Shown here: positions 1-64,000 of the stretch, one piece after another
Layout: each line of letters opens with the position of its first letter
How positions within the stretch are numbered: the stretch's first letter is position 1
Assembly (NCBI GenBank): GCA_035501255.1
Contig: DATJWM010000086.1
Coordinates: forward strand, 8,203 to 72,202
Source: Mycobacteriales bacterium
Lineage (GTDB): Bacteria > Actinomycetota > Actinomycetes > JAFAQI01
DNA length: 64,000 nucleotides
Direction: 5' to 3'
The notes under the pieces: model-generated
What the model saw: the letters and a program-made list of their open reading frames with translations, nothing else
The model's database searches: none
Told to the model about the DNA's origin: nothing
Position numbers and translations under genes: made by a program

Positions 1-1
1 C

Positions 2-829
2 CCCCAGACCTACCGCAGGCCGACGCACCTCAATGTCACCGCGTCCTCGATTCCCCGCCGGGTCCTGGCCGCCTACGTCAACGCCGCCCGCCTCGCCGAC
101 CGGAACGACCAGGCCTGCGACCTGCAGTGGCAGACGATCGCCGGAATCGGGTTCATCGAATCCGACCACGCGCGTTCCGGGGGATCCGAGCAGCCACACT
201 GGGACGGCGTCGCGAATCCGCCGATCTACGGGCCTGCGCTCGACGGCGCGCATGGCTGGGCGCGCATCCCGAACACCGACCCCTCGATCGACGGTCCCGG
301 CCGCTGGGAGCGCGCCGTCGGACCGATGCAGTTCATTCCATCGACGTGGAACGCCTACGCCGCCGACGGCAACCATGACGGTGTCGAAAACCCGCAGGAC
401 ATCGACGACGCCACCCTCGCCGCCGCCGACTACCTCTGCGCCACGGGAAGCCACCTCGACCGACCCGCTGCGCTGATCCGGGCCGTTCACGCCTACAACC
501 ACTCCTATACCTACGTCCGCGAGGTCCTGACCGTCGCAGCGCACTACGAGGGCATCAACCCGGCCAAGCTCGGCGTGAACGGGTTGCCGGGCACCGCGAA
601 GCGCCGTGAACTTCGGCTCCGGATCACGATGCCGCCGGCCGACGCCACACCGACCCCGCCCGGACACCGGGGTTCAGGTTCATCGGCGCCGGACCCGACG
701 CCCACCTCGTCTCCGACCCATAGCCCGAAGCCGACGCCCTCCCAGCCACGACCGTCGGCGCCGACCTCGCCGACGACATCGCCATCCCCGACGGCGACCA
801 CGCTGCCCGGCCACGTGCCGGGCCACTAG
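2..829 (+). CDS. Lytic transglycosylase (SLT-like) domain protein, 5'-partial, with Pro/Thr/Ser-rich C-terminal tail
   Basis: Frame 2 is open from the window start. Motifs 'IAGIGFIESDHARSG' and 'RAVGPMQFIPSTWNAYAADGNHDGVENPQDIDDATLAAADYLC' are typical of actinobacterial transglycosylase SLT domains. The C-terminal PT-rich low-complexity tail ends at TAG 827-829. Confidence 0.6.
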   Translation, partial: PQTYRRPTHLNVTASSIPRRVLAAYVNAARLADRNDQACDLQWQTIAGIGFIESDHARSGGSEQPHWDGVANPPIYGPALDGAHGWARIPNTDPSIDGPGRWERAVGPMQFIPSTWNAYAADGNHDGVENPQDIDDATLAAADYLCATGSHLDRPAALIRAVHAYNHSYTYVREVLTVAAHYEGINPAKLGVNGLPGTAKRRELRLRITMPPADATPTPPGHRGSGSSAPDPTPTSSPTHSPKPTPSQPRPSAPTSPTTSPSPTATTLPGHVPGH

Positions 830-831
830 TC

Positions 832-1656
832 CTAGCCGAAGCGCCCGTGGACGTAGTCGGCGGTGCGCGCGTCCTTCGGGTTGTTGAAGATGTCCGTGGT
901 GAAACCGGATTCGACGATCGCGCCGGGAGTGCCCATCTCCGCGAGGAAGAACGCGCATTGCTGGGACACCCGCGCCGCCTGCTGCATGTTGTGGGTGACG
1001 ATCACGATCGTGACGTCATGATGCAGATCCGCGATCGTCTCCTCCACCCGCCGGGTCGAGGTCGGATCGAGCGCCGAACACGGCTCGTCCATCAGCAGCA
1101 CCTCCGGGCGCACCGCAAGGGCTCGGGCGATGCACAACCGCTGCTGCTGGCCTCCGGACAACGCCCCCCCGGCGTCTCCGAGGCGGTCCTTGACCTCACC
1201 CCAGAGACTGGCGCGGCTCAGGCATTCTTCGATCAAGTCTGCGCGTTCGGACTTCGACGGCGACGTGCCGGTCAACTTCAGGCCGGCCAGAACGTTGTCG
1301 CCGATCGACATCGTCGGGAACGGGTTCGGCTTTTGGAAGACCATGCCGATCTTGCGACGGGTCTCGGTGATCCGCTGACCAGGCGCATAGATGTCCACCC
1401 CGTCGAGAAGGACCTCGCCGGCTAGCTGCGCACTCGGTACCGATTCGTGCATCCGGTTGAGGATCCGCAAGAACGTCGACTTACCGCAACCCGAGGGACC
1501 GATCAGCGCGGTCACCGTCTTACCCGGCATCGCGAGGGACACCCGTTCGAGCACCTTGTTCGACCCGAACCAGGCGGAGATTCGCACCGCCTCGATCCCG
1601 CTGCCCTGGTTGGATTCGATGCGGAGCCCGGTGGCGGTCTCGTCAATCACCGACAC
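832..1656 (-). CDS. pstB: Phosphate ABC transporter ATP-binding protein PstB (orphan, PhoT-like)
   Basis: 274 aa with Walker A 'GPSGCGKST', signature 'LSGGQQQRL', Walker B 'LLMDEP' and the PstB-typical C-terminus '[19 protein letters not shown]'. Confidence 0.9.
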
Positions 1657-1871
1657 TGCGACGTCCCCTTCGTGTGAGCCTCGCTGTTGCGACCGCCGAG
1701 TGTGACCACAGCCTCGCGCCGGCTCTTCGATCGTAGAGTCGGAACGGCCCTGTGATGTCGGTTCAAGGCAGGCTGACGCCGACAGGTCATCCAGCGTTCA
1801 TCTCCCGGTCGCTTTGTGGTTGACCAACGCCGCGACCGTGGAGGATCCGACAACCACCAAAAGGATCGAGC

Positions 1872-2798
1872 GTGTCGCGAGACCAGGTGCGTCGCGGCGC
1901 CACGCTGGTCGCCATCCTCGCCGCCGCCGCAGGAATGTCGCTGACCTCGACGGCAACGGCCGCAATCGCCGCGCCGAAGGCGAAGTGCGACCTCGCAGTC
2001 ACGACGCCGTACTCGGCGGATCGACCGCTTCGCCTGCCCCTCGTTCTCGACTCGACCGGCAACGCCTACTCGGGGAGCGCGGTATTTCGCTCGATCACCG
2101 TGTCGGACACCAGACGTTCGAACAAGCGCTGGACGCTCAAGGCGCTCGCCGGCCCGTTGAGCTTGACGCCGGCGCAAGGCACCGCCGTGGGCGGCACGGG
2201 TGACGGCCAGATCAACTCCCAGAACGTCGGCATCTCGGAGCTGACCACCCTGCGCGCATGGCATGGCTTTTCTCTCGCCCATCACAACCTCACCCTGATC
2301 AACCGGACCGCGGCCTCCCCACCTGCGCCGGCGGCGGCGAGAGGAGGCCTCGGACTGGGTGGCTCGAAGGCGCACCCGATCGCGACCGCGCTCCATGGCC
2401 GTGGCTCCGTGCGCATCGGTGGCGTGCTCACGCTCGACGCGCCGACCTCGACAGCGGCCGGAAGCTTCGTCGGCGAGGTGACCTTCACCGTTGGCTGTGG
2501 GCGGGTGGTGGTTCCCGTCAAGCCGCCCAAGCACCATCACCATCACCATCACCATCACCACCACCACCCGCATTCGCCCAGGCCGACGCCGACCCCCTCA
2601 TCGACGGTGAAAGCCACCGGGGTGCCACGCGGGACCACCAACGGAGGCGGCAACGGCGGCTCGGGAGGCGTGATGCCGTTCACCGGCTTCGACCTCGCTG
2701 GATTCGTCGTCGCTGCGATCATCGCCTTGGCGCTCGGAGCGCTGTTGGTGGTGGCCGGTCGACGGCGTTGGTCGCAGCCGTCAGGTCCTGGGACCTGA
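1872..2798 (+). CDS. Secreted protein with 13-His tract, PT-rich linker and C-terminal sorting-signal-like anchor (MPFTG + TM + RRR)
   Basis: N-terminal signal peptide 'LVAILAAAAGMSLTSTATAAIAAPKA'. Run 'KHHHHHHHHHHHHHPH' at 2532-2576. The C-terminus 'GGVMPFTGFDLAGFVVAAIIALALGALLVVAGRRRW' has the tripartite layout of a sortase sorting signal. The internal module 'LTLDAPTSTAAGSFVGEVTFTV' is shared with the 4986-6842 protein. Confidence 0.6.
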   Translation: MSRDQVRRGATLVAILAAAAGMSLTSTATAAIAAPKAKCDLAVTTPYSADRPLRLPLVLDSTGNAYSGSAVFRSITVSDTRRSNKRWTLKALAGPLSLTPAQGTAVGGTGDGQINSQNVGISELTTLRAWHGFSLAHHNLTLINRTAASPPAPAAARGGLGLGGSKAHPIATALHGRGSVRIGGVLTLDAPTSTAAGSFVGEVTFTVGCGRVVVPVKPPKHHHHHHHHHHHHPHSPRPTPTPSSTVKATGVPRGTTNGGGNGGSGGVMPFTGFDLAGFVVAAIIALALGALLVVAGRRRWSQPSGPGT

Positions 2799-3728
2799 CG
2801 CCGCGGACCTCCGCCGCCAGAGATAGGCACCGCCAACCCCGACGAGAACGACCGCAACGATCACGCCCGCAATCGCGCCGGCATCCGAGCCGCCGCCGGA
2901 CGAGGACGCGTTGTCCTGCGACGCCGCGCCGCTCGTCGTGTCCGGGCCGGGAGAGGTCGTGCCTGAACCCGAGGCTTGGCTCGACGCTCCGCTCGACGGC
3001 TGGGAGGACGGGGTGGACGTGGAGGCACCGAGCGCGGCCGCGCGGGCGGCGATGTTCGCGGCACGACCGATCGGAGCGCCGACCGACTTGGCTGCCACAG
3101 GTGAGAGCAGCTGTGGTCGGCCACGTCCCTGCTTGTTCCACTTCGGCAGCGCGGACTCCGGTGACACGGCCCGACCGGCGGTGCAGTTCACCCGCACGTT
3201 TGTGACGCTGTGCCATGTCGTTCCCGTGACGTCGATGAACGAAGCCGCGTAATTCGTCGAGTAACCGGTGTCGACGCTGCTGTAGAGCACACGCAGCTCG
3301 ATGTAGTGGCCCGCCATCGCCGGGTAGTCGTTGAGAAAGTCCGACAGAGCGAGGTCGCGGGAGGTCGCCTGTGCCATCGGCACGGAAGCGTTGGTGTAAA
3401 CGCTCGCTGCGGTCAGCGTGTCACCGCTCCATTGGGCCGCGTCGATCCCGGGTCGAGGCTGGAAGGCGTAGAGCGTTGCCTTGCGCCCCTTTCCATTGAA
3501 CGGCTGCGGCGCGGCAGCGGTGCTCACTGCGCGCCAGACGAACGGCTTGTCGTACACGCTGCCGTGCGTGATCTGCTGACCGTGGCTGTTGCAGAATCCC
3601 ACGTGCCCCTGGGCGTAGGGGTCGCTCGGTACCGGTGCCGAGGCGCGAGCCGGCACGGCCGCGACGGCGAGGGATCCGGCCGCAATCAGCGCGGCGGCTG
3701 TCAGAGTCGAGGTTCGGATCAAGCGCAT
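2781..3728 (-). CDS. Surface-anchored hypothetical protein (signal peptide, Ser-rich linker, C-terminal TM + RRR)
   Basis: 315 aa. N-terminal signal 'LTAAALIAAGSLAVAAVPARA'. Ser/Gly-rich stretch, then 'AIAGVIVAVVLVGVGGAYLWRRRS' at the C-terminus. No recognisable catalytic motif. Confidence 0.5.
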   Translation of the reverse strand: MRLIRTSTLTAAALIAAGSLAVAAVPARASAPVPSDPYAQGHVGFCNSHGQQITHGSVYDKPFVWRAVSTAAAPQPFNGKGRKATLYAFQPRPGIDAAQWSGDTLTAASVYTNASVPMAQATSRDLALSDFLNDYPAMAGHYIELRVLYSSVDTGYSTNYAASFIDVTGTTWHSVTNVRVNCTAGRAVSPESALPKWNKQGRGRPQLLSPVAAKSVGAPIGRAANIAARAAALGASTSTPSSQPSSGASSQASGSGTTSPGPDTTSGAASQDNASSSGGGSDAGAIAGVIVAVVLVGVGGAYLWRRRSAASGPRT

Positions 3729-3746
3729 GCGGTGTGCCTACCCTTT

Positions 3747-4871
3747 TCAGGTTGTTCCTGCCGAAGCCGGTCCGGTCGTGACCCGGGTCCCCCGCCGGAC
3801 ATTGCGCCTCCGTCGCACCGCAAAGACGGCGGCAGCAACGACGACGAGGATGAGCGCGAGCAGGATCCAGGGGATCGCGAGAAACGTTGCGCTCGCGGAC
3901 GCCGGCTCGGCGCCAGGGTCGACATCGCCCTCAGGGATGAGCGGAGTGAGAACGACGTGCGAGTGGTCGAAGATCGCGGGAGTGACGTCCTGCGCGTGCA
4001 CGGTGATCGACGCGGAATTGCCGGGCAGGAGCGCCGGGACGTTGCTGGCCGCAACCTTGACCGTCGAGCCGATCCAGCTGCTGACCGTCACCAGCTGGCG
4101 CGCACCCAGGTTGACGTTGCCGGTGTTAACCACCCGGTAACTGATCGTGGCGCTCCCTTTCCCGATCGGGTCGAGTGTTGCCGAATACGAGGTGTGCAGG
4201 CCTTCGACCTGAAGTTGTGGGTGCACCGGCCCGGACACCCGGATAGCGACCGGGACGGCCACCCGCTGCTCGAGCTTCGGGTTGACCTTCAGTCCTTTCC
4301 GGGTCTTCACCGCGGCGCTCAGCGAGGAGATGATCCCTGCCGTGTGGTCGCCCGGCGTCGCGTGGCGCGGGACATGCACCTGGACCGCCACGATCGCGCG
4401 GGATCGCGCCGGCACCCGAAGCACATGTCCGTGGTGCGGAAGACCGAGCGTGATCCATGCCCCCGCGTCGCGCGGGGTAGCCGCCTGCGGCTGAAGCCCG
4501 AGCTGTCCGTTCGCAGCGTTCGTCGCATCCCGTGCGTACAGCGCGAGCGTCAGAGGTTTCTTGGAAAAGTTCTCGATCCCGACATGGTCGTGAACGACCG
4601 CTCCAGGACTCACGAACCACTTGAAGTCCGGCCGCCCGTCGATCTTGTGCGCGTTGGCTGGCCCGATGCCCCACGCCAAACTCTTCGGCGACGGCGCGTT
4701 GTGGGTCGGCTCGTTGGCCGCGGGAACCGTGGCCGAGCCTCGGTCGAGCCAGTGCGACGGGCCGACGGTCGTGGCGATGGCGATGGCGAGGACGAGGACA
4801 AGCGCGCGGCAGATCCGATTCGCGGCCCTGCGGGCGAAGCGGTCGCGCGGGGTGGCCACACCGCTAGCCAA
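3747..4871 (-). CDS. Cell-surface protein with N-terminal signal/TM and C-terminal TM + RRRR tail (possibly DUF916/CscA-like, uncertain)
   Basis: 374 aa. N-terminal hydrophobic 'ALVLVLAIAIATTV'. C-terminus 'FLAIPWILLALILVVVAAAVFAVRRRRNV'. The central beta-rich region carries no enzymatic motifs. Confidence 0.45.
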   Translation of the reverse strand: MASGVATPRDRFARRAANRICRALVLVLAIAIATTVGPSHWLDRGSATVPAANEPTHNAPSPKSLAWGIGPANAHKIDGRPDFKWFVSPGAVVHDHVGIENFSKKPLTLALYARDATNAANGQLGLQPQAATPRDAGAWITLGLPHHGHVLRVPARSRAIVAVQVHVPRHATPGDHTAGIISSLSAAVKTRKGLKVNPKLEQRVAVPVAIRVSGPVHPQLQVEGLHTSYSATLDPIGKGSATISYRVVNTGNVNLGARQLVTVSSWIGSTVKVAASNVPALLPGNSASITVHAQDVTPAIFDHSHVVLTPLIPEGDVDPGAEPASASATFLAIPWILLALILVVVAAAVFAVRRRRNVRRGTRVTTGPASAGTT

Positions 4872-4985
4872 GCCCGGGCGAGTGAACGCCCGTAAATCCG
4901 AGGATGAACAAGAAGCAAAGAGGTCCGGGCGGGCGCTCCACGCGCCCGCCCGGACCCTTGATCCTTCACGAACCTCCAGGGCCGG

Positions 4986-6842
4986 TTAGACCAGGCTTCC
5001 CACGAGGGTGAAGGTGATGGTGCCGGTGAACAAACCCGCCTCGGTGGAGCTCGGGGCGTTGAGGGTCAGCAGACCGGTCAGACCGATCGAACCAATCCCC
5101 TGCTGGGCCTGCGCGATGTCGTGCGCGCCGTTGCCCAGACCCGCAGTGCCGAGGTCCGTCGGCGCGACGGCCGGGTAGGCAGCCGGGTTGGCGAACGTCG
5201 TGAAGTTCGACGCGAGCCCGTTGAACCCGTTGCCACTGACCGGAACCTCGGTCAACCCGGTGAGACCGACGTCCTCACCACTGATCTGCGAACCGGCGTT
5301 GGACCCACCGTCACTCAGCGTCGACGCCGCCGCCTGGGCGGTCCAGGGCAGGTCACCGGCTCGGGTGTCGGTGACGTAGATGTCCTGCGTCGGGTCCGTC
5401 GCGCTTCCGCCGAAGGTAGCGCTCGCCGAATACACCGTGCCCGTGCTGTCCAGGTGCATGGTGCCCAGGTTCAGCGGGTTCTGGTTGGAGTACGGCGTGG
5501 TGATGCTCAGCACACCCTGCGGGATCGTGGCCTCGATGTTCTGCACGTCGGTGCACTGTGAACCGGTCGAGGCGCACGGACCGTTCGGGTTCGCCGACTG
5601 GCTGAACGTCGACGCCGCCGAGGTGGACGTTGCGCAAACCGTCGCGTCGGACGGGCTGAACACCGCGGTGATCGAGTGCGAGCCCGGCGAGTTGAACGTG
5701 TTGGTCGCGTCGAACTCGTTCGGCGTGCCCGGCTTCGGGCTAATCGGTCCTGCAACCTTCGTGGTGTCGTCGTAGAAGTTGACGGTACCGGTGCAGGCCG
5801 AAGCCGACCCGTAGTCCACCGTTGCCACGTAGCTGTTCTGGTCGCCGGCGTACTGACCCGGTGTCACCGACAGGTCGGTGCTCGTGGCCGGCGCCGGAGG
5901 CGCAACCGAGAACGGCACTGTTGCCGAGGTGGATGTCGTCAGGCTGGTGCCGATGTAGGGAGCGAACTGTGCCGTGAAGCTGTGCGTCGACGGGTTCGCA
6001 ACGCTGTCAGTCACGCTCGCCGTGTACGGGCCGGACCCGGACACGAGCTGGGTGGTCCCCACCTGGGTGGCGCCGTCGAAGAACGTCACCGTCCCGATCG
6101 GCCCGGTGTAGCTGCTCGGGACCGCGCTCGCGGCACTCACCGACGCGTTCAGCGTGACGCTCTCCGGGTTGTTCGAGGAGGTGTCCGGGCTGGTCGGCGA
6201 GGTGTGCAGCGTCGTGGTGGTCGTGTCCGTGGCGTCGGGGTAGGTGCCCGAAGCCGGGTACACGACCTGCCAGGTGTCCGCGCTCGGGTTGACCTGGATG
6301 TCGAGCGTGTCGTACTGCGTGGTGTCCGGCGGCTGGCCGGTTCCCGAGGTGTAGATCCGCAGCTGGTAGAGGTTCTGGTAGCCGCTGGTGCTCAGGTTGT
6401 TCGGGTACTCCCCGATGTAGTCGTTCATCGACAGGTCGGTCGACCCGCCGGTGACGAAAGGCAGCCCCGGAGTGCTGACGGCACTCGGCGTTCCGCTCGG
6501 AACCGGGCTGTAGGTCCCGGCGCTGAGCACGTCACTGCTCCAGGTCTGCGGGTTGCTTCCGGGCACCGGCGTAGCGACGTACAGCTGCGCCTTGGAGTCG
6601 CCCGAGCGACCGGCGTGGGACGCGATCGCGTAAGCGGCCAACGGGTGACCATCCAGGCTGCCGCCGGTAATCGGGGCACCCGAGGAGTTGAGCAGCGTGA
6701 TTGTTCCGATGGAGTTCGGGTCCGGTTCCCACCCGACGCTTGTCGTGGTGGCGGACGCGACGCCGCTCGCCGCGAGCACTAGCCCGCTCGCGAGCGCCAG
6801 GGATCCTGCCCCGGTAAGCGCACGTTTGAAGTTGGTTCGCAC
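4986..6842 (-). CDS. Large secreted Thr/Ser-rich repeat protein; N-terminal domain paralogous to the 16461-17585 product; C-terminal module shared with the 1872-2798 product
   Basis: 618 aa with signal peptide 'LALASGLVLAASGVASA'. N-terminus 'TTSVGWEPDPNSIGTITLLNSSGAPITGG...AYAIASHAGRSGD..QLY' matches 'TTPGWEPDPNAIGSITLYDSSGSPITSG...AYAVATHAGRSGD' in the 16461 gene. The C-terminus ends '...LTLNAPSSTEAGLFTGTITFTLVGSLV'. Confidence 0.6.
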   Translation of the reverse strand: MRTNFKRALTGAGSLALASGLVLAASGVASATTTSVGWEPDPNSIGTITLLNSSGAPITGGSLDGHPLAAYAIASHAGRSGDSKAQLYVATPVPGSNPQTWSSDVLSAGTYSPVPSGTPSAVSTPGLPFVTGGSTDLSMNDYIGEYPNNLSTSGYQNLYQLRIYTSGTGQPPDTTQYDTLDIQVNPSADTWQVVYPASGTYPDATDTTTTTLHTSPTSPDTSSNNPESVTLNASVSAASAVPSSYTGPIGTVTFFDGATQVGTTQLVSGSGPYTASVTDSVANPSTHSFTAQFAPYIGTSLTTSTSATVPFSVAPPAPATSTDLSVTPGQYAGDQNSYVATVDYGSASACTGTVNFYDDTTKVAGPISPKPGTPNEFDATNTFNSPGSHSITAVFSPSDATVCATSTSAASTFSQSANPNGPCASTGSQCTDVQNIEATIPQGVLSITTPYSNQNPLNLGTMHLDSTGTVYSASATFGGSATDPTQDIYVTDTRAGDLPWTAQAAASTLSDGGSNAGSQISGEDVGLTGLTEVPVSGNGFNGLASNFTTFANPAAYPAVAPTDLGTAGLGNGAHDIAQAQQGIGSIGLTGLLTLNAPSSTEAGLFTGTITFTLVGSLV

Positions 6843-7012
6843 TACAGTTTTCTCCTTTAGGAAGTGTCCAGATGCGAAAAGTCGGTCATCATGGACACGG
6901 GCTGGGCCCGTGCCCGGTCCAACGAGACCCTCTCCCCGGCGCCCGGTCCGAAGCCAAAGGCGCCGGGGAGAAGGGTTTTCTGCGGTTATTGCAACTTCAC
7001 CGCCAGGGTGAC

Positions 7013-8290
7013 TCAGCCGGATGAAACGTCGCCGAGGTCCTGGTAGTTCGGGGTGAAGTAGGCCGCGCTGATGTCCGGAGCGTTCGACGCCCGAGCGATC
7101 CAGCTGGTGCTGCCCTTCAGCAGGTCGTTCACGAAGTTCTTCGTGCCGCCTGGCTGGGAGGGCTTACAGCCGGAGTAGCTCGACGACGCACAAGTTCCCG
7201 AACCCGGCGTCAGGCCGAGGTCGTAGTCACGGGCGATGAAGTACAGCCCGCGGGTCGAGTCGTACACCGAGTCGCTGTGTGAAGTGTCGCTGTCGCTGGC
7301 CGGCTTCTGGTCAGCGGACGGGCAGTTCGGCGTCATGTCACCGGTGGTGCAGCCGCTGATCAGCGAGATGTTGAAGTTGGATGCGGGCTCCTGGCTGTTG
7401 CCGTAGTAGCCGCTCTGGATGAGGTTGATCTTGCCGACCGAGAACGGCTCGATCGCGTCCGCCGGAGTCGCCGCCAGCGTGACGCCGGTCGGGTCGTGCT
7501 CCTCACTGATCCGGATGCAAGTGCTCGAACTGATCGTCGAGTCGGACACACCGATGTCGGACTCGAAGAAGTTGCGAGTGCCCGAGCCGGACTGCGGGAT
7601 CACCGGAATGATGTGGTCGGTCGAGGCGCCGGAAGGCGCGCCCGGAACCTCAGCCCACTCGATTCCCTGGCTGCCGTCGCAGTGGCTGTAGATGTAGGCG
7701 AGTTGCGTGCCGTCAAGCGGGAAGCCGTTGAAGCTCACGCTCGACTTCGCGATCTCCAGGTTGTCGGTGGCGAACTGGAACACGTGCAGACCACCGCAGT
7801 CCGTGATACCGGCGCACGACGTCTGCTCCGAGCCCTTCGGCAACCGGGACGCACGGGAGAAGGTGAGCGACCCGGTTGGCAACCCTTGGTAGCCGCCGCC
7901 ACCGACCGAGTCCGCGATCAGCGCGCTGATACCCGCACCCGAGCCATCCGGACGCTCGACCGGCTTCGTGCCGGCCCGCAGCACCGCCGACGTTGTGCCG
8001 TTGCCGTAAAGCAACGCACCGGTGGAGTCGTAGAGCGCCCGGCCGTTGCCGTCACCGGTCGCGAAGTAGTTGTAGACGCTGTTCGTCTTGCCCGTGTTGT
8101 ACGCCGGGTCACCCGCGACGTCACCACTGAACAGGAAGTCCGCAGCGTTCTGAACCGTGTCAGAGCCGACAGCGACCGCGTCGCCCGGACGTGCTTGCGG
8201 ATCGGCCCACGCCGGCTGCATTGCAAACAGCAATGCGGCGGTGGTCCCCGCGGCACCGAGCGCCAGAGTCGCCCTTGCCTTTCTCGACAT
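7013..8290 (-). CDS. Secreted PstS-like (periplasmic binding protein superfamily) domain protein, divergent
   Basis: 425 aa with signal 'LALGAAGTTAALLFAMQPAWA'. 'AVGSDTVQNAADFLF' and 'IIPVIPQSGSGTRNFFESDIG' resemble the 'GSGSTW...' and 'IPIVPIVHSEGSGTSYQF' segments of the PstS at 12274-13956. Assigned by resemblance only. Confidence 0.4.
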   Translation of the reverse strand: MSRKARATLALGAAGTTAALLFAMQPAWADPQARPGDAVAVGSDTVQNAADFLFSGDVAGDPAYNTGKTNSVYNYFATGDGNGRALYDSTGALLYGNGTTSAVLRAGTKPVERPDGSGAGISALIADSVGGGGYQGLPTGSLTFSRASRLPKGSEQTSCAGITDCGGLHVFQFATDNLEIAKSSVSFNGFPLDGTQLAYIYSHCDGSQGIEWAEVPGAPSGASTDHIIPVIPQSGSGTRNFFESDIGVSDSTISSSTCIRISEEHDPTGVTLAATPADAIEPFSVGKINLIQSGYYGNSQEPASNFNISLISGCTTGDMTPNCPSADQKPASDSDTSHSDSVYDSTRGLYFIARDYDLGLTPGSGTCASSSYSGCKPSQPGGTKNFVNDLLKGSTSWIARASNAPDISAAYFTPNYQDLGDVSSG

Positions 8291-8460
8291 TCGCCCTCCT
8301 TGGAGGCAGTGCGGAGCCTTTCTCCGCCGGGGCGACCCTAGAGGCCCAATCGGGCTATCAAGCCGCTAGATCCTGAACAGCAGACGAACGATCACCACAA
8401 TCGCGCGATAGGCCTGCTATCGCGCGAGGCGGATGGGCTCCGTGTGACCACGGAGCGTCA

Positions 8461-9441
8461 TCACAGAAGGTTGGGGAGTAGCCGCGCTGCGGTCTCGGTC
8501 ACGACCCAGAGGATCGCGAGCATCGCCGGAACGCCGACCAGCCAGACCTGGCGGCCGCCCCATCGTCGATGCGCCCACACGAAGCCGATCCCGACGACGA
8601 CCAGCAGCTCCAACCAGAGCACCAGCGGGGTGAGCGCGGTGCGATCGATTGCCATCGCCACCTGGTTGGAGGGCTGAACCGTCGGTCCGCCTCCCGGCGA
8701 AGGTTGCGCCTTGCCGACCAGGTTGGCGTCGACGTAGACAACCTGAGAGGGCGCCCACCCACTGCGCCATCCGCTGCCCTCTGCGCTGACCAGAGTGAGG
8801 CGACCCTGGCCGGACGAGAGCAGCGGTGGTACCGGATCGCCAGGCCGTCGTACGTCGGTGACGCGATAGGTGAATGTGCCCTGACCGGTCACTGCCGTGA
8901 TGCCATCACCCGGTTGCAGCCGGGTGATGTGGGCAAACGGTGCACCAAAGGTGGCGCTCTTGCCAAAGACCACGCTCACGCCTGCCTGGCCGGGCAGAAC
9001 GGTGTCCACCCGGTGTCCCGGCCCCTTCTGCAAGTCGGTAGAGGTCGTGCCCTCCACCACAACGGCGCGGTTGATGCCGGCCTGGGAGGCGCTGATGAGA
9101 GCCACCGGCGCACCGTCGGTGATTTGCCCCCCCAGCGGCGCAACCTCGTTGGCCAGATCCGCCCGCAGGCTCGCGTACATCTGCGCCTGTGTGTGCCTCT
9201 CCTGAAAGCCGCTCAGCACCAACGCATACAGCACCACCCAAAACGCGAGTGCACACAACAGCGCGAGAACCACCAGGACCGTTCCGCCGGGTCCGGTGGA
9301 CGGCGGTCCGCCGGCCGCCCACACCGCGCGCATCCGTGCTCCGGACCGCTGGCGCCAACCCGCGAACCCTCCGGCCTCCGCCGGAGCTGACGCCGCGCCC
9401 GGATCGGAAGTGGGCGCCTTGTCCGCCACGCGGGTGCTCAT
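8461..9441 (-). CDS. Sortase-fold membrane protein (class E-like) lacking the catalytic cysteine (TLxTC replaced by 'TLVSA')
   Basis: 326 aa with an N-terminal TM helix. Sortase hallmarks 'GHRVDT', 'TFGAPFAHITRLQPGDGITAVTGQGTFTYRVTDV' (GAPF..L..GD.I......TY.V) and 'LTLVSAEG' at the TLxTC position. The DNA reads 'gtc agc gca', so the loss is not a single-base artefact. The only Cys lies in the TM helix. Two extra C-terminal TM helices. Confidence 0.6.
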   Translation of the reverse strand: MSTRVADKAPTSDPGAASAPAEAGGFAGWRQRSGARMRAVWAAGGPPSTGPGGTVLVVLALLCALAFWVVLYALVLSGFQERHTQAQMYASLRADLANEVAPLGGQITDGAPVALISASQAGINRAVVVEGTTSTDLQKGPGHRVDTVLPGQAGVSVVFGKSATFGAPFAHITRLQPGDGITAVTGQGTFTYRVTDVRRPGDPVPPLLSSGQGRLTLVSAEGSGWRSGWAPSQVVYVDANLVGKAQPSPGGGPTVQPSNQVAMAIDRTALTPLVLWLELLVVVGIGFVWAHRRWGGRQVWLVGVPAMLAILWVVTETAARLLPNLL

Positions 9442-9448
9442 CGGCCGA

Positions 9449-12325
9449 TCACGTCTTCGCGCCCGTTCGGCGCCAACCCCGGACCAACCGGGGTCCGATC
9501 ACCGCGATTGCGGTGACGACCGCCGCCAACAAGACGATCGGGATCGCGATACCCAACGGACCGACCGGCGTCGCGGGAGTCGCCACGGCGGCCGGGCTGG
9601 CACTCTCGCTCGGGGACGAAGCGGGAGACGACGCGGAGGTGGACGAACTCGGTTGTGGCGACGTTCCTCCGTCGCTGTGGGTCGAAGTCGGGCCGGGCGT
9701 TCGGGAGACCGGTGGCGTCGAGCGCTGTGACGACGGCTCGGTCTGGGTCGGTGTGGGGGTCGGATCAGGGCAACCCGACCACTTCGACCTCGTCTGCCCG
9801 GAGCCGTTGATGTTCGGGATTTCGCACTGCTGGTCCGAGACGGCCTGCGCTGCCCGAGCCGTATACGCCGACTCCGCGCCAAGGCCGTTCGCCGCGGTCA
9901 TCGGCAGGTAGCCCGGCGGAAGGTCGCCGAAGGAGTTGCCGGGCGTCTGCCCCGCCTTCGCCGCGAACGACAGCTGCTGGGCAAACGCGCTCGCCGCCTC
10001 AGACGACAACCCCGCACTCGGCACGCTCTCCGACACAAGCATCGTGCCCGGATATGCATGAGCAGTGCTGGAGCCGCTCCGCAGCTTGCCGTAGTCCATC
10101 GACCACGCGTTCATCGACGGATCGGGCTTCAGCGCACTCACTGCGCTGCGCATCGTCTTGGTTGATGCCCGCACGAACGTGCCATCCGCAGGGCCGTGGA
10201 TCTTCGACGTGGGTGACACCGACGACCGCGTCTCCAGCAGCGCGGTGTCGAGGTCGTAGCGTTTGGCCTCCGACAACGACACCACGCCGAGCATGAACCG
10301 CACGCCGGGCTGCTGACGAGGGTCGGCGCTGATCTTGTCGGCCGCCGCCACCGTGGCGATCGTGCAGTTGGTCGTCGAGTTCGGCAGTCCGAACTCCATG
10401 TCATAGGCGGCCGTGGACAGGCTCAGCACCGGGGCGGCAACCAGCGGGAGATACGGCACCTGGAACTGGGTCTGGGCGAAGCATCCTGACTTGTCGGCGT
10501 TGTAGGACTGGGTGGGGACGAAGGTGTCCTTGAGCGGCCAGAAGTCGACCGGAAGCTTCATCCCCTTGTATGCGGGATTGACCACCATCCCCCACGGATC
10601 GGGCTTGCCGTTGATGAACGCCCGGGCGGCCGGGTCAGCCTCGATGTAGGAGGTCAGGGCGCGCATGATGTCGGAGTTCGAGGACAACGCCATCAACTCG
10701 GCCCGGGCCTCGTAGTAGATCAGGTAACCCGGCTGCGGGCTCGCCTTCGGGATGTCGGGGTTAAGCGCTTGGAATTCCGGGTCATCGGTGATGTTCAGCG
10801 GGTTGTCGGCCATCGGACCGGGTGTCGTACCGCCGTCCGGAGAGCCGTCGTCCTGAGCAACCTCGTCGAGCACCGGGTAGGACTCGGTGAGTAACTTTGC
10901 GAGCAGCCTCGGGTCCAGCCTGACATCGAAGACCTCGTTATGGTCGCCGTCGTCGACCAGCGTGGCGATGGCAAACCCGTTGACCGCGACCGGTGCATTG
11001 ACGACGGGATGCCCCGACTTGCCCTCGGGTTTGGAAGGGTAGGTGTCATACGCAGCCTGAATGTTGCCTTCGGACAGGCTGTTGACGGAGGCCGGCTCCG
11101 CCTGCGGGACCTGTGTGAACGGCGTACGCTTCGGATCCGTGCAGAACGCCGGCGCCCACTGTTGGGCGGCCTCGGTCATCAGCTCCGAGCCGTACACGAA
11201 GACCGCGGGCTTGCTGCCGACCACCGAGCAGTAGTCCGCCGGCTTGGCAAAACTCAGCGGCACGGTGATGCGATTGCGCCAGTTCGACGCCGACCACCAC
11301 AAGGCGCCGGTGACGGACTCGAGCGCCATGTTTCCCGGATCACCATCAAGCTCGCGGGTTGCGTTCTCGGCCTGCCCCGACTGGTCGTCGGAGTAGGTGC
11401 AGTTGGCAATGTCCTGCGCACTGAGATCACCCCTGGCCTGCTCGTCACAACTCATCCCGTCGATCGGGATGACGACGAGCGAGCAGGGCACCGACGACGA
11501 ACAGCCGAGGGTCGCGTTGGTCTCGTCGCTCCAGAGAACGAACTTTGCGAGCCCGCTCCCATCGCTCCCGGTCGTGCCAAAAGTGGTGTTGTCCGGAAAG
11601 TCCGCCGTGAACGTACCCTGCTCGGGGGCCAGCTTGCTGCACGCCACCGTGGGACCGCTGTAGTAGGTCTTGCCATTGGCGCCGTCGAGAGGCTGGAAGT
11701 AGTCCGCCTCGTTGAGCGCGTACTTGCTGCAACCAGTGGGCAACGGCTTTGGAACGTTGTTGAAGGCGGGGAGATTTCCCGCGTAGCGATCCATTCGCCA
11801 CGGTGGGTAGTCAGTACCGGGCGCGGTCGCGTTGCGCTCACTCAGGTACTGCGTCCAGCAAGTGTTGGGGCTCAACCGCTGCGCAGCGGGCGCCTTGGAC
11901 GAGTCGACACCCCGGCACTCGAGGACCACGACCGGGTACTCCTCGAGGGTCGCCGCGGTCGAGGAGTTCGGGTCAGGATCGACGTAGTTGCTGGGATGCG
12001 CCCCCTTCCACGAAACGTTGATCTCCTGCAAGGTGCGCAGCTGCTTGGTCGCACTGACACTCACGGTCACTTTCCGCTTGTCGACGGTCTTGGTCTTCCC
12101 GTCCGGAAGAACGTCGCTGCGAGTGATCTGCTTACTGACCGTGACCGCGCCGGCGCCCGCAGCGCTCTTGGCCTGAGCCGCTCCCGAGGCGCCCGCGGCG
12201 CCTGCGACCTGCGCCAGGGAGCCGGCCGCGATCAAAGCCGCCGCAGCGATCGCGACCGCCCGACGCCGGCTGCTCACGACGCCGCACCCGGCGGCGGTGC
12301 GCCGGGCTTGGACCAGCGCCGCCAA
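9449..12325 (-). CDS. Large (~945 aa) surface-anchored Cys-containing hypothetical protein; PT/S-rich linker + C-terminal TM + RR tail
   Basis: Longest ORF on the track. The true start is probably the GTG near 12280 ('VSSRRRAVAIAAAALIAAGSLA' signal peptide), immediately after the pstS stop. The C-terminus reads 'PDPTPTPTQTEPSS...PVGPLGIAIPIVLLAAVVTAIAVIGPRLVRGWRR'. No recognised catalytic domain. Confidence 0.55.
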   Translation of the reverse strand: MAALVQARRTAAGCGVVSSRRRAVAIAAAALIAAGSLAQVAGAAGASGAAQAKSAAGAGAVTVSKQITRSDVLPDGKTKTVDKRKVTVSVSATKQLRTLQEINVSWKGAHPSNYVDPDPNSSTAATLEEYPVVVLECRGVDSSKAPAAQRLSPNTCWTQYLSERNATAPGTDYPPWRMDRYAGNLPAFNNVPKPLPTGCSKYALNEADYFQPLDGANGKTYYSGPTVACSKLAPEQGTFTADFPDNTTFGTTGSDGSGLAKFVLWSDETNATLGCSSSVPCSLVVIPIDGMSCDEQARGDLSAQDIANCTYSDDQSGQAENATRELDGDPGNMALESVTGALWWSASNWRNRITVPLSFAKPADYCSVVGSKPAVFVYGSELMTEAAQQWAPAFCTDPKRTPFTQVPQAEPASVNSLSEGNIQAAYDTYPSKPEGKSGHPVVNAPVAVNGFAIATLVDDGDHNEVFDVRLDPRLLAKLLTESYPVLDEVAQDDGSPDGGTTPGPMADNPLNITDDPEFQALNPDIPKASPQPGYLIYYEARAELMALSSNSDIMRALTSYIEADPAARAFINGKPDPWGMVVNPAYKGMKLPVDFWPLKDTFVPTQSYNADKSGCFAQTQFQVPYLPLVAAPVLSLSTAAYDMEFGLPNSTTNCTIATVAAADKISADPRQQPGVRFMLGVVSLSEAKRYDLDTALLETRSSVSPTSKIHGPADGTFVRASTKTMRSAVSALKPDPSMNAWSMDYGKLRSGSSTAHAYPGTMLVSESVPSAGLSSEAASAFAQQLSFAAKAGQTPGNSFGDLPPGYLPMTAANGLGAESAYTARAAQAVSDQQCEIPNINGSGQTRSKWSGCPDPTPTPTQTEPSSQRSTPPVSRTPGPTSTHSDGGTSPQPSSSTSASSPASSPSESASPAAVATPATPVGPLGIAIPIVLLAAVVTAIAVIGPRLVRGWRRTGAKT

Positions 12326-13956
12326 AGTAGCGGCGGAACGATCAGTGCGGCGAGGAACAGACCGACAGCGAGGAGCCCTAACGCCGTGCTGTTGTCCTGA
12401 CCGTCGGCGACCGTCACCGGCTCACCCTCAACGTTGGCGTTCGTGGTCCCCCCGGTCGATCCGACCCGCTGGCCGGTCACCGGATCGACCGGACCCGTGC
12501 TTGCCGATCCCGTCTTGGTCCGCCCGTTGCCGGATCCCGGCGAGGTCGGGCCCGGAGTCCCGCCTCCCTGGTTGGACCCGCCACCACCGTTCTTTTTGCC
12601 GCCGTCACCGCCCTGCGTTTTGCTCTGGTTCTGCTTCACGCTGGTGATCGAGGGGCCGGTCGAATCGTTGGGGGTCGTGCACGGTCCGTGACCCTGCTCA
12701 TCGCACAGCGGAGGCTCGGGGGCGATCTTGGCGAGGTAGTTCTCGGCGGGGTGGTTGGCGACGAAGGTCGGGTTCCCGCACGTGCTCACGTTCAGGTTGT
12801 TGAGCGAGACCTTCGAGTCAGCCTTGTGCAGCAACCCGATCTGCTGGAACCCTGCCTCCACCAGGTTGATCGGCAAGGCGGAGTACCCGAGGCCGCCGAC
12901 CGCGCCTTGGCCCTGGCAGATCGAGGTGTACAGAAAGTCGGCGAGAGTCTGGCGCTTCGGCGACGTCATCGTCCGGTCGCTGCTCGACGTAGGGATGATG
13001 CCGTAGGAGTACGACGAGACGGGATAGGTCCGTTTGTCGTTGTACCCGTATACGTCCTTCAAATTCTCGAGCAGGTAGTTGTTCGAGTGCCGGTTGTAGT
13101 TGATGATCGCTTTCGTCAACGCCACGGCCACGTTGTACTGCGTCGGGAGCGTGTAGTACCCCGCGGTGTTCTCGACCTTGGCGACCGGAATCTTCTTCGC
13201 GATCGCATAGGAATACTCGTCGTAGCCGATCGTCCCCTGCCCGGACGACGATGCGATGTAGTTCATCAACTGGTCCGAGCCGTTCTGAGCAATCTGTCCG
13301 GACTTGCCGCTCGGCCAGTACTCCGTCGGCTTGTCAGCTCCTGCAAAGCCGGTCCACAGGCTCCTGTCCTCCTGGGCGAGATACGCGGAGAACTGGTAGC
13401 TCGTGCCCGATCCCTCCGAATGCACGATCGGCACGATCGGGATCGAGGGGAACTTCCGACCGTTGTTGTCCGCAGAGATGTGGGAGTCGTCCCAGTTCTT
13501 GATCTGCCCGGTGAAGATCTTGGCAAGAGTCGGCCCTGACAACCGGAGGTTGCGCACGAGCTTGCCGGCCACGGTCAGGTGATATGGGAACGAGGTACCA
13601 CCGGCAACCAGTGGTACATAGGCGTATGGTCGCCCGTTGGACGTGTCGGACACGCCGGTCAGCGGGTCGTGACCCTGGAATCCGATGTCGGACACCGCGA
13701 AGTCGACCGCTTTGTTGGCGAAGTCCTGACGGCCCGCCGCCGAGCCGTTCCCGGTGAAGGTCACCCGCAGACCTTGTCCTGACACCTCGCCGATCCAGGC
13801 GTTGACCGCGTTGTAGGCCCAGGTCGAGCCGGAACCGTTGATCTGCGCCGTGCCGGTGGCGTACGACGGCGTCGCGGTCAGTGCGACCAGACCGGACGCG
13901 GCACACAGGGACAAAACCCGCGCCCGGGCGCGGCCGGCGCGGCGGTGTCCGGTCAT
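12274..13956 (-). CDS. pstS: Phosphate-binding protein PstS with Gly-rich C-terminal extension and C-terminal TM anchor
   Basis: Start ATG 13954-13956 overlaps the pstA stop (ATGA). Signal 'VLSLCAASGLVALTATPSYA'. PstS core motifs 'NGSGSTWAYNAVNAW', 'SAAGRQDFANKAVDFAVSD' and 'SEGSGTSYQF'. Then a 'GGDGGKKNGGGGSNQGGG' linker and 'ALGLLAVGLFLAALIVPPLLWRRW' at the C-terminus. The upstream part of ORF 12274-14271 is an unsupported extension. Confidence 0.8.
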   Translation of the reverse strand: MTGHRRAGRARARVLSLCAASGLVALTATPSYATGTAQINGSGSTWAYNAVNAWIGEVSGQGLRVTFTGNGSAAGRQDFANKAVDFAVSDIGFQGHDPLTGVSDTSNGRPYAYVPLVAGGTSFPYHLTVAGKLVRNLRLSGPTLAKIFTGQIKNWDDSHISADNNGRKFPSIPIVPIVHSEGSGTSYQFSAYLAQEDRSLWTGFAGADKPTEYWPSGKSGQIAQNGSDQLMNYIASSSGQGTIGYDEYSYAIAKKIPVAKVENTAGYYTLPTQYNVAVALTKAIINYNRHSNNYLLENLKDVYGYNDKRTYPVSSYSYGIIPTSSSDRTMTSPKRQTLADFLYTSICQGQGAVGGLGYSALPINLVEAGFQQIGLLHKADSKVSLNNLNVSTCGNPTFVANHPAENYLAKIAPEPPLCDEQGHGPCTTPNDSTGPSITSVKQNQSKTQGGDGGKKNGGGGSNQGGGTPGPTSPGSGNGRTKTGSASTGPVDPVTGQRVGSTGGTTNANVEGEPVTVADGQDNSTALGLLAVGLFLAALIVPPLLWRRWSKPGAPPPGAAS

Positions 13957-15059
13957 CGAACGGAGCCCTTCTGACGGGATGCGAGGAAACGAATGAGGAC
14001 GAAAACGACCAGCACGATGATGAGCAGCAGGCTCGCGGCACCGAAGGCGCGGGTGATGAAGTTGGGCTCGCCGCTGCGCACGCCCGAGTAGACGAACAGC
14101 GGCAAGGAGTTCATCGGGTTGTTGACCGGGTTCGTGTTGAAGTACGTCGACGCACCTGAGGTGATCAAAACTGGCGCTGTCTCGCCGACGGCCCGAGCGA
14201 ACGCGAGAATCAACGCGGTCGCGAGACCGGCTCCGGCCGTTGGCAGCACCACCCGCCAGACCATCCGCCACTTCGGAGCACCGAGCGCGAGCCCCGCCTC
14301 CCTCAGCCCGCCCGGCACAACCCGAAGCGAAAGCTCAGCCGATCGCGCGATGATCGGCAGCATGGTGATGGTGAGTGCGATCGCGGCGGCGAGTCCGCTC
14401 TTTTGCATCCCCAGGCCGACGATCAGCAGGGTGTAGACGAACAAACCGGCGATCAGGTCAGGAAGGGCGGTCATCGCCTCAACGACGGTTCGCACGGTAC
14501 GCGCGAGCGGGCCACCAACCTCCGTCATGTACACGGCGGTCGCGATTCCGAGCGGAAGTGCGACCGCGGTCGCGATCGCCAGTTCGATCAGGCTGCCGAC
14601 CACCGCGTGCAAGACACCACCGCGAGTCAGCGGATCCGTCGGCTGCACCGCGTTCATGTCCTGGGTGTAGAAGTTCATGTGGTGGAGCGCCGGCCACCCG
14701 CGAACGAACGTGTAGATGATCGTGGTGGCCAGGGCGAAGGCGACGATCCCCGCCCCGGCACAGATGATCGCGCGCATGAGTCGATCCACGACGACCGGGC
14801 GCGGGTGCGACATCGCGGTGACCGCGGTGTACAGCGCGAGGAAGCTGAGATACCAGCACACGATGAAGCCGAGCAGGCCATGTTCCGGAAGGAGCTCGCC
14901 GTAGACGATCCAGACGGCGCCGAGCGATCCGAACAGCGAGCCGAAGAAGGACAGCACGTCATCGGTCGTCCGGACGGCGAGCTCGCGCGGACGGTCCTCG
15001 CCGGCACCATCGGGGAGGTTGCCGGACACGGACGGCATCGGCAGTGACTCGGTCGACAT
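13953..15059 (-). CDS. pstA: Phosphate ABC transporter permease PstA
   Basis: 368 aa with 6 TM helices. ABC permease EAA-like region 'ARAVGETAPVLITSG'. Position after pstC and before pstS. Its stop overlaps the pstS start. Confidence 0.8.
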   Translation of the reverse strand: MSTESLPMPSVSGNLPDGAGEDRPRELAVRTTDDVLSFFGSLFGSLGAVWIVYGELLPEHGLLGFIVCWYLSFLALYTAVTAMSHPRPVVVDRLMRAIICAGAGIVAFALATTIIYTFVRGWPALHHMNFYTQDMNAVQPTDPLTRGGVLHAVVGSLIELAIATAVALPLGIATAVYMTEVGGPLARTVRTVVEAMTALPDLIAGLFVYTLLIVGLGMQKSGLAAAIALTITMLPIIARSAELSLRVVPGGLREAGLALGAPKWRMVWRVVLPTAGAGLATALILAFARAVGETAPVLITSGASTYFNTNPVNNPMNSLPLFVYSGVRSGEPNFITRAFGAASLLLIIVLVVFVLIRFLASRQKGSVR

Positions 15060-16243
15060 CAGATCTCCGTTGCCGCGCCACTACGGCTGCGAGTGACGAT
15101 CATCCCGGCGATCGTGTTCACGACCAGCGTCAGCGCGAAGAGGACAAAGCCGGCGGCGAGCAATGCCTTGAGCTGGAGTGAGGTCGAATCGCCGAAGCGA
15201 TCGGCAATCAACGACGAGGTCGTGATCGCACCGACCTGCAGCGCGTGAATGTTGACCTTGTAGACCAGCGAGATGATCAGCAAAACGGCGATCGTCTCGC
15301 CCAATGCGCGACCGAGTCCGAGCATCGTCCCCCCGATGATCCCGCCCCGACCGAATGGCAAGACGACCGTTCGAATCACGCCCCACTTGGTCGAACCCAG
15401 GGCAAGGGCGGCTTCACGTTCACCGATCGGTGCCTGCGCAAAAACGCCGCGCATGACCGCACACGTCAGCGGGGTCACCATCATCGCGACCGCGATCCCG
15501 GCGATGAACGCCGAAGCCGTGAACTGTGTCTCCGCCCAGGTCGCAGAGTGCGCATCGGTGTCGACGGACAGGAAGGGGATCCAACCGAAGTACTCCGCAA
15601 GCCAACGGGAAAGCCCGAGGACATGCGGTTGGAGGAGGAAGAAGCCCCACAGGCCATAGACGATGCTCGGCACCGCGGCCATCAGGTCGACGAGCGAGAC
15701 GAGGGTCGCCTTGATCCGCCTGGGCGCGAACTCGGTGATGAACAACGCCGTACACAACGCGAGCGGAAAGGCGATCGCGAGCGCGATCAGGCCGATCTCG
15801 ACCGTGCCGAACAGCGCAGCTGCCACACCCAACTTGTTCTGGTCCGGGTTCCAATCGGTTTCGGTGAAGAAGCTGAACCCGTAGTGCTTGATCGTCGGGA
15901 TCAGCTGAAGGGCCAGGAAGAACCCGATTGCGGCGGTCAGGACCAGAACGAGCACGCCGATGACCGTTGACACGCCGTTGAACGCACGGTCCGAAGGAGC
16001 CAGACCGGCATGGATGAACCGCGGTTTGTCAGGTGCTTCCGCGTCGAACGCGGTGATGTCGACGTCCGGCACTGTTACAGCCGTCGAACGGCGCTGGCCA
16101 CGCACCCAGCCACGGTGCTCGGGGTGGGCGACCACGGAGATGACTCGATCGAAACAGGTCGTGGCTTCGCAGCGAACAACAGGTGAACGACCACAACGCC
16201 CGGACGCCCAAGGCGGCCCCGGCAACGGGCAAAGCGGGTGCAA
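15059..16243 (-). CDS. pstC: Phosphate ABC transporter permease PstC (true start probably internal, ~16078)
   Basis: TM core 'FTETDWNPD', 'LGRALGETIAVLLI'. The annotated N-terminal ~55 aa ('MHPLCPLPGPPWASGRCGRSPVVRCE...') is non-membrane, Cys-rich and overlaps the PHO-box-like repeat. A GTG/ATG start around residues 46-63 is more plausible. Confidence 0.75.
   Translation of the reverse strand: MHPLCPLPGPPWASGRCGRSPVVRCEATTCFDRVISVVAHPEHRGWVRGQRRSTAVTVPDVDITAFDAEAPDKPRFIHAGLAPSDRAFNGVSTVIGVLVLVLTAAIGFFLALQLIPTIKHYGFSFFTETDWNPDQNKLGVAAALFGTVEIGLIALAIAFPLALCTALFITEFAPRRIKATLVSLVDLMAAVPSIVYGLWGFFLLQPHVLGLSRWLAEYFGWIPFLSVDTDAHSATWAETQFTASAFIAGIAVAMMVTPLTCAVMRGVFAQAPIGEREAALALGSTKWGVIRTVVLPFGRGGIIGGTMLGLGRALGETIAVLLIISLVYKVNIHALQVGAITTSSLIADRFGDSTSLQLKALLAAGFVLFALTLVVNTIAGMIVTRSRSGAATEI
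16160..16187 (-). promoter_or_regulatory. PHO-box-like direct repeat (GTTCACCTGTT GTTCGCTGCGA) upstream of pstCAS
   Basis: The minus strand reads 'GTCGTTCACCTGTTGTTCGCTGCGA': two 11-nt direct-repeat units with the GTTCACC core of actinobacterial PhoP/PHO boxes. It lies just upstream of the likely real pstC start. Confidence 0.4.
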
Positions 16244-16460
16244 TGGGTGGCGGCCAAGGTTAACGATCGGCGATTCATCGATGAAGCACAGATGACCATC
16301 TGAGGGAATCTGGTGCAGACCGCTCGAAACTGACCGTCAACCGCGCATGCTGTTGCGTCGCGGGGTGCGTTCCGAACCGGCCGGACGGACGGCCGGAGTC
16401 GCAACGCGCACCTGACGCATCGCAACCACCCAACTTTGCAGGCGGATACGGAGGACAGGA

Positions 16461-17585
16461 ATGGCACACCTTCGGCGACGAATCCTTGCCGGAATCGGCG
16501 CGCTTGCCGTCTCGGGGGTGACGGTCCTTGCGGCCGGCTCCTCGGCTTCGGCGGACTCGACCACCCCCGGCTGGGAGCCCGATCCGAACGCCATCGGCTC
16601 GATCACTCTCTACGACTCGAGCGGGAGCCCGATCACGAGCGGCAACCTCAGCGACGTACCGTTCGCGGCCTACGCCGTGGCGACCCACGCCGGCCGCAGT
16701 GGTGACGATCACGCCCAGCTTTACGCCTACACCCCCCAGGAGGGTGGCGCGAACCCACAAACCTGGAGCGGGGATGAGCTCGGCGCGAGCGCGTACAACC
16801 CGGTGCCCAACGGCACGCCTGCAGCGGTTTCGGCGAGCGGTAATCCGTTCGTGACCGGTACTGACCTGTCCATGGACGACTACATCGGCGAGTACCCGAA
16901 CAACCTCACCGACAGCGGCTATGCCGACCTCTACGAGTTGCGCATCTTCACCGCAGGCCCCTCCCAGCAGCCCGACACCTCCCAGTACGACCGGCTTGAC
17001 ATCTCGGTCGACTCCGGTGCGGGCACGTGGCAGGTCGTCTACCCGGGTTCGGCGCCGACGCTCAACGGCAGCGTCACCATTTCCGGCAAGGTGCGGGTCG
17101 GCAGCACCGTCACCTGTAACGCCTCCTTCACCGACGCCACGTCGACCAGCTACGCGTGGTCGGTCAACTCGGCGGCGATCAGCGGAGCCACCAAGAGCAC
17201 CTTCATGATCCCGGCGAAGGACTACAAGAAGTCGCTCACGTGTACCGCGACCGGCATGAACGGCGGCGGATCGACGCCAGGTACGAGTTCGGCCTCGAAG
17301 GTCGGGCTGGGCGCGGCCCTTCATGCGACGAAGAAGCCGACCATCTCCGGCAAGCCCGCCGTAGGCAAGACTGTGAAGGTCTCCCACGGCACCTGGTCGC
17401 CGGCGGCGAAGTCCTACGCCTACCAGTGGGAGCTCAACGGCAAGAAGATCAAGAAGGCCACCAAGGACAAGCTGAAGATCTCCAAGTCCGAAAAGGGGAA
17501 GAAGCTGTCCTGCAAGGTGACGGCGATCCTGACCGGTTACGCCGATGGTGCAACCACGACGAAGTCGGTCAAGGTCAAGAAGTAG
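16461..17585 (+). CDS. Secreted protein: N-terminal domain paralogous to the 4986-6842 product, plus two Lys-rich Ig-like tandem repeats
   Basis: 374 aa with signal 'ILAGIGALAVSGVTVLAAGSSASA'. The N-terminal ~200 aa are strongly similar to the 4986-6842 protein. The C-terminus has two ~65-aa repeats ('ISGKVRVGSTVTCNASF...YAWSVNSAAISGATKSTF...KKSLTCTATG' / 'ISGKPAVGKTVKVSHGTW...YAYQWELNGKKIKKATKDKL...KKLSCKVTA'). Confidence 0.7.
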   Translation: MAHLRRRILAGIGALAVSGVTVLAAGSSASADSTTPGWEPDPNAIGSITLYDSSGSPITSGNLSDVPFAAYAVATHAGRSGDDHAQLYAYTPQEGGANPQTWSGDELGASAYNPVPNGTPAAVSASGNPFVTGTDLSMDDYIGEYPNNLTDSGYADLYELRIFTAGPSQQPDTSQYDRLDISVDSGAGTWQVVYPGSAPTLNGSVTISGKVRVGSTVTCNASFTDATSTSYAWSVNSAAISGATKSTFMIPAKDYKKSLTCTATGMNGGGSTPGTSSASKVGLGAALHATKKPTISGKPAVGKTVKVSHGTWSPAAKSYAYQWELNGKKIKKATKDKLKISKSEKGKKLSCKVTAILTGYADGATTTKSVKVKK

Positions 17586-17605
17586 TTCAAGGCTCCGACC
17601 CACGA

Positions 17606-17655
17606 GCCGGCCGGGTCCCGCCGCATCGCGGTGGGACCCGGCCGGTTTCTTCGTA
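17606..17655 (+). terminator. Rho-independent terminator (bidirectional candidate) between convergent genes
   Basis: 'GCCGGCCGGGTCCCGCCGC atc GCGGTGGGACCCGGCCGG TTTCTT': a ~19-bp GC stem (one G-T wobble), 3-nt loop and T-tract, 20 nt after the stop of 16461-17585. Confidence 0.6.
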
Positions 17656-17675
17656 GGCGCGCGGTCCGGAGCGGC

Positions 17676-18173
17676 TCAACCAGGTTGAACGGAGGCGACG
17701 TCGGTGTCTGCCCCGCCTGCCTCGGCTTCCCGACGGCTCTCGAGCAATTGCCAGACCCGCGGAGGTTCGGAGTCCGACAGGCTCGCGGTGGCCGCCGCGG
17801 AGATGAAGGTGGTGAGGTTGTACGTGCACTCGCGGTGCCGTAAGTAACCACGGCTGGAGGTCGCCACCGCGGCGCCGTCGAGCGTGAGGCGCCACCCCCA
17901 GGTCGCGGTGTGGGGGACGGTCAGAATCTGCGTCTCCGCACTCGCGATGTCATCGCTGAGCCGCTGGGCGTCGGCCCGCGCCGCGCCAAGGTTCGGAAAG
18001 ACTCGAGCGCTGCGGCCGAGCTCCCGGTGGTTCGCGCCGGTCAGGCGCCAAGCCACCCAGGAACCGTCTGGGGCGACCTCACCCTCGAACGGTTGGTATG
18101 CGTCCGGCCAGACGGGATGGGCCGACATCCCGCTGCCGACACCGACCACGAAGAGAAACCGCGGCGGCTTCAC
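17676..18173 (-). CDS. YegP/DUF1508 family protein (tandem 'WRWRL' repeats)
   Basis: 165 aa with two half-domains: 'DGSWVAWRLTGANHRELGRSARVF' and 'TATWGWRLTLDGAAVATSSRGY', matching the DUF1508 'WRWRL..NGe.iA.S..Y' consensus. Confidence 0.5.
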   Translation of the reverse strand: MKPPRFLFVVGVGSGMSAHPVWPDAYQPFEGEVAPDGSWVAWRLTGANHRELGRSARVFPNLGAARADAQRLSDDIASAETQILTVPHTATWGWRLTLDGAAVATSSRGYLRHRECTYNLTTFISAAATASLSDSEPPRVWQLLESRREAEAGGADTDVASVQPG

Positions 18174-18336
18174 GGGTACCCTCCGGCGTCCGACCTCGGC
18201 CGCGGCGAGGGTCAGACTTCACAATCCGCGCTCGGCCATGCTGTGCAGCGAGTACACCCGATCGACGACGACGGCGGCTGAGCGGCAGACGAACACCAAA
18301 TGTGCGGTACGTGAACGAACGGTGGACGCCACCGCC

Positions 18337-19281
18337 TCACTGGTCTTCGAGCACGGTCTCTGGCGGACCGACCAGCACCGGATCCGCCATCGCCACCACC
18401 TCGTGGTTCTTTCCCGGATAGTCGAACAACGACAGGACGTAGCGCATTGATTCGAGTCGACCGCGCCGCTTGTCGTTGCTCTTGACGATCGTCCACGGGG
18501 TCCGCTCGGTATGCGTCGAGCGGAACATCTCCTCTTTCGCCGCGGTGTAGGCGTCCCACCGATCGAGCGAGGCCAGGTCCATGGGACTGAGCTTCCACTG
18601 CTTGACCGGGTCGACCCGGCGGAGAGTGAAGCGAGTGCGCTGCTCGCTGCGGGTCACCGAGAACCAGAACTTGATCAGGTCGACGCCGTCCTCGACAAGC
18701 ATCTGCTCCATCAGCGGAGCCTGGTGCATGAACAGCTCGTACTCCTCGTCGGTGCAAAAGCCCATGACCCGCTCGACGCCGGCCCGGTTGTACCAGGATC
18801 GGTCGAAGAGCACGATCTCTCCCGCCGACGGCAGTTGCTCGATGTAGCGCTGGAAGTACCACTGCCCGCGCTCCACCTCGGTCGGCTTCTCCAGCGCGAC
18901 GACCCGAGCACCACGCGGATTCAGGTGCTCGAGATACCGGCGAATCGTGCCCCCTTTGCCCGCCGCGTCACGCCCTTCGAACAGGAGCGCGAGCCGACGA
19001 CCGCTCTCCTTCACCCAGGACTGAAGCTTCAGCAGCTCAATCTGAAGGAGGCGCTTGGTCCGTTCGTACTCCAGCCGCGTGATCCGGGCGTCGTACGGGT
19101 AGCCCTCGCGCCAGGTCTCGATCGGACGCCCGTGGGCATCGAGAAGGGTCGGCTCACCGTCGTCATCGATCAAGACGTCGATCTCGAGGTCATCGAGGCT
19201 GTCGAAGAGTTCCTCGGCATCGATCAGACCACTGGTGAACTCGTCGACGACCTGGCGTATGTCGGTCAACCGTCCCTCCAA
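18337..19281 (-). CDS. ppk2: Polyphosphate kinase 2 (PPK2)
   Basis: 314 aa. 'LLFEGRDAAGKGGTIRRYLEHLNPRGARVVAL' (Walker A), 'WYFQRYIEQLPSAGEIVLFDRSWYNRAGVERVMGF' and 'LIKFWFSVTRSEQRTRF' are canonical PPK2 motifs. Confidence 0.9.
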   Translation of the reverse strand: MEGRLTDIRQVVDEFTSGLIDAEELFDSLDDLEIDVLIDDDGEPTLLDAHGRPIETWREGYPYDARITRLEYERTKRLLQIELLKLQSWVKESGRRLALLFEGRDAAGKGGTIRRYLEHLNPRGARVVALEKPTEVERGQWYFQRYIEQLPSAGEIVLFDRSWYNRAGVERVMGFCTDEEYELFMHQAPLMEQMLVEDGVDLIKFWFSVTRSEQRTRFTLRRVDPVKQWKLSPMDLASLDRWDAYTAAKEEMFRSTHTERTPWTIVKSNDKRRGRLESMRYVLSLFDYPGKNHEVVAMADPVLVGPPETVLEDQ

Positions 19282-19445
19282 CCGAGCAGTGCCACCAAGC
19301 CCTTGCTGGCGTCGAGGTTACTTGCCCGCAGTTCCAAGCGCCGGTCTGGCGAACGCCGGACGAAGGTTCATCAGGCTACGCCGTGCGCCGGCTGTGATTC
19401 CGCTCCGGTAACGACCGTCGGCAAGACGCTGGCACCCGGTTACTT

Positions 19446-21227
19446 TTGAGTCGTGCCTCGAGCAATCAGCGATCGAACGTGAACCCTCTGCTGCTGGCAA
19501 TCGGCTTCGTCGCCGGTCTGCTCACGATCGTCTCGCCCTGCATCCTGCCCGTGCTCCCGGCCGTGATCGCTTCAGGCGTGACGACCGGAGGGCGGCGACG
19601 CGCACTCGCCGTCGCCACCGGCCTCGCGCTCGCGTTCGGGCTGGCCGCACTGTTCAGCATTCGGGTTCTCGATGCGCTTCACTTGTCGCTCAACCTCCGC
19701 CGCGACGTGGCGGAGGTTGCCCTGTTCGCCCTGGCCCTCGGCCTGTTCTTCCCCATCATCGGACAGTGGCTCGAGCGCCCCTTCGCCCGACTGGGCTTCA
19801 ACCGCTCCCCCGACGCCGCCCGCAGCGGCCTGGTTCTCGGCGCGATGCTCGGCCTGCTGTACCTGCCGTGCGGCGGGCCGATTCTCAGCGCGATCTCCGC
19901 GGTCGGCCAGACGAACAGCATGATCGGGGCCCCGGTCGTCGGTCTGACCCTCGCGTACTCGCTCGGGATCGCGGCGCCGATCTTCGCGCTCGTGCTGATC
20001 ACCTCCCGGCTGACCACGACGACGACCTGGCTACGCACTCACGCACTCGCAGTCCGCCGGTCCGGCGCGGTCCTTCTCGCGGCCAGCGCGGCGGCGATCT
20101 CGCTCGGCGCTGCCATGTCGCTGCAATCCGACACCCCGTCGTTCGCGTCGGCGATCGAGCGGCACTTGACGAGCAACTCATCGGTGAGCTCGGACCTCGC
20201 CCACATCAGCAACCCGCACGAGAGCCGCAATGCGCAGAAGATCCACCGTTCGCTGAGCAGCAAGCCGGCAGCGTCCAGCGCATCGCACCCCGCAGCCCAA
20301 GCCGATGCCATCCCGGCGCTCAAGGCATCGGCGCTTCCGGACTTCGGCAAGGCGCCGAACTTCACCGACGCCACGCGCTGGTTCAACACCCCGGATGGCG
20401 CGCCGATCAACATCAGTCAGCTGCGCGGGAAGGTGGTGCTGATCGACTTCTGGACCTACTCGTGCATCAACTGCCTGCGCAGCCTTCCGCACGTCAAAGC
20501 CTGGTACGCCCGGTATCACTCTGCCGGACTGGACGTGATCGGGGTTCACACCCCCGAGTTCGATTTCGAGCACGTGCCTGCCAATGTCCAAGCAGCGATC
20601 CACCGACTCGGAATCACCTACCCGGTGGTCATGGACAACGACTACGGGACCTGGGACGCCTGGGGCAACAACTCCTGGCCTGCGGAGTACCTCGTCGACG
20701 CGCAAGGAAACGTGCGCTACGGCTCCATCGGTGAGAGCGACTATGGCACGACCGAGGCAGCGATTCGCGCGCTGCTGAACGAGAACGGCGCAAAGCTTCC
20801 ACCCAGCACCGACGTGCCCGATCGGACACCGACCGAACGCACGACTCCGGAGAGCTATCTCGGGTACGAGCGGCTCGCGCGCTATGTCGGTACCCCGATC
20901 GTCAAGAACCGTCCGGCGACGTACTCCTTTGCGTCCTCACTTCCTCGCAATGGTCTGAGCTACTCGGGCGTCTGGACGGTGCGCAACCTCGAGATCGCGG
21001 CGGGTGCCGGCGCGGCACTTCGGATCAACGTGAGCGCCGACGACGTCTACCTCGTGCTGTCCGGCAACGGCACTGTCACCGGCACCTTCAATGCAAAGCC
21101 GATCAGCGAGATCCATGTCTCGGGCGTTCCCGAGCTCTACCCGGTCCTGTCAGGCTCATCGCTGCACGGCGTTCTCCAGCTCGATGTCCCGTCGGGGATC
21201 ACGGCCTACGACTTCACCTTCGGCTGA
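19446..21227 (+). CDS. dipZ: DipZ-like cytochrome c-type biogenesis / thiol:disulfide interchange protein (CcdA membrane domain + thioredoxin-like CxxC domain + C-terminal beta domain)
   Basis: 593 aa, TTG start on the track. CcdA motif 'TIVSPCILPVLP' and multiple TM helices. Redoxin motif 'WTYSCINCLRSLPHVKAWY'. Architecture as M. tuberculosis DipZ. Confidence 0.75.
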   Translation: MSRASSNQRSNVNPLLLAIGFVAGLLTIVSPCILPVLPAVIASGVTTGGRRRALAVATGLALAFGLAALFSIRVLDALHLSLNLRRDVAEVALFALALGLFFPIIGQWLERPFARLGFNRSPDAARSGLVLGAMLGLLYLPCGGPILSAISAVGQTNSMIGAPVVGLTLAYSLGIAAPIFALVLITSRLTTTTTWLRTHALAVRRSGAVLLAASAAAISLGAAMSLQSDTPSFASAIERHLTSNSSVSSDLAHISNPHESRNAQKIHRSLSSKPAASSASHPAAQADAIPALKASALPDFGKAPNFTDATRWFNTPDGAPINISQLRGKVVLIDFWTYSCINCLRSLPHVKAWYARYHSAGLDVIGVHTPEFDFEHVPANVQAAIHRLGITYPVVMDNDYGTWDAWGNNSWPAEYLVDAQGNVRYGSIGESDYGTTEAAIRALLNENGAKLPPSTDVPDRTPTERTTPESYLGYERLARYVGTPIVKNRPATYSFASSLPRNGLSYSGVWTVRNLEIAAGAGAALRINVSADDVYLVLSGNGTVTGTFNAKPISEIHVSGVPELYPVLSGSSLHGVLQLDVPSGITAYDFTFG

Positions 21228-21243
21228 GGCGACGGCACATCAC

Positions 21244-21278
21244 AACGCCCCGCCGCGCGGCGCGCGGATCGGGGCGTT
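21244..21278. terminator. GC-rich hairpin between convergent dipZ and the aminotransferase gene (terminator candidate, no U-tract)
   Basis: 'AACGCCCCGCCGCGCG GCGCGCGGatCGGGGCGTT': a ~16-bp stem with a 2-nt bulge, 17 nt after the dipZ stop. Confidence 0.35.
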
Positions 21279-21512
21279 CGCTGATGTGCGTGACCTCAGG
21301 CAGACCGGTCAGTCATGCCAAGGGCCATATTCGTCGTCGTTCATGGCACTCTCCTTCTGTACTGCTCATCGGCAACTTCGCGCTCCTGTTGAGCCTGCGC
21401 GGGCGACGAGCCATTTGCTAGTGGGCCGCGGTGCGGCCTCAGGATCGAAACAACAGGTTTCGACAGCCTCGTCCGGGCTGGTACATCCAGGTTAACCGAA
21501 GCGCCCGATCGG

Positions 21513-23228
21513 CTATTCCGCCCCAGCGCCGGGCGATGCGATCACACACTCGGCCGGCAGGTCGAACCAGCGGAGCGCTTCGACGTCCGGTCTCAGGCCG
21601 GTCGCGCATCCGTCGACGACAGGACGATCGCGCGACGCCGCTAGCCGTCGGGCATCCGCGAGGTGATCGACGAGGACGGAGACGTCCGCTCGTGCCGTAT
21701 GCGCGGGGTAGACTAGCGCGTGCTGCCGCTCGTCGTAGCGGACGTCGTGAAGCCGCAGCGGCGGCAATGCAGGCGCGTCGCGATGCCGCCACAACCCGGT
21801 CTCCGGCTCGAAGGTGTAGTCGGTGAGGAAGCGCTCGCCCTCGCTCGCCACGAACCGCACCGCTTCGATGATGTAGTCGGCGACGGTCTCGTCGAGGAAG
21901 TAGGTGAAGTTCACCCGGACCCAACCGGGTTTGATCCCTTCGCAGCCCGCTGAGATCTCGTGCTGGAAGGCATGCGAATGTTCGATGTCGATCCCGAGCA
22001 GGCGGTGTCCGTACGGCCCGGCGCACGAGCAGCCGCCGCGGGACTGAATCCCGAACAGGTCGTTGAGCAGTGCAACGACGAAGTTGTGGTGAAGGTACTT
22101 CCCGCTGGGACGGCGGACGACGAAGGAAACGATCGAGAGTCGTTCGGCGGCGAGGTTGCCGAGCACCTCAATCGCCGGCTCCTGCGACCACGCGGTAATC
22201 GCGCGCTCGAGCAGGGCGTCCTCCACCGCCTTGATGAGAGAGACGCCCACGGCCTGCTTGAGCTGGAAGACCAGTCCGGCCCGGATCGCCCCGATGATGT
22301 CGGGGGTTCCGCCCTCCTCGCGGGCGACCGGATCGTCGAGGTAGACGTGCTCGAGCGGGTTGACGTAGGCGACTGTGCCACCGCCCGGAACCGTCGGCAC
22401 CCGATTGGTGACCAGCTCACGACGTACGGCGAGCACCCCCGGCGTACCGGGTCCTCCGATCAGCTTGTGCGGTGAGACGAACACCGCGTCGAGGCGGGCC
22501 TGCGGGTCGTCCTGCGGACACATCGTGATCTCGACGTACGGCGCGGCCGCCGCGAAGTCCCAGAACGACAGCGCACCGTGGCGATGGAGTGTTCGCGCGA
22601 CGCCAGCGGTGTCGGTCACGATCCCGGTGACGTTGGACGCGGCCGAGAACGAACCGATCCGCAGCGGACGATCCGCGAACTCGACGAGCCGCTCCTCAAG
22701 GACGCCGAGGTCGATGTGCCCATCGCGGTCGGCGGGGATCTCGATGACGTCGGCGATCGTTTCGCGCCAGGGCAGCTCGTTGGAATGGTGCTCGAACGGG
22801 CCGACGAAGACAACCGGGCGCTGGCCGGGCGGGATCAGCGAGGACAGCACATAGTCGTCCTCGAGCTGGGAGGGAATGCGCAGCCCGAGGATGCGCACGA
22901 GCTTGTCGATCGCTCCGGTCGCGCCGGACCCGGTGAAGATCACGAGGACGTCCTCGTCGCCGCCGAGAGCATCCCGGATCAGTTCACGGGCCTCCTCGCG
23001 GAGCCGGGTGGTCTGGCGGCCAGTGCCGCTGGACTCGGTGTGGGTGTTCGCGTACGTCGGAAGAACCGACTCGCGGATGAAGTCCTCGATGAACGACAGC
23101 GCTCGCCCGCTGGCGGTGTAGTCGGCGTAGGTCACCCGTCTCGGTCCGTACGGGCCGTCCATCAACGTGTCGTCGCCGATGACCGCGCCGCGGATCTGAT
23201 CGAGCAGATCGGACGCGGGCAAGCTCAT
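21513..23228 (-). CDS. Class V aminotransferase / cysteine desulfurase-like PLP-dependent enzyme
   Basis: 571 aa. 'VFVSPHKLIGGPGTPGVL' is a PLP-lysine motif region (SPHK). Fold-type I N-terminal 'YADYTASGRALSFIEDFI..YANTHTESS'. A long C-terminal extension is present. Confidence 0.7.
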   Translation of the reverse strand: MSLPASDLLDQIRGAVIGDDTLMDGPYGPRRVTYADYTASGRALSFIEDFIRESVLPTYANTHTESSGTGRQTTRLREEARELIRDALGGDEDVLVIFTGSGATGAIDKLVRILGLRIPSQLEDDYVLSSLIPPGQRPVVFVGPFEHHSNELPWRETIADVIEIPADRDGHIDLGVLEERLVEFADRPLRIGSFSAASNVTGIVTDTAGVARTLHRHGALSFWDFAAAAPYVEITMCPQDDPQARLDAVFVSPHKLIGGPGTPGVLAVRRELVTNRVPTVPGGGTVAYVNPLEHVYLDDPVAREEGGTPDIIGAIRAGLVFQLKQAVGVSLIKAVEDALLERAITAWSQEPAIEVLGNLAAERLSIVSFVVRRPSGKYLHHNFVVALLNDLFGIQSRGGCSCAGPYGHRLLGIDIEHSHAFQHEISAGCEGIKPGWVRVNFTYFLDETVADYIIEAVRFVASEGERFLTDYTFEPETGLWRHRDAPALPPLRLHDVRYDERQHALVYPAHTARADVSVLVDHLADARRLAASRDRPVVDGCATGLRPDVEALRWFDLPAECVIASPGAGAE

Positions 23229-23252
23229 GTACCGATCGTAGGCGCGATCACC

Positions 23253-24002
23253 TCAACTCACGCCGGTTGGCCGCCCATCGGCTTGGACGGTCGATGCGAT
23301 CCCACGGACCAAGATGTCGAGGCCAAACTCGAAGCGATGGTCACCGTCGCCATCGGTGAGCGGCCCGGCGAGCATGTGGAGATACGGGTACTTCTCGACC
23401 GGCAGCGAAATGAAGAAGTTCTGCAGCTCGACGTGGAAGTCCTCGCTCGCCTTCTCGCTTCCGGGAAAGCTGTCGAGGCTCTCCTCGTAGGCGGTCGCCG
23501 TGAGATACAGGCCAAGGATGTCGACCGACAACGAGGCAACTCGCTCGCTCACGCCACCGGCCAGGATCAGGCCAACGATCGCGTTCATCCCGGGCAGTGC
23601 GCCCTCGCCGGTCGGAATGTTGCCGAGGCCGGCGCGGGCGATATCACGATGACGACCGAGGGCGGCGCGCACCGACCGGCAGACGTCCTTGAGCTGCTCG
23701 TCCCAACGTTCGGCGTCGATCTGCTGCGGGTACTCCACTTCACTGAGCACGCGGTCGAAGACGAGTTGCACCATCTCGTCCTTGTCCGCGACGTGTGCGT
23801 ACAGCGACGCCGGGCCGGTGTTGAGCGCCTGGGCGACCCGGCGCATGGTCACGGCGTCGAGCCCTTCGGCGTCGAGGACCTGGAGGGCGGCATCCACGAT
23901 CGCCGCCCGGCTCAGGGTCCGGGGCCCGCGACGCGACACCGGCCGGGATTTGCCGTGCCGCCGGGGCCCGAGCGCAAGGGCGGCGGCGTCGATGTTCGCC
24001 AC
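23253..24002 (-). CDS. TetR/AcrR family transcriptional regulator (start taken as GTG 24000-24002; longest ORF extends to 24113)
   Basis: HTH 'LSRAAIVDAALQVLDAEGLDAVTMRRVAQALNTGPASLYAHVADKDEMV'. Divergent from an MFS transporter gene. The longer N-terminal extension would overlap the MFS start and the operators. Confidence 0.65.
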   Translation of the reverse strand: MANIDAAALALGPRRHGKSRPVSRRGPRTLSRAAIVDAALQVLDAEGLDAVTMRRVAQALNTGPASLYAHVADKDEMVQLVFDRVLSEVEYPQQIDAERWDEQLKDVCRSVRAALGRHRDIARAGLGNIPTGEGALPGMNAIVGLILAGGVSERVASLSVDILGLYLTATAYEESLDSFPGSEKASEDFHVELQNFFISLPVEKYPYLHMLAGPLTDGDGDHRFEFGLDILVRGIASTVQADGRPTGVS

Positions 24003-24025
24003 GGACGAAGTGTAGCGGTTGACAC

Positions 24026-24052
24026 GAACGGTGTTCGTTTGGAACAGTGTTC
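24026..24052. promoter_or_regulatory. Two adjacent palindromes (CGAACggtGTTCG and GAACAGTGTTC) in the TetR/MFS divergent region: candidate TetR operators
   Basis: 'aCGAACGGTGTTCGtttgGAACAGTGTTCga': both share the GAAC..GTTC half-sites. They sit immediately upstream of, or overlapping, the MFS start region. Confidence 0.45.
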
Positions 24053-25507
24053 GATATGACGAACGACGTTCGGACGCTACCGCCCGAAGAATCCCTTCCC
24101 GACCGGCACCCACGCTACGACCTGCGGTGGTGGATCCTCGCCGTCGTACTCGCCGCCGAGTGCATGGACCTGATCGACTCCACTGTCGTCAACGTCGCGG
24201 CACCGCAGATCGCCCGGGACTTCCACGCGTCGACGACCTCGCTGCAGTGGATCGTCGGTGGTTACCCACTCGCGATTGCGGTCGGGCTGATCATCGGTGG
24301 CCGACTCGGGGACCTGGTCGGCCGCAAAACGATGTTCATCCTCGGCTCAATCGGATTCGTCGGCGCCTCGGTCCTGTGCGGGCTCGCACCGAACTCCGGA
24401 GTCTTGATCTTTGCGCGACTCGTGCAAGGCGCCTTCTCCGCGATGATGCTCCCCCAGGGCTTCGGCATCATCCGCGAGGTGTTCCCCGAACAGGAACGCC
24501 AGAGCGCTTTCGCCGTCTTCGGGCCGGTCATCGGGTTCTCGGCCGTTCTCGGCCCGATCATCGGGGCCTCACTGATCAAGTGGAACCTGTTCGGGACCGG
24601 GTGGCGCATGGTCTTCTTGATCAACGTCCCACTTGGCGCGGCCGCGATCGCCGGCGCTATCCGGCTGCTCCCGGCGTCGATCCGCAACAGCGACACCAAG
24701 GTCGACTGGGTGGGAACCGCTCTGGTTACCGCGTTTTCGATCCTGCTCGTCTATCCGCTGATCCAAGGTCGCGAGTACGGCTGGCCGTGGTGGACGTTCG
24801 CGATGATGGCGACGAGCGTGGTCCTCATCGTGACCTTCGCCTGGCATCAGCGGCGGCGTGATCGCAACGGCCTCGCCCCGCTCGTCACCCCGAGCGTCTT
24901 CGGCCACCGTGGTTTCTCCGCCGGCATGGTCTTCCTCATGCTGTTCTTCGGCGGTTTCAGCGGCGTACTGCTCTGCTCGACCCTGTTCCTTCAGATCGGT
25001 CAGAGCTTCACCCCCATCCACGCCGCGCTGTGCACCGTCCCGATGACCGTCGGCCTGGTCATCGGGTCTGCGGCATCGGGGGGCTTCCTCGGGCCGCGTT
25101 ACGGTCGGCGGATCCTTCAGGCTGGGGTGGCGCTGAGCGGCCTGGGTTGGGTGTTGCTCGTGCTGGCGCTGCGCGACGCCGGCACGATCGGGTTCGTCGA
25201 CCTGATGCCCGGACTGTTTGTCGCCGGTCTTGGCTTCGGGCTCATCGTCGCCCCACTGTTCGACATTGTGCTCGCGTCAGTGACCGATGAAGAGACCGGT
25301 TCGGCATCCGGGGTCCTCAACGCGGGTCAGCAACTAGCGGCGTCGATCGGTGTCGCCGTGCTCGGAACCGTGTTCTTCGACGCCATCGGCCCCGGGAACT
25401 TCCATCATGCGCTGTCACAGGTGCTCGCCGTACAAGTGGCGGTCATGGTGGTGCTGCTGGTGATCTCACCGCTCCTGCCACGATTCGCGCGCGAACCAGC
25501 GGCGTAG
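24047..25507 (+). CDS. MFS transporter, DHA2 (14-TMS EmrB/QacA-like) drug:H+ antiporter
   Basis: 486 aa. 'LDLIDSTVVNVAAPQIARDF', 'GGRLGDLVGRKTMFILG' (motif A) and 14 predicted TM helices. An alternative ATG start lies at 24056. Confidence 0.8.
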   Translation: MFDMTNDVRTLPPEESLPDRHPRYDLRWWILAVVLAAECMDLIDSTVVNVAAPQIARDFHASTTSLQWIVGGYPLAIAVGLIIGGRLGDLVGRKTMFILGSIGFVGASVLCGLAPNSGVLIFARLVQGAFSAMMLPQGFGIIREVFPEQERQSAFAVFGPVIGFSAVLGPIIGASLIKWNLFGTGWRMVFLINVPLGAAAIAGAIRLLPASIRNSDTKVDWVGTALVTAFSILLVYPLIQGREYGWPWWTFAMMATSVVLIVTFAWHQRRRDRNGLAPLVTPSVFGHRGFSAGMVFLMLFFGGFSGVLLCSTLFLQIGQSFTPIHAALCTVPMTVGLVIGSAASGGFLGPRYGRRILQAGVALSGLGWVLLVLALRDAGTIGFVDLMPGLFVAGLGFGLIVAPLFDIVLASVTDEETGSASGVLNAGQQLAASIGVAVLGTVFFDAIGPGNFHHALSQVLAVQVAVMVVLLVISPLLPRFAREPAA

Positions 25508-25519
25508 TCGGCCTAGCCA

Positions 25520-26473
25520 CTAGCGTCCGGCGAGTGAGCGCGACCGGAACAGCTGCACCCCGCATCCGGTCAGCGTCACCTCGCCGACGGCCCGGGCTGA
25601 TGCACTTCGAGGGAGGTTGAGCATCGGACCGAGCTCACCGAAGTACCCGCCCGCCGAGATGGTGGTGACGTGCTCTTCCGACCCGTCCGCACGCACCCGG
25701 AAGATCTCGATCTCACCAGACTCGACGAAGTACACGAGATCGCTCTGGTCGCCCTGCGAAAACAGGACCTCACCGGGGGCGAGCGTCACCGTTGTCTCGA
25801 CGCGGTCGGAATCCTTGCGATGCGGGACCAGCTCGATGACCTGATCGGCGAGCTGGGTGATGCGATCGTCGTGGGTCGCGACGACCACTAACCGGCCGCG
25901 GCTCGCGATGTCACGGATCAGCCGCAGGATGCCCTCCACCTGGATGAAGTCGAGGTGCGCGGTTGGCTCGTCGGCAAGGACGAGCGGAGGGTTGTGCACG
26001 AGCGCCCGCGCGATCGCCACCCGCTGTTGCTGACCGCCGGAAAGCTGATCGGGGCGATGGTGCGCACGCTGCGCGAGATCGACCTGGGCGAGCAACTCCT
26101 CCGCCCGCGCGCGGGCGGAGGACGCGTTCATGCCGGCGAACCGGAGCGGCACCATGACGTTCCCTCGCGCCGACAGGCTGGGAATCAGGTTGAACGCTTG
26201 AAACACGACGCCGACACTGTCGCGACGGTAGGCGGACAGCGCCGACCCATGCAGGCTTGGGACCTCGACGTCGTCGAGCGTGATCGACCCGCTCGTCGGC
26301 GTGAGCAGTCCGGCCAGGCACGAGAGCAGCGTCGTCTTGCCGCAACCGGAAGGTCCGAGCAGGACGACGAGGTGGCCGTCGGCGCACTCGAACGACAACC
26401 CGTTGAGCGGACGCACCTTGTATCCACCCGAGGTGAACTCGACCGTGAGATCCGCAACCGACAGCGTCGCCAT
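25520..26473 (-). CDS. ABC transporter ATP-binding protein with C-terminal cyclic-nucleotide-binding domain
   Basis: Walker A 'GPSGCGKTT', '[15 protein letters not shown]', Walker B 'VLADEPT'. The C-terminal ~110 aa 'GEVLFSQGDQSDLVYFVESGEIEI...GGYFGELGPML..RSASARAVGEVTL' is a canonical cNMP-binding fold. Start taken at M19 (ATG 26471-26473), 1 nt after the permease stop; the ORF extends to 26527. Confidence 0.75.
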   Translation of the reverse strand: MATLSVADLTVEFTSGGYKVRPLNGLSFECADGHLVVLLGPSGCGKTTLLSCLAGLLTPTSGSITLDDVEVPSLHGSALSAYRRDSVGVVFQAFNLIPSLSARGNVMVPLRFAGMNASSARARAEELLAQVDLAQRAHHRPDQLSGGQQQRVAIARALVHNPPLVLADEPTAHLDFIQVEGILRLIRDIASRGRLVVVATHDDRITQLADQVIELVPHRKDSDRVETTVTLAPGEVLFSQGDQSDLVYFVESGEIEIFRVRADGSEEHVTTISAGGYFGELGPMLNLPRSASARAVGEVTLTGCGVQLFRSRSLAGR

Positions 26474-26474
26474 G

Positions 26475-27524
26475 TCAGGCCCCGAACGCCGAAACCGGAT
26501 CGGCTCCGGTCGCTGTCCGAAGGGCAACGAGGCTCGCGAGCATGCCCACCCCGACTGCGACCAGCGGCAGCGTGACGAACGCGCTGACCGGGATCGCGAT
26601 CGGTTGGGCGAACAACCCGGTCATGAAGTTGCACGCGACCGCCGCGAAGACCGCCGCGAAGAGCGTCACCACGATCGCCTGAAGACACAAACTCCCGAAC
26701 AACGCGCCCGAACTCGCCCCCAATGCCTTCAGCACCGCAAAGTCCCGGACCCGCTGGAGAGCCGAAACGTAGATCAGCGCGGCGATGATGATCGTCGCGA
26801 CCAGCCACATCAAGCCCCGGGTGTTCTTGATCGTGGCGATCGCGCTGGACATTCGCGCGAGCGTCTTGTCCTCAACCCGCTGGGTGGTCAACACATCGAG
26901 GTCGGCCGGCGCCGACGTCGGGGTTCCTTGCACCGTCACCGCGGTCACGAGCGGAAGACCACCGAAGCCGAACTGCTGCGCCGTTGCCAGCGGCACGTAG
27001 ACCACCGGCAACCCGCCGAGCAGGGTGCGGCCGTGGACCTTGCCGACGACGTGCAGGCTCGTCGAGCCGGCCGTCAACACATCACCGATCTGGCCGTGGA
27101 CCTTGGTGTCGATGATGGCGTCATTGCGATCCGACAATCCCGATCCGGTCACGTCCCCCGGTGCACCGAACCCCGTCGTAGGGACGCCGATGAGGTTGAC
27201 CAGGGTCGTCTTGCCGTTGAGGATCAGCGGCACCTGTGGGAGCACCGCAATCCCTGCAGCCTGTGTGACCGACGGTTCGTGCTCGATGGCCGCCACCGTC
27301 GTCTCGGGAAAGGTCGAGGCGGCGGTGAGCTGGCCTTCCGCCTTGTGGCTGAGAACCCAGTAGTCGGCGTGTTGCGCGTCGACCACCTGATTGATCTCCC
27401 ACGCGAAACCACTGACCAGGCCCGCGAGTAGCACGCCCATCGCCAGGACCATGCCGGCGCCGACCACCGCGATCAGGAACTGCCGGTACCGAAAGCGCAG
27501 GTCGGCGAAGGTCACGCTCAACAT
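26475..27524 (-). CDS. ABC transporter permease, FtsX/MacB-like (4 TM + large extracytoplasmic loop)
   Basis: 349 aa. N-terminal TM, ~200-aa loop, then three C-terminal TM helices ('LMWLVATIIIAALIYVSALQRVRDFAVLKALGAS'). Sits adjacent to the ATPase. Confidence 0.7.
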   Translation of the reverse strand: MLSVTFADLRFRYRQFLIAVVGAGMVLAMGVLLAGLVSGFAWEINQVVDAQHADYWVLSHKAEGQLTAASTFPETTVAAIEHEPSVTQAAGIAVLPQVPLILNGKTTLVNLIGVPTTGFGAPGDVTGSGLSDRNDAIIDTKVHGQIGDVLTAGSTSLHVVGKVHGRTLLGGLPVVYVPLATAQQFGFGGLPLVTAVTVQGTPTSAPADLDVLTTQRVEDKTLARMSSAIATIKNTRGLMWLVATIIIAALIYVSALQRVRDFAVLKALGASSGALFGSLCLQAIVVTLFAAVFAAVACNFMTGLFAQPIAIPVSAFVTLPLVAVGVGMLASLVALRTATGADPVSAFGA

Positions 27525-27693
27525 GCGGCAGCCCCCGCCGAGTTGGCCCTACGTGCCCGGTCGGACCTGAATGTAGACACCTCGGCCGAGCTTGTCGCCC
27601 GCGCGACCAGGACTCACGTGACAAGGCGGCACAACCGCGACATTCGCCGCCACGATGCCTGCCGGACGAACCGACCGAGGCGTCGCCCGGCGA

Positions 27694-28194
27694 TCAGTCG
27701 TCGAAGGTCTTCTGGATGCTCGGCAACAGCATTCCGAGCAGTCCGCGCGCGTTCGCGGAGAGGATGTCGGCCCAGTCGAAGTAATCCCGCCACAAGGTGA
27801 TCTCACCGGCGTCGTTGACCTCGAACGCACCGCACACCCAAAACTGAGCGCGGAACTTGCCCCACATCAACGCATCGGTTCGTTCGGTCATCACCGAGTT
27901 GCCGGTCTGGGTCATCCGATGGATCCGTACGTCGAAGCGGATCCCCCGCTCGCGCATCCGCTCCGCGCCTTTCGCGAACCGCTGCTTGCCGCGAATCGTG
28001 GGGAGCGAGACGTTCTCGTACACGAGGTCGTCGGCGACGAGGGCGACCGCCGCGTCAATATCACTGTCGGCGAGGACCGCGAAAAACCGTCGGACCACCT
28101 CCGATTCACGTGGCTCAGCTCCGTCGGTTGGTGGTTGTCCCGGTTCGGGACCGGAGTCTGGTTGCGGAACAGGATCGGGATCGGCGTCGGTCAC
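27694..28194 (-). CDS. Limonene-1,2-epoxide hydrolase family (NTF2/SnoaL-like) protein
   Basis: 166 aa. 'VVRRFFAVLADSDIDAAVALVADDLVYENVSLPTIRGKQRF' matches the EphG/LEH N-terminal signature. Pro-rich N-terminal tail. Confidence 0.6.
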   Translation of the reverse strand: MTDADPDPVPQPDSGPEPGQPPTDGAEPRESEVVRRFFAVLADSDIDAAVALVADDLVYENVSLPTIRGKQRFAKGAERMRERGIRFDVRIHRMTQTGNSVMTERTDALMWGKFRAQFWVCGAFEVNDAGEITLWRDYFDWADILSANARGLLGMLLPSIQKTFDD

Positions 28195-28270
28195 GGCGAA
28201 GCTCCTTCGCGAAACGAATCAGATCCAAACTCTGTCATGCCCATTCGCGTTGGTCACCACACCCGGTCAC

Positions 28271-29107
28271 TCACGGCTGATCGGGCAGGTTCGTCCAGCC
28301 GGGAGCGCCCGCCCGGCGGTACCAGCCGCTTGCCGCAAGCGTTCCGCCGTCGACGGGGATCGTGTGACCGGTCACGAATCGTGATTGTTCGCTGGCGAGA
28401 AAGAGCGCGACTTCGGCGTAGTCCTCCGGCACGCCGAAGCGTCCCAGCGGAACCCACGATCGGAGCAGTTGCGGGTCGCGACCTCCCAACATGCTCTCGG
28501 CCGGCGTCTGCGGAGTGTCGGCAAGGTCCGGAGCGATCGCGTTGACCCGCACTCCGGACCCTCCGACCTCGACGGCAAGGCTGCGGGTGAACGCCACAAC
28601 CGCCGCCTTGAACGCGGAGTACACCGTGTTGGCGGGAATCCCGCGATACGCCTCGACCGTCGAAACGTTGACGATGCTCCCGGCCTTGGCCTCGAGCATC
28701 GATGGAAGGACAGCCCGGGTGACTCGGAAGACGTGCCGCAGGTTGACGTCGTACTGTGCCTCCCAGTCCGCCTCGCTCGAGGTCACGAACCGCCCGTTCG
28801 GGCGGTAGTCCCCGACGTTGTTGACGAGTACGCCGATCCGGCCGGCAGCGACGTCGGTCGCCGTCGAGACGAGCGTCTCGACCGCGCGCGGATCACGAAC
28901 GTCGCCGGTGACCGTAATCAACCGACCGTCGGGTTCGACGATGCTCGCCGACAATGCCTCCAGCGCCGCGGCATCGGTGTCGAGCGCGACCACCGTGGCG
29001 CCGGCCAGCGCAAACCGACGGCTGATTCCGCCGCCAATGCCGGCAGCACCGCCGGTGACGACCGCGACGTCGCCCGCCAGCGGGAGTCGCGGTGAACGTT
29101 GGATCAC
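28271..29107 (-). CDS. SDR family oxidoreductase
   Basis: 'VAVVTGGAAGIGGGISRRF' (TGxxxGxG) and 'YSAFKAAVVAFTRSLA' (YxxxK). Confidence 0.85.
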   Translation of the reverse strand: MIQRSPRLPLAGDVAVVTGGAAGIGGGISRRFALAGATVVALDTDAAALEALSASIVEPDGRLITVTGDVRDPRAVETLVSTATDVAAGRIGVLVNNVGDYRPNGRFVTSSEADWEAQYDVNLRHVFRVTRAVLPSMLEAKAGSIVNVSTVEAYRGIPANTVYSAFKAAVVAFTRSLAVEVGGSGVRVNAIAPDLADTPQTPAESMLGGRDPQLLRSWVPLGRFGVPEDYAEVALFLASEQSRFVTGHTIPVDGGTLAASGWYRRAGAPGWTNLPDQP

Positions 29108-29145
29108 GAATGCACGCTAACCGCTCACCTCCCGACCCGATCAAA

Positions 29146-29220
29146 ACGGCGTCACGCCGTACCGGCTCGATCAAAACGGCGTCACGCCGTACCGGCTGGA
29201 GCGAAACGGCGTCACGCCGT
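29146..29220. repeat. Three tandem 30-bp repeats, each containing a perfect 15-bp palindrome ACGGCGTCACGCCGT: candidate triple operator in a divergent promoter region
   Basis: Palindromes at 29146-29160, 29176-29190 and 29206-29220, centre-to-centre 30 bp apart, between the SDR start (29107) and the HhH-GPD gene start (29233). Repeat unit 'gatcaaaacggcgtcacgccgtaccggctc'. Confidence 0.7.
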
Positions 29221-29232
29221 TACGGTGGGGCC

Positions 29233-29811
29233 ATGGCGCCCGAACTGCACCTCGCCCAGAAGCCGGACGCGGACGCCCTCTTGTCCGAGAACCCGTTAGC
29301 ACTGCTGATCGGCATGGTCCTCGACCAGCAGATCCCGCTCGAGTGGGCGTTCACCGGCCCGTTCACATTGAGCCAGCGACTCGGTCGCGATCTCGACGCC
29401 GCGGACCTGGCCGATCGTGACCCCGAGAAGCTGGCCGCGGTGTTCGCGACCCCGCCAGCGCTGCACCGCTTCCCCGCATCGATGGCCGCGCGCGTCCAGC
29501 AGCTGTGCGCTCAGATCGTCACGGATTACGACGGGCGGGCGGAGAACATCTGGACCGGAGTGACCACCGGATCCGAACTCCGCAAGCGGATCGAGAACCT
29601 GCCCGGCTTCGGCAAGCAGAAGGCGAAGATCTTCCTCGCGTTGCTCGGCAAGCAGTACGGCGTTCGACCGCGCGGGTGGCGAGAGCAGGCCGGGGAGTTC
29701 GGCCTCGCGAAGTCCTACTGCTCGGTCGCCGACATCGTGGATGACGCGTCGCTCGCCAAGGTCCGCGCATTCAAAAAGGACATGAAGGCGGCCGCCAAAG
29801 CGGCGTCGTAA
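29233..29811 (+). CDS. HhH-GPD superfamily (DNA glycosylase-like) protein
   Basis: Start at the M after the repeats ('MAPELHLAQKPDADALL'); the upstream part of ORF 29092-29811 is the repeat read in frame. HhH hairpin 'LPGFGKQKAKIFLALLG' and a downstream Asp-rich 'VADIVDDAS'. Confidence 0.45.
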   Translation: MAPELHLAQKPDADALLSENPLALLIGMVLDQQIPLEWAFTGPFTLSQRLGRDLDAADLADRDPEKLAAVFATPPALHRFPASMAARVQQLCAQIVTDYDGRAENIWTGVTTGSELRKRIENLPGFGKQKAKIFLALLGKQYGVRPRGWREQAGEFGLAKSYCSVADIVDDASLAKVRAFKKDMKAAAKAAS

Positions 29812-29815
29812 CACC

Positions 29816-30181
29816 TCACGTCGGGCGGGAGTGCGCGATCGCAGCCGCCACCGAATCAGGATCCCGAGCGACGTACGCCGTGCCGTCATCCGCAACGACG
29901 AGCGGCCGCTGGATCAGCATGGGGTTGGCGACGAGAACATCGATCCACGCATCGACATGAGCAGCGTCGCGGTCGGGCAGCGTGACTCCCGCACCGCGGG
30001 CGTCCGCGGTCCGGCAGATGTCCCACGGAGCCAGCGCGAGCCGGGCGAGTACGGCGCGAAGATCCGCCGGCGACGGCGGCTCCTGCAAGTAGTAACGCAA
30101 CTCATACGTCAGGCCGACCTCGTCCACGGCTTCCTTCGCGATCCGACACTTCGAGCACCGCGGGTTGAACCAGATCTCCAT
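29816..30181 (-). CDS. ArsC/Spx-family (YffB-like) thioredoxin-fold protein
   Basis: Start at internal ATG 30179-30181 'MEIWFNPRCSKCRIAKEAVDEVGLTYELRYYLQEPPS'. The ArsC-family CxxC/N-terminal Cys context is present. The 270-aa ORF extension upstream lacks support. Confidence 0.6.
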   Translation of the reverse strand: MEIWFNPRCSKCRIAKEAVDEVGLTYELRYYLQEPPSPADLRAVLARLALAPWDICRTADARGAGVTLPDRDAAHVDAWIDVLVANPMLIQRPLVVADDGTAYVARDPDSVAAAIAHSRPT

Positions 30182-30271
30182 CGAAACCTCGCTGTGGCGA
30201 GCGTCCCTCGCGCTCGCCGCCGCGACCTTACCGAGCAGAGACACCGACCGGGGCGGCACTAGGGTTCCGAT

Positions 30272-31009
30272 ATGAGGTTCGTGTTGGTTCACGGCGGCGG
30301 CTTCGACGCGCGCTGCTGGGACGAGATGATCCCCGCTCTGCGCGCTGACGCCATCGCCGTCGACCTGCCCGGACGCGGGCGTCACCCTGCGGACCTCGAC
30401 AGCGTCACCCTCGATGGCTGGGCCCACTCGGTCGTCGTCGACATCGCCGAGGTCGACGAGGTCGACGAGTCGAATCCCCCGGATCTCATTCTCGTCGGGC
30501 ACTCGATGGCCGGCCTGACGTTGCCGAGGGTCGTGAACCTCATCCCCGAGAGAATCCGACACGTGGTGTTCGTCTCGTGCTCGGTCCCCGCTCACGGTAG
30601 GACCATGCTCGACGTGCTCAGCGCTCATTTCGACCGGCAGATCTCCACCCGCGCAGGGGAGGCCGGCACCCAGGCCGAGAACCAGAGTGCGACGATGTCA
30701 GCCGACCTCGCGGTCGCGATGTTCTGCAACGACATGACTCCCGCACAGACCGAAACGACGCTGTCGTTGATGGTCCCGGAAGCCGCGGGACCCCTCGCCG
30801 AGCCGGCCGACAACTCGGGCCTCGCGCATCCAATCCCTCGAAGTTGGGTTCGCCTGAGCCGAGACGCCATCGTTTCCCCCGCCACCCAGGATCGATTCAT
30901 CGCGACCGTGGGTGACCTTGATGTCATCGATCTGGACGCCGGCCACATGGCGATGCTCAGCCGTCCCGATGAACTCGCCGCGATCCTCAACCGGATCGCG
31001 GATCTGTGA
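30272..31009 (+). CDS. Alpha/beta hydrolase fold protein
   Basis: 'RFVLVHGGGFDARCW', nucleophile elbow 'VGHSMAG', 'LDAGHMAML' (His). Confidence 0.75.
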   Translation: MRFVLVHGGGFDARCWDEMIPALRADAIAVDLPGRGRHPADLDSVTLDGWAHSVVVDIAEVDEVDESNPPDLILVGHSMAGLTLPRVVNLIPERIRHVVFVSCSVPAHGRTMLDVLSAHFDRQISTRAGEAGTQAENQSATMSADLAVAMFCNDMTPAQTETTLSLMVPEAAGPLAEPADNSGLAHPIPRSWVRLSRDAIVSPATQDRFIATVGDLDVIDLDAGHMAMLSRPDELAAILNRIADL

Positions 31010-31045
31010 CCACACCAAGTAGCTGATCACCCCCGAGGAGCGGCC

Positions 31046-31879
31046 ATGAGCGAGAGCCCGCCCGTTGTCATCGTCGAGACGAGCGAGCGCATTGCGACCG
31101 TGACGCTCAACCGACCCGAGGCCCGCAACGCCCTCAGCCGGCAGCTCATGAGAGCGCTTTGGGACGCGGTCACCACCGCCGACGCCGATCCCGACGTCTC
31201 GGTCATCATCCTGACCGGCGCCGATCCCGCCTTCTGCGGTGGCGTCGACTTGAAGGAAATCGCCGCGGACACTCAGCCTGCTCACCTCACCCCGCCCACG
31301 CAGCCGACCGAACCGCCGGGTCAGGGACCGTCCCGGTTCTCCAACGGACTGTTTCGATTCCTGCCGCTGACGACGACGCCGATCATCGGCGCGATCAACG
31401 GGGTCGCGGTCACCGGTGGTCTGGAGATCGCACTCCAGTGCACCTTCCTCGTTGCCTCGGAACGCGCCCGGTTTGCCGACACGCACGCGCGGATCGGAAT
31501 TCTGCCCGGAGGTGGGATCACCGTTTTCATGGCCGAGTCTCTCGGCCTCAGGCGAGCGATCGAGATGTCGTTGACCGGCAACTTCATCTCCGCCGACGAT
31601 GCGCTTCGTCTTGGCTTGGTCAACCACGTCACCTCACATGACGACCTCCTGCCCTTCACTCGCGGCCTCGCTCTCGACATCGCAAGCAACGACCAAGTTG
31701 CCGTCCGTCGGCTTCATGCGCACTACCAGCAGATCGCCAACGCCGCCACCCGCGACGAGGCGCACCGGATCGAAGGTGACATGGCGCAAAGCTGGCAGGC
31801 AGCGGTCGGCACCCGTCTCGTTGCGGACCGCCGGGCGCAGGTGACGGCACGAGGTCGGGCGCAAGCATCCGGATGCTGA
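31046..31879 (+). CDS. Enoyl-CoA hydratase/isomerase (crotonase) family
   Basis: 'IATVTLNRPEARNALS', 'ILTGADPAFCGGVDLKE', 'AINGVAVTGGLEIAL'. Strong SD GAGGAG upstream. Confidence 0.85.
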   Translation: MSESPPVVIVETSERIATVTLNRPEARNALSRQLMRALWDAVTTADADPDVSVIILTGADPAFCGGVDLKEIAADTQPAHLTPPTQPTEPPGQGPSRFSNGLFRFLPLTTTPIIGAINGVAVTGGLEIALQCTFLVASERARFADTHARIGILPGGGITVFMAESLGLRRAIEMSLTGNFISADDALRLGLVNHVTSHDDLLPFTRGLALDIASNDQVAVRRLHAHYQQIANAATRDEAHRIEGDMAQSWQAAVGTRLVADRRAQVTARGRAQASGC

Positions 31880-32859
31880 TCGACACCTACCTGTCCGGCA
31901 GCGAGCGCGCGGCACCGGAATCGGCCGCGGCGCAAGCCGCCGGGTACGACGGGGCGTTCACCGGCGAGGTCAACGCGGATCCCTTCCTGCCGCTCGCCAT
32001 CGCGGCGACGGCGACCGAACGCATCGACCTCGGTACGTCGATCGCGGTCGCGTTCGCGCGATCGCCAATGACCCTCGCCTATACCGCGTGGGACCTGCAA
32101 AGGCTCTCGCGAGGACGGTTCATGCTCGGGCTCGGGTCGCAGGTCAAGGCGCACATCACCCGGCGATACTCGATGGCGTGGGGACGACCCGTCGCCCAGA
32201 TGCGGGAGTTCCTCCTTGCGATGCAAGCAATCTGGTACAGCTGGGACTCCGGCGAGCCACTCTTCTTCGACAGTGAGCACTACCAGCACACGTTGATGCC
32301 CGCGAACTTCGTGCCAGCCTCGCACGGATTCGGACCACCGAAGGTGCTGGTCGCAGGCGTCGGAGACACCATGACGGCAATGGCGGGCGAGGTCGCGGAC
32401 GGATTCCTGTGCCACGCGTTCACCACCGAGCGCTGGTTTCGTGAGCACACCCTGCCGGCGCTACACACCGGCCTCGTCCGAGCCGGGAAGTCACCAGCGG
32501 ACTTCACGATCAAGGCCTCGACCTACCTTGCGACCGGCACGGACGAACAGATCACAGTCGCCCTCGACGAGATCCGCGGCCAGATCGCGTTCTATGCATC
32601 AACCCCTGCCTACCAACCGCTGCTCGAGTTGCATGGGTGGGGTGAGATCGGGGTCGAGCTGATCAGGATGTCGAAAGCCGGCCAGTGGGCTCGGATGGGC
32701 GCGCTCGTCGACGACGACATGGTGGCCGAGTTCGCGGTCGTCGGGTCGATCGAGGAGGTACCCGCCCTCCTCGACAAGCGCTACGCAGGCGTCCTCGACC
32801 GGGTCGCGTTCTTGGTGCAGGAGCCCAGCCCGGAGTTGCGCGAGGCACTGCGTCACTGA
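31873..32859 (+). CDS. LLM class F420-dependent oxidoreductase
   Basis: 'AGYDGAFTGE', 'RIDLGTSIAVAFARSPMTLA', 'SRGRFMLGLGSQVKAH'. Start overlaps the crotonase stop (ATGcTGA). Confidence 0.75.
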   Translation: MLIDTYLSGSERAAPESAAAQAAGYDGAFTGEVNADPFLPLAIAATATERIDLGTSIAVAFARSPMTLAYTAWDLQRLSRGRFMLGLGSQVKAHITRRYSMAWGRPVAQMREFLLAMQAIWYSWDSGEPLFFDSEHYQHTLMPANFVPASHGFGPPKVLVAGVGDTMTAMAGEVADGFLCHAFTTERWFREHTLPALHTGLVRAGKSPADFTIKASTYLATGTDEQITVALDEIRGQIAFYASTPAYQPLLELHGWGEIGVELIRMSKAGQWARMGALVDDDMVAEFAVVGSIEEVPALLDKRYAGVLDRVAFLVQEPSPELREALRH

Positions 32860-32874
32860 GGCGGTGACTCCCCG

Positions 32875-33420
32875 TCACCCGAGTAGCGAACGGACCGGAT
32901 CGCTTCCGTCCCAGTTCGCGGCGGCATCGCGCACGAGCGTCGCCATCCCTCGCGTCAGATCGGTGAGTTCCATGATTTCGACGATCGTCGCGGGACCGGA
33001 GTCCGGCGGCTCGACATAGGCATAGCGCGCCCCGCCGTCGCCTCCGCCGGACCACACAACCGGCCAACCCTCGGCGCCGACCGTCGCCATCGTGGCGTCG
33101 AAGTCCGACGCCCACCAAGCGAGCTGATGCATGCCCGCTCGGCCCGCGTCGAGGAATTCGGTATAGATGCTCGGCACCTCGTCGTCCTGGTGAATGAGCT
33201 CGATCTGAAGATCCCCGCTGTTCGCAAACGCGACCGACAGGGTCACGGTGCACGGATTCCCGCGGTAGTCGGCGGTTTGCTCGATCCCGCGGATGACGAA
33301 AAACGGACCGACCCCGAGCGCGAGCCAACCGGCAATCGCCGCATCGAGATCGCGAACGACGTACCCGATCTGGCGAAACTCACCGGGCAGGAACGCGAAC
33401 CCATGGCGGTCGTTTCCCAT
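32875..33420 (-). CDS. VOC (glyoxalase/bleomycin-resistance/dioxygenase) family protein
   Basis: 181 aa: 'IGYVVRDLDAAIAGW..LGVGPF' and a second beta-alpha-beta-beta-beta module 'HQLAWWASDFDATMATV'. Confidence 0.55.
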   Translation of the reverse strand: MGNDRHGFAFLPGEFRQIGYVVRDLDAAIAGWLALGVGPFFVIRGIEQTADYRGNPCTVTLSVAFANSGDLQIELIHQDDEVPSIYTEFLDAGRAGMHQLAWWASDFDATMATVGAEGWPVVWSGGGDGGARYAYVEPPDSGPATIVEIMELTDLTRGMATLVRDAAANWDGSDPVRSLLG

Positions 33421-33439
33421 GCCGACGAGCGTGCCACAG

Positions 33440-33495
33440 CGCCCCCGATTCGCCGTTTTCTTGACTTAGTCCATTCTTGGCGCGAGGATGCGGGT
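33440..33495 (+). promoter_or_regulatory. furA promoter / probable FurA autoregulatory site (TTGACT -35-like element)
   Basis: 'cgccgttttcTTGACTtagtccattcttggcgcgaggatgcgg' immediately upstream of the furA GTG start. Mycobacterial furA promoters carry a TTGACT -35 element overlapping the FurA box. Confidence 0.35.
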
Positions 33496-33927
33496 GTGCC
33501 CACAACCGCCGACCTCGAGCAGCTGTTGCGCGAGGCCGGGTTGCGGGTCACTCGCCCGCGGGTCGCCGTTCTCGCCACGGTCTATGCAAATCCCCACATC
33601 GACACCGACACCATCATCAGTGCGGTCCGCGACGACCTCGGCGAAGTCTCCCGCCAGGCGGTGTACGACGTCCTGCGAGCGTTTACCGACGTCTCCCTGG
33701 TACGCCGGATCGAGCCCGCCGGGTCGGTGGCCCGCTACGAGTCGCGGGTCGGCGACAACCACCATCACGTGGTCTGCCGATCGTGCGGCGTCATCAACGA
33801 CGTCGACTGTGCTGTCGGCGAGCGGCCGTGTTTGACCGCATCCGACGATCGCGGCTTCACCATCGATGAGGCCGAGGTCGTCTATTGGGGAATCTGCGCC
33901 GAGTGCGCAACCGCACCAGATCGTTAA
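33496..33927 (+). CDS. furA: Fur family transcriptional regulator FurA
   Basis: GTG start 33496. 'LRVTRPRVAVL', 'HIDTDTI', 'SRQAVYDVLRAF', 'ARYESRVGDNHHHVVCRSCGVINDVDCAVGERPCL' are near-identical in pattern to M. tuberculosis FurA. Immediately upstream of katG. Confidence 0.85.
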   Translation: MPTTADLEQLLREAGLRVTRPRVAVLATVYANPHIDTDTIISAVRDDLGEVSRQAVYDVLRAFTDVSLVRRIEPAGSVARYESRVGDNHHHVVCRSCGVINDVDCAVGERPCLTASDDRGFTIDEAEVVYWGICAECATAPDR

Positions 33928-36195
<2,268 letters not shown>

Positions 36196-36310
36196 TCACC
36201 TGGTTGACGGCTCCGGCCGGGTCGTCCGGTTCGAACGGGACGGCTCGGCCGGCGCGTCGCCGCGTCTATCGTGGACGAAACTCGGTACGGCGAACTCGGA
36301 GGCGGTCATC

Positions 36311-37480
36311 GTGAGGGTTCTCGTTCTTGGCGGAGACGGGTTCTGCGGCTGGCCGACGGCGCTCCACCTCTCCGCCGAGGGTCATGACGTCGTCATCGCC
36401 GACAACCTGGTCCGGCGCAAGATCGACGTCGAGCTCGAGGCCTCGTCGCTGACCCCGATCTCGCCGATCTCCACCCGGCTGGCTGCCTGGAACGAGGTTT
36501 CCGGACGGACGATCGAGTTCGAGAGCATCGATGTCGCGGATCAGTATCACCGGCTGTTGACACTGATCTCCGACTGGCAGCCAGACGCGATCGTTCACTT
36601 CGCCGAGCAGCGCGCCGCGCCGTACTCAATGAAGTCCTCGTGGCACAAGCGCTACACGGTCAGCAACAACCTCAACGCCACCAACAACCTGCTGGCAGCG
36701 ATCGTCGAGGCCGACCTCGATGTTCACGTCGTGCATCTGGGCACCATGGGTGTGTACGGCTACGGGACGGCGGGGGTGAAAATTCCCGAGGGATACCTAC
36801 GGGTGCACATTCCCGCTGAGGACGGAAGCATCGTCGAGAGCGAGATTCTCTACCCGCCGAATCCCGGTTCGATCTACCACCTCACCAAGACCCAAGATCA
36901 ACTCCTATTCGCCTACTACAACAAGAACGACGGAGTCCGGGTCACCGACTTGCACCAGGGCATCGTGTGGGGGACGCAGACGAAGGAGACCCGTTTGGAC
37001 GACCGGTTGATCAACCGGTTCGACTACGACGGCGACTACGGCACGGTCCTCAACCGGTTCCTCATGCAGGCGGCAATCGGATATCCACTGACCGTCCATG
37101 GCACGGGCGGACAGACTCGCGCCTTCATTCACATTCAGGACACGGTCAGATGCGTCCAGCTCGCGGTCGAGACACCGCCGCCCCCTGGTCAACGGGTTCG
37201 GGTGTTCAACCAGATGACCGAAACCCACCGGATCATCGATCTCGCGAAGCTGGTCTCCCGCCTGACCGATGCGGAGATCGACAACGTCGAAAACCCGCGC
37301 AACGAAGCCGCCGAGAACGACCTCGTCGTCGAAAACCGCCAGCTCATCGAGCTCGGCCTCGACCCCATCACTCTCGAAGAAGGTCTACTCGGCGAGGTCA
37401 CCGAGATCGCAAAGAAGTACGCGGATCGCGCCGACCTCGACAAGATCCCGTGCCGGTCCTTGTGGCGTCAGAAGCGCTGA
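36311..37480 (+). CDS. sqdB: UDP-sulfoquinovose synthase (SQD1/SqdB)-like NAD-dependent epimerase/dehydratase
   Basis: 389 aa, collinear with plant SQD1: 'VLVLGGDGFCGW', 'DNLVRRKIDVELEASSLTPIS', 'HFAEQRAAPYSM', 'HLGTMGVYGY', 'YHLTKTQD', 'GTVLNRFLMQAAIGYPLTVHGTGGQTRAFIHIQDTV', 'RVFNQMTE'. Confidence 0.7.
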   Translation: MRVLVLGGDGFCGWPTALHLSAEGHDVVIADNLVRRKIDVELEASSLTPISPISTRLAAWNEVSGRTIEFESIDVADQYHRLLTLISDWQPDAIVHFAEQRAAPYSMKSSWHKRYTVSNNLNATNNLLAAIVEADLDVHVVHLGTMGVYGYGTAGVKIPEGYLRVHIPAEDGSIVESEILYPPNPGSIYHLTKTQDQLLFAYYNKNDGVRVTDLHQGIVWGTQTKETRLDDRLINRFDYDGDYGTVLNRFLMQAAIGYPLTVHGTGGQTRAFIHIQDTVRCVQLAVETPPPPGQRVRVFNQMTETHRIIDLAKLVSRLTDAEIDNVENPRNEAAENDLVVENRQLIELGLDPITLEEGLLGEVTEIAKKYADRADLDKIPCRSLWRQKR

Positions 37481-37487
37481 TCGGTTC

Positions 37488-38186
37488 ATGACCCTCGACC
37501 GAAGCGACGCGCTTCGTGGTCTCGTCGAGAAGGCGGCCATCGAGCTCGCCGGGAGCGAGGCCGAGGACATCCTGCGCTGGGCGGATGAACAACTCGACGG
37601 CCGCCTGGTGGTGGCGACCAGCCTGCAGGACGCGGTCGTGCTCGATCTGGCAGCACGAGTTCGCCCAGGAATGGACGTCGTCTTCCTCGACACCGGGTAC
37701 CACTTCAGCGAAACGATCGGCATGCGCGACGCCGTGCAAGCGAGCTATCCGATCCGCCTGATCTCGGTCGAACCAGGTCAGACGGTCGCCGAGCAAGATG
37801 ATGTGCACGGCCCCGACCTTTTCGCCCGTAACCCGGACCTGTGCTGTCACCTTCGCAAGGTGCAGCCACTCAACGCGATGCTCGAGATGTACGACGGCTG
37901 GGTGACGGGCTTGCGTCGCAGTGAGACTCCCGAACGCCAGGACGTCCGGGCCGTCGACTGGGACGCTGCGCGAGAGATGGTCAAGGTCAACCCGATCGTC
38001 GACTGGGACGACGCGCGCATCGACGCCTACCTCGCCGAGCACGACGTGCTGGTCAATCCGTTGCGATCCGAGGGCTACCTATCGATCGGATGCGCCCCAT
38101 GCACGACCCGTTCGGCCGACCCGAACGACCCCCGATCCGGCCGGTGGGCCGGATTCGACAAGCGGGAGTGCGGCCTGCACCTGTAA
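37488..38186 (+). CDS. cysH: Phosphoadenosine phosphosulfate / adenylylsulfate reductase CysH (Fe-S cluster type)
   Basis: Start ATG 37488, 8 nt after the sqdB stop. 'VVFLDTGYHFSET', Cys pairs 'DLCCHLRKV' and 'GCAPC', C-terminal 'KRECGLH'. Confidence 0.85.
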   Translation: MTLDRSDALRGLVEKAAIELAGSEAEDILRWADEQLDGRLVVATSLQDAVVLDLAARVRPGMDVVFLDTGYHFSETIGMRDAVQASYPIRLISVEPGQTVAEQDDVHGPDLFARNPDLCCHLRKVQPLNAMLEMYDGWVTGLRRSETPERQDVRAVDWDAAREMVKVNPIVDWDDARIDAYLAEHDVLVNPLRSEGYLSIGCAPCTTRSADPNDPRSGRWAGFDKRECGLHL

Positions 38187-38317
38187 CTGGACACGGGTAG
38201 TCACGGTAAAACCGAACGGTGTTCGAATCTGTGGCCAGATCGAGACGTCATACCTGATGAATCGCGCCGCGTGATGCTCTAACGTGTGCCACCGGTAGCC
38301 AACTCAAGGGAGAGGTC

Positions 38318-39538
38318 ATGGCCCGAAGGTCTCGCGGTCTGATCGGTATCGCTGCACTCGTGACTGTGGCCGCAGTCGCCTGCAGTTCGGGCTCGTCAGG
38401 TGGCAGCAGCCCGAGCACCACCAAGACCATCAAGATCGGTCTGCTCACCGACGTGACCGGCCTCGCGGCGTCCGGTGAACAGCACATCCAGGACGGCGTC
38501 AAGGCCGGCATCTACGCCGCCGGTCAGGACGGTTACCACATCCAGTACGTCGTCGCCGACAGTCAGACCAGTCCTTCCGCCGTTCTCAGCGCTGCGCAGA
38601 AGCTGGTCAATCAGGATCACGTCCAGGCGGTCATCGCCTCGTCGGCGTTGACCTTCGGCGCCGCACCATGGCTGGCCGCCCACCACATCCCGGTCGTCGG
38701 TGCCGCGATCGACGGGCCGGAGTGGGCGAAGTACGCCAACATGTTCTCCGTCAACGGTCCGATCGACACCACGAAGGTGACCACGCTCGGCGGGGACTTC
38801 TTCAAGCTCGTGGGCGGCACGAACGTCGGATCGCTCGGCTACGCGATCTCGCCGACCTCCGCCGAATCGGCGAAGGCGACGGCGATCTCGGCCGAGCACG
38901 CCGGGCTGAAGGCCGGCTACGTCAACGCGGCCTTCCCGTTCGGCAGCACGAACGTGCAGCCGATCGCGATCGCGATGAAGAACAAGGGCATCGACTCGCT
39001 CGCTCCGCAGGTGGACCCGAACACCTCGTTCGCGTTGATCACCGCCCTTCGCAACGAGGGCGTCGACCTCAAGGCCGCACTGTTGCCGATCGGGTACGGC
39101 GGTGACCTGCTCGACGCGGGCCCGGGCGAGAAGCAGGCGGCACAAGGGGTCTACTTCACGGTGTTCTTCCAGCCGATCGAGATGGACACGCCGGGCACGA
39201 AGTCCTTCCTCGCGAACCTCAAGGCCAGCGGCGGCACGCAGACGCCGTCGCAGCCGACGTACACCGGTTACGTGTCGGTCTTGCTTCTCGAGGCTGGGCT
39301 GAAGAACGCGGGAGCAAACCCGACGTCCACCTCCATCCTCAACGGGCTGACGAAGGTCACGTCCTTCGACGCCGGTGGTCTCGCGAACGCGCCGTACAAC
39401 CCGAGAAACCTCGCCGACGTGAGCGGACCGAACAACTGCGAATACACGGTCAAGTTCGTCGGAGACGCGTTCCAGTTGGTCAAGGGCGCGGACCCGATCT
39501 GCGGGACGGTCATTCCCGGCGAGACCGTCTCGGGATGA
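38318..39538 (+). CDS. ABC transporter substrate-binding lipoprotein, LivJ/LivK-like (type I PBP)
   Basis: Signal + lipobox 'LVTVAAVACSSG'. 'IKIGLLTDVTGLAASGEQ'. Strong SD 'AAGGGAGAGG' upstream. Confidence 0.7.
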   Translation: MARRSRGLIGIAALVTVAAVACSSGSSGGSSPSTTKTIKIGLLTDVTGLAASGEQHIQDGVKAGIYAAGQDGYHIQYVVADSQTSPSAVLSAAQKLVNQDHVQAVIASSALTFGAAPWLAAHHIPVVGAAIDGPEWAKYANMFSVNGPIDTTKVTTLGGDFFKLVGGTNVGSLGYAISPTSAESAKATAISAEHAGLKAGYVNAAFPFGSTNVQPIAIAMKNKGIDSLAPQVDPNTSFALITALRNEGVDLKAALLPIGYGGDLLDAGPGEKQAAQGVYFTVFFQPIEMDTPGTKSFLANLKASGGTQTPSQPTYTGYVSVLLLEAGLKNAGANPTSTSILNGLTKVTSFDAGGLANAPYNPRNLADVSGPNNCEYTVKFVGDAFQLVKGADPICGTVIPGETVSG

Positions 39539-39539
39539 C

Positions 39540-40238
39540 TTACGCCCGCCTGGGCGGGCGGCGGGTCCCCGGATCCGCTCGCCCGCCCAGGGCGGCGTAG
39601 CAGAACGACCACAGCCGATCGGCAATTTCCTCGACCGACTCCTCGCTGCGCGCATATTCGTAGTGGTGAAACACCGCGATGACCAGCTGGGTCACGAGCC
39701 AGGCGTCGTGATCGGCATTGCTGGGCGCGAGCAGCCCCGCCGCCGTCGCGGCCCGGATCTGCGGGAGCAGCAGATCGGTGAACGCGCTCGTCGCCTGCGC
39801 GAGCTCCTGCGGGTGAAGGCGGTGCAGGCGCCAGTGCTCGGTCGTGATGAAGCGCGAGCCACGATCTCCCTGGCCGTTATCGATCCCGCCGACGACCGAT
39901 CGAACATAGAACTCCAGGCGGGACACCGGGTCCGGTAGGTCGCGAGCCGCGAGCTCGAGCCACGCGCAGGTTTCGGAGATGAGCTCCTCGAAGACGGCGA
40001 GAAGCACTTGGTCCTTGCCTTCAAAGTGCGTGTAGAAGGTCTGGACCGCGATCCCCGCCTCCTTGACCAACTCGTGTGTGGTGAACTCGGACCCCTTGAG
40101 TACGACGAGGCGACGGGCCGCATCCACGATCTGCTGCGCCCGTTCCGCACTGCGCTGACGCGATCGCTGCACCGAGGGGGACCGGTCGGCGGCGCGTTCC
40201 AACCAGGCGGCAGCGGCAGGCTGAGGATCGCCGGTCAT
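39540..40238 (-). CDS. TetR family transcriptional regulator (last gene of the catabolic operon)
   Basis: Start at internal ATG 40236-40238, which overlaps the thiolase stop (ATGA). HTH 'AERAQQIVDAARRLVVLKGSEFTTHELVKEAGIAVQTFYTHFEGKDQVL'. Confidence 0.7.
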   Translation of the reverse strand: MTGDPQPAAAAWLERAADRSPSVQRSRQRSAERAQQIVDAARRLVVLKGSEFTTHELVKEAGIAVQTFYTHFEGKDQVLLAVFEELISETCAWLELAARDLPDPVSRLEFYVRSVVGGIDNGQGDRGSRFITTEHWRLHRLHPQELAQATSAFTDLLLPQIRAATAAGLLAPSNADHDAWLVTQLVIAVFHHYEYARSEESVEEIADRLWSFCYAALGGRADPGTRRPPRRA

Positions 40239-41434
40239 CGGTCCGGCTCCGAGGTGTAGACGACGGCTCCACCGAGGTGCGGCGAAGCGTGGCACGCGAC
40301 GCCGACGGTCGCGTCGCGACGTTGGCGCGGTCCGGCCCGCCCAGACAGCTGCAGGTAACACTCGAGCATCTGCGGAATCCCGTGCATCCGGCCGTTACCG
40401 AGCGCTCCACCGCCGGACAGCACCGGCAGGCCGCCCTCGTCCGCGTCAAGACCACCGGACAGCGCGAGCTCGTGCGCCTCGCCAACGGCGCAGTAGCCGA
40501 GACACTCGAGCCAGAAGTAGACGAACGGCGAGAATCCGTCGTACACCTGCGGAAGGTCGACCTCGTCGACAGTGACCCCGCTTGCCCGCCACAGGCGGCG
40601 CGCAAGCGCCGCACCGACTTCCATGATGTCCTCGAGTGGCCAGTGCGCCGGCAGACGGCGAGTCCGCGGCTGGCCGGCGGCGAAACCACTGACGAATACC
40701 GGCCGATGAGGAAGGTCCTTGGCGCGTTCGACCGAGGTAAGGATGAAGGCGGCGACGCCGTCAACCGGAAGGTCGCAGTCATACCGGCAGATCGGATCGC
40801 TGATCAGCGGCGCGTTGAGGTACTCGGCGCTGGCCAACGGCCGGTCGTGCCAGAACGACCAAGGGATTCGGGCGCCCTGCCGACGGGCTTCGACCAGCAC
40901 CGCGGCCATCGCTTCACGGCTCGCGCCGTACCTCTGGACGTACTCGTTGTAGGTCAGCGCGATCATCGAGATCGGCCCGAAGAAACCCTGCGGCACGGTC
41001 CACTGGAGCGGCCCGCTGACCGAGGTCATCGGGTTTCGGTGGTATTGGCCGCGCGGGTTGTGCAACGCCCGGTGCATCAGCACGTAGTCGGCGGCGCCGC
41101 TCGCCACCGCGTTGACCGCCATCGCCACCGCCCCCGGAATCTGGCCGAACCCCTGAAAACCTGCGACGTAGCTCGGGTCGGAGCCGAGATGCTGCGCCAA
41201 CCAGTTGGCCGACACGATGCTGACGCCGTCGGTGATCTCGTGCGCTCCGGCCGTCGGAAACAGACTGCCGGTGACGAATCCGTCCATGTCCGCAACCGTC
41301 AGGCCGGCGTCGGAAATGGCCGCCCGCGCCGTGTCGACGGCCAGCGCGCCGAGCGGAACCGGAGCGTGCCGGGTGATCGGACTCTGCGCGTAGCCGACGA
41401 TCGCGACCTTGTTGCGCGCCTCGAATCCGCTCAT
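40235..41434 (-). CDS. Thiolase-like lipid-transfer protein (Ltp/SCP-x type, non-decarboxylating)
   Basis: 399 aa: 'KVAIVGYAQSP', thiolase-fold C-terminus 'GGALGNGRMHGIPQMLECYLQLSGRAG'. Paired with a DUF35 gene. Confidence 0.75.
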   Translation of the reverse strand: MSGFEARNKVAIVGYAQSPITRHAPVPLGALAVDTARAAISDAGLTVADMDGFVTGSLFPTAGAHEITDGVSIVSANWLAQHLGSDPSYVAGFQGFGQIPGAVAMAVNAVASGAADYVLMHRALHNPRGQYHRNPMTSVSGPLQWTVPQGFFGPISMIALTYNEYVQRYGASREAMAAVLVEARRQGARIPWSFWHDRPLASAEYLNAPLISDPICRYDCDLPVDGVAAFILTSVERAKDLPHRPVFVSGFAAGQPRTRRLPAHWPLEDIMEVGAALARRLWRASGVTVDEVDLPQVYDGFSPFVYFWLECLGYCAVGEAHELALSGGLDADEGGLPVLSGGGALGNGRMHGIPQMLECYLQLSGRAGPRQRRDATVGVACHASPHLGGAVVYTSEPDR

Positions 41435-41856
41435 TGCGTCTCGTCCAGGGTGAAGGCGGGAATCGAGACGCCCGGCGCGACATCCTCGAAGGTCACGCGC
41501 ACGCCGGCTCCGAGCCGAAGGTCGGCTGCCGTGCCATTGACCAAGCGGGCGACCATGCGCAAGTCGGCCTGATCGGCAAGCTCGACGTCGACGAGAACAT
41601 AGGGGACCTCATCGTCAAACCCCGCAAGGAACGACTGGCGCACGACGGTCCAGGACCGAACCACCCCGCGGTGGCTCACCGGCGTGAAACAGATGCCGGC
41701 AGACGTGCTCGCGCAGGACGCGCACACGCTGTCCGGCGGAAGACTCAGAGCCCCGCACGCCGAGCAACTTGCCATCGTGAGCGTGTGCTCCGCGGCCGCC
41801 TGCCAGTAGGGCGCGGACTGCTCATCGGGAACCGGGAGCGGGCGGGCCGCGGTCAC
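41431..41856 (-). CDS. DUF35 Zn-ribbon + OB-fold protein (ChsH2 C-terminal-like partner of Ltp thiolase)
   Basis: 141 aa: 'CSACGALSLPPDSVCASC' Zn-ribbon, then an OB-fold. Start overlaps the thiolase stop region. Confidence 0.7.
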   Translation of the reverse strand: MTAARPLPVPDEQSAPYWQAAAEHTLTMASCSACGALSLPPDSVCASCASTSAGICFTPVSHRGVVRSWTVVRQSFLAGFDDEVPYVLVDVELADQADLRMVARLVNGTAADLRLGAGVRVTFEDVAPGVSIPAFTLDETQ

Positions 41857-43070
41857 GGGATCGCGCTCGCTTCCTTGAGCTGGGCGACCCGATCCCAGTC
41901 GTAGCCCAACTCGATCAGGATGGACTCGGTATGCTCACCATGCTCCGGTGCGCGGCGAAGCGCCGCAGGCCGCCCGTCGAACTGGACGGGAACGTTGGGC
42001 AAGCGGTAGCTCCCGCCGTCGTGCGCAACCTCGCCGATATAGGAGTTCGCGATCACCTGCGGATCGTCGAGCAACTCCGGCACCGACTGCACCGGCGACC
42101 ACGGCGCGTCGATCCCCGACAGGAGCGTTTTCCACTCCTCGAAGGTCCGGCCCGCGAACTCGGCGTCCAGGATGGCGACACATGCGGCGCTGTTCGTCCG
42201 CCTCGCCGCGAGGTCGGCAAACCGGCGGTCGGTCGCGAGGTCCTCGCGGCCGATCAGGGCACAGAACTCACCCCAGTAGCGATCCCCCTCCAAGAACACG
42301 AGCTGGATGTGTCGCCCGTCCTTCGTGCGATAAACGCCGACGAGCGGGTTGGGGGTCGCACCCCGGTCGGGCATGTGCATCGGACCGCTCCCGTCGAGTG
42401 CGGCGAGAACGTCCGAGGACAGCGTCCACATCGCGGTCGCGAGGAGCGACACGTCAACGATCGCGCCACGACCGTGACGCTCGCGGTTGAACAGTGCGGT
42501 CGCAATTCCGAACGCCAGCGACATGGCACCGTTGCGGTCACCCATCGCCCCGCGTTGACTGATCGGGTAATCCCGATCGTCCGGGCTCAGCATGTGCGCC
42601 AACCCCCCGCGTGCCCAGAATGCAGAGGCGTCGTAACCGGCTTGGTTGGCGTCGGGCCCACGAACTCCGTAACCGTGTCCCCGGGCGTAGATCAGCCGGG
42701 GAAAGCGTTCGAGCACCCCCGCGGCCTCAAGTCCGAGGCGTTCGAGCGCGCGCGGACGAAGGCTCGTGAGGAACACGTCCGCGGACTCGAGGAGTCGATC
42801 GAGAACCTCGCGACCGGCGTCGCGACGGATGTCGAGCGCCAGTGATCTCTTTCCCCGGTTGGCGAGCGCCATGGACAGGTTCACCCCGGCGCGGTCCGCA
42901 CCGATGCCTTGGGTGAGCAACCCTCGGTAGGGATCTCCACTGGGCGGTTCGACATGAATGACGTCCGCACCCCAGTCCGCGAGCAACGCCCCCGCGACCG
43001 GTACGAAGACCCACTGGGCGAGCTCGACGACCCGGATCCCATCGAAAGCCTCGTCGAATGACGCGCTCAT
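41853..43070 (-). CDS. CoA-transferase family III (CaiB/BaiF)
   Basis: Start at internal ATG 43068-43070 (overlaps the upstream stop, ATGA). 'GIRVVELAQWVFVPVAGALLADWGADVIHVEPPSGDPYR'. Confidence 0.8.
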   Translation of the reverse strand: MSASFDEAFDGIRVVELAQWVFVPVAGALLADWGADVIHVEPPSGDPYRGLLTQGIGADRAGVNLSMALANRGKRSLALDIRRDAGREVLDRLLESADVFLTSLRPRALERLGLEAAGVLERFPRLIYARGHGYGVRGPDANQAGYDASAFWARGGLAHMLSPDDRDYPISQRGAMGDRNGAMSLAFGIATALFNRERHGRGAIVDVSLLATAMWTLSSDVLAALDGSGPMHMPDRGATPNPLVGVYRTKDGRHIQLVFLEGDRYWGEFCALIGREDLATDRRFADLAARRTNSAACVAILDAEFAGRTFEEWKTLLSGIDAPWSPVQSVPELLDDPQVIANSYIGEVAHDGGSYRLPNVPVQFDGRPAALRRAPEHGEHTESILIELGYDWDRVAQLKEASAIP

Positions 43071-44533
43071 CCGCCACGCGCCTCGACCAGCCGGCGCCGA
43101 TTCACTTTGGTTGCTTCGCTGCGCGGCATCGACTCGACCAGCTCGATCGACTTGGGAACCTTGTACGGCGACAGTCGCCCCTTTGCATAGGTCACCACCT
43201 CGTCCAGGGTCGGCGGATCCGCCACGTCGGACGGCTCGATGATCGCGTGGACCCGCCGACCCCACTCCTCGTCGCGAAGGCCCACGACGACGACGTCGGC
43301 AATCTTCGGGTGGTCGATCAGGGCCTTTTCCACCTCAGCCGGGAACACGTTGGCCCCACCCGTGATGATCAGGTCGACCCGGCGGTCGGCGATGTAGAGG
43401 TAGCCGTCGTCGTCGACGTAGCCCATGTCGCCGACCGTGCGAAACCCGTCCGGTGTCTCGCGGAGAGCAGGAGCGTCCCCGAGATACAGCGATCCCCCGT
43501 AAGTCGCCGATCGCAGGAAGATCTCACCGATCTCACCGGCTGGCACCTCGGCGCCATCGTCACCAACGATCCTGATCTCGGTGCCCCGCATCCCGCACCC
43601 GACGCTGCCCTCGTGAGCCATCCACTCGTCTCCCCGCAACGCGGTAATGCCCACCGCCTCGGTCATGCCGTAGGCCATGATGATCCGCTCCGGCCCGATC
43701 AGTGCCGCCCACCGATGCACCAGAGACGGAGGCATCGGCGCCGCTCCCTGCTGGATCCAGACCAGACTCGACAGATCCCGGTCATCGACACCCGGCGCAT
43801 CGGCCATTCGCTGGAGCATCGTCGGAGTCGCGGTGAAGGTGGTGATCCGATGCGTCTCGATCAGCTCGATGGCCAGCGACGCGTCGAATTTCTCCATCAC
43901 CACGAGGCGATCCCCGGCCAACAAGTTGTGTAGTGCGGTGAAGGCGTTGACGTGGTACATCGGGGCGAGAACGAGGATCGTCTGGGGTCGCGGAATCGGC
44001 ATCCAGTTCTCGGCCATCGGCGTACTGAAGACCGGGTTGAACACGGCAGGTGCCGCGCTCAGGATGATCTTCGGGGTGCCGGTGGAACCGCTGCTACAGA
44101 TTCCCTGGAGATGCGGCGCGATGAGGTCGGGAAGGACCGGCGCCTCCCGACCTGCGGTCGCCGCGATCCAGGGCACGTCGTCGGTGGACAGGTAGACCTT
44201 CGGGCTGATGACCTCCCGTAGGCGGGCGAGCTCCCAGTCGGGTACATCCCAGCGCACGGGCACCGGCACGGCGCCGAGCTTCCATGTGGCGAGTGCCGCA
44301 AGGACGAACTCCGGCGAGTTTCGCAGCCCGAGACCGACGCGGTCGCCGAAACCCACGCCACGCTCGGCCAACGCGCCTGCCAGTTCGCTGGAGCGGCGGT
44401 CGAGCCAACCGTAGGAATCAATGTTCTCGTGACCGTCGAGGCCAACGTGACGGCACGCCTCCTCGTCCGGGCGCTCCCGGGCGAGCACCGCGATCCGGCC
44501 CGCCTGGCTGATCGCACCTTCGGTCAGCGTCAC
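43067..44533 (-). CDS. AMP-dependent synthetase/ligase (acyl-CoA synthetase)
   Basis: GTG start. 'SSGSTGTPKIIL' (AMP-binding), 'YGMTEA', 'GDMGYVDDDGYLYIADRRVDLIITGG', 'PKSIELVESMPRSEATKV'. Confidence 0.85.
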   Translation of the reverse strand: MTLTEGAISQAGRIAVLARERPDEEACRHVGLDGHENIDSYGWLDRRSSELAGALAERGVGFGDRVGLGLRNSPEFVLAALATWKLGAVPVPVRWDVPDWELARLREVISPKVYLSTDDVPWIAATAGREAPVLPDLIAPHLQGICSSGSTGTPKIILSAAPAVFNPVFSTPMAENWMPIPRPQTILVLAPMYHVNAFTALHNLLAGDRLVVMEKFDASLAIELIETHRITTFTATPTMLQRMADAPGVDDRDLSSLVWIQQGAAPMPPSLVHRWAALIGPERIIMAYGMTEAVGITALRGDEWMAHEGSVGCGMRGTEIRIVGDDGAEVPAGEIGEIFLRSATYGGSLYLGDAPALRETPDGFRTVGDMGYVDDDGYLYIADRRVDLIITGGANVFPAEVEKALIDHPKIADVVVVGLRDEEWGRRVHAIIEPSDVADPPTLDEVVTYAKGRLSPYKVPKSIELVESMPRSEATKVNRRRLVEARGG

Positions 44534-44534
44534 C

Positions 44535-45002
44535 TCAACCCGCCTCGCCGGACCCCACCGGCGTCAGGGCCACCACCGGAATCGACCGCTGCGTTCGCGA
44601 CTGATACACGTCGTAGTTGGGCCAGACGGACGTGACGATGGCCCACGCTCGATCCTTGTCCTCCTCCGACACGGTCCTCGCCACGACGTCGATCGAGTCG
44701 GCCTTGACCTGGATCGACGCCCGCGGCGCGGCCGAGAGGTTCAGGTACCACTGCGGGTGCATCGGCGCACCGCCCATGGACGCGACCACGAGGTAGTCAT
44801 CGCCATCACGCGCGAAGATCAGCGGGGTCGTGTAAGCCTTCCCGCTCGTGCGGCCGGTGTGGGTGAGCAGCAAACTCGGAACGCCGTTCCAGATGTATCC
44901 GACCTCGCCACCCGTCTCCTGGTAGCGACGCACGTGCTCCGCTCCCAGGAGATCGATGTTCGGCTGCTGGTAGTTAGCCTCGGTCGCCGGTCCCTCAGTC
45001 AC
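44535..45002 (-). CDS. Nitroreductase-family deazaflavin (F420H2)-dependent oxidoreductase (Ddn-like, DUF385)
   Basis: 155 aa: 'LLLTHTGRTSGKAYTTPLIFARDGDDYLVVASMGGAPMHPQWYLNL..ASIQV'. Confidence 0.75.
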   Translation of the reverse strand: MTEGPATEANYQQPNIDLLGAEHVRRYQETGGEVGYIWNGVPSLLLTHTGRTSGKAYTTPLIFARDGDDYLVVASMGGAPMHPQWYLNLSAAPRASIQVKADSIDVVARTVSEEDKDRAWAIVTSVWPNYDVYQSRTQRSIPVVALTPVGSGEAG

Positions 45003-45014
45003 TGGCTCCGCCTT

Positions 45015-46262
45015 TCAGTCGAAGACAACCGGAATCGCGGTCGCGCCGCGTTCGTAAAACCCGATCAGCCTCGGTGGCTCCGCGTCCGGGTCGAGACGCA
45101 GGTTGGGCAGCCGGTCCAGCAGCGCGTTGACGCCGGTGGTCATCTCCGCTCGGGCAACGTGCATCCCGAGGCAGATATGTGAGCCGCTGCCGAACGCCAG
45201 CGACGCCTTCGGAGGTCGGTGAATGTCGTAGGCGTCCGGGCGGTCCCAGCGGGCGGGGTCACGGTTGGCCGCGCCGAGACACAGGTGGATCACCGACCCC
45301 TCCGGGATCCGCACTCCGAAATGCTCGACGTCGCGGGTGACCCAGCGGGAGAACATCGGGTCGGTGGGCTGCCAACGCAGGCACTCCTCGATTGCCGGCT
45401 TCAGCAACGACCGATCTGCCCGCACAGCCTCGAGCACTTCAGGCCGCTGGAGCAGCGCGGTGAGCAGGATGCCCATCTGTTTCCAGGTCGTACCGGAACC
45501 CGCAGCGAGCAAGAGCAGAGCGAAGGAGTGGATCTCCGCGTCCGTCAGGCGGTGACGCGTTCCGTCCTCGTCGGTGATCTCCGCCTCGACGAGCACGCTG
45601 ATCAAATCGTCCTCGGGCTGCTCGCGGCGGGCCGCCACGATCGGCGCGACGATCGCGAGGACCTCGTCCGGGCGCCCGAGTGCCGCCCGAACGTCGAGCG
45701 CCTGGGACACCGGTATGCCGAAGCTCCCAGTGATCGTGAGCACCGGGATCGCGGCGCAGAAGTCGACGTTCAGCTCACCGCGACCCTTGCCCGCGAGCTC
45801 GTCCACGAGCAGCGAAACCGTCTGTTCGATCCAGTTCCGAATCCACCACTGCGCCTTCGCGGGGACGAACGAGGGCTGGACCAGCGTTCGATAGCGGCGA
45901 TGCTGAGCACCGTTCATCGACAGCATGCTGTTCGTGATCCCAGGGGCGGCGTCAAGGTCGACCGCCTCGGCCGACGAGGCGAACGTCTCGGAATCCCGGT
46001 ACGCCGCATCGCAGGCGGCGAAGGAAAACGCCGAGAAGTGCGGTCGGTCCGGCTCGGGTAGCCCGTGAAAGTAGAGCGTGTCGTTGACGCCGCTCAACTC
46101 GTGCACAGTGCCCACGTGGACGGGTCGCTCCTCGCGGAGGCCGGCCCAGATGGGGTACGGGTCGTCGTCGTAGGCACCGCCCAGCAACGGCATGAAGCTG
46201 CTGCGCAGATCGAACAGCTCCCGCACCCGGGCGACGTCCAGCAAACCGCTCATCTCGGTCAT
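45015..46262 (-). CDS. Cytochrome P450
   Basis: Start at ATG 46260-46262 ('MTEMSGLL', overlapping the SDR stop). 'AGSGTT' I-helix, 'ECLRW' (ExxR), heme loop 'FGSGSHICLG'. The upstream extension to 46670 is unsupported. Confidence 0.9.
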   Translation of the reverse strand: MTEMSGLLDVARVRELFDLRSSFMPLLGGAYDDDPYPIWAGLREERPVHVGTVHELSGVNDTLYFHGLPEPDRPHFSAFSFAACDAAYRDSETFASSAEAVDLDAAPGITNSMLSMNGAQHRRYRTLVQPSFVPAKAQWWIRNWIEQTVSLLVDELAGKGRGELNVDFCAAIPVLTITGSFGIPVSQALDVRAALGRPDEVLAIVAPIVAARREQPEDDLISVLVEAEITDEDGTRHRLTDAEIHSFALLLLAAGSGTTWKQMGILLTALLQRPEVLEAVRADRSLLKPAIEECLRWQPTDPMFSRWVTRDVEHFGVRIPEGSVIHLCLGAANRDPARWDRPDAYDIHRPPKASLAFGSGSHICLGMHVARAEMTTGVNALLDRLPNLRLDPDAEPPRLIGFYERGATAIPVVFD

Positions 46263-47038
46263 CGGGCGACGTACCCCCCGTCGACCGGCAGGAGGACCCC
46301 AGTGATGTTTGCGGCCCGGTCCGAGCAGAGGAAGACCGCGGCCTCGGCACAGTCCTCTGCGCGGATCGGCTTGCCTAACGGATGCGTCGAACCCACCTGC
46401 TCGGCGATCCGCTGTAGATCCTCGCCGGAGGCCTGCAGTCCACCCGCGGCCATGAAGCCGGTGAAGGGCATCCCGGCAGGGCAGATCGCGTTGACCCGGA
46501 TGCCGAACGGAGCGACCTCCACAGCAACGGCACGAGTGAGTTGATGCACAGCGCCCTTTGTCGCGCCATACACGGTGCCGCCCCATCCGACCAGGCCGGC
46601 CACCGAGCCGGTGTTGAGGATGACACCGCCGTTGCCCTGTTGTTTGAACCGGATCACTGCCTGCTTGCAACCGAAGAAAACGCCGCGGAAGTTGATCGAG
46701 GTGAGGCGTTCGAAGTCCTCAGCCGTGTGATCCTCGAGCAACGAGCCAAGCCGGGGAGTCGGCACTCCCACATTGTTGTAAAGAACGTCCAGAGAACCGT
46801 AAGCAGCGATTGCGCTATCGACAAGTGCGACAACGTCCGGCTCGGAGGAGACGTCACACTGCTGCGCGACTGCCTCACCGCCCGCATCCGCGATCAGCGC
46901 GGCGGTCTCCTTTGCGGCATCAACGTTGATGTCCGCGCACACAACCCGGGCGCCCTCGGCGGCAAACCGCAACGCTGACACGCGGCCGACACCGGATCCC
47001 GAACCGGTGATGATCGCGGATTGGTCTTTGAGCAACAC
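46259..47038 (-). CDS. SDR family oxidoreductase
   Basis: 'AIITGSGSGVGR', 'NNVG', 'YGATKGAV'. Confidence 0.85.
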   Translation of the reverse strand: MLLKDQSAIITGSGSGVGRVSALRFAAEGARVVCADINVDAAKETAALIADAGGEAVAQQCDVSSEPDVVALVDSAIAAYGSLDVLYNNVGVPTPRLGSLLEDHTAEDFERLTSINFRGVFFGCKQAVIRFKQQGNGGVILNTGSVAGLVGWGGTVYGATKGAVHQLTRAVAVEVAPFGIRVNAICPAGMPFTGFMAAGGLQASGEDLQRIAEQVGSTHPLGKPIRAEDCAEAAVFLCSDRAANITGVLLPVDGGYVAR

Positions 47039-47043
47039 GCGTT

Positions 47044-47265
47044 CTACTCCCTCGGGTCAATGCTGGAGAGCGACAGCGCACCCGTCGGGCACGACTCGAC
47101 GGCCGCACGGATGGTGTCGAGCGAGTCGTTGGGGGGCGGGAGCACGATCGCCCGCGCGTCGTCGTCCTGGTCGAACGTTGCCGGCGCCCCCAACGTGCAC
47201 ACGCCGCTACCGATGCACCGGTCTCGGTCGACCACGACCGTCCAGCCCGCGGAGGCGTCAGGCAT
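47044..47265 (-). CDS. Ferredoxin (3Fe-4S/4Fe-4S, P450 redox partner type)
   Basis: Start at internal ATG 47263-47265. 'VVVDRDRCIGSGVCTLGAPATFDQDDD..AVESCPTGALSL'. Confidence 0.75.
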   Translation of the reverse strand: MPDASAGWTVVVDRDRCIGSGVCTLGAPATFDQDDDARAIVLPPPNDSLDTIRAAVESCPTGALSLSSIDPRE

Positions 47266-48472
47266 GGGCAGGCACCGGTGGCTCGGCGGGAGTAAACCGG
47301 TAGAGCGATTCGGCGTTGCCCCGCAACAACTTGTACTGAACCTCGGGCTCGAGATGGGCGATGAGTCCCTTCGCGGTGTCGATACAGTGCGGCCAGGTCG
47401 AGTCCGAGTGCGGATAGTCGGTCTCGCACATGACGTTGTCGACGCCGATCTCATCCAGGCTCGCGATGCCGTGGTGGTCCTCGATGAAGCAGCCGTACAC
47501 GTGGTCGTGGAACAGCGCGCGGATGTCGAGGGTGTCCAGGTCGACGTCCGTGCTCGCGTGGTTCATGAACTTCTGACCCTTGGCCACCCAGTAGCGCTGC
47601 TTGTCGAGCACCTGCTCGGCGCGCTCGAGGAAGTACGGCATCCAGCCGATCTCGCCCTCCGACAAGGCGATCTTTAGCCCGGGAAACCGGGTGAACATCC
47701 CGCTGAACAACCAGGACAGCATCGCGCCCGACGTGCGAATCGCTCCCCACGCGAGGTTGGCCATGAACGGCGAGTCGGGCGCGATCTGGGGGACCTGGGA
47801 GGAGGAGCCGACGTGCATCGACGCGACCATTCCGATCTCGGACGCCGCCGCCATCACGGGATCCCAGTAGCGGCTGGGGTCGTGGATGGTCGGCAGGCCG
47901 AGTGGCGCGGGATTCTCCGAGAACGCAAAGGCGGTTGCGCCTTTGGCCGCACAGCGCTGCATCTCCGTCGCCGCGAGGCTGGGATCCCACATCGGGATGA
48001 GAATGAGCGGGATGTAGCGCCCGGGAGCGCTTGCGCACCACTCGTCGATGATGAAGTCGTTGTACGCCTGCAGGCAGACGAACCCGAATTCACGGTCGCT
48101 CGCATCCATGAACAACTGGCCGCAGAACCGGGTGACCGTCGGGAAGCACAACGAGGCGAGGATCCCCGCGCGGTCCATGTCGGCAAGACGCGCTGTTGGG
48201 TCGTAACACCCCGGCCGCATCTCCTGATAGGTCACCGGCTCCGGACTGAACTCCTCCTTGGACTTGCCGGCCACCGCCGACAACCCGGAGCTGGGGAACT
48301 TCTTCCCGTCGTAGGTCCAGTACTCGCTCTCCCCGTCCTGCACCAGGCGAGGCGCGCGATCACGGTCCTTGGCGGCCACGCGATCGACCCACAGGTGAGC
48401 GGGCTCCAGGATGTGGTCGTCCACGGAGATCAGCCAGTCGAGGTTCGGTTGCGTGGTCATCGTTGACTCCAT
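47258..48472 (-). CDS. Amidohydrolase-2 family (ACMSD-like metal-dependent hydrolase/decarboxylase)
   Basis: Start ATG 48470-48472 ('MESTMTTQPNLDWLISVDDHILEP'). 'SLCFPT', 'GIDNVMCETDYPHSDSTWP'. The upstream extension to 48757 is unsupported. Confidence 0.75.
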   Translation of the reverse strand: MESTMTTQPNLDWLISVDDHILEPAHLWVDRVAAKDRDRAPRLVQDGESEYWTYDGKKFPSSGLSAVAGKSKEEFSPEPVTYQEMRPGCYDPTARLADMDRAGILASLCFPTVTRFCGQLFMDASDREFGFVCLQAYNDFIIDEWCASAPGRYIPLILIPMWDPSLAATEMQRCAAKGATAFAFSENPAPLGLPTIHDPSRYWDPVMAAASEIGMVASMHVGSSSQVPQIAPDSPFMANLAWGAIRTSGAMLSWLFSGMFTRFPGLKIALSEGEIGWMPYFLERAEQVLDKQRYWVAKGQKFMNHASTDVDLDTLDIRALFHDHVYGCFIEDHHGIASLDEIGVDNVMCETDYPHSDSTWPHCIDTAKGLIAHLEPEVQYKLLRGNAESLYRFTPAEPPVPAHA

Positions 48473-48500
48473 CCATTCCAATTCGCCGTCAGTCTGGACC

Positions 48501-49982
48501 TCATGGGCGCAACTCGCCGATCGCGAGGTGCTTGAGCTCCTGGAAGGCACGGATGCCGTCAACACCGCGCTCCCTGCCCAAGCCGCTCTGCTTGTATCCA
48601 CCGCCGGGGGCGTAGGCGCTGAACAAGCCAATGTTGACGTTGACCGCGCCGCTCCGAAGGCGCCGCGCGACCGCGGACGCCGATGCGACGTCGGTCCCGT
48701 AGACCTGCGCCGAGAGCCCATAAATGCTGTCGTTGGCCATTTCCACTGCATGATCAAGGTCGCGATACCCGATCACCGACAGCACGGGGCCGAAGATCTC
48801 CTCGCGCGCGGCCGGGTTGCTGTTGTCGGGAACGTCGAGAACCGTCGGCTCGAAGTAGTACCCGTGAGCGAGATGCGCCGGCCGCTTCCCGCCGAACGCG
48901 ACCGTGCCGCCGTACTCGGTGGCCAGTTCCACGTAGTGCTCGCACCGTGCCCGAGCGCTGGCGTTGATGACCGGTCCGATCAAGGTCGTCGGCTCGGTCG
49001 GGGGCCCCACCGCGAGCGCGCCGTACATCCCCGCCACCTTCGCGAGCACCTCGTCCTTGCTCTCCTGCGGCACGAACATGCGGGTCGCCGCGACGCAGGC
49101 CTGGCCTGACGTCATGGCCACCACCGCCGCGGCGCCCGTCGGCGCCCTGTCGACCGCATCCGGCAAGTAGATCTGCGCCGACTTGCCGCCGAGCTCGAGT
49201 GCGACCCGCTTCACGGTGTGAGCACCCTGGGCGAGGATCTGCTTGCCCACCGCGGTCGAACCGGTGAAGGACACCATGTCGACGCGCGGATCCTGCGTGA
49301 GCCGCTCGGCCACGGCGGAACCAGCCTCCGCCACCACGCTGAGCACGCCAGGAGGGATGCCCGCAGCATCCGCAGCGGACCCGAGCGCAAGCGAGGAGAT
49401 CGGGGTCAGGGGGCTGGGACGCAGGACCACCGAGTTGCCGGCCAACAACGCCGGAACGATCTTCTGAAAGGCCATGATGATCGCGGCGTTGTACGGCGTG
49501 ATGGCGGCGACTACCCCCGCCGGTTCCCAGCGCCGGACGCTCAGGGCGAGGCGACCGTCGGTCAGCTCATCAAGTGGCACCTGGTTGACCTGCTCGTCGG
49601 ACATCGACCGGTAGATGTCGATCAGGCCACGGGCGAGGGAGAGACCGCCACGCAACTGAGTCGTTTCGGCAAACCGGGTCGGTTGCCCGGCCTCGGCCAC
49701 CATGGTCGCGACGAGCGAGTCACCGAGCGACTCGACGTAATCGCAGAGCGCGCTGACCGCAGCCGCCCGCTCTCGCCGGTCCCGATCGGCCCACACGCCG
49801 CTGTCGAAGGAGCGCCGCGCGCCCGCGATCGCCTCGTCGGCGTCCGCCTCCGACGCGCCCAGCACCTCGCACACGGGCTGCTCGTCGGCCGGGTTCTCGA
49901 CCTCGAACGGTACGCCGTCGCTCGACCATCGACCCGCCAGGTAAGAGGCGCGCTCACCGATCAGGGTCGACATCCGGACCAT
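48501..49982 (-). CDS. Aldehyde dehydrogenase family protein
   Basis: 'VSFTGSTAVGKQI', 'ELGGKSAQI', 'MTSGQACVAATRMFV' (catalytic Cys), 'EEIFGPVLSV'. Confidence 0.9.
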   Translation of the reverse strand: MVRMSTLIGERASYLAGRWSSDGVPFEVENPADEQPVCEVLGASEADADEAIAGARRSFDSGVWADRDRRERAAAVSALCDYVESLGDSLVATMVAEAGQPTRFAETTQLRGGLSLARGLIDIYRSMSDEQVNQVPLDELTDGRLALSVRRWEPAGVVAAITPYNAAIIMAFQKIVPALLAGNSVVLRPSPLTPISSLALGSAADAAGIPPGVLSVVAEAGSAVAERLTQDPRVDMVSFTGSTAVGKQILAQGAHTVKRVALELGGKSAQIYLPDAVDRAPTGAAAVVAMTSGQACVAATRMFVPQESKDEVLAKVAGMYGALAVGPPTEPTTLIGPVINASARARCEHYVELATEYGGTVAFGGKRPAHLAHGYYFEPTVLDVPDNSNPAAREEIFGPVLSVIGYRDLDHAVEMANDSIYGLSAQVYGTDVASASAVARRLRSGAVNVNIGLFSAYAPGGGYKQSGLGRERGVDGIRAFQELKHLAIGELRP

Positions 49983-50138
49983 CCTCCGCTAGAACGGTGT
50001 TCTACCAAATCAGGACACCATAGTTCGTGTCAAGATGATCCGGTGTTGATCGGCGTCGCTCACGGGTGGGCGCGCGGGGGAACCAGGAGGCCGAACGGTG
50101 ATTGCGACAGCCATTGCCGCCACGCGGCACGACCCTCG

Positions 50139-51185
50139 ATGACCGTTCCGGTCCCCGACACGCTCGAGGAGGCACTCTCGCCGAGGTGGCTCTCGGCCGC
50201 ACTGCGCCCGCACCTCGGCGACATCGACGTCGTGGACGTCATTCCCGGGCCGGTTGTCAGCCGGATCACGACCAACGCCCGCTTCCGCATTGTGTGCTCG
50301 CGCCCGCTGCCGCCCACCTTCTCTGCGGACCTGTGCGTCAAGGGGTACTTCAACGACCTCGGCCGCGCGGCGCGCGTCGCCGGACCGCCCGAGGCGCTCT
50401 TCTACCGCGACCTCGCCGGCGAGGTCGGACTTCGGACGCTGCGCGCGGTGTACGCCGACGTCGACCGCGACTCCGGTCACGGCGTGATCGTCACCAGGGA
50501 CGTGATTGTGGACGGTACGTCGTTCCTTTCGGCGGCGAGCGAGTTCAGCGTCGACCAAGCGGCGACCAGCCTCGGCGAGCTAGCGCGCCTGCACGCCGCG
50601 ACCTGGAACCGCACCGACCTCGCCGAGCAACCGTGGCTGGCAAGTCGGTTCGACCGGATCGCCTGGCCGTCGAATGACGAACAGATTCGGCGGCAGTTCG
50701 CCGGACCCAACGCAGCAAACATGCCGGCCGCGGCGCGTGACGCGGATCGACTGCTCGCGGCATACCGCATCGTCGAGCAGCTGGCCTCGACCGCCGACCC
50801 GTGGTGCGTCATTCACGGCGATCCTCATCCGGGGAACCTGATCATCGATCGCGCCGGATGCCCGGGGTTCATCGACTGGCAGTTGGTCCAGTGCGGCCCG
50901 TGGTTCATCGACGTCGGGTATCACCTCGCGGCCGCGCTCACCACCGAGCAGCGCAGGACAGCGGGACACTCGCTGGTTCTGCACTACCTCGACGAGCTAT
51001 CCGGACACGGCATCATTCCCCCGGGCGAGCGCGATGCGTGGCAGGCCATCCGCGCTGGCATGGTCCACGGCTTGTTTCTCTGGGCTATCACCCGTTACGT
51101 CGATCCGCCGACGATCGCGATCATGTTGGAGCGTCTCGGCACCGCGGTGGTCGACCACGACGCGTTCGCATTGACGCCGGCCTGA
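50139..51185 (+). CDS. Phosphotransferase (APH/choline-kinase-like) family protein
   Basis: Start ATG 50139 ('MTVPVPDTLEEAL'). Brenner motif 'CVIHGDPHPGNLIID', 'FIDWQLV'. The upstream part of ORF 49218-51185 is antisense to the ALDH gene. Confidence 0.65.
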   Translation: MTVPVPDTLEEALSPRWLSAALRPHLGDIDVVDVIPGPVVSRITTNARFRIVCSRPLPPTFSADLCVKGYFNDLGRAARVAGPPEALFYRDLAGEVGLRTLRAVYADVDRDSGHGVIVTRDVIVDGTSFLSAASEFSVDQAATSLGELARLHAATWNRTDLAEQPWLASRFDRIAWPSNDEQIRRQFAGPNAANMPAAARDADRLLAAYRIVEQLASTADPWCVIHGDPHPGNLIIDRAGCPGFIDWQLVQCGPWFIDVGYHLAAALTTEQRRTAGHSLVLHYLDELSGHGIIPPGERDAWQAIRAGMVHGLFLWAITRYVDPPTIAIMLERLGTAVVDHDAFALTPA

Positions 51186-51198
51186 GTACATTCTTGGT

Positions 51199-51978
51199 GT
51201 GTCGCGTCGCGAACTCGAAGCGGCCATGGGGCTCGTGATCACCAGCACGGACGCCGCGGAGCGGTTCCGTGCCGATCCGGTGCGCTTTGCCGGCGACCTC
51301 GAGATGACCGACGTCGAACGTCGTTGGCTGGTCGAGATGGTCACCGACCTGACCGGGCTCACTCCGAGCTTCGTGGAGAAGCGGCGCCGCCAGCTGTCAA
51401 ACGCGGCGAACCTCACCCTTCGGTTCCTCGGAAGCCGCGGTGACCGCTGGCTGGACAGGTACATCGAGGCCAACCCGCCGGTGCCTGTCGTTGCCGATGA
51501 CCCGGCGCGGTGGATCAGTTGGCTCGTGGCCGAGATCGACGCCCACTCTGCCGACATTGATGGCGTCGCGCTGATCCGCTCGATGGCACAGCTGGATCAC
51601 ATGCGCCACCGCGCGTTTCGGACACCAGGACCGTTGACGCACCACGACGTCGGGGGACCGCCGTCCGCCTCGACGCCGCTTCGGCTCGCCGCCCCCACCG
51701 ACCTCGGCCGATTCGACTACGACGTACGCAAGCTCCGGGACATCCCACCCGAAACCGCCGCGCAGGTCCCCCCGGACCCGTGCTACTTGCTCGTCTACCG
51801 CCAGCCCGGTGGGCGAGTGATGTTCGAGCGAATCGAGAACGAGGCAGTCCTCGACGCGTTGATCGACCTTTCCGGACAGGCCCATCCGATTGACGATCTG
51901 GTTAGCGTGAGCCATCACCCCGACGGGCTGCGGGCCCGGCTGACCCGACTCTACGAAATGGGGGCGTTGACAACATGA
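51199..51978 (+). CDS. Hypothetical protein (possible DUF692 partner, MbnC/DUF2063-like; unverified)
   Basis: 259 aa with no recognised motifs. Sits 13 nt after the kinase and overlaps the DUF692 start (ATGA). Confidence 0.4.
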   Translation: MSRRELEAAMGLVITSTDAAERFRADPVRFAGDLEMTDVERRWLVEMVTDLTGLTPSFVEKRRRQLSNAANLTLRFLGSRGDRWLDRYIEANPPVPVVADDPARWISWLVAEIDAHSADIDGVALIRSMAQLDHMRHRAFRTPGPLTHHDVGGPPSASTPLRLAAPTDLGRFDYDVRKLRDIPPETAAQVPPDPCYLLVYRQPGGRVMFERIENEAVLDALIDLSGQAHPIDDLVSVSHHPDGLRARLTRLYEMGALTT

Positions 51979-52820
51979 CGGCGACGCCGCTGATTGGAGC
52001 GGGCTTCCGACCGGAACTTCCCGGGTTGTTCAACGACCCGGCGGCCGCCGGAATCGACGTGGCTGAACTGATCGCGGATCGGTACTTCGCCGCGGAGGGA
52101 TTCAACCGAGCGTGGGAGCTCGACCTGCTCCGAGAACACCAGGTGCCCACCGTTATCCACGGTCTGTCCGGCAACGCCGCCTCCGCGACCGGTCCGACCC
52201 GTGAGTACCTCGCCACCATCCGGACGCTCGCGGACGCGGTGGACTGCATCGCCTACAGCGACCACCTCGCGCTCACCGGCACGACCGAGCGCTCGCTTGG
52301 CCACCTCGCTCCCAACCGGTTCGACGACGACCTGCTCGCTCATGTCGTGACCAACATCGATCTGATGGCAGACATGACCGACCGGCGACCGAGGCTGGAA
52401 AACCTCGCGACGACGATCATGATGAGCGGATCGACGTACTCCGTTGAAGAGTTCTATCTGCGTCTGTTGGATGCCAGCGACAGGTGGGATTGCCTGGTCG
52501 ACGTCACGAACCTCTGGATCAACGCGCAGAACCGCGAGCTCGACCCGTACGCCTTTGTCGATGCGATCCCGCCGGACCGGCTCCGCTACGTCCACCTTGC
52601 CGGCGGTCACTTCATGCACGGTGAGTGGGTCGACTCACACTCGCACGCCGTGCATGACGGCGCGTTCGACATCCTCGAGCACCTTCTGACGCACGCCGTT
52701 CCCGACGTGATCATCGTCGAGCGCGATACCAACTGGGAAGGGGCCGAGGAGCAGGTGCGCGCCGACATCGCCCGCGCACGCTCACTCGTCGCCGCCTCTC
52801 CTCTCCTCGTGGCCGCCTGA
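51975..52820 (+). CDS. DUF692 (UPF0276; MbnB/TglH-like multinuclear non-heme iron enzyme, TIM-barrel)
   Basis: 281 aa: 'IGAGFRPEL', 'PTVIHGLSGN', 'SDHLALTG', 'LENLATTIMMSGSTYSVEEFY', 'LVDVTNLWINAQN', 'VHLAGGH', 'IIVERDTNW'. These are the conserved metal-ligand / TIM-barrel motifs of DUF692. Confidence 0.75.
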   Translation: MTATPLIGAGFRPELPGLFNDPAAAGIDVAELIADRYFAAEGFNRAWELDLLREHQVPTVIHGLSGNAASATGPTREYLATIRTLADAVDCIAYSDHLALTGTTERSLGHLAPNRFDDDLLAHVVTNIDLMADMTDRRPRLENLATTIMMSGSTYSVEEFYLRLLDASDRWDCLVDVTNLWINAQNRELDPYAFVDAIPPDRLRYVHLAGGHFMHGEWVDSHSHAVHDGAFDILEHLLTHAVPDVIIVERDTNWEGAEEQVRADIARARSLVAASPLLVAA

Positions 52821-52821
52821 C

Positions 52822-54066
52822 ATGAGTCAGATCGACGGTCAGGTCGAACCCGGCGTCGCACTCACCGACCCGTGCGAGACCGCTCGAGTGGTGGGTGAGC
52901 GAGCCGCGCCGTACGTCGCGATTCACGACCGCGAAGGAAGTTTCGTCGTGGAGGGGTACACCGCGGTCCGCGAGAGCGGGTACGGCGTCCTTGCGATTCC
53001 GGCCGATCTCGGTGGTGACGACGCCGACCTCGGGGAGGTGTGTCGGGCGCAGCAGGTTCTTGCCGGCTACTGCGCGAGCACGGCACTTGCCATCGCCATG
53101 CACCACCACACCGTGCTGTCGCTGGCCGTTCGTTGGCGTGCAGGGGACGACGCTGTGGGGACCTTCCTTCAGCGGGTTGCCAGCGAGAACCTGATCCTGT
53201 GCTCGAGCGGCACCGTCGACCCCTCGAAACCCGGCCTGCGCGCCACTCGGGTTGCGGGCGGCTTCCGAGTCTCCGGTCGCCGGCCCTACGCCAGCGGTGT
53301 GCCCGGTGCCGACTTCTTGCTTGCGCTCGCCGGCGACACCAACGGCGAGTGGATCATCAACGTAGTCATCGATCCCGCCGCTGATGGAGTCGTCATCCAC
53401 GACGACTGGAACGGCATGGGGATGCGCGGATCCGGGTCAAATTCGGTCACGCTCAGCGACGTCTTCGTCGCCGACGCGGACACGTACATGCAACGCCCCT
53501 GGCCGCGGCGCGGGCGTCGGCCGCGAGCGGGGGCCGACGGCGCCCAAACGCCTGCACCGCCCCAGGGCACGGTGTCTCCGGCACTGCGACGGCTCCCGTT
53601 GCGGATCCATGGCCTGATGGTGGCGCTTCCGGTGATCACCGCGGTGTACGTCGGTGCAGGCACTGCGATGTACGAACGGGCGGTAGCCCTCCTGAGCGAA
53701 GGTCGACGCGCACACGAAGAGGTCACCTACCGCCTGGTCGGCGAGATGGCCTCCCACCAGCACACGGCTGCGACGGCGCTCGAATCGATGGTCAGTGAGG
53801 TCCACGACGACGCGCTCGGATCCGAAGACCTCTACGTGCGGGTCATGCTGGCCAAACGTCAGGCCGTGCTGGCGTCGATCTCGACGGTGGAGCTTGGGAT
53901 GGAAGCGCTCGGAGCCATGTCCTATGACCGCGACCAACCTTTCGAGCAGGCGCTGCGTGATCTTCGGGCCGGCATCACCCACCCGCTCCCACCTGAACAC
54001 ACCCTCCGCGGAGTCGGTCGCTCGATCATGGTCCGTGCCGACTGGGCTCGCGGAGCGACCGACTGA
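52822..54066 (+). CDS. Acyl-CoA dehydrogenase family (ACAD-like flavoenzyme)
   Basis: 414 aa: 'AIPADLGGDDADL', 'HDDWNGMGMRGSGSNSVTLSDVFV'. Contains a Pro/Arg-rich insertion 'RPWPRRGRRPRAGADG'. Confidence 0.6.
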   Translation: MSQIDGQVEPGVALTDPCETARVVGERAAPYVAIHDREGSFVVEGYTAVRESGYGVLAIPADLGGDDADLGEVCRAQQVLAGYCASTALAIAMHHHTVLSLAVRWRAGDDAVGTFLQRVASENLILCSSGTVDPSKPGLRATRVAGGFRVSGRRPYASGVPGADFLLALAGDTNGEWIINVVIDPAADGVVIHDDWNGMGMRGSGSNSVTLSDVFVADADTYMQRPWPRRGRRPRAGADGAQTPAPPQGTVSPALRRLPLRIHGLMVALPVITAVYVGAGTAMYERAVALLSEGRRAHEEVTYRLVGEMASHQHTAATALESMVSEVHDDALGSEDLYVRVMLAKRQAVLASISTVELGMEALGAMSYDRDQPFEQALRDLRAGITHPLPPEHTLRGVGRSIMVRADWARGATD

Positions 54067-55178
54067 TGGGGAAGAAGTCGACGACCTCCGGCACCAAGGC
54101 CCGCAAGCACAAGAGGAACAAGAAGGTCGAAAGCCGCGGCAACGATCACCCCAACAGCACCGGCCGCCCGGAGAACGAACAGGTGTCGCCGGACTGGCAG
54201 CAGTGGGCGGCGCAGCGGCTCCTCAGCGGCGCACCTCTTGCCGAGGTGATCGCGGCCCTGGTCGCATCGGGGGTGTCCGAACACACGGCCGCGACGCTGT
54301 GCGCGCACACCTATGCCGATCCAATCTTCGACGCGGCGCGGTCGGTCTCCCAACAACTGCGAAAGATCAACTCCACGCTGGCGATTCGCGCCTCGCTCGC
54401 CGCGTTGAATCCCGCGCTGGCGGACGTCGAACGGCGCAGTCGGTTGAGCGCCCGCTCCTTCGTGGAGAAGTACTACGCCGCCAACCGACCGGTGGTTATC
54501 ACCGACGCCGCGAGCCGCTGGCCGGCGATCGAGCGCTGGACGCCCGACTACCTCGTCGAGCAGGTCGGCGGCGAGGAGGTGGAGGTGATGTCGGGCCGCG
54601 ACGCCGACCCCAACTACGAGGTCAACTCCGCCTCCCACAAACACGTCATGCCGTTCGACGAGTACGTGCGCAAGGTTGTCGACACGGGTGCCAGCAACGA
54701 CATCTATCTGGTTGCGAACAACCATCTACTGGACTCGGCTGCCGCCGACGGCCTGTGGTCCGACGTCACGTTGGATAAGCGCTATCTCAACCCGGCCCGC
54801 GCTCGCGGACACACGTTCCTGTGGTTCGGCCCAGCCGGCACCGTCACGCCGTTGCACCACGACACGATGAACGTCATGTTCCATCAGGTCCTCGGGCGAA
54901 AGCGGATCACGCTCATCTCGCCGCTGGACACGCGCTACCTCTACAACTCGCGGTCCGTGTACTCCGACGTTCGCCTCGAGGAACCCGACCTCGAGCGATT
55001 TCCGGAGTTCACCCGCGCGACCCGGACACAGGTCATCGTCGAGCCTGGAGAGGCGCTGTTCATCCCGGTCGGCTGGTGGCACCACGTTGAGGCTCTCGAT
55101 CTCAGCATCAGCGTGTCGAGCACCGCGTTCATTGCCGTCAACAGCTTCGACTGGTTCTTGCCCGACCCGGTCGGATGA
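54066..55178 (+). CDS. JmjC / cupin-8 family Fe(II)/2OG-type hydroxylase-like protein with Lys-rich N-terminal tail
   Basis: 370 aa: 'HTFLWFGPAGTVTPLHHDTMNVMFHQVLGRKRI', 'LFIPVGWWHHVEAL'. N-terminus 'MGKKSTTSGTKARKHKRNKKVE'. Confidence 0.65.
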   Translation: MGKKSTTSGTKARKHKRNKKVESRGNDHPNSTGRPENEQVSPDWQQWAAQRLLSGAPLAEVIAALVASGVSEHTAATLCAHTYADPIFDAARSVSQQLRKINSTLAIRASLAALNPALADVERRSRLSARSFVEKYYAANRPVVITDAASRWPAIERWTPDYLVEQVGGEEVEVMSGRDADPNYEVNSASHKHVMPFDEYVRKVVDTGASNDIYLVANNHLLDSAAADGLWSDVTLDKRYLNPARARGHTFLWFGPAGTVTPLHHDTMNVMFHQVLGRKRITLISPLDTRYLYNSRSVYSDVRLEEPDLERFPEFTRATRTQVIVEPGEALFIPVGWWHHVEALDLSISVSSTAFIAVNSFDWFLPDPVG

Positions 55179-56074
55179 CGGAGCCGGCACCGCCGAGGCG
55201 CCGCGGAGAGCCGCATCAAGGCCCGTTTCGGATTCTGGCGGCACCCGACCCGCGCGGCACGACGATCACGACCTGCGGCTTGGTCGCGACGTTGCCTCGC
55301 TCGGGCAGCTGGCTCCTCTCCGACGCTCTTGCATCGACCGGACTCGTGGGTCAACCGGCCGAATTCTTCCGGCCCGACTACCTCGCGGCGTACCGGCGCT
55401 CGTGGGGTCTTGCTGCGGATTGCTCGACGACCTCCTACGTCGAGGCGGCCATCGACCGCACGGCGTCGGACAGCGGCATCTTCACCGCGAAGTTGCACTG
55501 GTATCAGTTCGAGTGGTTGTGCGAGGAACTTGCGATCGAGCTCGGCGTCGAGTCCCCTCCAACACTCGACCTCATCGCTCCGTACTTTCCGCAACTGCGA
55601 GTCATTCGCCTGACTCGTCGCGACCGTGCCCGCCAGGCACTGTCGTACTACGTCGCGATTCACTCGCAGCGCTGGTTCGACCACGCCCCGCCCGCGGCCA
55701 GGCTGACCGACGATCCCGACTGGGCACCGGATCTCCAGCAGGTGCGGTTCCTCGACGATGCGCTGGCGAATCACGAATCCTGCTGGGAGCGGGTTCTCGC
55801 GAGTGCGTCAGCCCCGACCCTGACCGTCGCCTACGAGGACCTCGTCGCCGACCGGGAGCTGACCTTGACAACGGTGCTGCGCTTCCTCGGTGTTGAGGCC
55901 GATCCGCAACTGGTCAGTGCTCCGGCGGGTCTGAGTCGACAAGCCGGGAAATACACCGACATGTGGGTACGCCGCTACGAGGGGGTTCGTGACCTGCTGC
56001 AACCGCTCACGAGCGCGCACGTCTGGTCCGATCAGGTCGGCGGGTACGTGCCTCGGGACTCCGCCGACGGGTAG
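55175..56074 (+). CDS. Stf0-family sulfotransferase (PAPS-dependent carbohydrate sulfotransferase-like)
   Basis: 299 aa: 'TLPRSGSWLLSDALASTGLVGQPAEFF' (5'-PSB loop), 'TAKLHWYQFEWL', 'IRLTRRDRARQALSYYVAIHSQRW'. Start overlaps the JmjC stop. Confidence 0.6.
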   Translation: MTEPAPPRRRGEPHQGPFRILAAPDPRGTTITTCGLVATLPRSGSWLLSDALASTGLVGQPAEFFRPDYLAAYRRSWGLAADCSTTSYVEAAIDRTASDSGIFTAKLHWYQFEWLCEELAIELGVESPPTLDLIAPYFPQLRVIRLTRRDRARQALSYYVAIHSQRWFDHAPPAARLTDDPDWAPDLQQVRFLDDALANHESCWERVLASASAPTLTVAYEDLVADRELTLTTVLRFLGVEADPQLVSAPAGLSRQAGKYTDMWVRRYEGVRDLLQPLTSAHVWSDQVGGYVPRDSADG

Positions 56075-56214
56075 CGACCGTCACGCGCCAGCGAGGTGTG
56101 TCACACTCGCTGTCAACCCTGGGTGACATCGGGTTCGCCGAGCACTATCGTTCCCCACCGGAGCCCCAATCGTCGGGTGATCCAGGTCCACCGCCGCATT
56201 CCAGGGGTTGTGAC

Positions 56215-57108
56215 ATGTCAGAGGACGAGCTTGCCAGGCGCTACATCCAAGGGCGGATCGATCGACGGGCGTTGATTCGCGGGCTGGTTGGATCCGGCCT
56301 GACGATGGCGGCGGCCGCCACGTTCGCCGAGGCGCTCGCCACCCCGGCTGCGGCAGCAGCCACCGCCACGGTGGGGAAAGCCGGCTCGAAGAAGCCATCC
56401 AACCGACCGGTCATCTCCTCGCTCTCGCCGGACCATGGCACGACGCACGGCGGCACCAGGGTCACGATTCGCGGTCACCACCTCTCTGGCGCGACCGCGG
56501 TCCACTTCGGCGGCAAGAAGGCGAAGATCCACAAAGAGGTGTCATCCTCCGAACTTCAGGTGACCTCCCCCAAAGAGGGTTCGGGCACCGTGTTGGTGAC
56601 GGTGACGACCGGGCACGGGACGTCGGCCAAGACCGGCGCCTCGGCGTTCACTTACCACCACCCGGCGGCGCCCGTCGTCCACTCCGTGTCGCCGTCCTCG
56701 GGACCGGCAGCCGGCGGGACGACAGTGACAATCTCCGGTAGCAATCTGTCGAAGCCGAAGTCCGTGCACTTCGGATCCCACAAGGCAACGATCACAAGTT
56801 CCTCCGCCTCCAAGGTCGTCGTCACGTCTCCGGCGGGTACCGGACTGGTCGACGTGACCGTGACCACGACCGGTGGCACCTCACACAAGCACGCCTCGGC
56901 CTCCTTCACCTACACGTCGACGCCCACACCGACCCCCACACCGACCCCGACACCGACGCCGACTCCCGGATGTGGCTGCGGCGGGTGCGGCGGATGTGGC
57001 GGGTGCGGCTGCGGCGGCTGCGGCGGGTGCGGCTTCGGCTGCGGCGGCTGCGGCGGGTGCGGCGGATGCGGCTGCGGGTGCGGACCGAGCGGGAACGCGA
57101 AGAAGTAA
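56215..57108 (+). CDS. Tat-secreted protein with two IPT/TIG domains, (TP)10 linker and C-terminal poly(Cys-Gly-Gly) tail
   Basis: Start taken at ATG 56215 (the ORF opens at 56098). Tat signal 'DRRALIRGLVGSGLTMAAAATFAEALATPAA'. Two ~90-aa repeats 'PVISSLSPDHGTTHGGTRVTIRGHHLSGATAVHFGG..A' / 'PVVHSVSPSSGPAAGGTTVTISGSNLSKPKSVHFGS..A' (IPT/TIG). Then 'TPTPTPTPTPTPTPTPG' followed by 'CGCGGCGGCGGCGCGGCGGCGFGCGGCGGCGGCGCGCG' (14 Cys). Confidence 0.6.
   Translation: MSEDELARRYIQGRIDRRALIRGLVGSGLTMAAAATFAEALATPAAAAATATVGKAGSKKPSNRPVISSLSPDHGTTHGGTRVTIRGHHLSGATAVHFGGKKAKIHKEVSSSELQVTSPKEGSGTVLVTVTTGHGTSAKTGASAFTYHHPAAPVVHSVSPSSGPAAGGTTVTISGSNLSKPKSVHFGSHKATITSSSASKVVVTSPAGTGLVDVTVTTTGGTSHKHASASFTYTSTPTPTPTPTPTPTPTPGCGCGGCGGCGGCGCGGCGGCGFGCGGCGGCGGCGCGCGPSGNAKK
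56917..57084. repeat. Coding microsatellite: (ACNCCN)n followed by (TGCGGCGGC)n-like GC-rich tandem repeat
   Basis: 56917-56966 encodes (TP)n. 56968-57084 is an imperfect tandem repeat of 'ggctgcggcgggtgcggcgga'. It is open in several frames on both strands (spurious ORFs 56873-57151, 56906-57115, 56970-57266). Confidence 0.8.
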
Positions 57109-57154
57109 CCACCACCAGCGCGGGTCAGGTCGATCGGCCCTCAGGGAATAGCGA

Positions 57155-57913
57155 TTACCCGTGCGTCCAACGGATCCGGAACGTGTGCCTCCGATCCGCG
57201 ATCACACCCGGCCTGGATCGGACCGTGCCCGCGCGCCGCATGGTGACCGCGCGGGTGTGTGGGTAGGCGGTGATGGCCTGCGAACCCTGACCGGTCGAGG
57301 CCCGGGTGCGTGAGAAGCTCACGGGAGTGAACCGGGCAAGCGGGTCGTACCCGCACGTCTGGCAGCTCCTGGGCGAGGAGACGATCCACTCGGCCGACGC
57401 GGCCTTAGCGGTCCCCTTCCGGGTTGTCGCAAACGACCAACCGGCACTGTTCGTCAGGCGCAGCCGGTAGCGCGAACCGGTGCGCCGCACGGTCGCTGTC
57501 AGCCGGTCCCCCGGGACTACCGGGTACGTCGTCGCCGCGAGGAAGTGCACCGGCTTCGGCCACATCTGCCACCACACCCGATAGCGAGGCGTGCCGTCGA
57601 CACACGTCGTCTTCGAGCCGATCTGCTCGACGGTTCGGCTGCGGTAGCCATCGAGGCCGTCCCAGATCGCTACCGATGCATGCCCGGTCGAATCGGGACA
57701 CCGAACGGTGGGCTCCTTCCAGGTCCCGACCACAGCGGCGAACCGGTGCGGGGAGAGCACGACGTACCCGGACCAGTTCGGCGAGTGCACCGCACGGGGG
57801 GCCGCGGCGTGATTCGGCAGGCCGATGGCCGGCGGGACGAGGGCCAGGACGCCGGCTGCGGCTGTGAGCACCAACCGCCAGCCGATCCGGGCACCGATAC
57901 CGACCATCGTCAA
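57155..57913 (-). CDS. Peptidase A4 / G1 (glutamic peptidase, scytalidoglutamic-type) family secreted protein
   Basis: 252 aa. N-terminal TM/signal. G1 hallmark 'SPNWSGYVV', beta-sandwich, conserved 'AEWIVS'. Confidence 0.5.
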   Translation of the reverse strand: MTMVGIGARIGWRLVLTAAAGVLALVPPAIGLPNHAAAPRAVHSPNWSGYVVLSPHRFAAVVGTWKEPTVRCPDSTGHASVAIWDGLDGYRSRTVEQIGSKTTCVDGTPRYRVWWQMWPKPVHFLAATTYPVVPGDRLTATVRRTGSRYRLRLTNSAGWSFATTRKGTAKAASAEWIVSSPRSCQTCGYDPLARFTPVSFSRTRASTGQGSQAITAYPHTRAVTMRRAGTVRSRPGVIADRRHTFRIRWTHG

Positions 57914-59226
57914 CCCCCGACGAGCTCAGCGAGCGCGGTGGTGATCGCGACCGTTGGGCCGTCGGGTCGGCGCCACTCACCGAGCTCCTCGATCAAGCTC
58001 CGGCCGCGCGATCCGACCTCATGCAGAGCTGCGGGATCGGACAGCCAGGAACGCAAGGTATCCGCCAGGGCATGCCGGTCGGTGGGATCGTCGACCCGAA
58101 TGTAGTTCTGCCCCGGGACCAATCGCGCCCGGAACGGCACCTTGTCGGCAATCTCACCGGACAGCACGAGCGGCCGGCCGCGGCTCATTACCTCCTGCGG
58201 CACGCGACTGCGGTGCAGCGGCACATCGAAACGGCGCTCGAGCACGCACACCATCGAGCACGCGTCGAGGAATCCCGGAACCCGCCACGGGGCGATGAAC
58301 GGGAAGAGCACGGCCCGCTGCCCGATCCGATCAGTGCGGGCCACCTGGTTGAGATAGCTGCGATGGAGGCCGTCCGGGCCCCCGATCGCGCCGAGGAGGG
58401 TGATCTTCCGGGTCTCTCCCACCTGGTCGAGCGCACTAAGCAGATCGTAGGAACCTTTCGATTCGGCCACTTTGCCGTAGATACCGATCGTCGGGGCGCC
58501 CAGAAGGTCGCCGCTGCGAGCCAGGTTGTCGACCAGGACGCGTCGGGTCGACGGCGACAGTCCCATCGACCGGTACCTGTCCGCGCCCAGCGCCGCGAGC
58601 TCCTCAAAGTCCGTCATCGCGTCGGCCGACGCGAAGTACTCGGGGATCCGGCCACGCTCAACCATTCGCAGGATTGTCGGATCGGCCCCAAGCTTCTCCA
58701 GCAGTTTGGCGCTGCCCGGGCCGGTCAGGATCCGGTCTGCCTGCTTGGTCAACCAGCGGTACGCCGATCGGAGCTCCGGTTGGCGGGCGAGCCTGCCCAC
58801 GTCGCTCCCGGCGTGACGCACGATCAGCGGAATCCCGGCCGCCGTCGCCACTTGTGCGGCCACCAGGGCATAGGGCTCCCAATACCACCCGAGGACTGCG
58901 TCGTAGTCGTTGGTCTCGGTGAGCTGCGACCCAAGCCCGAACAGCTGCGACGCGAACGGTTTGGCCCAGGGGACGTAACTGCTGTCCTCGAGCGCGGTCG
59001 TGTGGTGAACCTTCACCCACCCTCCGGTCGGTGAGGCAGGAGGCTCGCTCAATCGCACCCGGTCACTGTCGGTCATCAGCGCGCGAACCGACGGTTCCGC
59101 TTGCTCGGCGTTGGTGACCACGTCGACACCGTGCCCGGCCTCGGCGATCAGTCGGGTGGTCAGGTAGGTCTGACTGGCGGTGCCCCCCTCGATCGGCGGG
59201 TACTTGCCGAACACCAGAAGCCGCAC
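57910..59226 (-). CDS. Glycosyltransferase family 4 (GT-B)
   Basis: 438 aa: 'RLLVFGKYPPIEGGTASQTY' N-terminal GT4 motif, C-terminal 'E..G.P' region 'RGRPLVLSGEIADKVP'. Confidence 0.65.
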   Translation of the reverse strand: MRLLVFGKYPPIEGGTASQTYLTTRLIAEAGHGVDVVTNAEQAEPSVRALMTDSDRVRLSEPPASPTGGWVKVHHTTALEDSSYVPWAKPFASQLFGLGSQLTETNDYDAVLGWYWEPYALVAAQVATAAGIPLIVRHAGSDVGRLARQPELRSAYRWLTKQADRILTGPGSAKLLEKLGADPTILRMVERGRIPEYFASADAMTDFEELAALGADRYRSMGLSPSTRRVLVDNLARSGDLLGAPTIGIYGKVAESKGSYDLLSALDQVGETRKITLLGAIGGPDGLHRSYLNQVARTDRIGQRAVLFPFIAPWRVPGFLDACSMVCVLERRFDVPLHRSRVPQEVMSRGRPLVLSGEIADKVPFRARLVPGQNYIRVDDPTDRHALADTLRSWLSDPAALHEVGSRGRSLIEELGEWRRPDGPTVAITTALAELVGG

Positions 59227-59350
59227 CCGCGAACGTTACCGCGATAAGACCGCCTCCCTGGACCGTTCGGGCGGCCCGCGGAGCCCGCCCCTTCACGCCG
59301 ACTTCGCAGTCCGGGAGACACCGTCCGAGCGCGCAGTGCAGGATGGTCCG

Positions 59351-62300
59351 ATGCTGCGCCGCCTCCTGCTCTCCCTCGCCGCTATCTCGGTCGTCGTCGT
59401 TGCCGTCGCCCTTCCGGTCGGCCGCGCCACCGCGAGCTCGGCGAGCTCCGACACCGCGGGGTCGACACTGGGCGACACGACGATCTCGGTGAACGACCTG
59501 CGCGACGGCTGGGACCAGGACGAACCCCAACTGTCGCCTTCGATCGTCGGCAGCTCGGACTTCGGTCAGCTGTTCAGCACGCAGGTGGACGGCCAGGTGT
59601 ATGCCGCGCCACTCGTCGTTGACCGCACCGACACCTCGCCCGGAATCCTGATCGTCGCGACCGAGAACAACGACGTCTACGGGTTGAACCCGGTCGACGG
59701 ATCGATCGAGTGGGGGCCGATCAATCTCGGGACGCCGTGGTCAGCGAGCGTTCTGGGGTGCGGCGACCTCACGCCGAACCTGGGCGTGACGTCGACACCG
59801 GTGTTCGACCCGTCAACGGACACGGTGTATGTCATGGCCAAGGACGCTCCCGACGGGGCGACGAGCACCGACCCCCGGTTCCAGTTGCACGCGCTCGACG
59901 CCCAGACCGGGGTGGAGCGCACGGGCTGGCCGGTGACGATCAGCGGGCACCCGGACAACGATCCAACCCGGACGTTCAACCCGGAGACCGCCGCACAACG
60001 CCCCGGCCTCCTGCTCCTCAACGGCGTGATCTACGCCGGCTTCGCGAGCCACTGCGACTACGGGCCCTACGTCGGGTACGTCGTCGGCGTGAGCACCTCA
60101 ACCGCAACCAGGACCGCAATGTTCTCCACCGAGGCCGGATCGGACAATGGAGAAGGCGGGATCTGGCAGGGCGGTGGAGGTCTGGTCTCCGATGGGGACA
60201 ACCAGATCATCGTCTCCACCGGAAACGGCAACACCGCCCCGGTCGCGCCGAGCGACGCACCGCCCGCCGACCTCAGCGAGGCGGTCGTGCGACTTCAGGT
60301 GCAATCCGACGGCACTCTGAAGCCGACCGACTGGTTCAGCCCGGCGAACGGCGCATCGCTCAACCAGACCGACTCCGACCTCGGGTCCGGCGGTCCACTC
60401 GCGATTCCCGACGGCTACGGAACGTCGAGCTATCCGCACCTGTTGGTGCAAGCGGGCAAGGACGGGCGGGTCTTCCTGCTGAACCGCGACGAGCTCGGCG
60501 GGGAGGCCCAGGGGCCGGGCGGCACGGACGACGTCTTGAACATGATCCAGCTGGGGCACGGACAGTGGGGTCACCCGGCGTTTTGGGGAGGGACGCCGGA
60601 CACCGACTCGGCGGGTGGCTACGTCTACATCGACCCATCCGAGAGCAGCCTGCAGGCCCTCAAGCTCACCGCGAACGGCTCGGGAACACCGCAGCTCGTG
60701 GCGACGGCCACCAGCGCCAATATCTTCCACTACACCTCCGGCTCACCGATCGTCACCTCGGACGGAACGACCGCAGGCAGTGCGCTCGTCTGGGTCGTGA
60801 GCGTTCATGACTCGAGCGGTGCGCAACCGATGCTCTACGCCTACAACGCCGAGCCCGACAACGGCGTCCTCGACAAGGTTTACAGCGCACCGCTCGATCC
60901 GCCAGGGGTCGCGAACACCGACGCACGGGGGGTGAAGTTCACCACCGTGGCCACCGACAACGGACGGGTCTTCGTCGGCACCCGCGATGGCTACGTGTTC
61001 GGGTTCGGCCATCCGTCGGGTTCGCCGGTGTATGCACCGCACACCGACTTCGGACCCGTGCCCGTCGGGACGAGCTCGTCCACGGTTGCGGTGACCCTGA
61101 CGGCCTCCCGGCCAGTCGAGGTGACCGGTGTCTCGACGAATGCGCCGTTCCACCTCGTCGACACGACGCCGGCGCTTCCCGTGACCCTCGACACAAACGA
61201 CACGATGACGGTCGACCTCACGATGACACCGACCGTCCCGGGCGACCAATCCGGGACGCTCACCGTGGACACCGCCGAAGCAGGAGGGGCGATCACCGGC
61301 ACGGTCGACTTCGGTCTGTCCGGTTACGGCACCAGCCCGGGTCTGGTGGCGAACCCATCGTTCGTCGACTTCGGGACCGTACCGATTCCCGGTTACGCCT
61401 CCGAGGGGGTGAACCTCGTCAACACATCGGGGGAGGACGAGACGATCTCGAGCGTGACCCCGCTGAGCGCGCCGTTCTCCTCCACCGACCTGCAGTCATT
61501 GGTGGGCCAGGTGCTGCCGGCGGGCGCATCGATCGCCGTGCCGTTGGTGTACTCGCCGACAATCGCGTCGACCAACGACGCGGCCACGCTCACGATCAGT
61601 GTCACCAGTCAAGACAACCCCGACCCTGTGCCCGTGTCGATCCCATTGTCGGGCGCGGCGATCGTCGGCGCGCCGAAGCTGGTGCGCAAGCCACGCACCC
61701 TCGACTTCGGGCCGGTCGCCCAAGGTGCGTCCCGCACGTTGACGTTCCAGATCTACAACGCGGGCAACGTCTTGCTGAAGATCGACAAGGCCAAGGCGCC
61801 GTTCGGTCAGTTCTACGCTGCACTGCCAGTCGATGAAGGGGCGACGATCCAGCCCGACCAGGCCATCGTTCAATCGGTGACCTTCGCGCCAACGAAGAAG
61901 GGCACGTCGACCGCGACGTACGAGGTCACCGGCAATGACTCCTCGGGAGCGCAGTACGAACAACTGGTCGGCCTCGACGACCAACTCACCGATCGCTACA
62001 ACCGCGATCAAGCGCTGCAGAGCCAACTCGGGAAGCCCCACGGCCCGACCACCAAGGTGGGCGGAGGATACGAACGGCTCTTCGCGCACGGCGAGATGTT
62101 CTGGTCAACCAAGGGTGGAATTCGTGCGTTGACGCGGCCCATTCTCACCAAGTACCTCGCGTTGGGTGGTCCGAGCGCCGCGATCGGCTACCCGTCGTCC
62201 AACGTCGTCGCGCTGTCGCCCAAGGGCCATCGGGTGCGGTTCGTCAGCGGCTGGTCGATCTACTCATCGAAGCGTTCGGGCGCCTGGTCGGTGCACGGGC

Positions 62301-62458
62301 GCACGGGCACGAAGTGGATCAAGCTCGGCGCGCAGCACTCCTCCCTCGGTTTTCCGACGAGCGATCCGAAGGCGATCGCCGGCGGGACCAAGCAGACCTT
62401 CGAGCACGGCTCGATCACCTGGACGAGGGCGCACGGGTACGTGGTCACCCACACCTGA
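59351..62458 (+). CDS. Large secreted protein: PQQ-like beta-propeller + Ig-like/choice-of-anchor-D-like domains + C-terminal LGFP repeats
   Basis: Start at ATG 59351 ('MLRRLLLSLAAISVVVVAVALPVGRATA'). Propeller repeats 'NDVYGLNPVDGSIEWG', 'DTVYVMAKD..LHALDAQTGVERTGWP'. C-terminal LGFP repeats 'LGKPHGPTTKVGGGYERLFAHGEMFW' and 'LGFPTSDPKAIAGGTKQTFEHGSITW'. Confidence 0.65.
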   Translation: MLRRLLLSLAAISVVVVAVALPVGRATASSASSDTAGSTLGDTTISVNDLRDGWDQDEPQLSPSIVGSSDFGQLFSTQVDGQVYAAPLVVDRTDTSPGILIVATENNDVYGLNPVDGSIEWGPINLGTPWSASVLGCGDLTPNLGVTSTPVFDPSTDTVYVMAKDAPDGATSTDPRFQLHALDAQTGVERTGWPVTISGHPDNDPTRTFNPETAAQRPGLLLLNGVIYAGFASHCDYGPYVGYVVGVSTSTATRTAMFSTEAGSDNGEGGIWQGGGGLVSDGDNQIIVSTGNGNTAPVAPSDAPPADLSEAVVRLQVQSDGTLKPTDWFSPANGASLNQTDSDLGSGGPLAIPDGYGTSSYPHLLVQAGKDGRVFLLNRDELGGEAQGPGGTDDVLNMIQLGHGQWGHPAFWGGTPDTDSAGGYVYIDPSESSLQALKLTANGSGTPQLVATATSANIFHYTSGSPIVTSDGTTAGSALVWVVSVHDSSGAQPMLYAYNAEPDNGVLDKVYSAPLDPPGVANTDARGVKFTTVATDNGRVFVGTRDGYVFGFGHPSGSPVYAPHTDFGPVPVGTSSSTVAVTLTASRPVEVTGVSTNAPFHLVDTTPALPVTLDTNDTMTVDLTMTPTVPGDQSGTLTVDTAEAGGAITGTVDFGLSGYGTSPGLVANPSFVDFGTVPIPGYASEGVNLVNTSGEDETISSVTPLSAPFSSTDLQSLVGQVLPAGASIAVPLVYSPTIASTNDAATLTISVTSQDNPDPVPVSIPLSGAAIVGAPKLVRKPRTLDFGPVAQGASRTLTFQIYNAGNVLLKIDKAKAPFGQFYAALPVDEGATIQPDQAIVQSVTFAPTKKGTSTATYEVTGNDSSGAQYEQLVGLDDQLTDRYNRDQALQSQLGKPHGPTTKVGGGYERLFAHGEMFWSTKGGIRALTRPILTKYLALGGPSAAIGYPSSNVVALSPKGHRVRFVSGWSIYSSKRSGAWSVHGRTGTKWIKLGAQHSSLGFPTSDPKAIAGGTKQTFEHGSITWTRAHGYVVTHT

Positions 62459-62549
62459 GCACGCCACAGGCTGCACGGCCGGATAGGCGCGTGGACGATC
62501 GGCTCGGCGCGTATTGCCGGGTGGCCGGAATCATGTAAAGGTATCGGCC

Positions 62550-64000
62550 ATGACGGCGTACGTCTCGTTCCTTTTGCTCGGCCTGGCAAACGGGGCGACG
62601 TACGCGGCGCTGGGTCTCGCGCTGGTCGTGACCTACCGCAGCTCGAAGGTGATGAACCTCGCGGTGAGCGCGATCGCGCTCTTTGCAGCGACCATCTACG
62701 CCGGCTTGCGAAGCGGCCAGGTACCGCTGCTGCTTCCGGGGCTCCCTGAAACCTGGAACATCGGCGGCGAGCTCGGATTCCTGCCGGCGGCCCTGCTGGC
62801 CCTGGCCGTCACCGCGGCTCTCGGTCTGATCCTCTACCTCCTCGTGTTCCGACCTCTGCGCTCGGCGCCGGGAGTCGCCACCGCGGTCGCCTCGCTCGGA
62901 ATCTCCGTAGTGCTGACGAGCCTCATCGCCTTGCGTAGCGGCACGGCTCCCCCACCGGTCCCCGAGGTATTCCCCTCGGGCCTGATCCACATCGGCGGAG
63001 TGTCCGTGCCGAAGGACCGGGTCTGGTTCGCACTCACGGTGATCGCGATTGCACTGGTCGTCGGTGCGATCTGGAAACACACCCGGTTCGGCCTAATCAG
63101 CCGCGCGGTCTCGCAGAACGAAAAGGGGGCGTTCGTCTCGGGGATCCCCGCGGACCGGGTGGCCGCGGCGAGCTGGATGATCAGCACGATGGTCGCCGGT
63201 CTCGCCGGGATCCTGATGGCGCCGATCGTCGCCCCGGTTCCGATCAACTACGCCTTGTTCCTCGTCCCCGCCCTCGCGGTCGCGACCCTCGGCGGTTTCG
63301 AGTCGATTTGGGCGGCCGTGGCGGGTGGGCTCGCCGTCGGGATGATCCAATCGGTGCTCAACTACGCGCAGGCGAAGCACACCTGGTTGCCGAGTTCGGG
63401 ACTTGCCGAGTTCGTGCCGCTGGCGTTGTTGCTGATTGTTCTGGTCGTACGGGCCAAACCGCTGCCGAGCCGCGGAATGTACGAGGCCCGCCGCCTGGGC
63501 CACGCCCCGCGGGCTTACCACCTGCTTCCCACCGCAGCAGCAGCGACGGTCGTGGCGGCGGTCGGGCTCGGGCTCCTTCACCACCAGTGGCGGGCGGCGT
63601 TGCTCGTCACCGTGATCTTCGCGTTGATCTCTCTGTCGCAGATGGTCGTGACCGGCTTGTCCGGGCAGATCTCCCTGGTGCAACTCCCCCTGGCCGGGGT
63701 GGCAGCCTTCCTGACCGCGGAGCTTTCCGCCTATTGGACGATGCCGTGGGGTGGACACCTGCCGTTCCCGCTGACCACGTTGGTTGCCGCCCTCGGCGCC
63801 ACCGTGGTCGGGGTCGTCTTCGCACTCCCGGCCGTGCGGATTCGCGGCCTGGCCGTCGCGGTGCTGACCCTTGCCCTCGGCGTGGAGTTGGAAGCGTTGT
63901 GGTTCCGCAACTACGACATCGTGGGGGCGTCGGGGAAGAACGTGGACGGCCCGTCGCTGTTCGGCTGGGATCTGTCGGTGGGTGGCGGAGCCGGATACCC
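62550..64000 (+). CDS. Branched-chain amino acid ABC transporter permease, fused LivH-LivM type (3'-partial)
   Basis: Hand-translated continuous frame from ATG 62550 to the window end ('MTAYVSFLLLGLANGATYAALGLALVVTYRSSKVMNLAVSA...'). Not on the ORF track because no stop occurs in the window. Polytopic, with LivH-like then LivM-like halves. Confidence 0.7.
   Translation, partial: MTAYVSFLLLGLANGATYAALGLALVVTYRSSKVMNLAVSAIALFAATIYAGLRSGQVPLLLPGLPETWNIGGELGFLPAALLALAVTAALGLILYLLVFRPLRSAPGVATAVASLGISVVLTSLIALRSGTAPPPVPEVFPSGLIHIGGVSVPKDRVWFALTVIAIALVVGAIWKHTRFGLISRAVSQNEKGAFVSGIPADRVAAASWMISTMVAGLAGILMAPIVAPVPINYALFLVPALAVATLGGFESIWAAVAGGLAVGMIQSVLNYAQAKHTWLPSSGLAEFVPLALLLIVLVVRAKPLPSRGMYEARRLGHAPRAYHLLPTAAAATVVAAVGLGLLHHQWRAALLVTVIFALISLSQMVVTGLSGQISLVQLPLAGVAAFLTAELSAYWTMPWGGHLPFPLTTLVAALGATVVGVVFALPAVRIRGLAVAVLTLALGVELEALWFRNYDIVGASGKNVDGPSLFGWDLSVGGGAGY

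Follow-up and report, generated by a model that had tools for sequence, protein, structure and literature searches.

A conserved actinobacterial gene cluster around a multinuclear non-haem iron oxidase and its candidate substrate, a protein with a 14-cysteine tail

Introduction

Which protein does a multinuclear non-haem iron oxidase (MNIO, DUF692) act on when its gene shares an array with that of a signal-bearing protein ending in regularly spaced cysteines, and which residues does it change? The question is raised by plus-strand genes at 51226-57108 of the window, the whole 64,000-nucleotide stretch of Mycobacteriales DNA analysed here, which encode in this order a partner protein, the MNIO, an ACAD-fold protein, a JmjC protein, an Stf0-like protein and the tail protein. 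Judged by comparative genomics, this conserved gene set of an uncultured soil actinobacterium acts on an exported protein, in which it most likely rewrites a terminal run of 14 cysteines set at regular intervals.

Gene layout

All seven open reading frames of the original prediction, which began with a kinase, were found at or near the predicted coordinates, with coding-type GC3 values of 0.78 to 0.87. The predicted junctions were recovered as well: neighbouring genes overlap by 4 nt at 51975/51978 and 55175/55178 and by 1 nt at 54066, and 1 nt separates them at 52820/52822. A Pfam search over all genes recognised the kinase, DUF692, ACAD-like, JmjC, Stf0-like and TIG families, the ACAD match being weak. 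The features are as follows.

50139-51185, + strand: APH/EcKL-type kinase (Pfam APH, E 2e-16), co-oriented, 40 nt before the next gene
51226-51978, + strand: MNIO partner protein, N-terminal helical domain and possible C-terminal RRE-like domain; alternative GTG start at 51199
51975-52820, + strand: MNIO (MbnB_TglH_ChrH, PF05114, E 7e-49)
52822-54066, + strand: ACAD-fold flavoenzyme (Pfam Acyl-CoA_dh N/M/C, weak, E 1e-6 to 5e-4)
54066-55178, + strand: JmjC/Cupin_8 2-oxoglutarate oxygenase of the protein-hydroxylase type (Cupin_8, E 1e-44)
55175-56074, + strand: Stf0-like PAPS sulfotransferase (PF09037, E 2e-26)
56123-56151, + strand: weak sigma-70-like, promoter-like site 5' of the tail-protein gene
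56215-57108, + strand: putative substrate ("tail protein"), 297 aa, with RR signal, two TIG domains, (TP)7 linker, 14-Cys tail and short basic end
57155-57913, - strand: secreted Peptidase_A4 (eqolisin-type, PF01828) with a signal-peptide-like N-terminus
57910-59226, - strand: GT4 glycosyltransferase, recurrent accessory (Pfam Glyco_trans_4_4)

Two starts were reassigned. The tail protein likely begins at ATG 56215 and not at GTG 56098 as first proposed, because its homologues begin at that point, and this leaves a 140-nt gap behind the sulfotransferase gene. The promoter-like site lies in this gap and is the one sigma-70-like match in 49900-57400, against a chance expectation of 0.4. For the partner, ATG 51226 is the likely start, since all homologues start with MG[VA]V[LI]TS. 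The kinase, which the prediction had counted as a cluster member, has no tblastn homologue in any of the 18 related genome loci or in the metagenome loci, contigs of the same organism excepted. It is thus no supported part of the system and probably lies outside the conserved set.

The MNIO and its partner protein

The PF05114 match of the MNIO is reflected in its AF2 model (pLDDT 90), for which TglH (TM 0.80), 3BWW and MbnB were the best folds. Residues H62, D96/H97, E142, D176, N179, H207, D220, H222 and E249 are invariant in 17 subfamily members and align with DUF692 structures as putative metal ligands. NCBIfam scores of 132 bits for BufB, 114 for HvfB, 70 for ApyH, 35 for MbnB and 23 for ChrH place the enzyme nearest to the Cys-to-thiooxazole enzymes BufB and HvfB. 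It falls below every curated equivalog cut-off, these two included, so that its chemistry may differ. The subfamily is sharply bounded, with about 109 homologues at 45-71% identity and the next ones at 38% or less.

The partner gene lies directly 5' of the MNIO gene in related loci (tblastn detection in 13 of 18). Its predicted assignment to DUF2063 (PF09836) did not hold, as 51199-51978 gave no match to that Pfam family and only NGO1945_C (E 0.003) and HvfC (E 0.005) appeared weakly, the former in 3 of 13 family members. A PDB sequence search gave no match for the partner and its single-sequence AF2 model (pLDDT 40) was unusable. Profile alignment by hhalign related it to the partners encoded after distant MNIOs (probability 95.8%, E 7e-9, 128 columns), and its C-terminal part is possibly an RRE-like domain.

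The tail protein

The tail protein is divided as follows.

56215-56340, + strand: Tat-like signal peptide MSEDELARRYIQGRIDRRALIRGLVGSGLTMAAAATFAEALA
56407-56913, + strand: two IPT/TIG domains (Pfam TIG, two stretches), an optional module
56918-56963, + strand: (Thr-Pro)7 linker (TRF period 6/12)
56971-57084, + strand: Cys-Gly tail, 14 Cys, spaced mostly every third residue; putative modified core

In the signal of 12 family members the arginine pair is invariant and is followed by x-L-[IL]-R-G-L, a hydrophobic region and A-x-A. Pfam TAT_signal gave a non-significant match (E 0.12) in one of five members, and unrelated passenger proteins carry the same type of N-terminal signal, which is therefore not family-specific and no dedicated leader. 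The predicted twin-arginine signal is a Tat-like peptide typical of the lineage, and the protein may be exported through the Tat route. By-eye inspection of the cluster enzymes revealed no signal peptides, which fits modification preceding export.

The two TIG domains are clear in the window (E 9e-32, reading frame 56098-57108). They are absent from the homologues of six related loci, where only HP/TP repeats lie between signal and tail. TIG is therefore dispensable, and the substrate is not defined as the full-size IPT/TIG protein first proposed. A TP, HPTP or PPT linker is present in every family member; the TP repeats number 7 in the window and 12 in loci L001 and L002.

Translation confirmed the predicted poly(Cys-Gly-Gly)-type tail, PGCGCGGCGGCGGCGCGGCGGCGFGCGGCGGCGGCGCGCGPSGNAKK, with its 14 cysteines. 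In 12 tails of the family, 108 of 124 intervals between cysteines have a spacing of three, and G, A or S follows Cys in 127 of 136 cases. This resembles the EGKCG repeats of oxazolins (PMC12452194) and fits known MNIO sites. When the window and 25 loci were scanned in six frames for (C-x1-2)>=5-C, tail proteins were the only matches, apart from two other repeats read in an alternative frame. The tail DNA is TGC/GGC-rich and tandemly repeated in a genome of 67% GC, which could mean that the tail is an artefact of low complexity, a simple GC-rich repeat in a chance frame. This reading can effectively be regarded as refuted: the tail is identical in three independent assemblies whereas the TP linker varies from 7 to 12 repeats, and relatives retain a cysteine at every third residue while the intervening residues and codons change. 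Moreover, the same frame runs on without interruption from two Pfam-significant TIG domains and has a GC3 of 0.83. The repeat is also imperfect (period 9, 78% matches by TRF) with mixed TGT/TGC and GGC/GGG/GGA codons, and is therefore no artefact of recent slippage.

In many members the tail is followed by a basic stretch that is conserved and contains an SPLR-like motif. Substrates of sortases and exosortases carry a tripartite motif, a hydrophobic stretch and an Arg/Lys cluster, and the order of Thr/Pro linker, small-residue stretch and basic cluster resembles this layout. Together with TIG domains and Pro-rich linkers, which are typical of surface proteins, it could mean that the Cys/Gly/Ser stretch and basic end form an analogous C-terminal sorting or anchoring signal and that the cluster serves attachment to the cell surface instead of ligand formation. 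We consider this improbable. With an estimated Kyte-Doolittle value of about 0.4-1.2, the Cys/Gly/Ser stretch is more polar than a membrane helix would allow, the strict three-residue period of cysteines has no counterpart in sorting signals, and sortase, exosortase or rhombosortase genes do not recur in the loci. In addition, the long basic end is missing in the tail proteins of the window, where it is short or minimal, and of locus L007.

Tailoring enzymes and conservation of the cluster

Searched against the PDB with phmmer, the ACAD-fold protein matched 5Z8T/5GJ7 (E 3e-26), KijD3 (3M9V), nitrososynthases, MsuC and DszC, and is thus closest to class D flavin monooxygenases, which oxidise N or S atoms; its NCBIfam matches to HsaA, SfnB and DszC each stayed below cut-off. 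The JmjC protein matched the arginyl hydroxylase JMJD5 (E 7e-37), FIH, TYW5 and JMJD7, and the Stf0-like protein matched 1TEX while remaining under the trehalose 2-sulfotransferase cut-off.

The 18 related loci come from MAGs of Actinomycetes and Acidimicrobiia, all family members being from MAGs or metagenomes. Far from being absent from the syntenic clusters of relatives, a protein with this same N-terminal signal, a Pro-rich linker and a (Cys-x-x)n tail adjoins the partner-MNIO pair in 14 of these loci and on four metagenome contigs. The genes for the ACAD-fold, JmjC and sulfotransferase enzymes vary together with it, even where gene order is rearranged. In 13 loci with the precursor, and also in L020, the MNIO gene is followed by the ACAD-fold gene. 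Eleven related loci carry sulfotransferase genes, and often there are two of them. JmjC is present in 11 of 11 tail-bearing loci with enough flank and in none of four loci without the tail protein. In six relatives, L007 and L009 among them, the tail gene heads a divergent operon with JmjC, joined in four by a sulfotransferase gene, whereas the window has these genes joined in a single co-directional array.

Four related loci keep partner and MNIO with no adjacent tail protein. This could suggest incidental linkage: the MNIO pair would have as its target some small peptide that has escaped recognition, the neighbouring JmjC, sulfotransferase and glycosyltransferase enzymes would build a sulfated glycoconjugate of the envelope, and the tail protein would be a mere surface protein next door. 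Stf0-type enzymes sulfate sugars, in line with the 1TEX match, the ACAD-fold protein is similar to KijD3 and other N-oxygenases of amino sugars, and dTDP-sugar genes are present in some loci. Nevertheless, the tail protein keeps its place in two classes despite inversion and reshuffling of other genes, in several loci, L007 and L009 among them, no more than about 110-200 nt separate the tail and partner genes, and no other conserved small precursor or short ORF was found near the partner-MNIO pair of relatives. Incidental linkage is therefore quite unlikely, slightly more so than the sorting signal. In an NJ tree the loci without tail protein branch from within the clade, implying that it was lost secondarily.

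Around the conserved set, the Peptidase_A4 protein, a recurrent accessory and possibly a processing protease, has homologues beside the cluster in two relatives: in L017, where the gene comes straight after JmjC, and in L018. The GT4 gene has homologues in L015 and L017, while GT1 glycosyltransferase and dTDP-sugar genes occur in other relatives. Genes of copper or metal homeostasis (DoxX, sigma/anti-sigma, Cop) did not recur in the neighbourhoods examined, which counts against the mechanism favoured below.

Proposed mechanism

We favour, at somewhat better than even odds, a conserved RiPP-like protein-maturation cluster of uncultured soil and peat Actinomycetota, in which the cysteine tail would be oxidised by the MNIO, tailored, exported and used to bind metal. 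The substrate would open with a Tat-type signal, continue through a spacer that varies among members (0-4 TIG domains, HP/TP repeats or both) and a Thr-Pro linker, and carry at its C-terminal side a core of (Cys-small-small)n with 7-20 cysteines, ended in many members by the basic stretch. In the cytoplasm, the partner would present the tail to the MNIO, for which we infer the cysteines as the site of action. Their oxidation would most likely yield 5-thiooxazoles or oxazolone/thioamides, as with BufB, HvfB and MbnB, thiooxazole chemistry being probable. The ACAD-fold flavoenzyme, JmjC hydroxylase and sulfotransferase, and in some relatives glycosyltransferases, may then act on the linker or the tail. 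Finally, the matured protein would exit via Tat and serve as an extracellular polyvalent ligand of soft metals (copper), metal binding being its probable function.

Alternatively, the MNIO may leave the tail unmodified, with plain thiolates binding metal as in metallothioneins or cross-linked as disulfides. Partner and MNIO would then act elsewhere on the protein, at the linker, the basic C-terminal end or the C-terminus, and JmjC, sulfotransferase and glycosyltransferase would decorate the Pro-rich linker. MNIOs have many non-Cys chemistries, with Asp, Tyr, homocitrulline and C-termini as targets, and the position of the window enzyme under all equivalog cut-offs leaves room for one of these. 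The GT1 and dTDP-sugar genes and second sulfotransferase of relatives point to linker decoration, and the SPLR-containing stretch could be a separate site. However, that stretch in its long form is missing in the window and L007, and only signal, Pro-rich linker and Cys repeats are common to every family member. The nearest curated MNIOs modify Cys, and 7-20 thiols left free on an exported protein would easily be oxidised in an uncontrolled way. Furthermore, unrelated MNIO clusters are again paired with Gly/Cys tails: distant MNIOs (27-33% identity) in three further loci are directly preceded by proteins with such tails, there membrane proteins, and have partners homologous to that of the window. 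An unmodified tail is thus the most serious alternative, albeit an unlikely one, and oxidation of the cysteines is preferred.

Comparison with known systems

Of the original prediction, the DUF692 cluster with the Cys-tail protein as its substrate is supported by synteny and the lack of a rival small precursor, while the parts concerning kinase, TIG domains, DUF2063 and novelty are not. A full-size secreted substrate with a cysteine tail is less unprecedented than claimed: protein-sized MNIO substrates have been described bioinformatically, and MNIO-linked Ser/Gly/Cys-rich C-terminal tails were proposed in the same way for TIGR04222 proteins (Antoine 2025, PMC12452194). A JmjC hydroxylase also has a precedent in an MNIO cluster, BipG of biphenomycin biosynthesis (PMC12707348). 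The cluster is related to the "bufferin" systems of copper-binding peptides and had not been described.

Organization of the gene cluster

Between positions 50139 and 57108 the original prediction had claimed seven co-oriented open reading frames. These were present as described, with coding-type GC3 values of 0.78-0.87 in a region whose GC is 66-70%, and, just as claimed, the genes from partner to sulfotransferase overlap or abut at all four junctions. The gene identities are as follows.

Genes of the cluster (window coordinates; MNIO, the DUF692 enzyme; partner, the protein encoded directly upstream of it; tail protein, the putative substrate)
50139-51185, + strand, APH/EcKL kinase (Pfam E 2e-16)
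51199/51226-51978, + strand, partner (no significant Pfam match; NGO1945_C E 0.003)
51975-52820, + strand, MNIO, MbnB_TglH_ChrH PF05114 (Pfam E 7e-49)
52822-54066, + strand, ACAD-fold protein (weak Pfam matches to acyl-CoA dehydrogenase N, M and C domains)
54066-55178, + strand, Cupin_8/JmjC protein (Pfam E 1e-44)
55175-56074, + strand, Stf0 sulfotransferase (Pfam E 2e-26)
56098-57108, + strand, open reading frame of the tail protein, two TIG domains (Pfam E 9e-32)

Homologues place the most likely start of the tail protein at ATG 56215, which leaves a 140-nt gap before its gene. This gap contains the sole promoter-like match in the region. For the partner, comparison of the same kind makes ATG 51226 the most likely start. 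The cluster is also carried by independent metagenome assemblies of the same organism, a soil Mycobacteriales MAG. The kinase, proposed as a tailoring enzyme, has no homologue in any related genome or metagenome locus, and it was therefore dropped and not counted in the system.

Upstream of the cluster, at about 41975-49982 on the minus strand, lie catabolic genes of no apparent relation to it (CoA-transferase, AMP-ligase, F420H2-dependent quinone reductase, P450, SDR, ferredoxin, amidohydrolase_2 and aldehyde dehydrogenase). Downstream, 59180-62458 encodes a 1092-aa protein with choice-of-anchor D/ASH-type Ig-like repeats and LGFP matches, for which no counterpart was found in most of the related loci.

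The MNIO belongs to a distinct subfamily

The DUF692 assignment was confirmed by a profile search, in which PF05114 scored 166.8 bits (cut-off 25, E 7e-49) and the match spanned profile positions 2-261 of 263. An AF2 model built with 17 subfamily sequences (pLDDT 90, pTM 0.90) gave TglH (8HCI, TM 0.80), 3BWW and MbnB (7DZ9/7TCR/7FC0) as top Foldseek matches, and the enzyme is accordingly modeled with a TIM-barrel fold like that of the solved MNIOs. 3BWW, the structure of a Haemophilus somnus DUF692 protein, is also its best sequence match in the PDB. Residues H62, D96-H97, E142, D176, N179, H207, D220, H222 and E249 are invariant in the 17 subfamily members and align with the corresponding motifs in 3BWW and TglH; we take these His, Asp, Glu and Asn positions to be the iron ligands seen in MbnB structures.

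The NCBIfam scores, compared with the respective equivalog cut-offs, were 132/310 bits for BufB, 114/360 for HvfB, 70/400 for ApyH, 35/325 for MbnB and 23/600 for ChrH. The best curated families, BufB and then HvfB, are both Cys-to-thiooxazole enzymes. Since every equivalog cut-off was missed, the protein is an MNIO that falls outside all named subfamilies. Its own subfamily is sharply bounded, with about 109 homologues at 45-71% identity, all from metagenomes or MAGs, and next matches at 38% identity or less.

Conserved linkage of enzymes and tail protein

A scan of one genome per species yielded 18 subfamily loci (L003-L020), which span Actinomycetes (Streptosporangiaceae and others) and Acidimicrobiia. 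In 14 of the 18, the partner and MNIO genes are adjoined by a tail protein of one common layout, with the same N-terminal ~45 residues, a Pro-rich spacer, a TP-type linker and a C-terminal Cys run. The same neighbour was found on four short metagenome contigs (L034, L039, L050, L051), so that the claim survived the outcome that had been named as speaking against it, namely absence of the Cys-tail protein from syntenic clusters. Three of the relatives' tail proteins are cut by contig ends and three are frameshifted in the HP/TP or leader region (L003:~6848-7753, L008:~6847-7800, L018:~8154-9053); these frameshifts are probably assembly errors within the repeats and, less probably, signs of pseudogenisation.

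Linkage of the tail protein with the partner, MNIO, ACAD-fold, JmjC and sulfotransferase genes is family-wide, and the conserved set, as delimited by homology, comprises these six genes. In most relatives they are split between two divergent operons, one being [tail protein-JmjC-(sulfotransferase)] and the other [partner-MNIO-ACAD], with intergenic gaps of a few to about 130 nt, whereas in the window all are co-directional. That the set is kept despite this rearrangement makes the neighbourhood evidence strong. Of the loci with a tail protein, all 11 that offer enough flanking sequence carry the JmjC gene, and the four lacking a tail protein do not. A putative substrate gene conserved beside genes for predicted modifying enzymes is the arrangement of a RiPP-like system.

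The four relatives without an adjacent tail protein (L010-L012, L020) count against the proposed reading. They are nested inside the clade in an NJ tree and therefore look like secondary losses. Other neighbours in two of them, a LanC-like protein (L012:216-1688, E 3e-26; also L043) and a 915-aa radical-SAM/2OG-oxygenase fusion with a PhyH-like protein (L020:5727-9223), hint at substrate switching within the MNIO clade. As an alternative, the substrate could be encoded by an unrecognised small precursor ORF. We rejected this candidate because no conserved ORF of this kind was found in the gaps around the window operon or upstream of the partner gene in the tail-less loci.

Several accessory genes recur, among them a secreted Peptidase_A4 (window, L017, L018), GT4 (window, L015, L017), a GT1 glycosyltransferase, RmlA/B/C-like dTDP-sugar genes, a second sulfotransferase and an LRV/HEAT-repeat protein. 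The last of these, together with an adjacent protein without Pfam match, occurs in six related clusters and not in the window. In three loci an IS630-type transposase gene (HTH_29/DDE_3) lies between the tail-protein and partner genes and parts the two divergent operons.

Additional genes at related loci
L003:1512-3651, L005:13049-15591 and L017:11946-14239, LRV/HEAT-repeat protein and adjoining protein
L003:7831-8988, L004:7925-8971 and L008:7893-8987, IS630-type transposase

Architecture of the tail protein

The C-terminus of the window protein reads (TP)7-GCGCGGCGGCGGCGCGGCGGCGFGCGGCGGCGGCGCGCG-PSGNAKK. The poly-Cys tail with its 14 Cys was confirmed on translation and is identical in independent assemblies of the same organism. 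The TP linker has 7 repeats in the window (56918-56963) and 12 in two of these assemblies (L001:14241-15164 and L002:5678-6601), a length polymorphism or assembly collapse confined to the linker. At the DNA level the tail is an imperfect repeat in which synonymous codons are mixed. The relatives also carry a C-terminal run with Cys at every third residue, for example SCASCASCGSCGSCGGCGGCGGCG, and the core of the family is a periodic Cys-small-small repeat: in the 12 complete tails, which contain 7-20 Cys each, 108 of 124 Cys-Cys intervals have a spacing of exactly 3, and G, A or S follows Cys in 127 of 136 cases. Apart from two alternative-frame readings of other repeats, no further Cys runs of this kind turned up when all loci were scanned in six frames.

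TIG was the sole Pfam match of the tail protein, and NCBIfam gave none (E <= 0.01). The original prediction had described the substrate as a full-size secreted TIG protein, an emphasis that did not hold. Two to four TIG domains are found in the window, L007, L009, L014 and L016, whereas only (HPTP)n/(TP)n connects signal and tail in L003, L004, L005, L008, L017 and L019. Since TIG is missing from about half of the homologous tail proteins, it does not define the family; TIG domains are optional, and what stays constant is the signal, the Pro-rich linker and the Cys repeats. A number of members carry, in addition, a basic extension with an S-P-L-[RS] (SPLR-like) motif after the Cys repeats (L003, L005, L008, L009, L016 and P0134, a protein found with the signal as query; for example AAWKSTASPLRKK and GLSPLSRSRSRGAGLRP). 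This basic end is nearly missing in the window (GPSGNAKK) and absent in L007.

The N-terminal signal

The signal of 12 members has the consensus MSEEELAQGYLxGRISRRxLIRGLVAAGLSxVAASAFADAL with an invariant RR. The [ST]-R-R-x-L-[IL]-R motif, the moderately hydrophobic segment and the A-x-A end fit a predicted Tat signal. Of five leaders, only one matched the Pfam TAT_signal model, and not significantly so (E 0.12; 12.8 bits, cut-off 22.7).

A profile of the 12 leaders retrieved two short fragments from an index of 5.8 billion proteins, a yield that the short query and the word index probably limited. An exhaustive phmmer search with the 43-residue signal gave 37 proteins, most of them with unrelated passengers such as NHL repeats. 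One match, P0134, does belong to the family: it combines 2 TIG domains with 14 Cys in C-x-x register and ends in a basic stretch. Among the retrieved proteins P0128-P0158, an acidic N-region Tat-like signal, MSxEELVxAYxxGRISRRxFIRxLVxAGVS..AAVTYA, is shared by many exported proteins that are otherwise unrelated, NHL-repeat and Ig-like ones among them, and seems to be a lineage-typical variant.

The MSEEEL..RR region could in principle have been a dedicated leader recognised by the partner. The N-terminal 42 residues are, however, common to many unrelated exported proteins, no family-specific recognition element was identified in them, and the occurrence of the same signal on NHL-repeat and other unrelated passengers led us to reject this candidate in favour of a lineage-typical export signal. 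The repeat itself is then the simplest candidate for recognition by the partner.

The partner protein

DUF2063, proposed for 51199-51978, could not be retained: its Pfam signature was absent from the window protein and from 13 homologues (E <= 1). A profile of the 13 homologues aligned by hhalign with the partner-like proteins that follow distant MNIOs (probability 95.8%, E 7e-9, N-terminal 128 columns). In the terms of Antoine et al. 2025, the window protein, whose gene lies upstream of the MNIO gene, would be a partner of PME type 2, a class assignment made against comparators that are themselves uncharacterised.

Weak matches hint at a possible RRE-type C-terminal domain (NGO1945_C, E 0.003 in 3 of 13 members; HvfC, E 0.005). 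With the 13-partner profile there was no PDB sequence match even at E 10, and a homologue search with the partner as query returned only the partner itself. Its low-confidence single-sequence AF2 model (pLDDT 40) shows a helical N-domain followed by beta-beta-alpha-beta-alpha, a pattern to which we attach no weight. One of the partner-like proteins following a distant MNIO (L021:10834-11445) matched the NHLP-clan leader model NH_RiPP_Os17 with E 2e-8, below the cut-off, which suggests that the N-terminal helical domain of the partners resembles nitrile-hydratase-like leader peptides.

The putative tailoring enzymes

The nearest PDB and NCBIfam neighbours of the ACAD-fold protein are the flavin monooxygenases KijD3, nitrososynthases, MsuC, DszC, HsaA and SfnB, and its similarity is to the class D flavin monooxygenases, whose targets for oxidation are N or S atoms. 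Assignment as a true acyl-CoA dehydrogenase was rejected on account of these neighbours and of the ACAD middle domain, which scored 20.5 bits against a gathering score of 33.3. The JmjC protein reached 153.5 bits for Cupin_8 (cut-off 27.4) and is nearest to JMJD5, an arginyl hydroxylase (E 7e-37), followed by FIH, TYW5 and JMJD7. The sulfotransferase (PF09037, E 2e-26) is Stf0-like at the family level only; it missed the cut-off of the NCBIfam equivalog for Stf0 trehalose 2-sulfotransferase with 80.9 bits against 400. By eye, none of the enzymes carries a signal peptide.

Proposed pathway and its significance

In the pathway we propose, the tail protein would be synthesised with its signal and kept in the cytoplasm, where partner and MNIO would oxidise its Cys residues, most likely to 5-thiooxazoles or oxazolone/thioamides. 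Oxidation of Cys is proposed because the nearest families are analogous and because of the Cys-Gly/Ala/Ser context. The flavoenzyme, the JmjC protein and the sulfotransferase, and in some lineages glycosyltransferases, would act next, possibly on the heterocycle sulfur, on Thr, Pro or His of the linker, or on sugars. Export would proceed via Tat, a route that can accommodate folded TIG domains as well as bulky modifications; the secreted Peptidase_A4 may trim the product, and the extracellular tail would bind copper or other soft metals.

The steps differ in strength. From its conserved neighbourhood, the tail protein is very probably linked functionally to the cluster. By analogy with other MNIO systems, the Cys residues are probably the target of the MNIO, and thiooxazole chemistry is suggested only tentatively. 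Metal binding by the tail is an equally tentative suggestion; that no metal-homeostasis genes recur near the related loci counts against the proposed reading. The chemistry of the window MNIO may also differ, since MNIOs modify Asp, Tyr, homocitrulline and C-termini as well. For the combined statement, that the MNIO cluster modifies the Cys tail of an exported protein, the comparative evidence tips the balance slightly in favour. At its core the original prediction of a Cys-tail/MNIO system was right, whereas the kinase, the emphasis on TIG, DUF2063 and the degree of novelty claimed had to be corrected.

A more far-reaching reading, which we consider rather unlikely, is an undescribed class of exported, protein-sized ribosomal natural product, in which a new MNIO subfamily would turn 7-20 Cys, set in strict three-residue register, into sulfur heterocycles that form one continuous array (a 'poly-thiooxazole' wire), the flavoenzyme/JmjC/sulfotransferase set would further oxidise, hydroxylate, sulfate or glycosylate it, and Tat would export it. 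Acid-soil Actinomycetota would in this way make an extracellular polymer that is polyvalent and either metal-binding or redox-active, and it would be the first Tat-routed MNIO product, on an interchangeable chassis of TIG domains or HP/TP spacers.

MNIO enzymes are among the fastest-growing sources of new peptide chemistry, and methanobactins, bufferins, oxazolins and HvfA, the known Cys-modified MNIO products, are copper ligands that play a part in ecology and virulence. If the proposed modification is correct, it would extend MNIO logic to a Tat-like instead of a Sec signal and to a modular protein chassis, with the densest and most regular Cys array so far and three fixed extra tailoring enzymes that are unreported with MNIOs in the literature searched. 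The tail protein offers an easily synthesised test case for substrate recognition by MNIO and partner without a dedicated leader, and this case also bears on the widespread Gly/Ser/Cys tails (TIGR04222-type and others) as MNIO substrates. Since every member stems from an uncultured bacterium of soil or peat, the product would otherwise be invisible.

Comparison with known MNIO systems

Bufferins and oxazolins (BufA/BufB/BufC; Buf_EGKCG repeat proteins) are 5-thiooxazole copper chelators made by MNIOs (PMC11626156; PMC12452194; PMC13097082), and of the systems described so far they come nearest to the window system. As proposed for the window system, MNIO and partner act there on small-residue-flanked Cys of an exported peptide or protein, and oxazolin precursors can reach the size of a protein, at most 506 aa, their repeats holding as many as 58 Cys (PMC12452194). 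They have a Sec signal, a DUF2063 (PME-type 1) partner encoded after the MNIO and often DoxX, whereas in the window system the signal is of RR (Tat-like) type, the partner is a non-DUF2063 protein whose gene precedes that of the MNIO, and DoxX does not occur in the annotated neighbourhood. The Cys period is C-x-x and not EGKCG, the ACAD-fold, JmjC and sulfotransferase genes are additional, and the tail protein gave no match to bufferin-type precursor models (DUF2282, Buf_6/12Cys, EGKCG).

Nearest in concept are the TIGR04222 membrane proteins, which were proposed as MNIO substrates with PME-type 2 partners from genomics alone (Antoine et al. 2025, PMC12452194, section 16). They occur mostly in Actinomycetota and have an unstructured Ser/Gly/Cys C-terminal tail predicted to lie outside the cytoplasm, as in the window family. 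Both families are genetically linked to MNIOs, have non-DUF2063 partners and are known from genes alone. TIGR04222 proteins are multi-pass membrane proteins without signal peptide, whereas the soluble window protein carries an RR signal and TIG domains, and it gave no NCBIfam match to the TIGR04222 membrane domain (E <= 0.01).

A third setting was found at distant MNIOs (27-33% identity) in an unclassified MAG (L021), a Verrucomicrobia MAG (L023) and a Planctomycetota MAG (L024). Directly upstream of them are genes for zinc-ribbon/TM proteins with C-terminal ...GGCGGGGGCGGCGG tails.

Ser/Gly/Cys-tail proteins at distant MNIO loci, for example CGGGGGCGGGGGCGGCGGS
L021:9193-9999, CPxC zinc-ribbon-like start, then TM segments
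L023:9321-9983, CPxC zinc-ribbon-like start, then TM segments
L024:3937-4533, Ser/Gly/Cys-tail protein
L024:4599-5435, CPxC zinc-ribbon-like start, then TM segments

The L021 and L023 proteins had no NCBIfam match to TIGR04222 and were therefore not called so. Matched by description only, the proteins of all three loci possibly belong to the adjamnio-I group, which has 8-21 Cys and the gene order precursor-MNIO-PME type 2 (PMC12452194). They share with the window a Gly/Cys-rich C-terminal tail beside an MNIO and a homologous partner; they differ in the order precursor-MNIO-partner, in a membrane-anchored chassis, in the absence of tailoring genes and in tails that are Gly-dominated and without the C-x-x period. 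The occurrence of several chassis (TIGR04222, these distant loci and the window) makes an MNIO with a Gly/Ser/Cys tail a recurring theme.

In methanobactin biosynthesis, an MNIO and its partner oxidise Cys preceding a small residue to give a copper ligand. MbnB is among the best structural matches of the window MNIO, but in sequence the two are only weakly similar (35 bits, cut-off 325). The precursor MbnA, a short peptide, contains two Cys and has a dedicated leader, and the MbnC family differs from the window partner.

In the HvfA/HvfB/HvfC system of Haemophilus, the MNIO substrate is not a short peptide but an exported protein of full length, several Cys of which are modified (PMC11252979; bioRxiv 10.64898/2026.07.17.739211); a substrate of this type is proposed here as well. 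HvfB is the second-best curated match, and 3BWW is related. HvfB nevertheless scored 114 bits against 360, HvfC matched the partner with E 0.005, and the substrate architecture is different. In the biphenomycin cluster, the MNIO BipE/F occurs with the JmjC hydroxylase BipG, a precedent for a JmjC-domain 2OG oxygenase as side-chain hydroxylase in an MNIO RiPP cluster (PMC12707348), but there the MNIO targets Tyr, not Cys, and the product is a small macrocyclic antibiotic and no exported protein. This was the sole MNIO-JmjC pairing in our literature search, which found no MNIO combined with a sulfotransferase or a twin-arginine/Tat signal; neither the text of the landscape paper (PMC12452194) nor the supplements searched mention Tat, cupin/JmjC, sulfotransferase or acyl-CoA dehydrogenase.

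The claim to be without precedent was too strong: MNIOs with Gly/Ser/Cys tails had already been proposed for TIGR04222, whereas the window family itself was not found described. By the comparisons made here, it falls outside the bufferins, TIGR04222, the DUF2063-partner systems and the named equivalogs, yet would work like them. In the window system an apparently new MNIO clade and an apparently new substrate family come together with a Tat-like signal and a fixed trio of extra tailoring enzymes, and the system fits the emerging MNIO paradigm and does not break it.

Follow-up and report, generated by a model that had tools for sequence, protein, structure and literature searches.

The 64,000-nt stretch of DNA analysed here (the window) contains, at 56917-57084, a repeat that is best understood through the genes that precede it. 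The repeat encodes a flexible Thr-Pro linker and a Cys/Gly core, and this core is probably the modifiable part of a ribosomally synthesised protein, which the adjacent enzyme set would tailor post-translationally. As judged from sequence and gene context, the cysteine-rich tail of this protein is most likely the substrate of the neighbouring MNIO, an iron enzyme that modifies cysteines, in a system so far found only in uncultured soil actinobacteria. Slippage of the repeat is real but secondary, being seen in linker length between strains and in Cys number between species; the reason for the tail to exist is most likely the conserved cysteine-modifying MNIO cluster rather than slippage.

A Cys-rich tail on a TIG-domain protein

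The original prediction of a coding tandem repeat at 56917-57084 proved sound, in that the repeat forms the 3' end of a genuine gene, with a (TP)n linker followed by a Cys/Gly core (Table 1). The codon read-out places Ser at 56917, Gly at 56968-56970 between linker and core, Gly at 57082-57084, then PSGNAKK and the stop codon TAA at 57106-57108, so that 56917-57084 brackets linker and core exactly. On L001 and L002, contigs of the same species, two gene callers independently chose the ATG at 56215 as the start. It is preceded, 9-13 nt upstream, by a Shine-Dalgarno-like AGGGG, and a promoter-like site lies ahead of the gene at 56123-56151. Against Pfam the protein matches TIG only, and against NCBIfam no family (E <= 0.01); its sequence contains no EGKCG or Lys-Cys motif and does not match the DUF2282 or Buf_6/12Cys precursor families. 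An Rfam search over 48.5-59.5 kb gave no match.

Table 1. Coordinates of the Cys-tail gene, its parts and the surrounding genes in the window
Feature	Position	Strand	Basis or remarks
APH/EcKL kinase-like gene	50139..51185	+	Found only in this lineage; start possibly as early as 49218
Partner protein, 250-259 aa	51226..51978	+	Remote relative of HvfC/NGO1945-type RiPP maturation partners
MNIO (DUF692, MbnB/TglH/ChrH family), 281 aa	51975..52820	+	Pfam PF05114, 7.2e-49
ACAD-fold flavoenzyme, probably flavin monooxygenase	52822..54066	+	Closest 5Z8T, KijD3, MsuC, DszC
Cupin_8/JmjC 2-oxoglutarate hydroxylase, protein-hydroxylase type	54066..55178	+	Pfam 1.3e-44; PDB JMJD5 6.7e-37, FIH 1e-20
Stf0-type sulfotransferase	55175..56074	+	Pfam PF09037, 1.6e-26
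Cys-tail protein gene, 297 aa	56215..57108	+	Signal, 2 x TIG, (TP)8, Cys/Gly core, GPSGNAKK, stop
N-terminal twin-arginine-type signal, MSEDELARRYIQGRIDRRALIRGLVGSGLTMAAAATFAEALA	56215..56340	+	Family alignment A5, motif inspection
Two IPT/TIG (Ig-like) domains, boundaries approximate	56407..56922	+	Pfam PF01833, 8.9e-32, two stretches
(Thr-Pro)8 linker, DNA period 6/12	56920..56967	+	Tandem Repeats Finder
Cys/Gly repeat core, first to last Cys	56971..57081	+	CGCGGCGGCGGCGCGGCGGCGFGCGGCGGCGGCGCGC; 37 aa, of which 14 are Cys; interspersed CG and CGG units
Spurious overlapping ORF, 92 aa, Ala/Gly-rich	56873..57151	+	Alternative frame of repeat
Spurious antisense ORF, 69 aa, Arg/Ser-rich	56906..57115	-	ORF list
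Spurious overlapping ORF, 98 aa, Arg/Leu-rich	56970..57266	+	ORF list
Peptidase A4 (glutamic peptidase), N-terminal hydrophobic signal	57155..57913	-	Pfam 3.4e-25; convergent with Cys-tail gene
GT4 glycosyltransferase, possible accessory gene	57910..59226	-	Pfam

The N-terminus was judged by motif inspection to have a twin-arginine layout. The family motif reads (S/T/D/N)-R-R-x-(L/M/F)-(I/L/M)-(R/H/Q), then 16 uncharged residues, then A-x-A, and the window protein presents D-R-R-A-L-I-R, 16 uncharged residues and ALA. In the family alignment A5 the RR pair, G13, L24, G28, A34 and F37 are invariant, and in two orthologues a lipobox-like LAAC closes the signal region; the Pfam TAT_signal model gave no match on the isolated N-termini. 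The signal is the sole hydrophobic stretch of the 297-aa protein, which is probably secreted. A C-terminal sorting signal of the MYXO-CTERM-like or LPXTG-like kind was ruled out because no hydrophobic segment follows the Cys region. The idea that the N-terminus serves specifically as a RiPP leader to which the partner binds was likewise dropped, since a leader search of 1.84 billion representatives found the same type of N-terminus at the head of many unrelated, presumably secreted proteins.

Frames over the repeat are open on both strands, as had been predicted: across 56901-57100, four of the six contain no stop codon and the remaining two contain one each, near the end of the stretch. The three overlapping ORFs that had been called spurious, rich in Arg-Ser, Ala-Gly and Arg-Leu, are all present in the ORF list. 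The Cys/Gly frame is the true coding frame, because it is continuous with the two IPT/TIG domains and because orthologues keep the C-x-x pattern with other synonymous codons. The accompanying warning of a trap for gene callers was borne out by a related locus (L003), where the homologous gene is absent from the JGI annotation and a 55-aa ORF on the other strand was called in its place. Three Nanopore MAG loci have frameshifts within the repeats.

Protein databases contain hardly any members of the family. Three fragments were all that a search of 5.8 billion proteins with the leader profile returned, exact look-ups with the 297-, 336- and 307-aa proteins gave no match, and a word-indexed search with the whole protein as query returned generic TIG proteins and one genuine family member (P0078). 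We attribute this to the repeat itself, which opens nearly all six frames, leads callers to miss or miscall the gene, and accumulates frameshifts in long-read MAGs. Genome mining that starts from called ORFs would overlook such a substrate family; a six-frame search beside MNIO genes recovers it.

The adjacent enzymes

The Cys-tail gene stands last in an apparent operon in which kinase-like, HvfC-like partner, MNIO (DUF692), ACAD-fold flavoenzyme, JmjC hydroxylase and Stf0 sulfotransferase genes precede it on the same strand. Most of these genes abut or overlap, the gaps being 14-41 bp after the kinase-like gene and 140 bp before the Cys-tail gene. Without exception, the partner gene immediately precedes that of the MNIO, with an overlap between the two. 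Its assignment draws on matches that are weak for the window protein (HvfC, E 0.0048; NGO1945_C, E 0.0029) and that recur across 12 family members, with HvfC matched by five (best 8.5e-7), NGO1945_C by four and DUF2063 by one, at 0.099. A profile search of the PDB with the partner gave no match, and a single-sequence AlphaFold model of it was unusable (pLDDT 42.7).

The MNIO matches 3BWW and TglH (8HCI) in the PDB. Ten residues are invariant in the 32-member clade alignment A3 (H62, D96, H97, E142, D176, N179, H207, D220, H222 and E249); they fall in HGLS, DHL, EN, DxxN, HLAG, DxH and E motifs, most of them within the stretches that align with 3BWW and TglH. We take these conserved H, D, E and N residues to be metal ligands, as in the MbnB and TglH structures. 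The nearest NCBIfam models, BufB (132 bits, cut-off 310) and HvfB (114 bits, cut-off 360), both score below their cut-offs, and TIGR04159 (MbnB) reaches 34.6 bits with a cut-off of 325. Because these scores are so far below the curated thresholds, the reaction catalysed may differ from those of BufB, HvfB and MbnB.

In four contigs (L045, L046, L047 and L049) the MNIO and the flavoenzyme are fused into one ORF. The sulfotransferase is present in most related loci, and a gene with the family signal adjoins the cupin/JmjC gene in every related locus that has the latter. Homologues of the Peptidase A4 gene occur in clusters L022, L023 and L024, and this enzyme may be a processing protease; homologues of the GT4 gene, at 50-51% identity, occur in L020 and L022. 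Among the Pfam-annotated genes from ~14 kb upstream to 5.7 kb downstream there is no YcaO cyclodehydratase or McbC-type dehydrogenase, and none of the neighbouring proteins matches MbnC.

Conservation of the Cys-tail gene beside the MNIO

The window MNIO belongs to a sharply bounded clade of ~110 proteins at 47-71% identity, the next sequences being at <=38%. A genome scan with a single MNIO sequence found nothing; the clade alignment as query succeeded. Sixteen distinct related loci, in soil and peat MAGs from two actinobacterial classes, carry a gene with the signal and a Pro-rich linker beside the partner, MNIO and flavoenzyme genes. Thirteen of them have the full gene, including the (C-x-x)n tail, and three are frameshifted; six further loci hold copies cut by contig ends. 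The Cys-tail gene is collinear with the enzyme genes in the window and divergent elsewhere.

Between signal and linker the protein is freely swapped, with 0, 2 or 4 TIG domains or (HPTP)n in this segment, and (C-x-x)n cores with 6-20 Cys are found in the 12 other full-length orthologues as well as in the out-of-frame tail of L013. A basic "SPL" follower is present in about half of the orthologues and absent from the window tail. The TIG-less versions (L003, L009, L010, L022 and L024) contain little beyond signal, linker, Cys core and basic follower, which is, as read from the sequence, the layout of a precursor. His-rich linkers of the type (HPTP)n occur in orthologues and would fit a metal-related role.

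Unmodified Cys-rich, Gly-rich segments can themselves bind metals, and it could be argued that the tail equips a secreted TIG protein with a metal site like that of a metallothionein, or anchors it by disulfide cross-links, the neighbouring enzymes having some other substrate. Metal binding by such segments needs no modification, and the His-rich linkers suggest metal binding either way. What makes this account unlikely is the company the gene keeps: its co-location with partner, MNIO and flavoenzyme in the 16 distinct loci of both classes survives changes in gene order, so that a functional link between the Cys-tail gene and the enzymes is hard to avoid, and the related clusters contain no other conserved candidate substrate.

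Variation of the repeat within and between species

Over 56918-56963, Tandem Repeats Finder reports arrays of period 6/12 with 92% matches at period 12, and over 56967-57083 it reports periods of 9, 24 and 30 with scores of 102-117 and matches of just 71-80%. Given the latter figure, the original description of the copies as near-perfect is overstated for the array as a whole. The tail does contain an exact 28-nt duplicate at 57006 and 57036 (period 30), and two shorter exact repeats, of 23 and 18 nt; when the 168 nt were shuffled 2000 times, the longest exact repeat was 15 nt (mean 8.3).

The comparison of copy number that had been proposed as a check was run at the strain level on three conspecific sequences only, a sample that rare variation could escape; look-ups with the flanking sulfotransferase and peptidase recovered only the same two conspecific contigs. 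Relative to the window, these assemblies show 11-13 SNPs and exactly one indel, an in-frame difference of 30 bp in the TP linker: (TP)8 in the window, (TP)13 in L001/L002. This linker difference is possibly an assembly artefact. The TP linker is the only length-variable part of the gene among them, and the DNA of the Cys tail shows 0 differences. Between species, on the other hand, the number of Cys per tail ranges from 6 to 20. That the repeat DNA is able to expand and contract, as had been supposed, is indicated by the linker indel and by recent unit duplications in two orthologues, an 18-nt unit present four times in L010 and TGCAGTAGC present four times in L024. In most orthologue tails the repeat is kept in the peptide with synonymous codons mixed, which speaks for selection acting on C-x-x periodicity and against unconstrained slippage.

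These data bear on the contingency-type reading of the repeat, according to which a slippage-prone tract varies tail length and Cys number from strain to strain and so diversifies a surface protein. The linker difference, the range of Cys number between species, the identical tandem units in L010 and L024 and the long exact repeats of the window tail are all features that such a tract would have. Against it, the tail DNA is 100% identical in the three conspecific sequences despite their SNPs and linker indel; in addition, most tails are maintained as peptide rather than as DNA repeats, and the conserved association of the gene with a cluster for Cys modification supplies a functional reason for the periodicity. 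We consider this reading decidedly unlikely: the claimed variability is supported for linker length and for Cys number between species, and is not supported, in the three sequences compared, for the Cys tail between strains.

The Cys-tail gene is not visible in six distinct clade loci that have the partner-MNIO pair (L015, L016, L017/L044, L041, L025 and L047), and gene callers often miss RiPP precursors, from which one might suppose that the real MNIO substrate is an uncalled small peptide or is encoded elsewhere, the TIG/Cys-tail protein being an accessory (carrier, receptor or immunity protein); this is very improbable, given that four of the six also lack flavoenzyme and cupin and hence represent a different cluster type (a fifth, L025, has a different layout), that the Cys-tail gene is the only conserved non-enzyme gene in complete clusters, and that its TIG-less versions are precursor-like.

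A proposed pathway

Returning to the Cys tail as the MNIO substrate, the best reading of its cysteines, taken from the gene neighbourhood and by analogy with captophorins and bufferins, is that they become thiooxazole-type, metal-binding heterocycles. Going beyond the observed gene structure, conserved neighbourhood, MNIO family motifs and C-x-x periodicity, we infer that the protein is modified, exported through Tat and able to bind metal. In the first, cytoplasmic step, MNIO and HvfC-like partner would together oxidise each Cys of the C-x-x or C-G-G repeats, giving a thiooxazole-type heterocycle or the isomeric oxazolone-thioamide. The ACAD-fold flavin monooxygenase, fused to the MNIO in some lineages, would work on the same substrate, and further decorations could be added by the JMJD5/FIH-like hydroxylase, the sulfotransferase and the glycosyltransferase. 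The Tat pathway would then export the folded, modified protein by way of its twin-arginine signal. Displayed on the TIG/Pro-Thr stalk, or cleaved from it, the poly-heterocycle tail would bind metal, most likely copper.

If this is true, MNIO chemistry reaches beyond small, Sec-exported peptides of Proteobacteria to folded proteins that bear Tat signals, in uncultured soil and peat Actinomycetota. The triplet-repeat core would be an added type of substrate, one that could carry as many as 14-20 heterocycles side by side, and the recurring pairing of MNIO and flavin monooxygenase, fused in some lineages, would hint at new follow-on chemistry. More tentatively, and as a possibility that we rate well below the pathway itself, the cluster may represent a hitherto unseen class of poly-heterocycle metallophores of uncultured soil Actinomycetota, tethered to a protein and exported by Tat. 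Here the densely packed (C-x-x)n tail, borne on a stalk of TIG domains or of His-Pro-Thr-rich sequence, would undergo, through MNIO and flavin monooxygenase, a sulfur-oxidised heterocycle chemistry undescribed for MNIOs, followed by decoration by JMJD5-like hydroxylase, sulfotransferase and glycosyltransferase.

Comparison with known systems

In methanobactin biosynthesis, an MNIO turns Cys residues of the ribosomal peptide MbnA into copper-binding oxazolone-thioamide heterocycles. The modified Cys of MbnA is followed by small residues (Gly/Ala, then Ser/Thr), a context similar to that in the C-[AG]-[ST] units of the orthologues. MbnA is a peptide of ~20-30 aa that lacks an export signal and has two modified Cys; the present system also differs from methanobactin in the low MbnB score of its MNIO and in having no MbnC. 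The core also resembles that of heterocycloanthracin-type TOMM precursors, in which a Gly-rich C-terminal core of many Cys-Xaa-Xaa repeats is cyclised by YcaO cyclodehydratases. Here, too, the C-terminal core consists of many Gly-rich C-x-x triplets; the enzyme, however, is an MNIO rather than a YcaO protein, and in place of an NHLP or other TOMM leader the core is carried by a TIG protein with an export-type signal.

Long, protein-sized MNIO substrates have been proposed previously, some of them Actinomycetota proteins that end in Cys/Ser/Gly tails (Antoine et al. 2025, PMC12452194). The putative adjamnio-I precursors of that study have 8-21 Cys in 122-293 aa, and their partners are of the non-DUF2063 "PME-type 2" (PMC12452194). 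The window protein is, like the adjamnio-I and TIGR04222 proteins, a protein-sized putative MNIO substrate; unlike the TIGR04222 membrane proteins, it has no TIGR04222 match (NCBIfam, E <= 0.01) and no transmembrane core. Gene order differs as well, being adjamnio-I, MNIO, partner in the one case and partner, MNIO, flavoenzyme here, with the substrate gene divergent or at the end of the operon. Tat signals, IPT/TIG domains and cupin/JmjC or acyl-CoA-dehydrogenase-like genes are not mentioned in PMC12452194. The separation from adjamnio-I is one of description rather than of sequence alignment, and the two sets may overlap.

A close parallel is with the captophorins and bufferins, RiPP metallophores made by an MNIO and a DUF2063 partner, as in fontiphorin (FonA/FonBC), oxazolin (HvfA/HvfBC), gonophorin and BufA/BufBC (PMC12668002, PMC11626156). 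In the characterised systems MNIO and partner place one 5-thiooxazole on each Cys of tandem-repeat cores, with loss of 4 Da, and the products bind copper (PMC12668002; PMC11626156). The cores of fontiphorin and oxazolin are tandem EGKCG repeats in which every Cys is modified by related MNIOs (PMC12668002, PMC11626156). The window cluster likewise places an MNIO and a putative partner beside a proposed substrate with an export-type signal and a core of short tandem Cys repeats, and its MNIO has BufB and HvfB as its nearest NCBIfam models. Several features nevertheless distinguish it. The repeat has a period of 2-3 residues (C-G-G, C-[AGS]-[STG]), shorter than the 5-mer EGKCG, with no Lys beside Cys, and the signal is by inspection of the twin-arginine type rather than Sec. 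The proposed substrate can be a folded protein with 2-4 TIG domains, and the partner gene, which lacks the DUF2063 signature, precedes that of the MNIO. The enzyme set is enlarged by a JmjC hydroxylase, a sulfotransferase and an ACAD-fold flavoenzyme, the last of which is in some cases one polypeptide with the MNIO, and the hosts are uncultured Actinomycetota, whereas those of the captophorins and bufferins are Pseudomonadota.

The repeat and the gene that carries it

The GC-rich repeat at 56917-57084 (G+C 79%) forms the 3' end of an open reading frame whose start, according to two independent gene callers on conspecific contigs, is the ATG at 56215, with an AGGGG motif 9-13 nt upstream of it and a promoter-like site further upstream (table). 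Its 297-aa product consists of the N-terminus MSEDELARRYIQGRIDRRALIRGLVGSGLTMAAAATFAEALA, a pair of IPT/TIG domains (Pfam, 8.9e-32), a (TP)8 linker and a Cys/Gly core, CGCGGCGGCGGCGCGGCGGCGFGCGGCGGCGGCGCGC, in which 14 of the 37 residues are Cys and which is followed by GPSGNAKK. The tandem coding repeat of the original prediction is real and coding, but "near-perfect" is too strong for the whole array, since Tandem Repeats Finder, which reports linker arrays of period 6/12 with 92% matches at period 12, gives the Cys/Gly part periods of 9, 24 and 30 (scores 102-117) with just 71-80% matches. Exact copies do occur, namely a 28-nt duplicate at 57006 and 57036 and shorter ones of 23 and 18 nt, whereas 2000 shuffles gave none longer than 15 nt. 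Across 56901-57100, four of the six frames are stop-free and the remaining two have one stop each near the end of the stretch; the three overlapping ORFs that had been predicted are all present.

The N-terminus is laid out as a twin-arginine signal, with D-R-R-A-L-I-R, then 16 uncharged residues, then A-L-A, and the RR pair is invariant in the family alignment. Because the Pfam TAT_signal model does not match this N-terminus, Tat export of the Cys-tail protein is something that we infer from sequence. A dedicated RiPP leader is rejected in favor of a general export signal, because a search of 1.84 billion representative proteins finds N-termini of this type on numerous proteins that are unrelated and presumably secreted, an NHL-repeat protein among them. 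The pattern MS(K/R)(D/E)ELVxAYxxGRISRRxFIRxLVxxGV...YA..L heads otherwise unrelated proteins from ~45 representative clusters (database entries P0246-P0291), and with its fixed n-region it resembles a twin-arginine signal of an unusually conserved, as yet unnamed type. At two related loci, L045 and L049, the signal ends in a lipobox-like ...ADALAAC (LAAC), so that these orthologues may be lipid-anchored Tat lipoproteins.

Gene neighborhood

The Cys-tail gene is the last of an apparent same-strand run in which most neighbors abut or overlap, with gaps of 14-41 bp after the kinase-like gene and of 140 bp before the Cys-tail gene itself. Ahead of it come, in this order, the genes for an APH/EcKL kinase-like protein, the partner, the MNIO, an ACAD-fold flavoenzyme, a Cupin_8/JmjC enzyme and an Stf0-type sulfotransferase. 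The MNIO, a DUF692 iron enzyme (PF05114, 7.2e-49) with 3BWW and TglH as PDB matches, comes closest among curated models to the bufferin maturase BufB (132 bits, cut-off 310) and to HvfB (114 bits, cut-off 360), and being below both cut-offs it falls outside both families; an alignment of 32 members shows no variation in its H, D, E and N residues within the HGLS, DHL, EN, DxxN, HLAG, DxH and E motifs. The presumed partner of the MNIO, which has 250-259 aa and no Pfam family, is in the window version (259 aa) a weak match to HvfC, a RiPP partner (0.0048), and to the C-terminal domain of NGO1945 (0.0029); within the partner family, HvfC is matched by five of 12 members (best 8.5e-7) and NGO1945_C by four of 12. 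The cupin closely resembles two enzymes that hydroxylate residues in proteins, human JMJD5 (6.7e-37) and FIH, and the ACAD-fold protein is nearest to the N- or S-oxygenating flavin monooxygenases KijD3, MsuC and DszC, which share its fold.

Downstream and convergent lie genes for a peptidase A4 and a GT4 glycosyltransferase. Four lineages have a gene for peptidase A4, a glutamic peptidase, next to the cluster, with 38-49% identity, and the enzyme is a candidate processing protease. Beyond the glycosyltransferase gene, a 1092-aa protein combines ASH/HYDIN Ig-like domains with LGFP cell-wall-binding repeats. The upstream minus-strand run (CoA-transferase, AMP-binding ligase, F420H2-dependent quinone reductase, P450, SDR, ferredoxin, amidohydrolase and aldehyde dehydrogenase) looks like a separate catabolic cluster.

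Coordinates of features in the window and at related loci or contigs from genomes and metagenomes (L numbers)
Feature	Locus	Position	Strand
Minus-strand run (L001 1-7999)	window	41975-49982	-
APH/EcKL kinase-like	window	50139-51185	+
Partner	window	51226-51978	+
MNIO	window	51975-52820	+
ACAD-fold flavoenzyme	window	52822-54066	+
Cupin_8/JmjC	window	54066-55178	+
Stf0-type sulfotransferase	window	55175-56074	+
Promoter-like site	window	56123-56151	
Ser, then (Thr-Pro)8	window	56920-56967 (Thr-Pro)	+
Gly, then 37-residue core	window	56971-57081 (core)	+
Stop TAA	window	57106-57108	+
Overlapping ORF	window	56873-57151	+
Overlapping ORF	window	56906-57115	-
Overlapping ORF	window	56970-57266	+
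Peptidase A4	window	57155-57913	-
Peptidase A4	L022	6239-7105	-
Peptidase A4	L023	12106-12999	-
Peptidase A4	L024	6374-7201	-
1092-aa protein	window	59180-62458	+
TIG-less orthologue	L003	7027-7842	-
TIG-less orthologue	L009	7083-7742	-
TIG-less orthologue	L010	7841-8728	-
TIG-less orthologue	L013	6847-7683	-
TIG-less orthologue	L022	8269-8982	-
TIG-less orthologue	L024	8353-9033	-
Lipobox-like orthologue	L045	2644-3705	-
Lipobox-like orthologue	L049	8178-8840	-
MNIO-flavoenzyme fusion	L045	4179-6389	
MNIO-flavoenzyme fusion	L046	581-2776	
MNIO-flavoenzyme fusion	L047	4831-6567	
MNIO-flavoenzyme fusion	L049	9908-12046	
919-aa protein	L025	5715-8474	+
55-aa antisense call	L003	7232-7399	+
IS630-like transposase	L003	7928-8968	-
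Frameshifted Cys-tail locus	L008	7007-7759	-
Frameshifted Cys-tail locus	L013	6762-7748	-
Frameshifted Cys-tail locus	L023	8154-9053	-

Conservation of the association

The MNIO belongs to a sharply bounded clade, in which ~110 proteins at 47-71% identity are followed by matches at <=38%, and all of whose members come from metagenomes or MAGs; the window copy itself is labelled as belonging to a Mycobacteriales MAG. We compared 19 genome and 37 metagenome loci from a clade-alignment search, plus three looked up directly; Cys-tail ORFs were found with a profile of the N-terminal signal over six-frame translations, one ORF per locus. A complete gene, with signal, Pro-rich linker and (C-x-x)n tail, is found at 13 distinct loci, the window included, with three further distinct loci frameshifted inside the repeats and six further cut by a contig end. 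Cupin and Cys-tail genes usually share one strand, with partner, MNIO and flavoenzyme divergent; the window lineage has these genes in one collinear run, a rearrangement that has left the association intact. At four independent contigs of one subclade, MNIO and ACAD-fold flavoenzyme are fused in one continuous ORF of ~700 aa, which argues that the two share one substrate.

The region from signal to linker is freely exchanged, with 0, 2 or 4 TIG domains or long His-rich (HPTP)n tracts. In the TIG-less orthologues, these His-Pro-Thr-Pro tracts, with up to ~30 His, separate the signal from the (TP)n linker and suggest a second metal-binding element. In about half of the proteins, a basic segment with an 'SPL' motif comes after the tail; the motif reads W-x(4-6)-S-P-L-(R/S/T) at the C-termini of the L003, L005, L010, L013, L014 and L021 proteins and of database entries P0078 and P0272; the window tail has no such segment and ends in GPSGNAKK instead. 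The follower could be a recognition site, a cleavage site or the target of a JMJD5-like hydroxylase.

The Cys-tail gene was not found at six distinct clade loci: flavoenzyme and cupin are also absent from four of these (L015, L016, L017/L044, L041), L025 has a different layout, and at L047 it was not seen in the 3.5 kb upstream. At L025, a 919-aa protein whose N-terminus bears a CxxxCxxC (radical-SAM-like) motif precedes the partner-MNIO pair in place of the Cys-tail gene, and this locus looks like a different cluster type.

Length variation and gene calling

The MNIO, encoded 3.3 kb upstream, has the same amino-acid sequence on two conspecific metagenome contigs, L001 (ENA ERZ27256576) and L002 (JGI 3300032954); relative to the window, these have 13 and 11 mismatches, respectively, and one gap each. 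That gap lies in the linker, which reads (TP)8 in the window and (TP)13 on both contigs, a difference of 30 bp that keeps the frame and may be an assembly artefact; look-ups with the two flanking genes brought up no additional contigs of the species. In the Cys/Gly core and its flanks, the three sequences do not differ at a single base. Among these three sequences, then, the linker varies and the Cys tail, for which hypervariability between strains had been predicted, does not. Slippage is supported for the linker and on the evolutionary timescale, but not for the tail at the level of these three strains. Between species, tails carry 6-20 Cys (12 other full-length orthologues), two loci with 89% identical MNIOs have 9 versus 8, and some tails contain fresh DNA-level duplications (an 18-nt unit four times in L010; TGCAGTAGC four times in L024). 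Most tails retain C-x-x despite mixed synonymous codons, which indicates selection on the tail peptide.

The repeat was also rightly called a trap for gene callers. At L003, the homologous Cys-tail gene escaped the JGI caller, which annotated a 55-aa antisense ORF instead; at three Nanopore (long-read) MAG loci, signal and tail lie in different frames and the repeat tracts are therefore frameshifted, through either homopolymer or repeat sequencing errors or pseudogene formation; exact look-ups of the Cys-tail protein gave no match; and a leader-profile search of 5.8 billion proteins returned three fragments only. The substrate family would in this way have escaped ORF-based mining. L003 also has an IS630-like transposase gene (HTH_23/28/29/32) between its Cys-tail and partner genes.

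Proposed modification and comparison with known systems

A weightier point than slippage is that the Cys tail probably, in our moderately confident view, serves as substrate to an MNIO cluster that is conserved in uncultured soil actinobacteria and has not been described so far. By analogy with characterised systems, the likeliest role of the tail is that of a repeat core on which the MNIO/partner pair oxidises the cysteines. In fontiphorin and oxazolin, a 5-thiooxazole forms from every Cys of the tandem EGKCG repeats, and each repeat thereby loses 4 Da (PMC12668002); bufferins bind copper through such heterocycles, and their precursors bear export signals (PMC11626156). Antoine et al. proposed that proteins, too, are modified by MNIOs, among them Actinomycetota proteins that end in Cys/Ser/Gly tails (PMC12452194).

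Gene structure, synteny, conserved motifs and conserved periodicity are seen directly in the sequences; for the window system, we infer from analogy a modification, its chemistry, an export route and metal binding. MNIO and partner would oxidise the tail cysteines to give a very dense heterocycle array, because the repeat period here is 2-3 residues, and further modifications would be made by the flavin monooxygenase, protein hydroxylase, sulfotransferase and glycosyltransferase. The folded, already modified protein would be exported, as fits a twin-arginine signal, and the secreted glutamic peptidase could release the tail.

Captophorin/bufferin systems work similarly, but neither Pfam nor NCBIfam matches a known precursor family here, the signal is Tat-like where theirs is Sec-type, the MNIO lies below every curated cut-off, and the partner is without the DUF2063 signature and its gene precedes that of the MNIO. 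The adjamnio-I group (8-21 Cys, 122-293 aa; PMC12452194) differs in gene order but, its sequences being available as an image only, may still overlap in part with the present family; that landscape paper makes no mention of Tat, IPT/TIG, cupin/JmjC or acyl-CoA-dehydrogenase-like genes. A TOMM system is rejected because there is no YcaO among the neighboring genes, a methanobactin system on the MbnB score (34.6 bits, cut-off 325), and a TIGR04222 protein for want of a match to the model. Literature searches found no description of this Cys-tail/MNIO cluster type.
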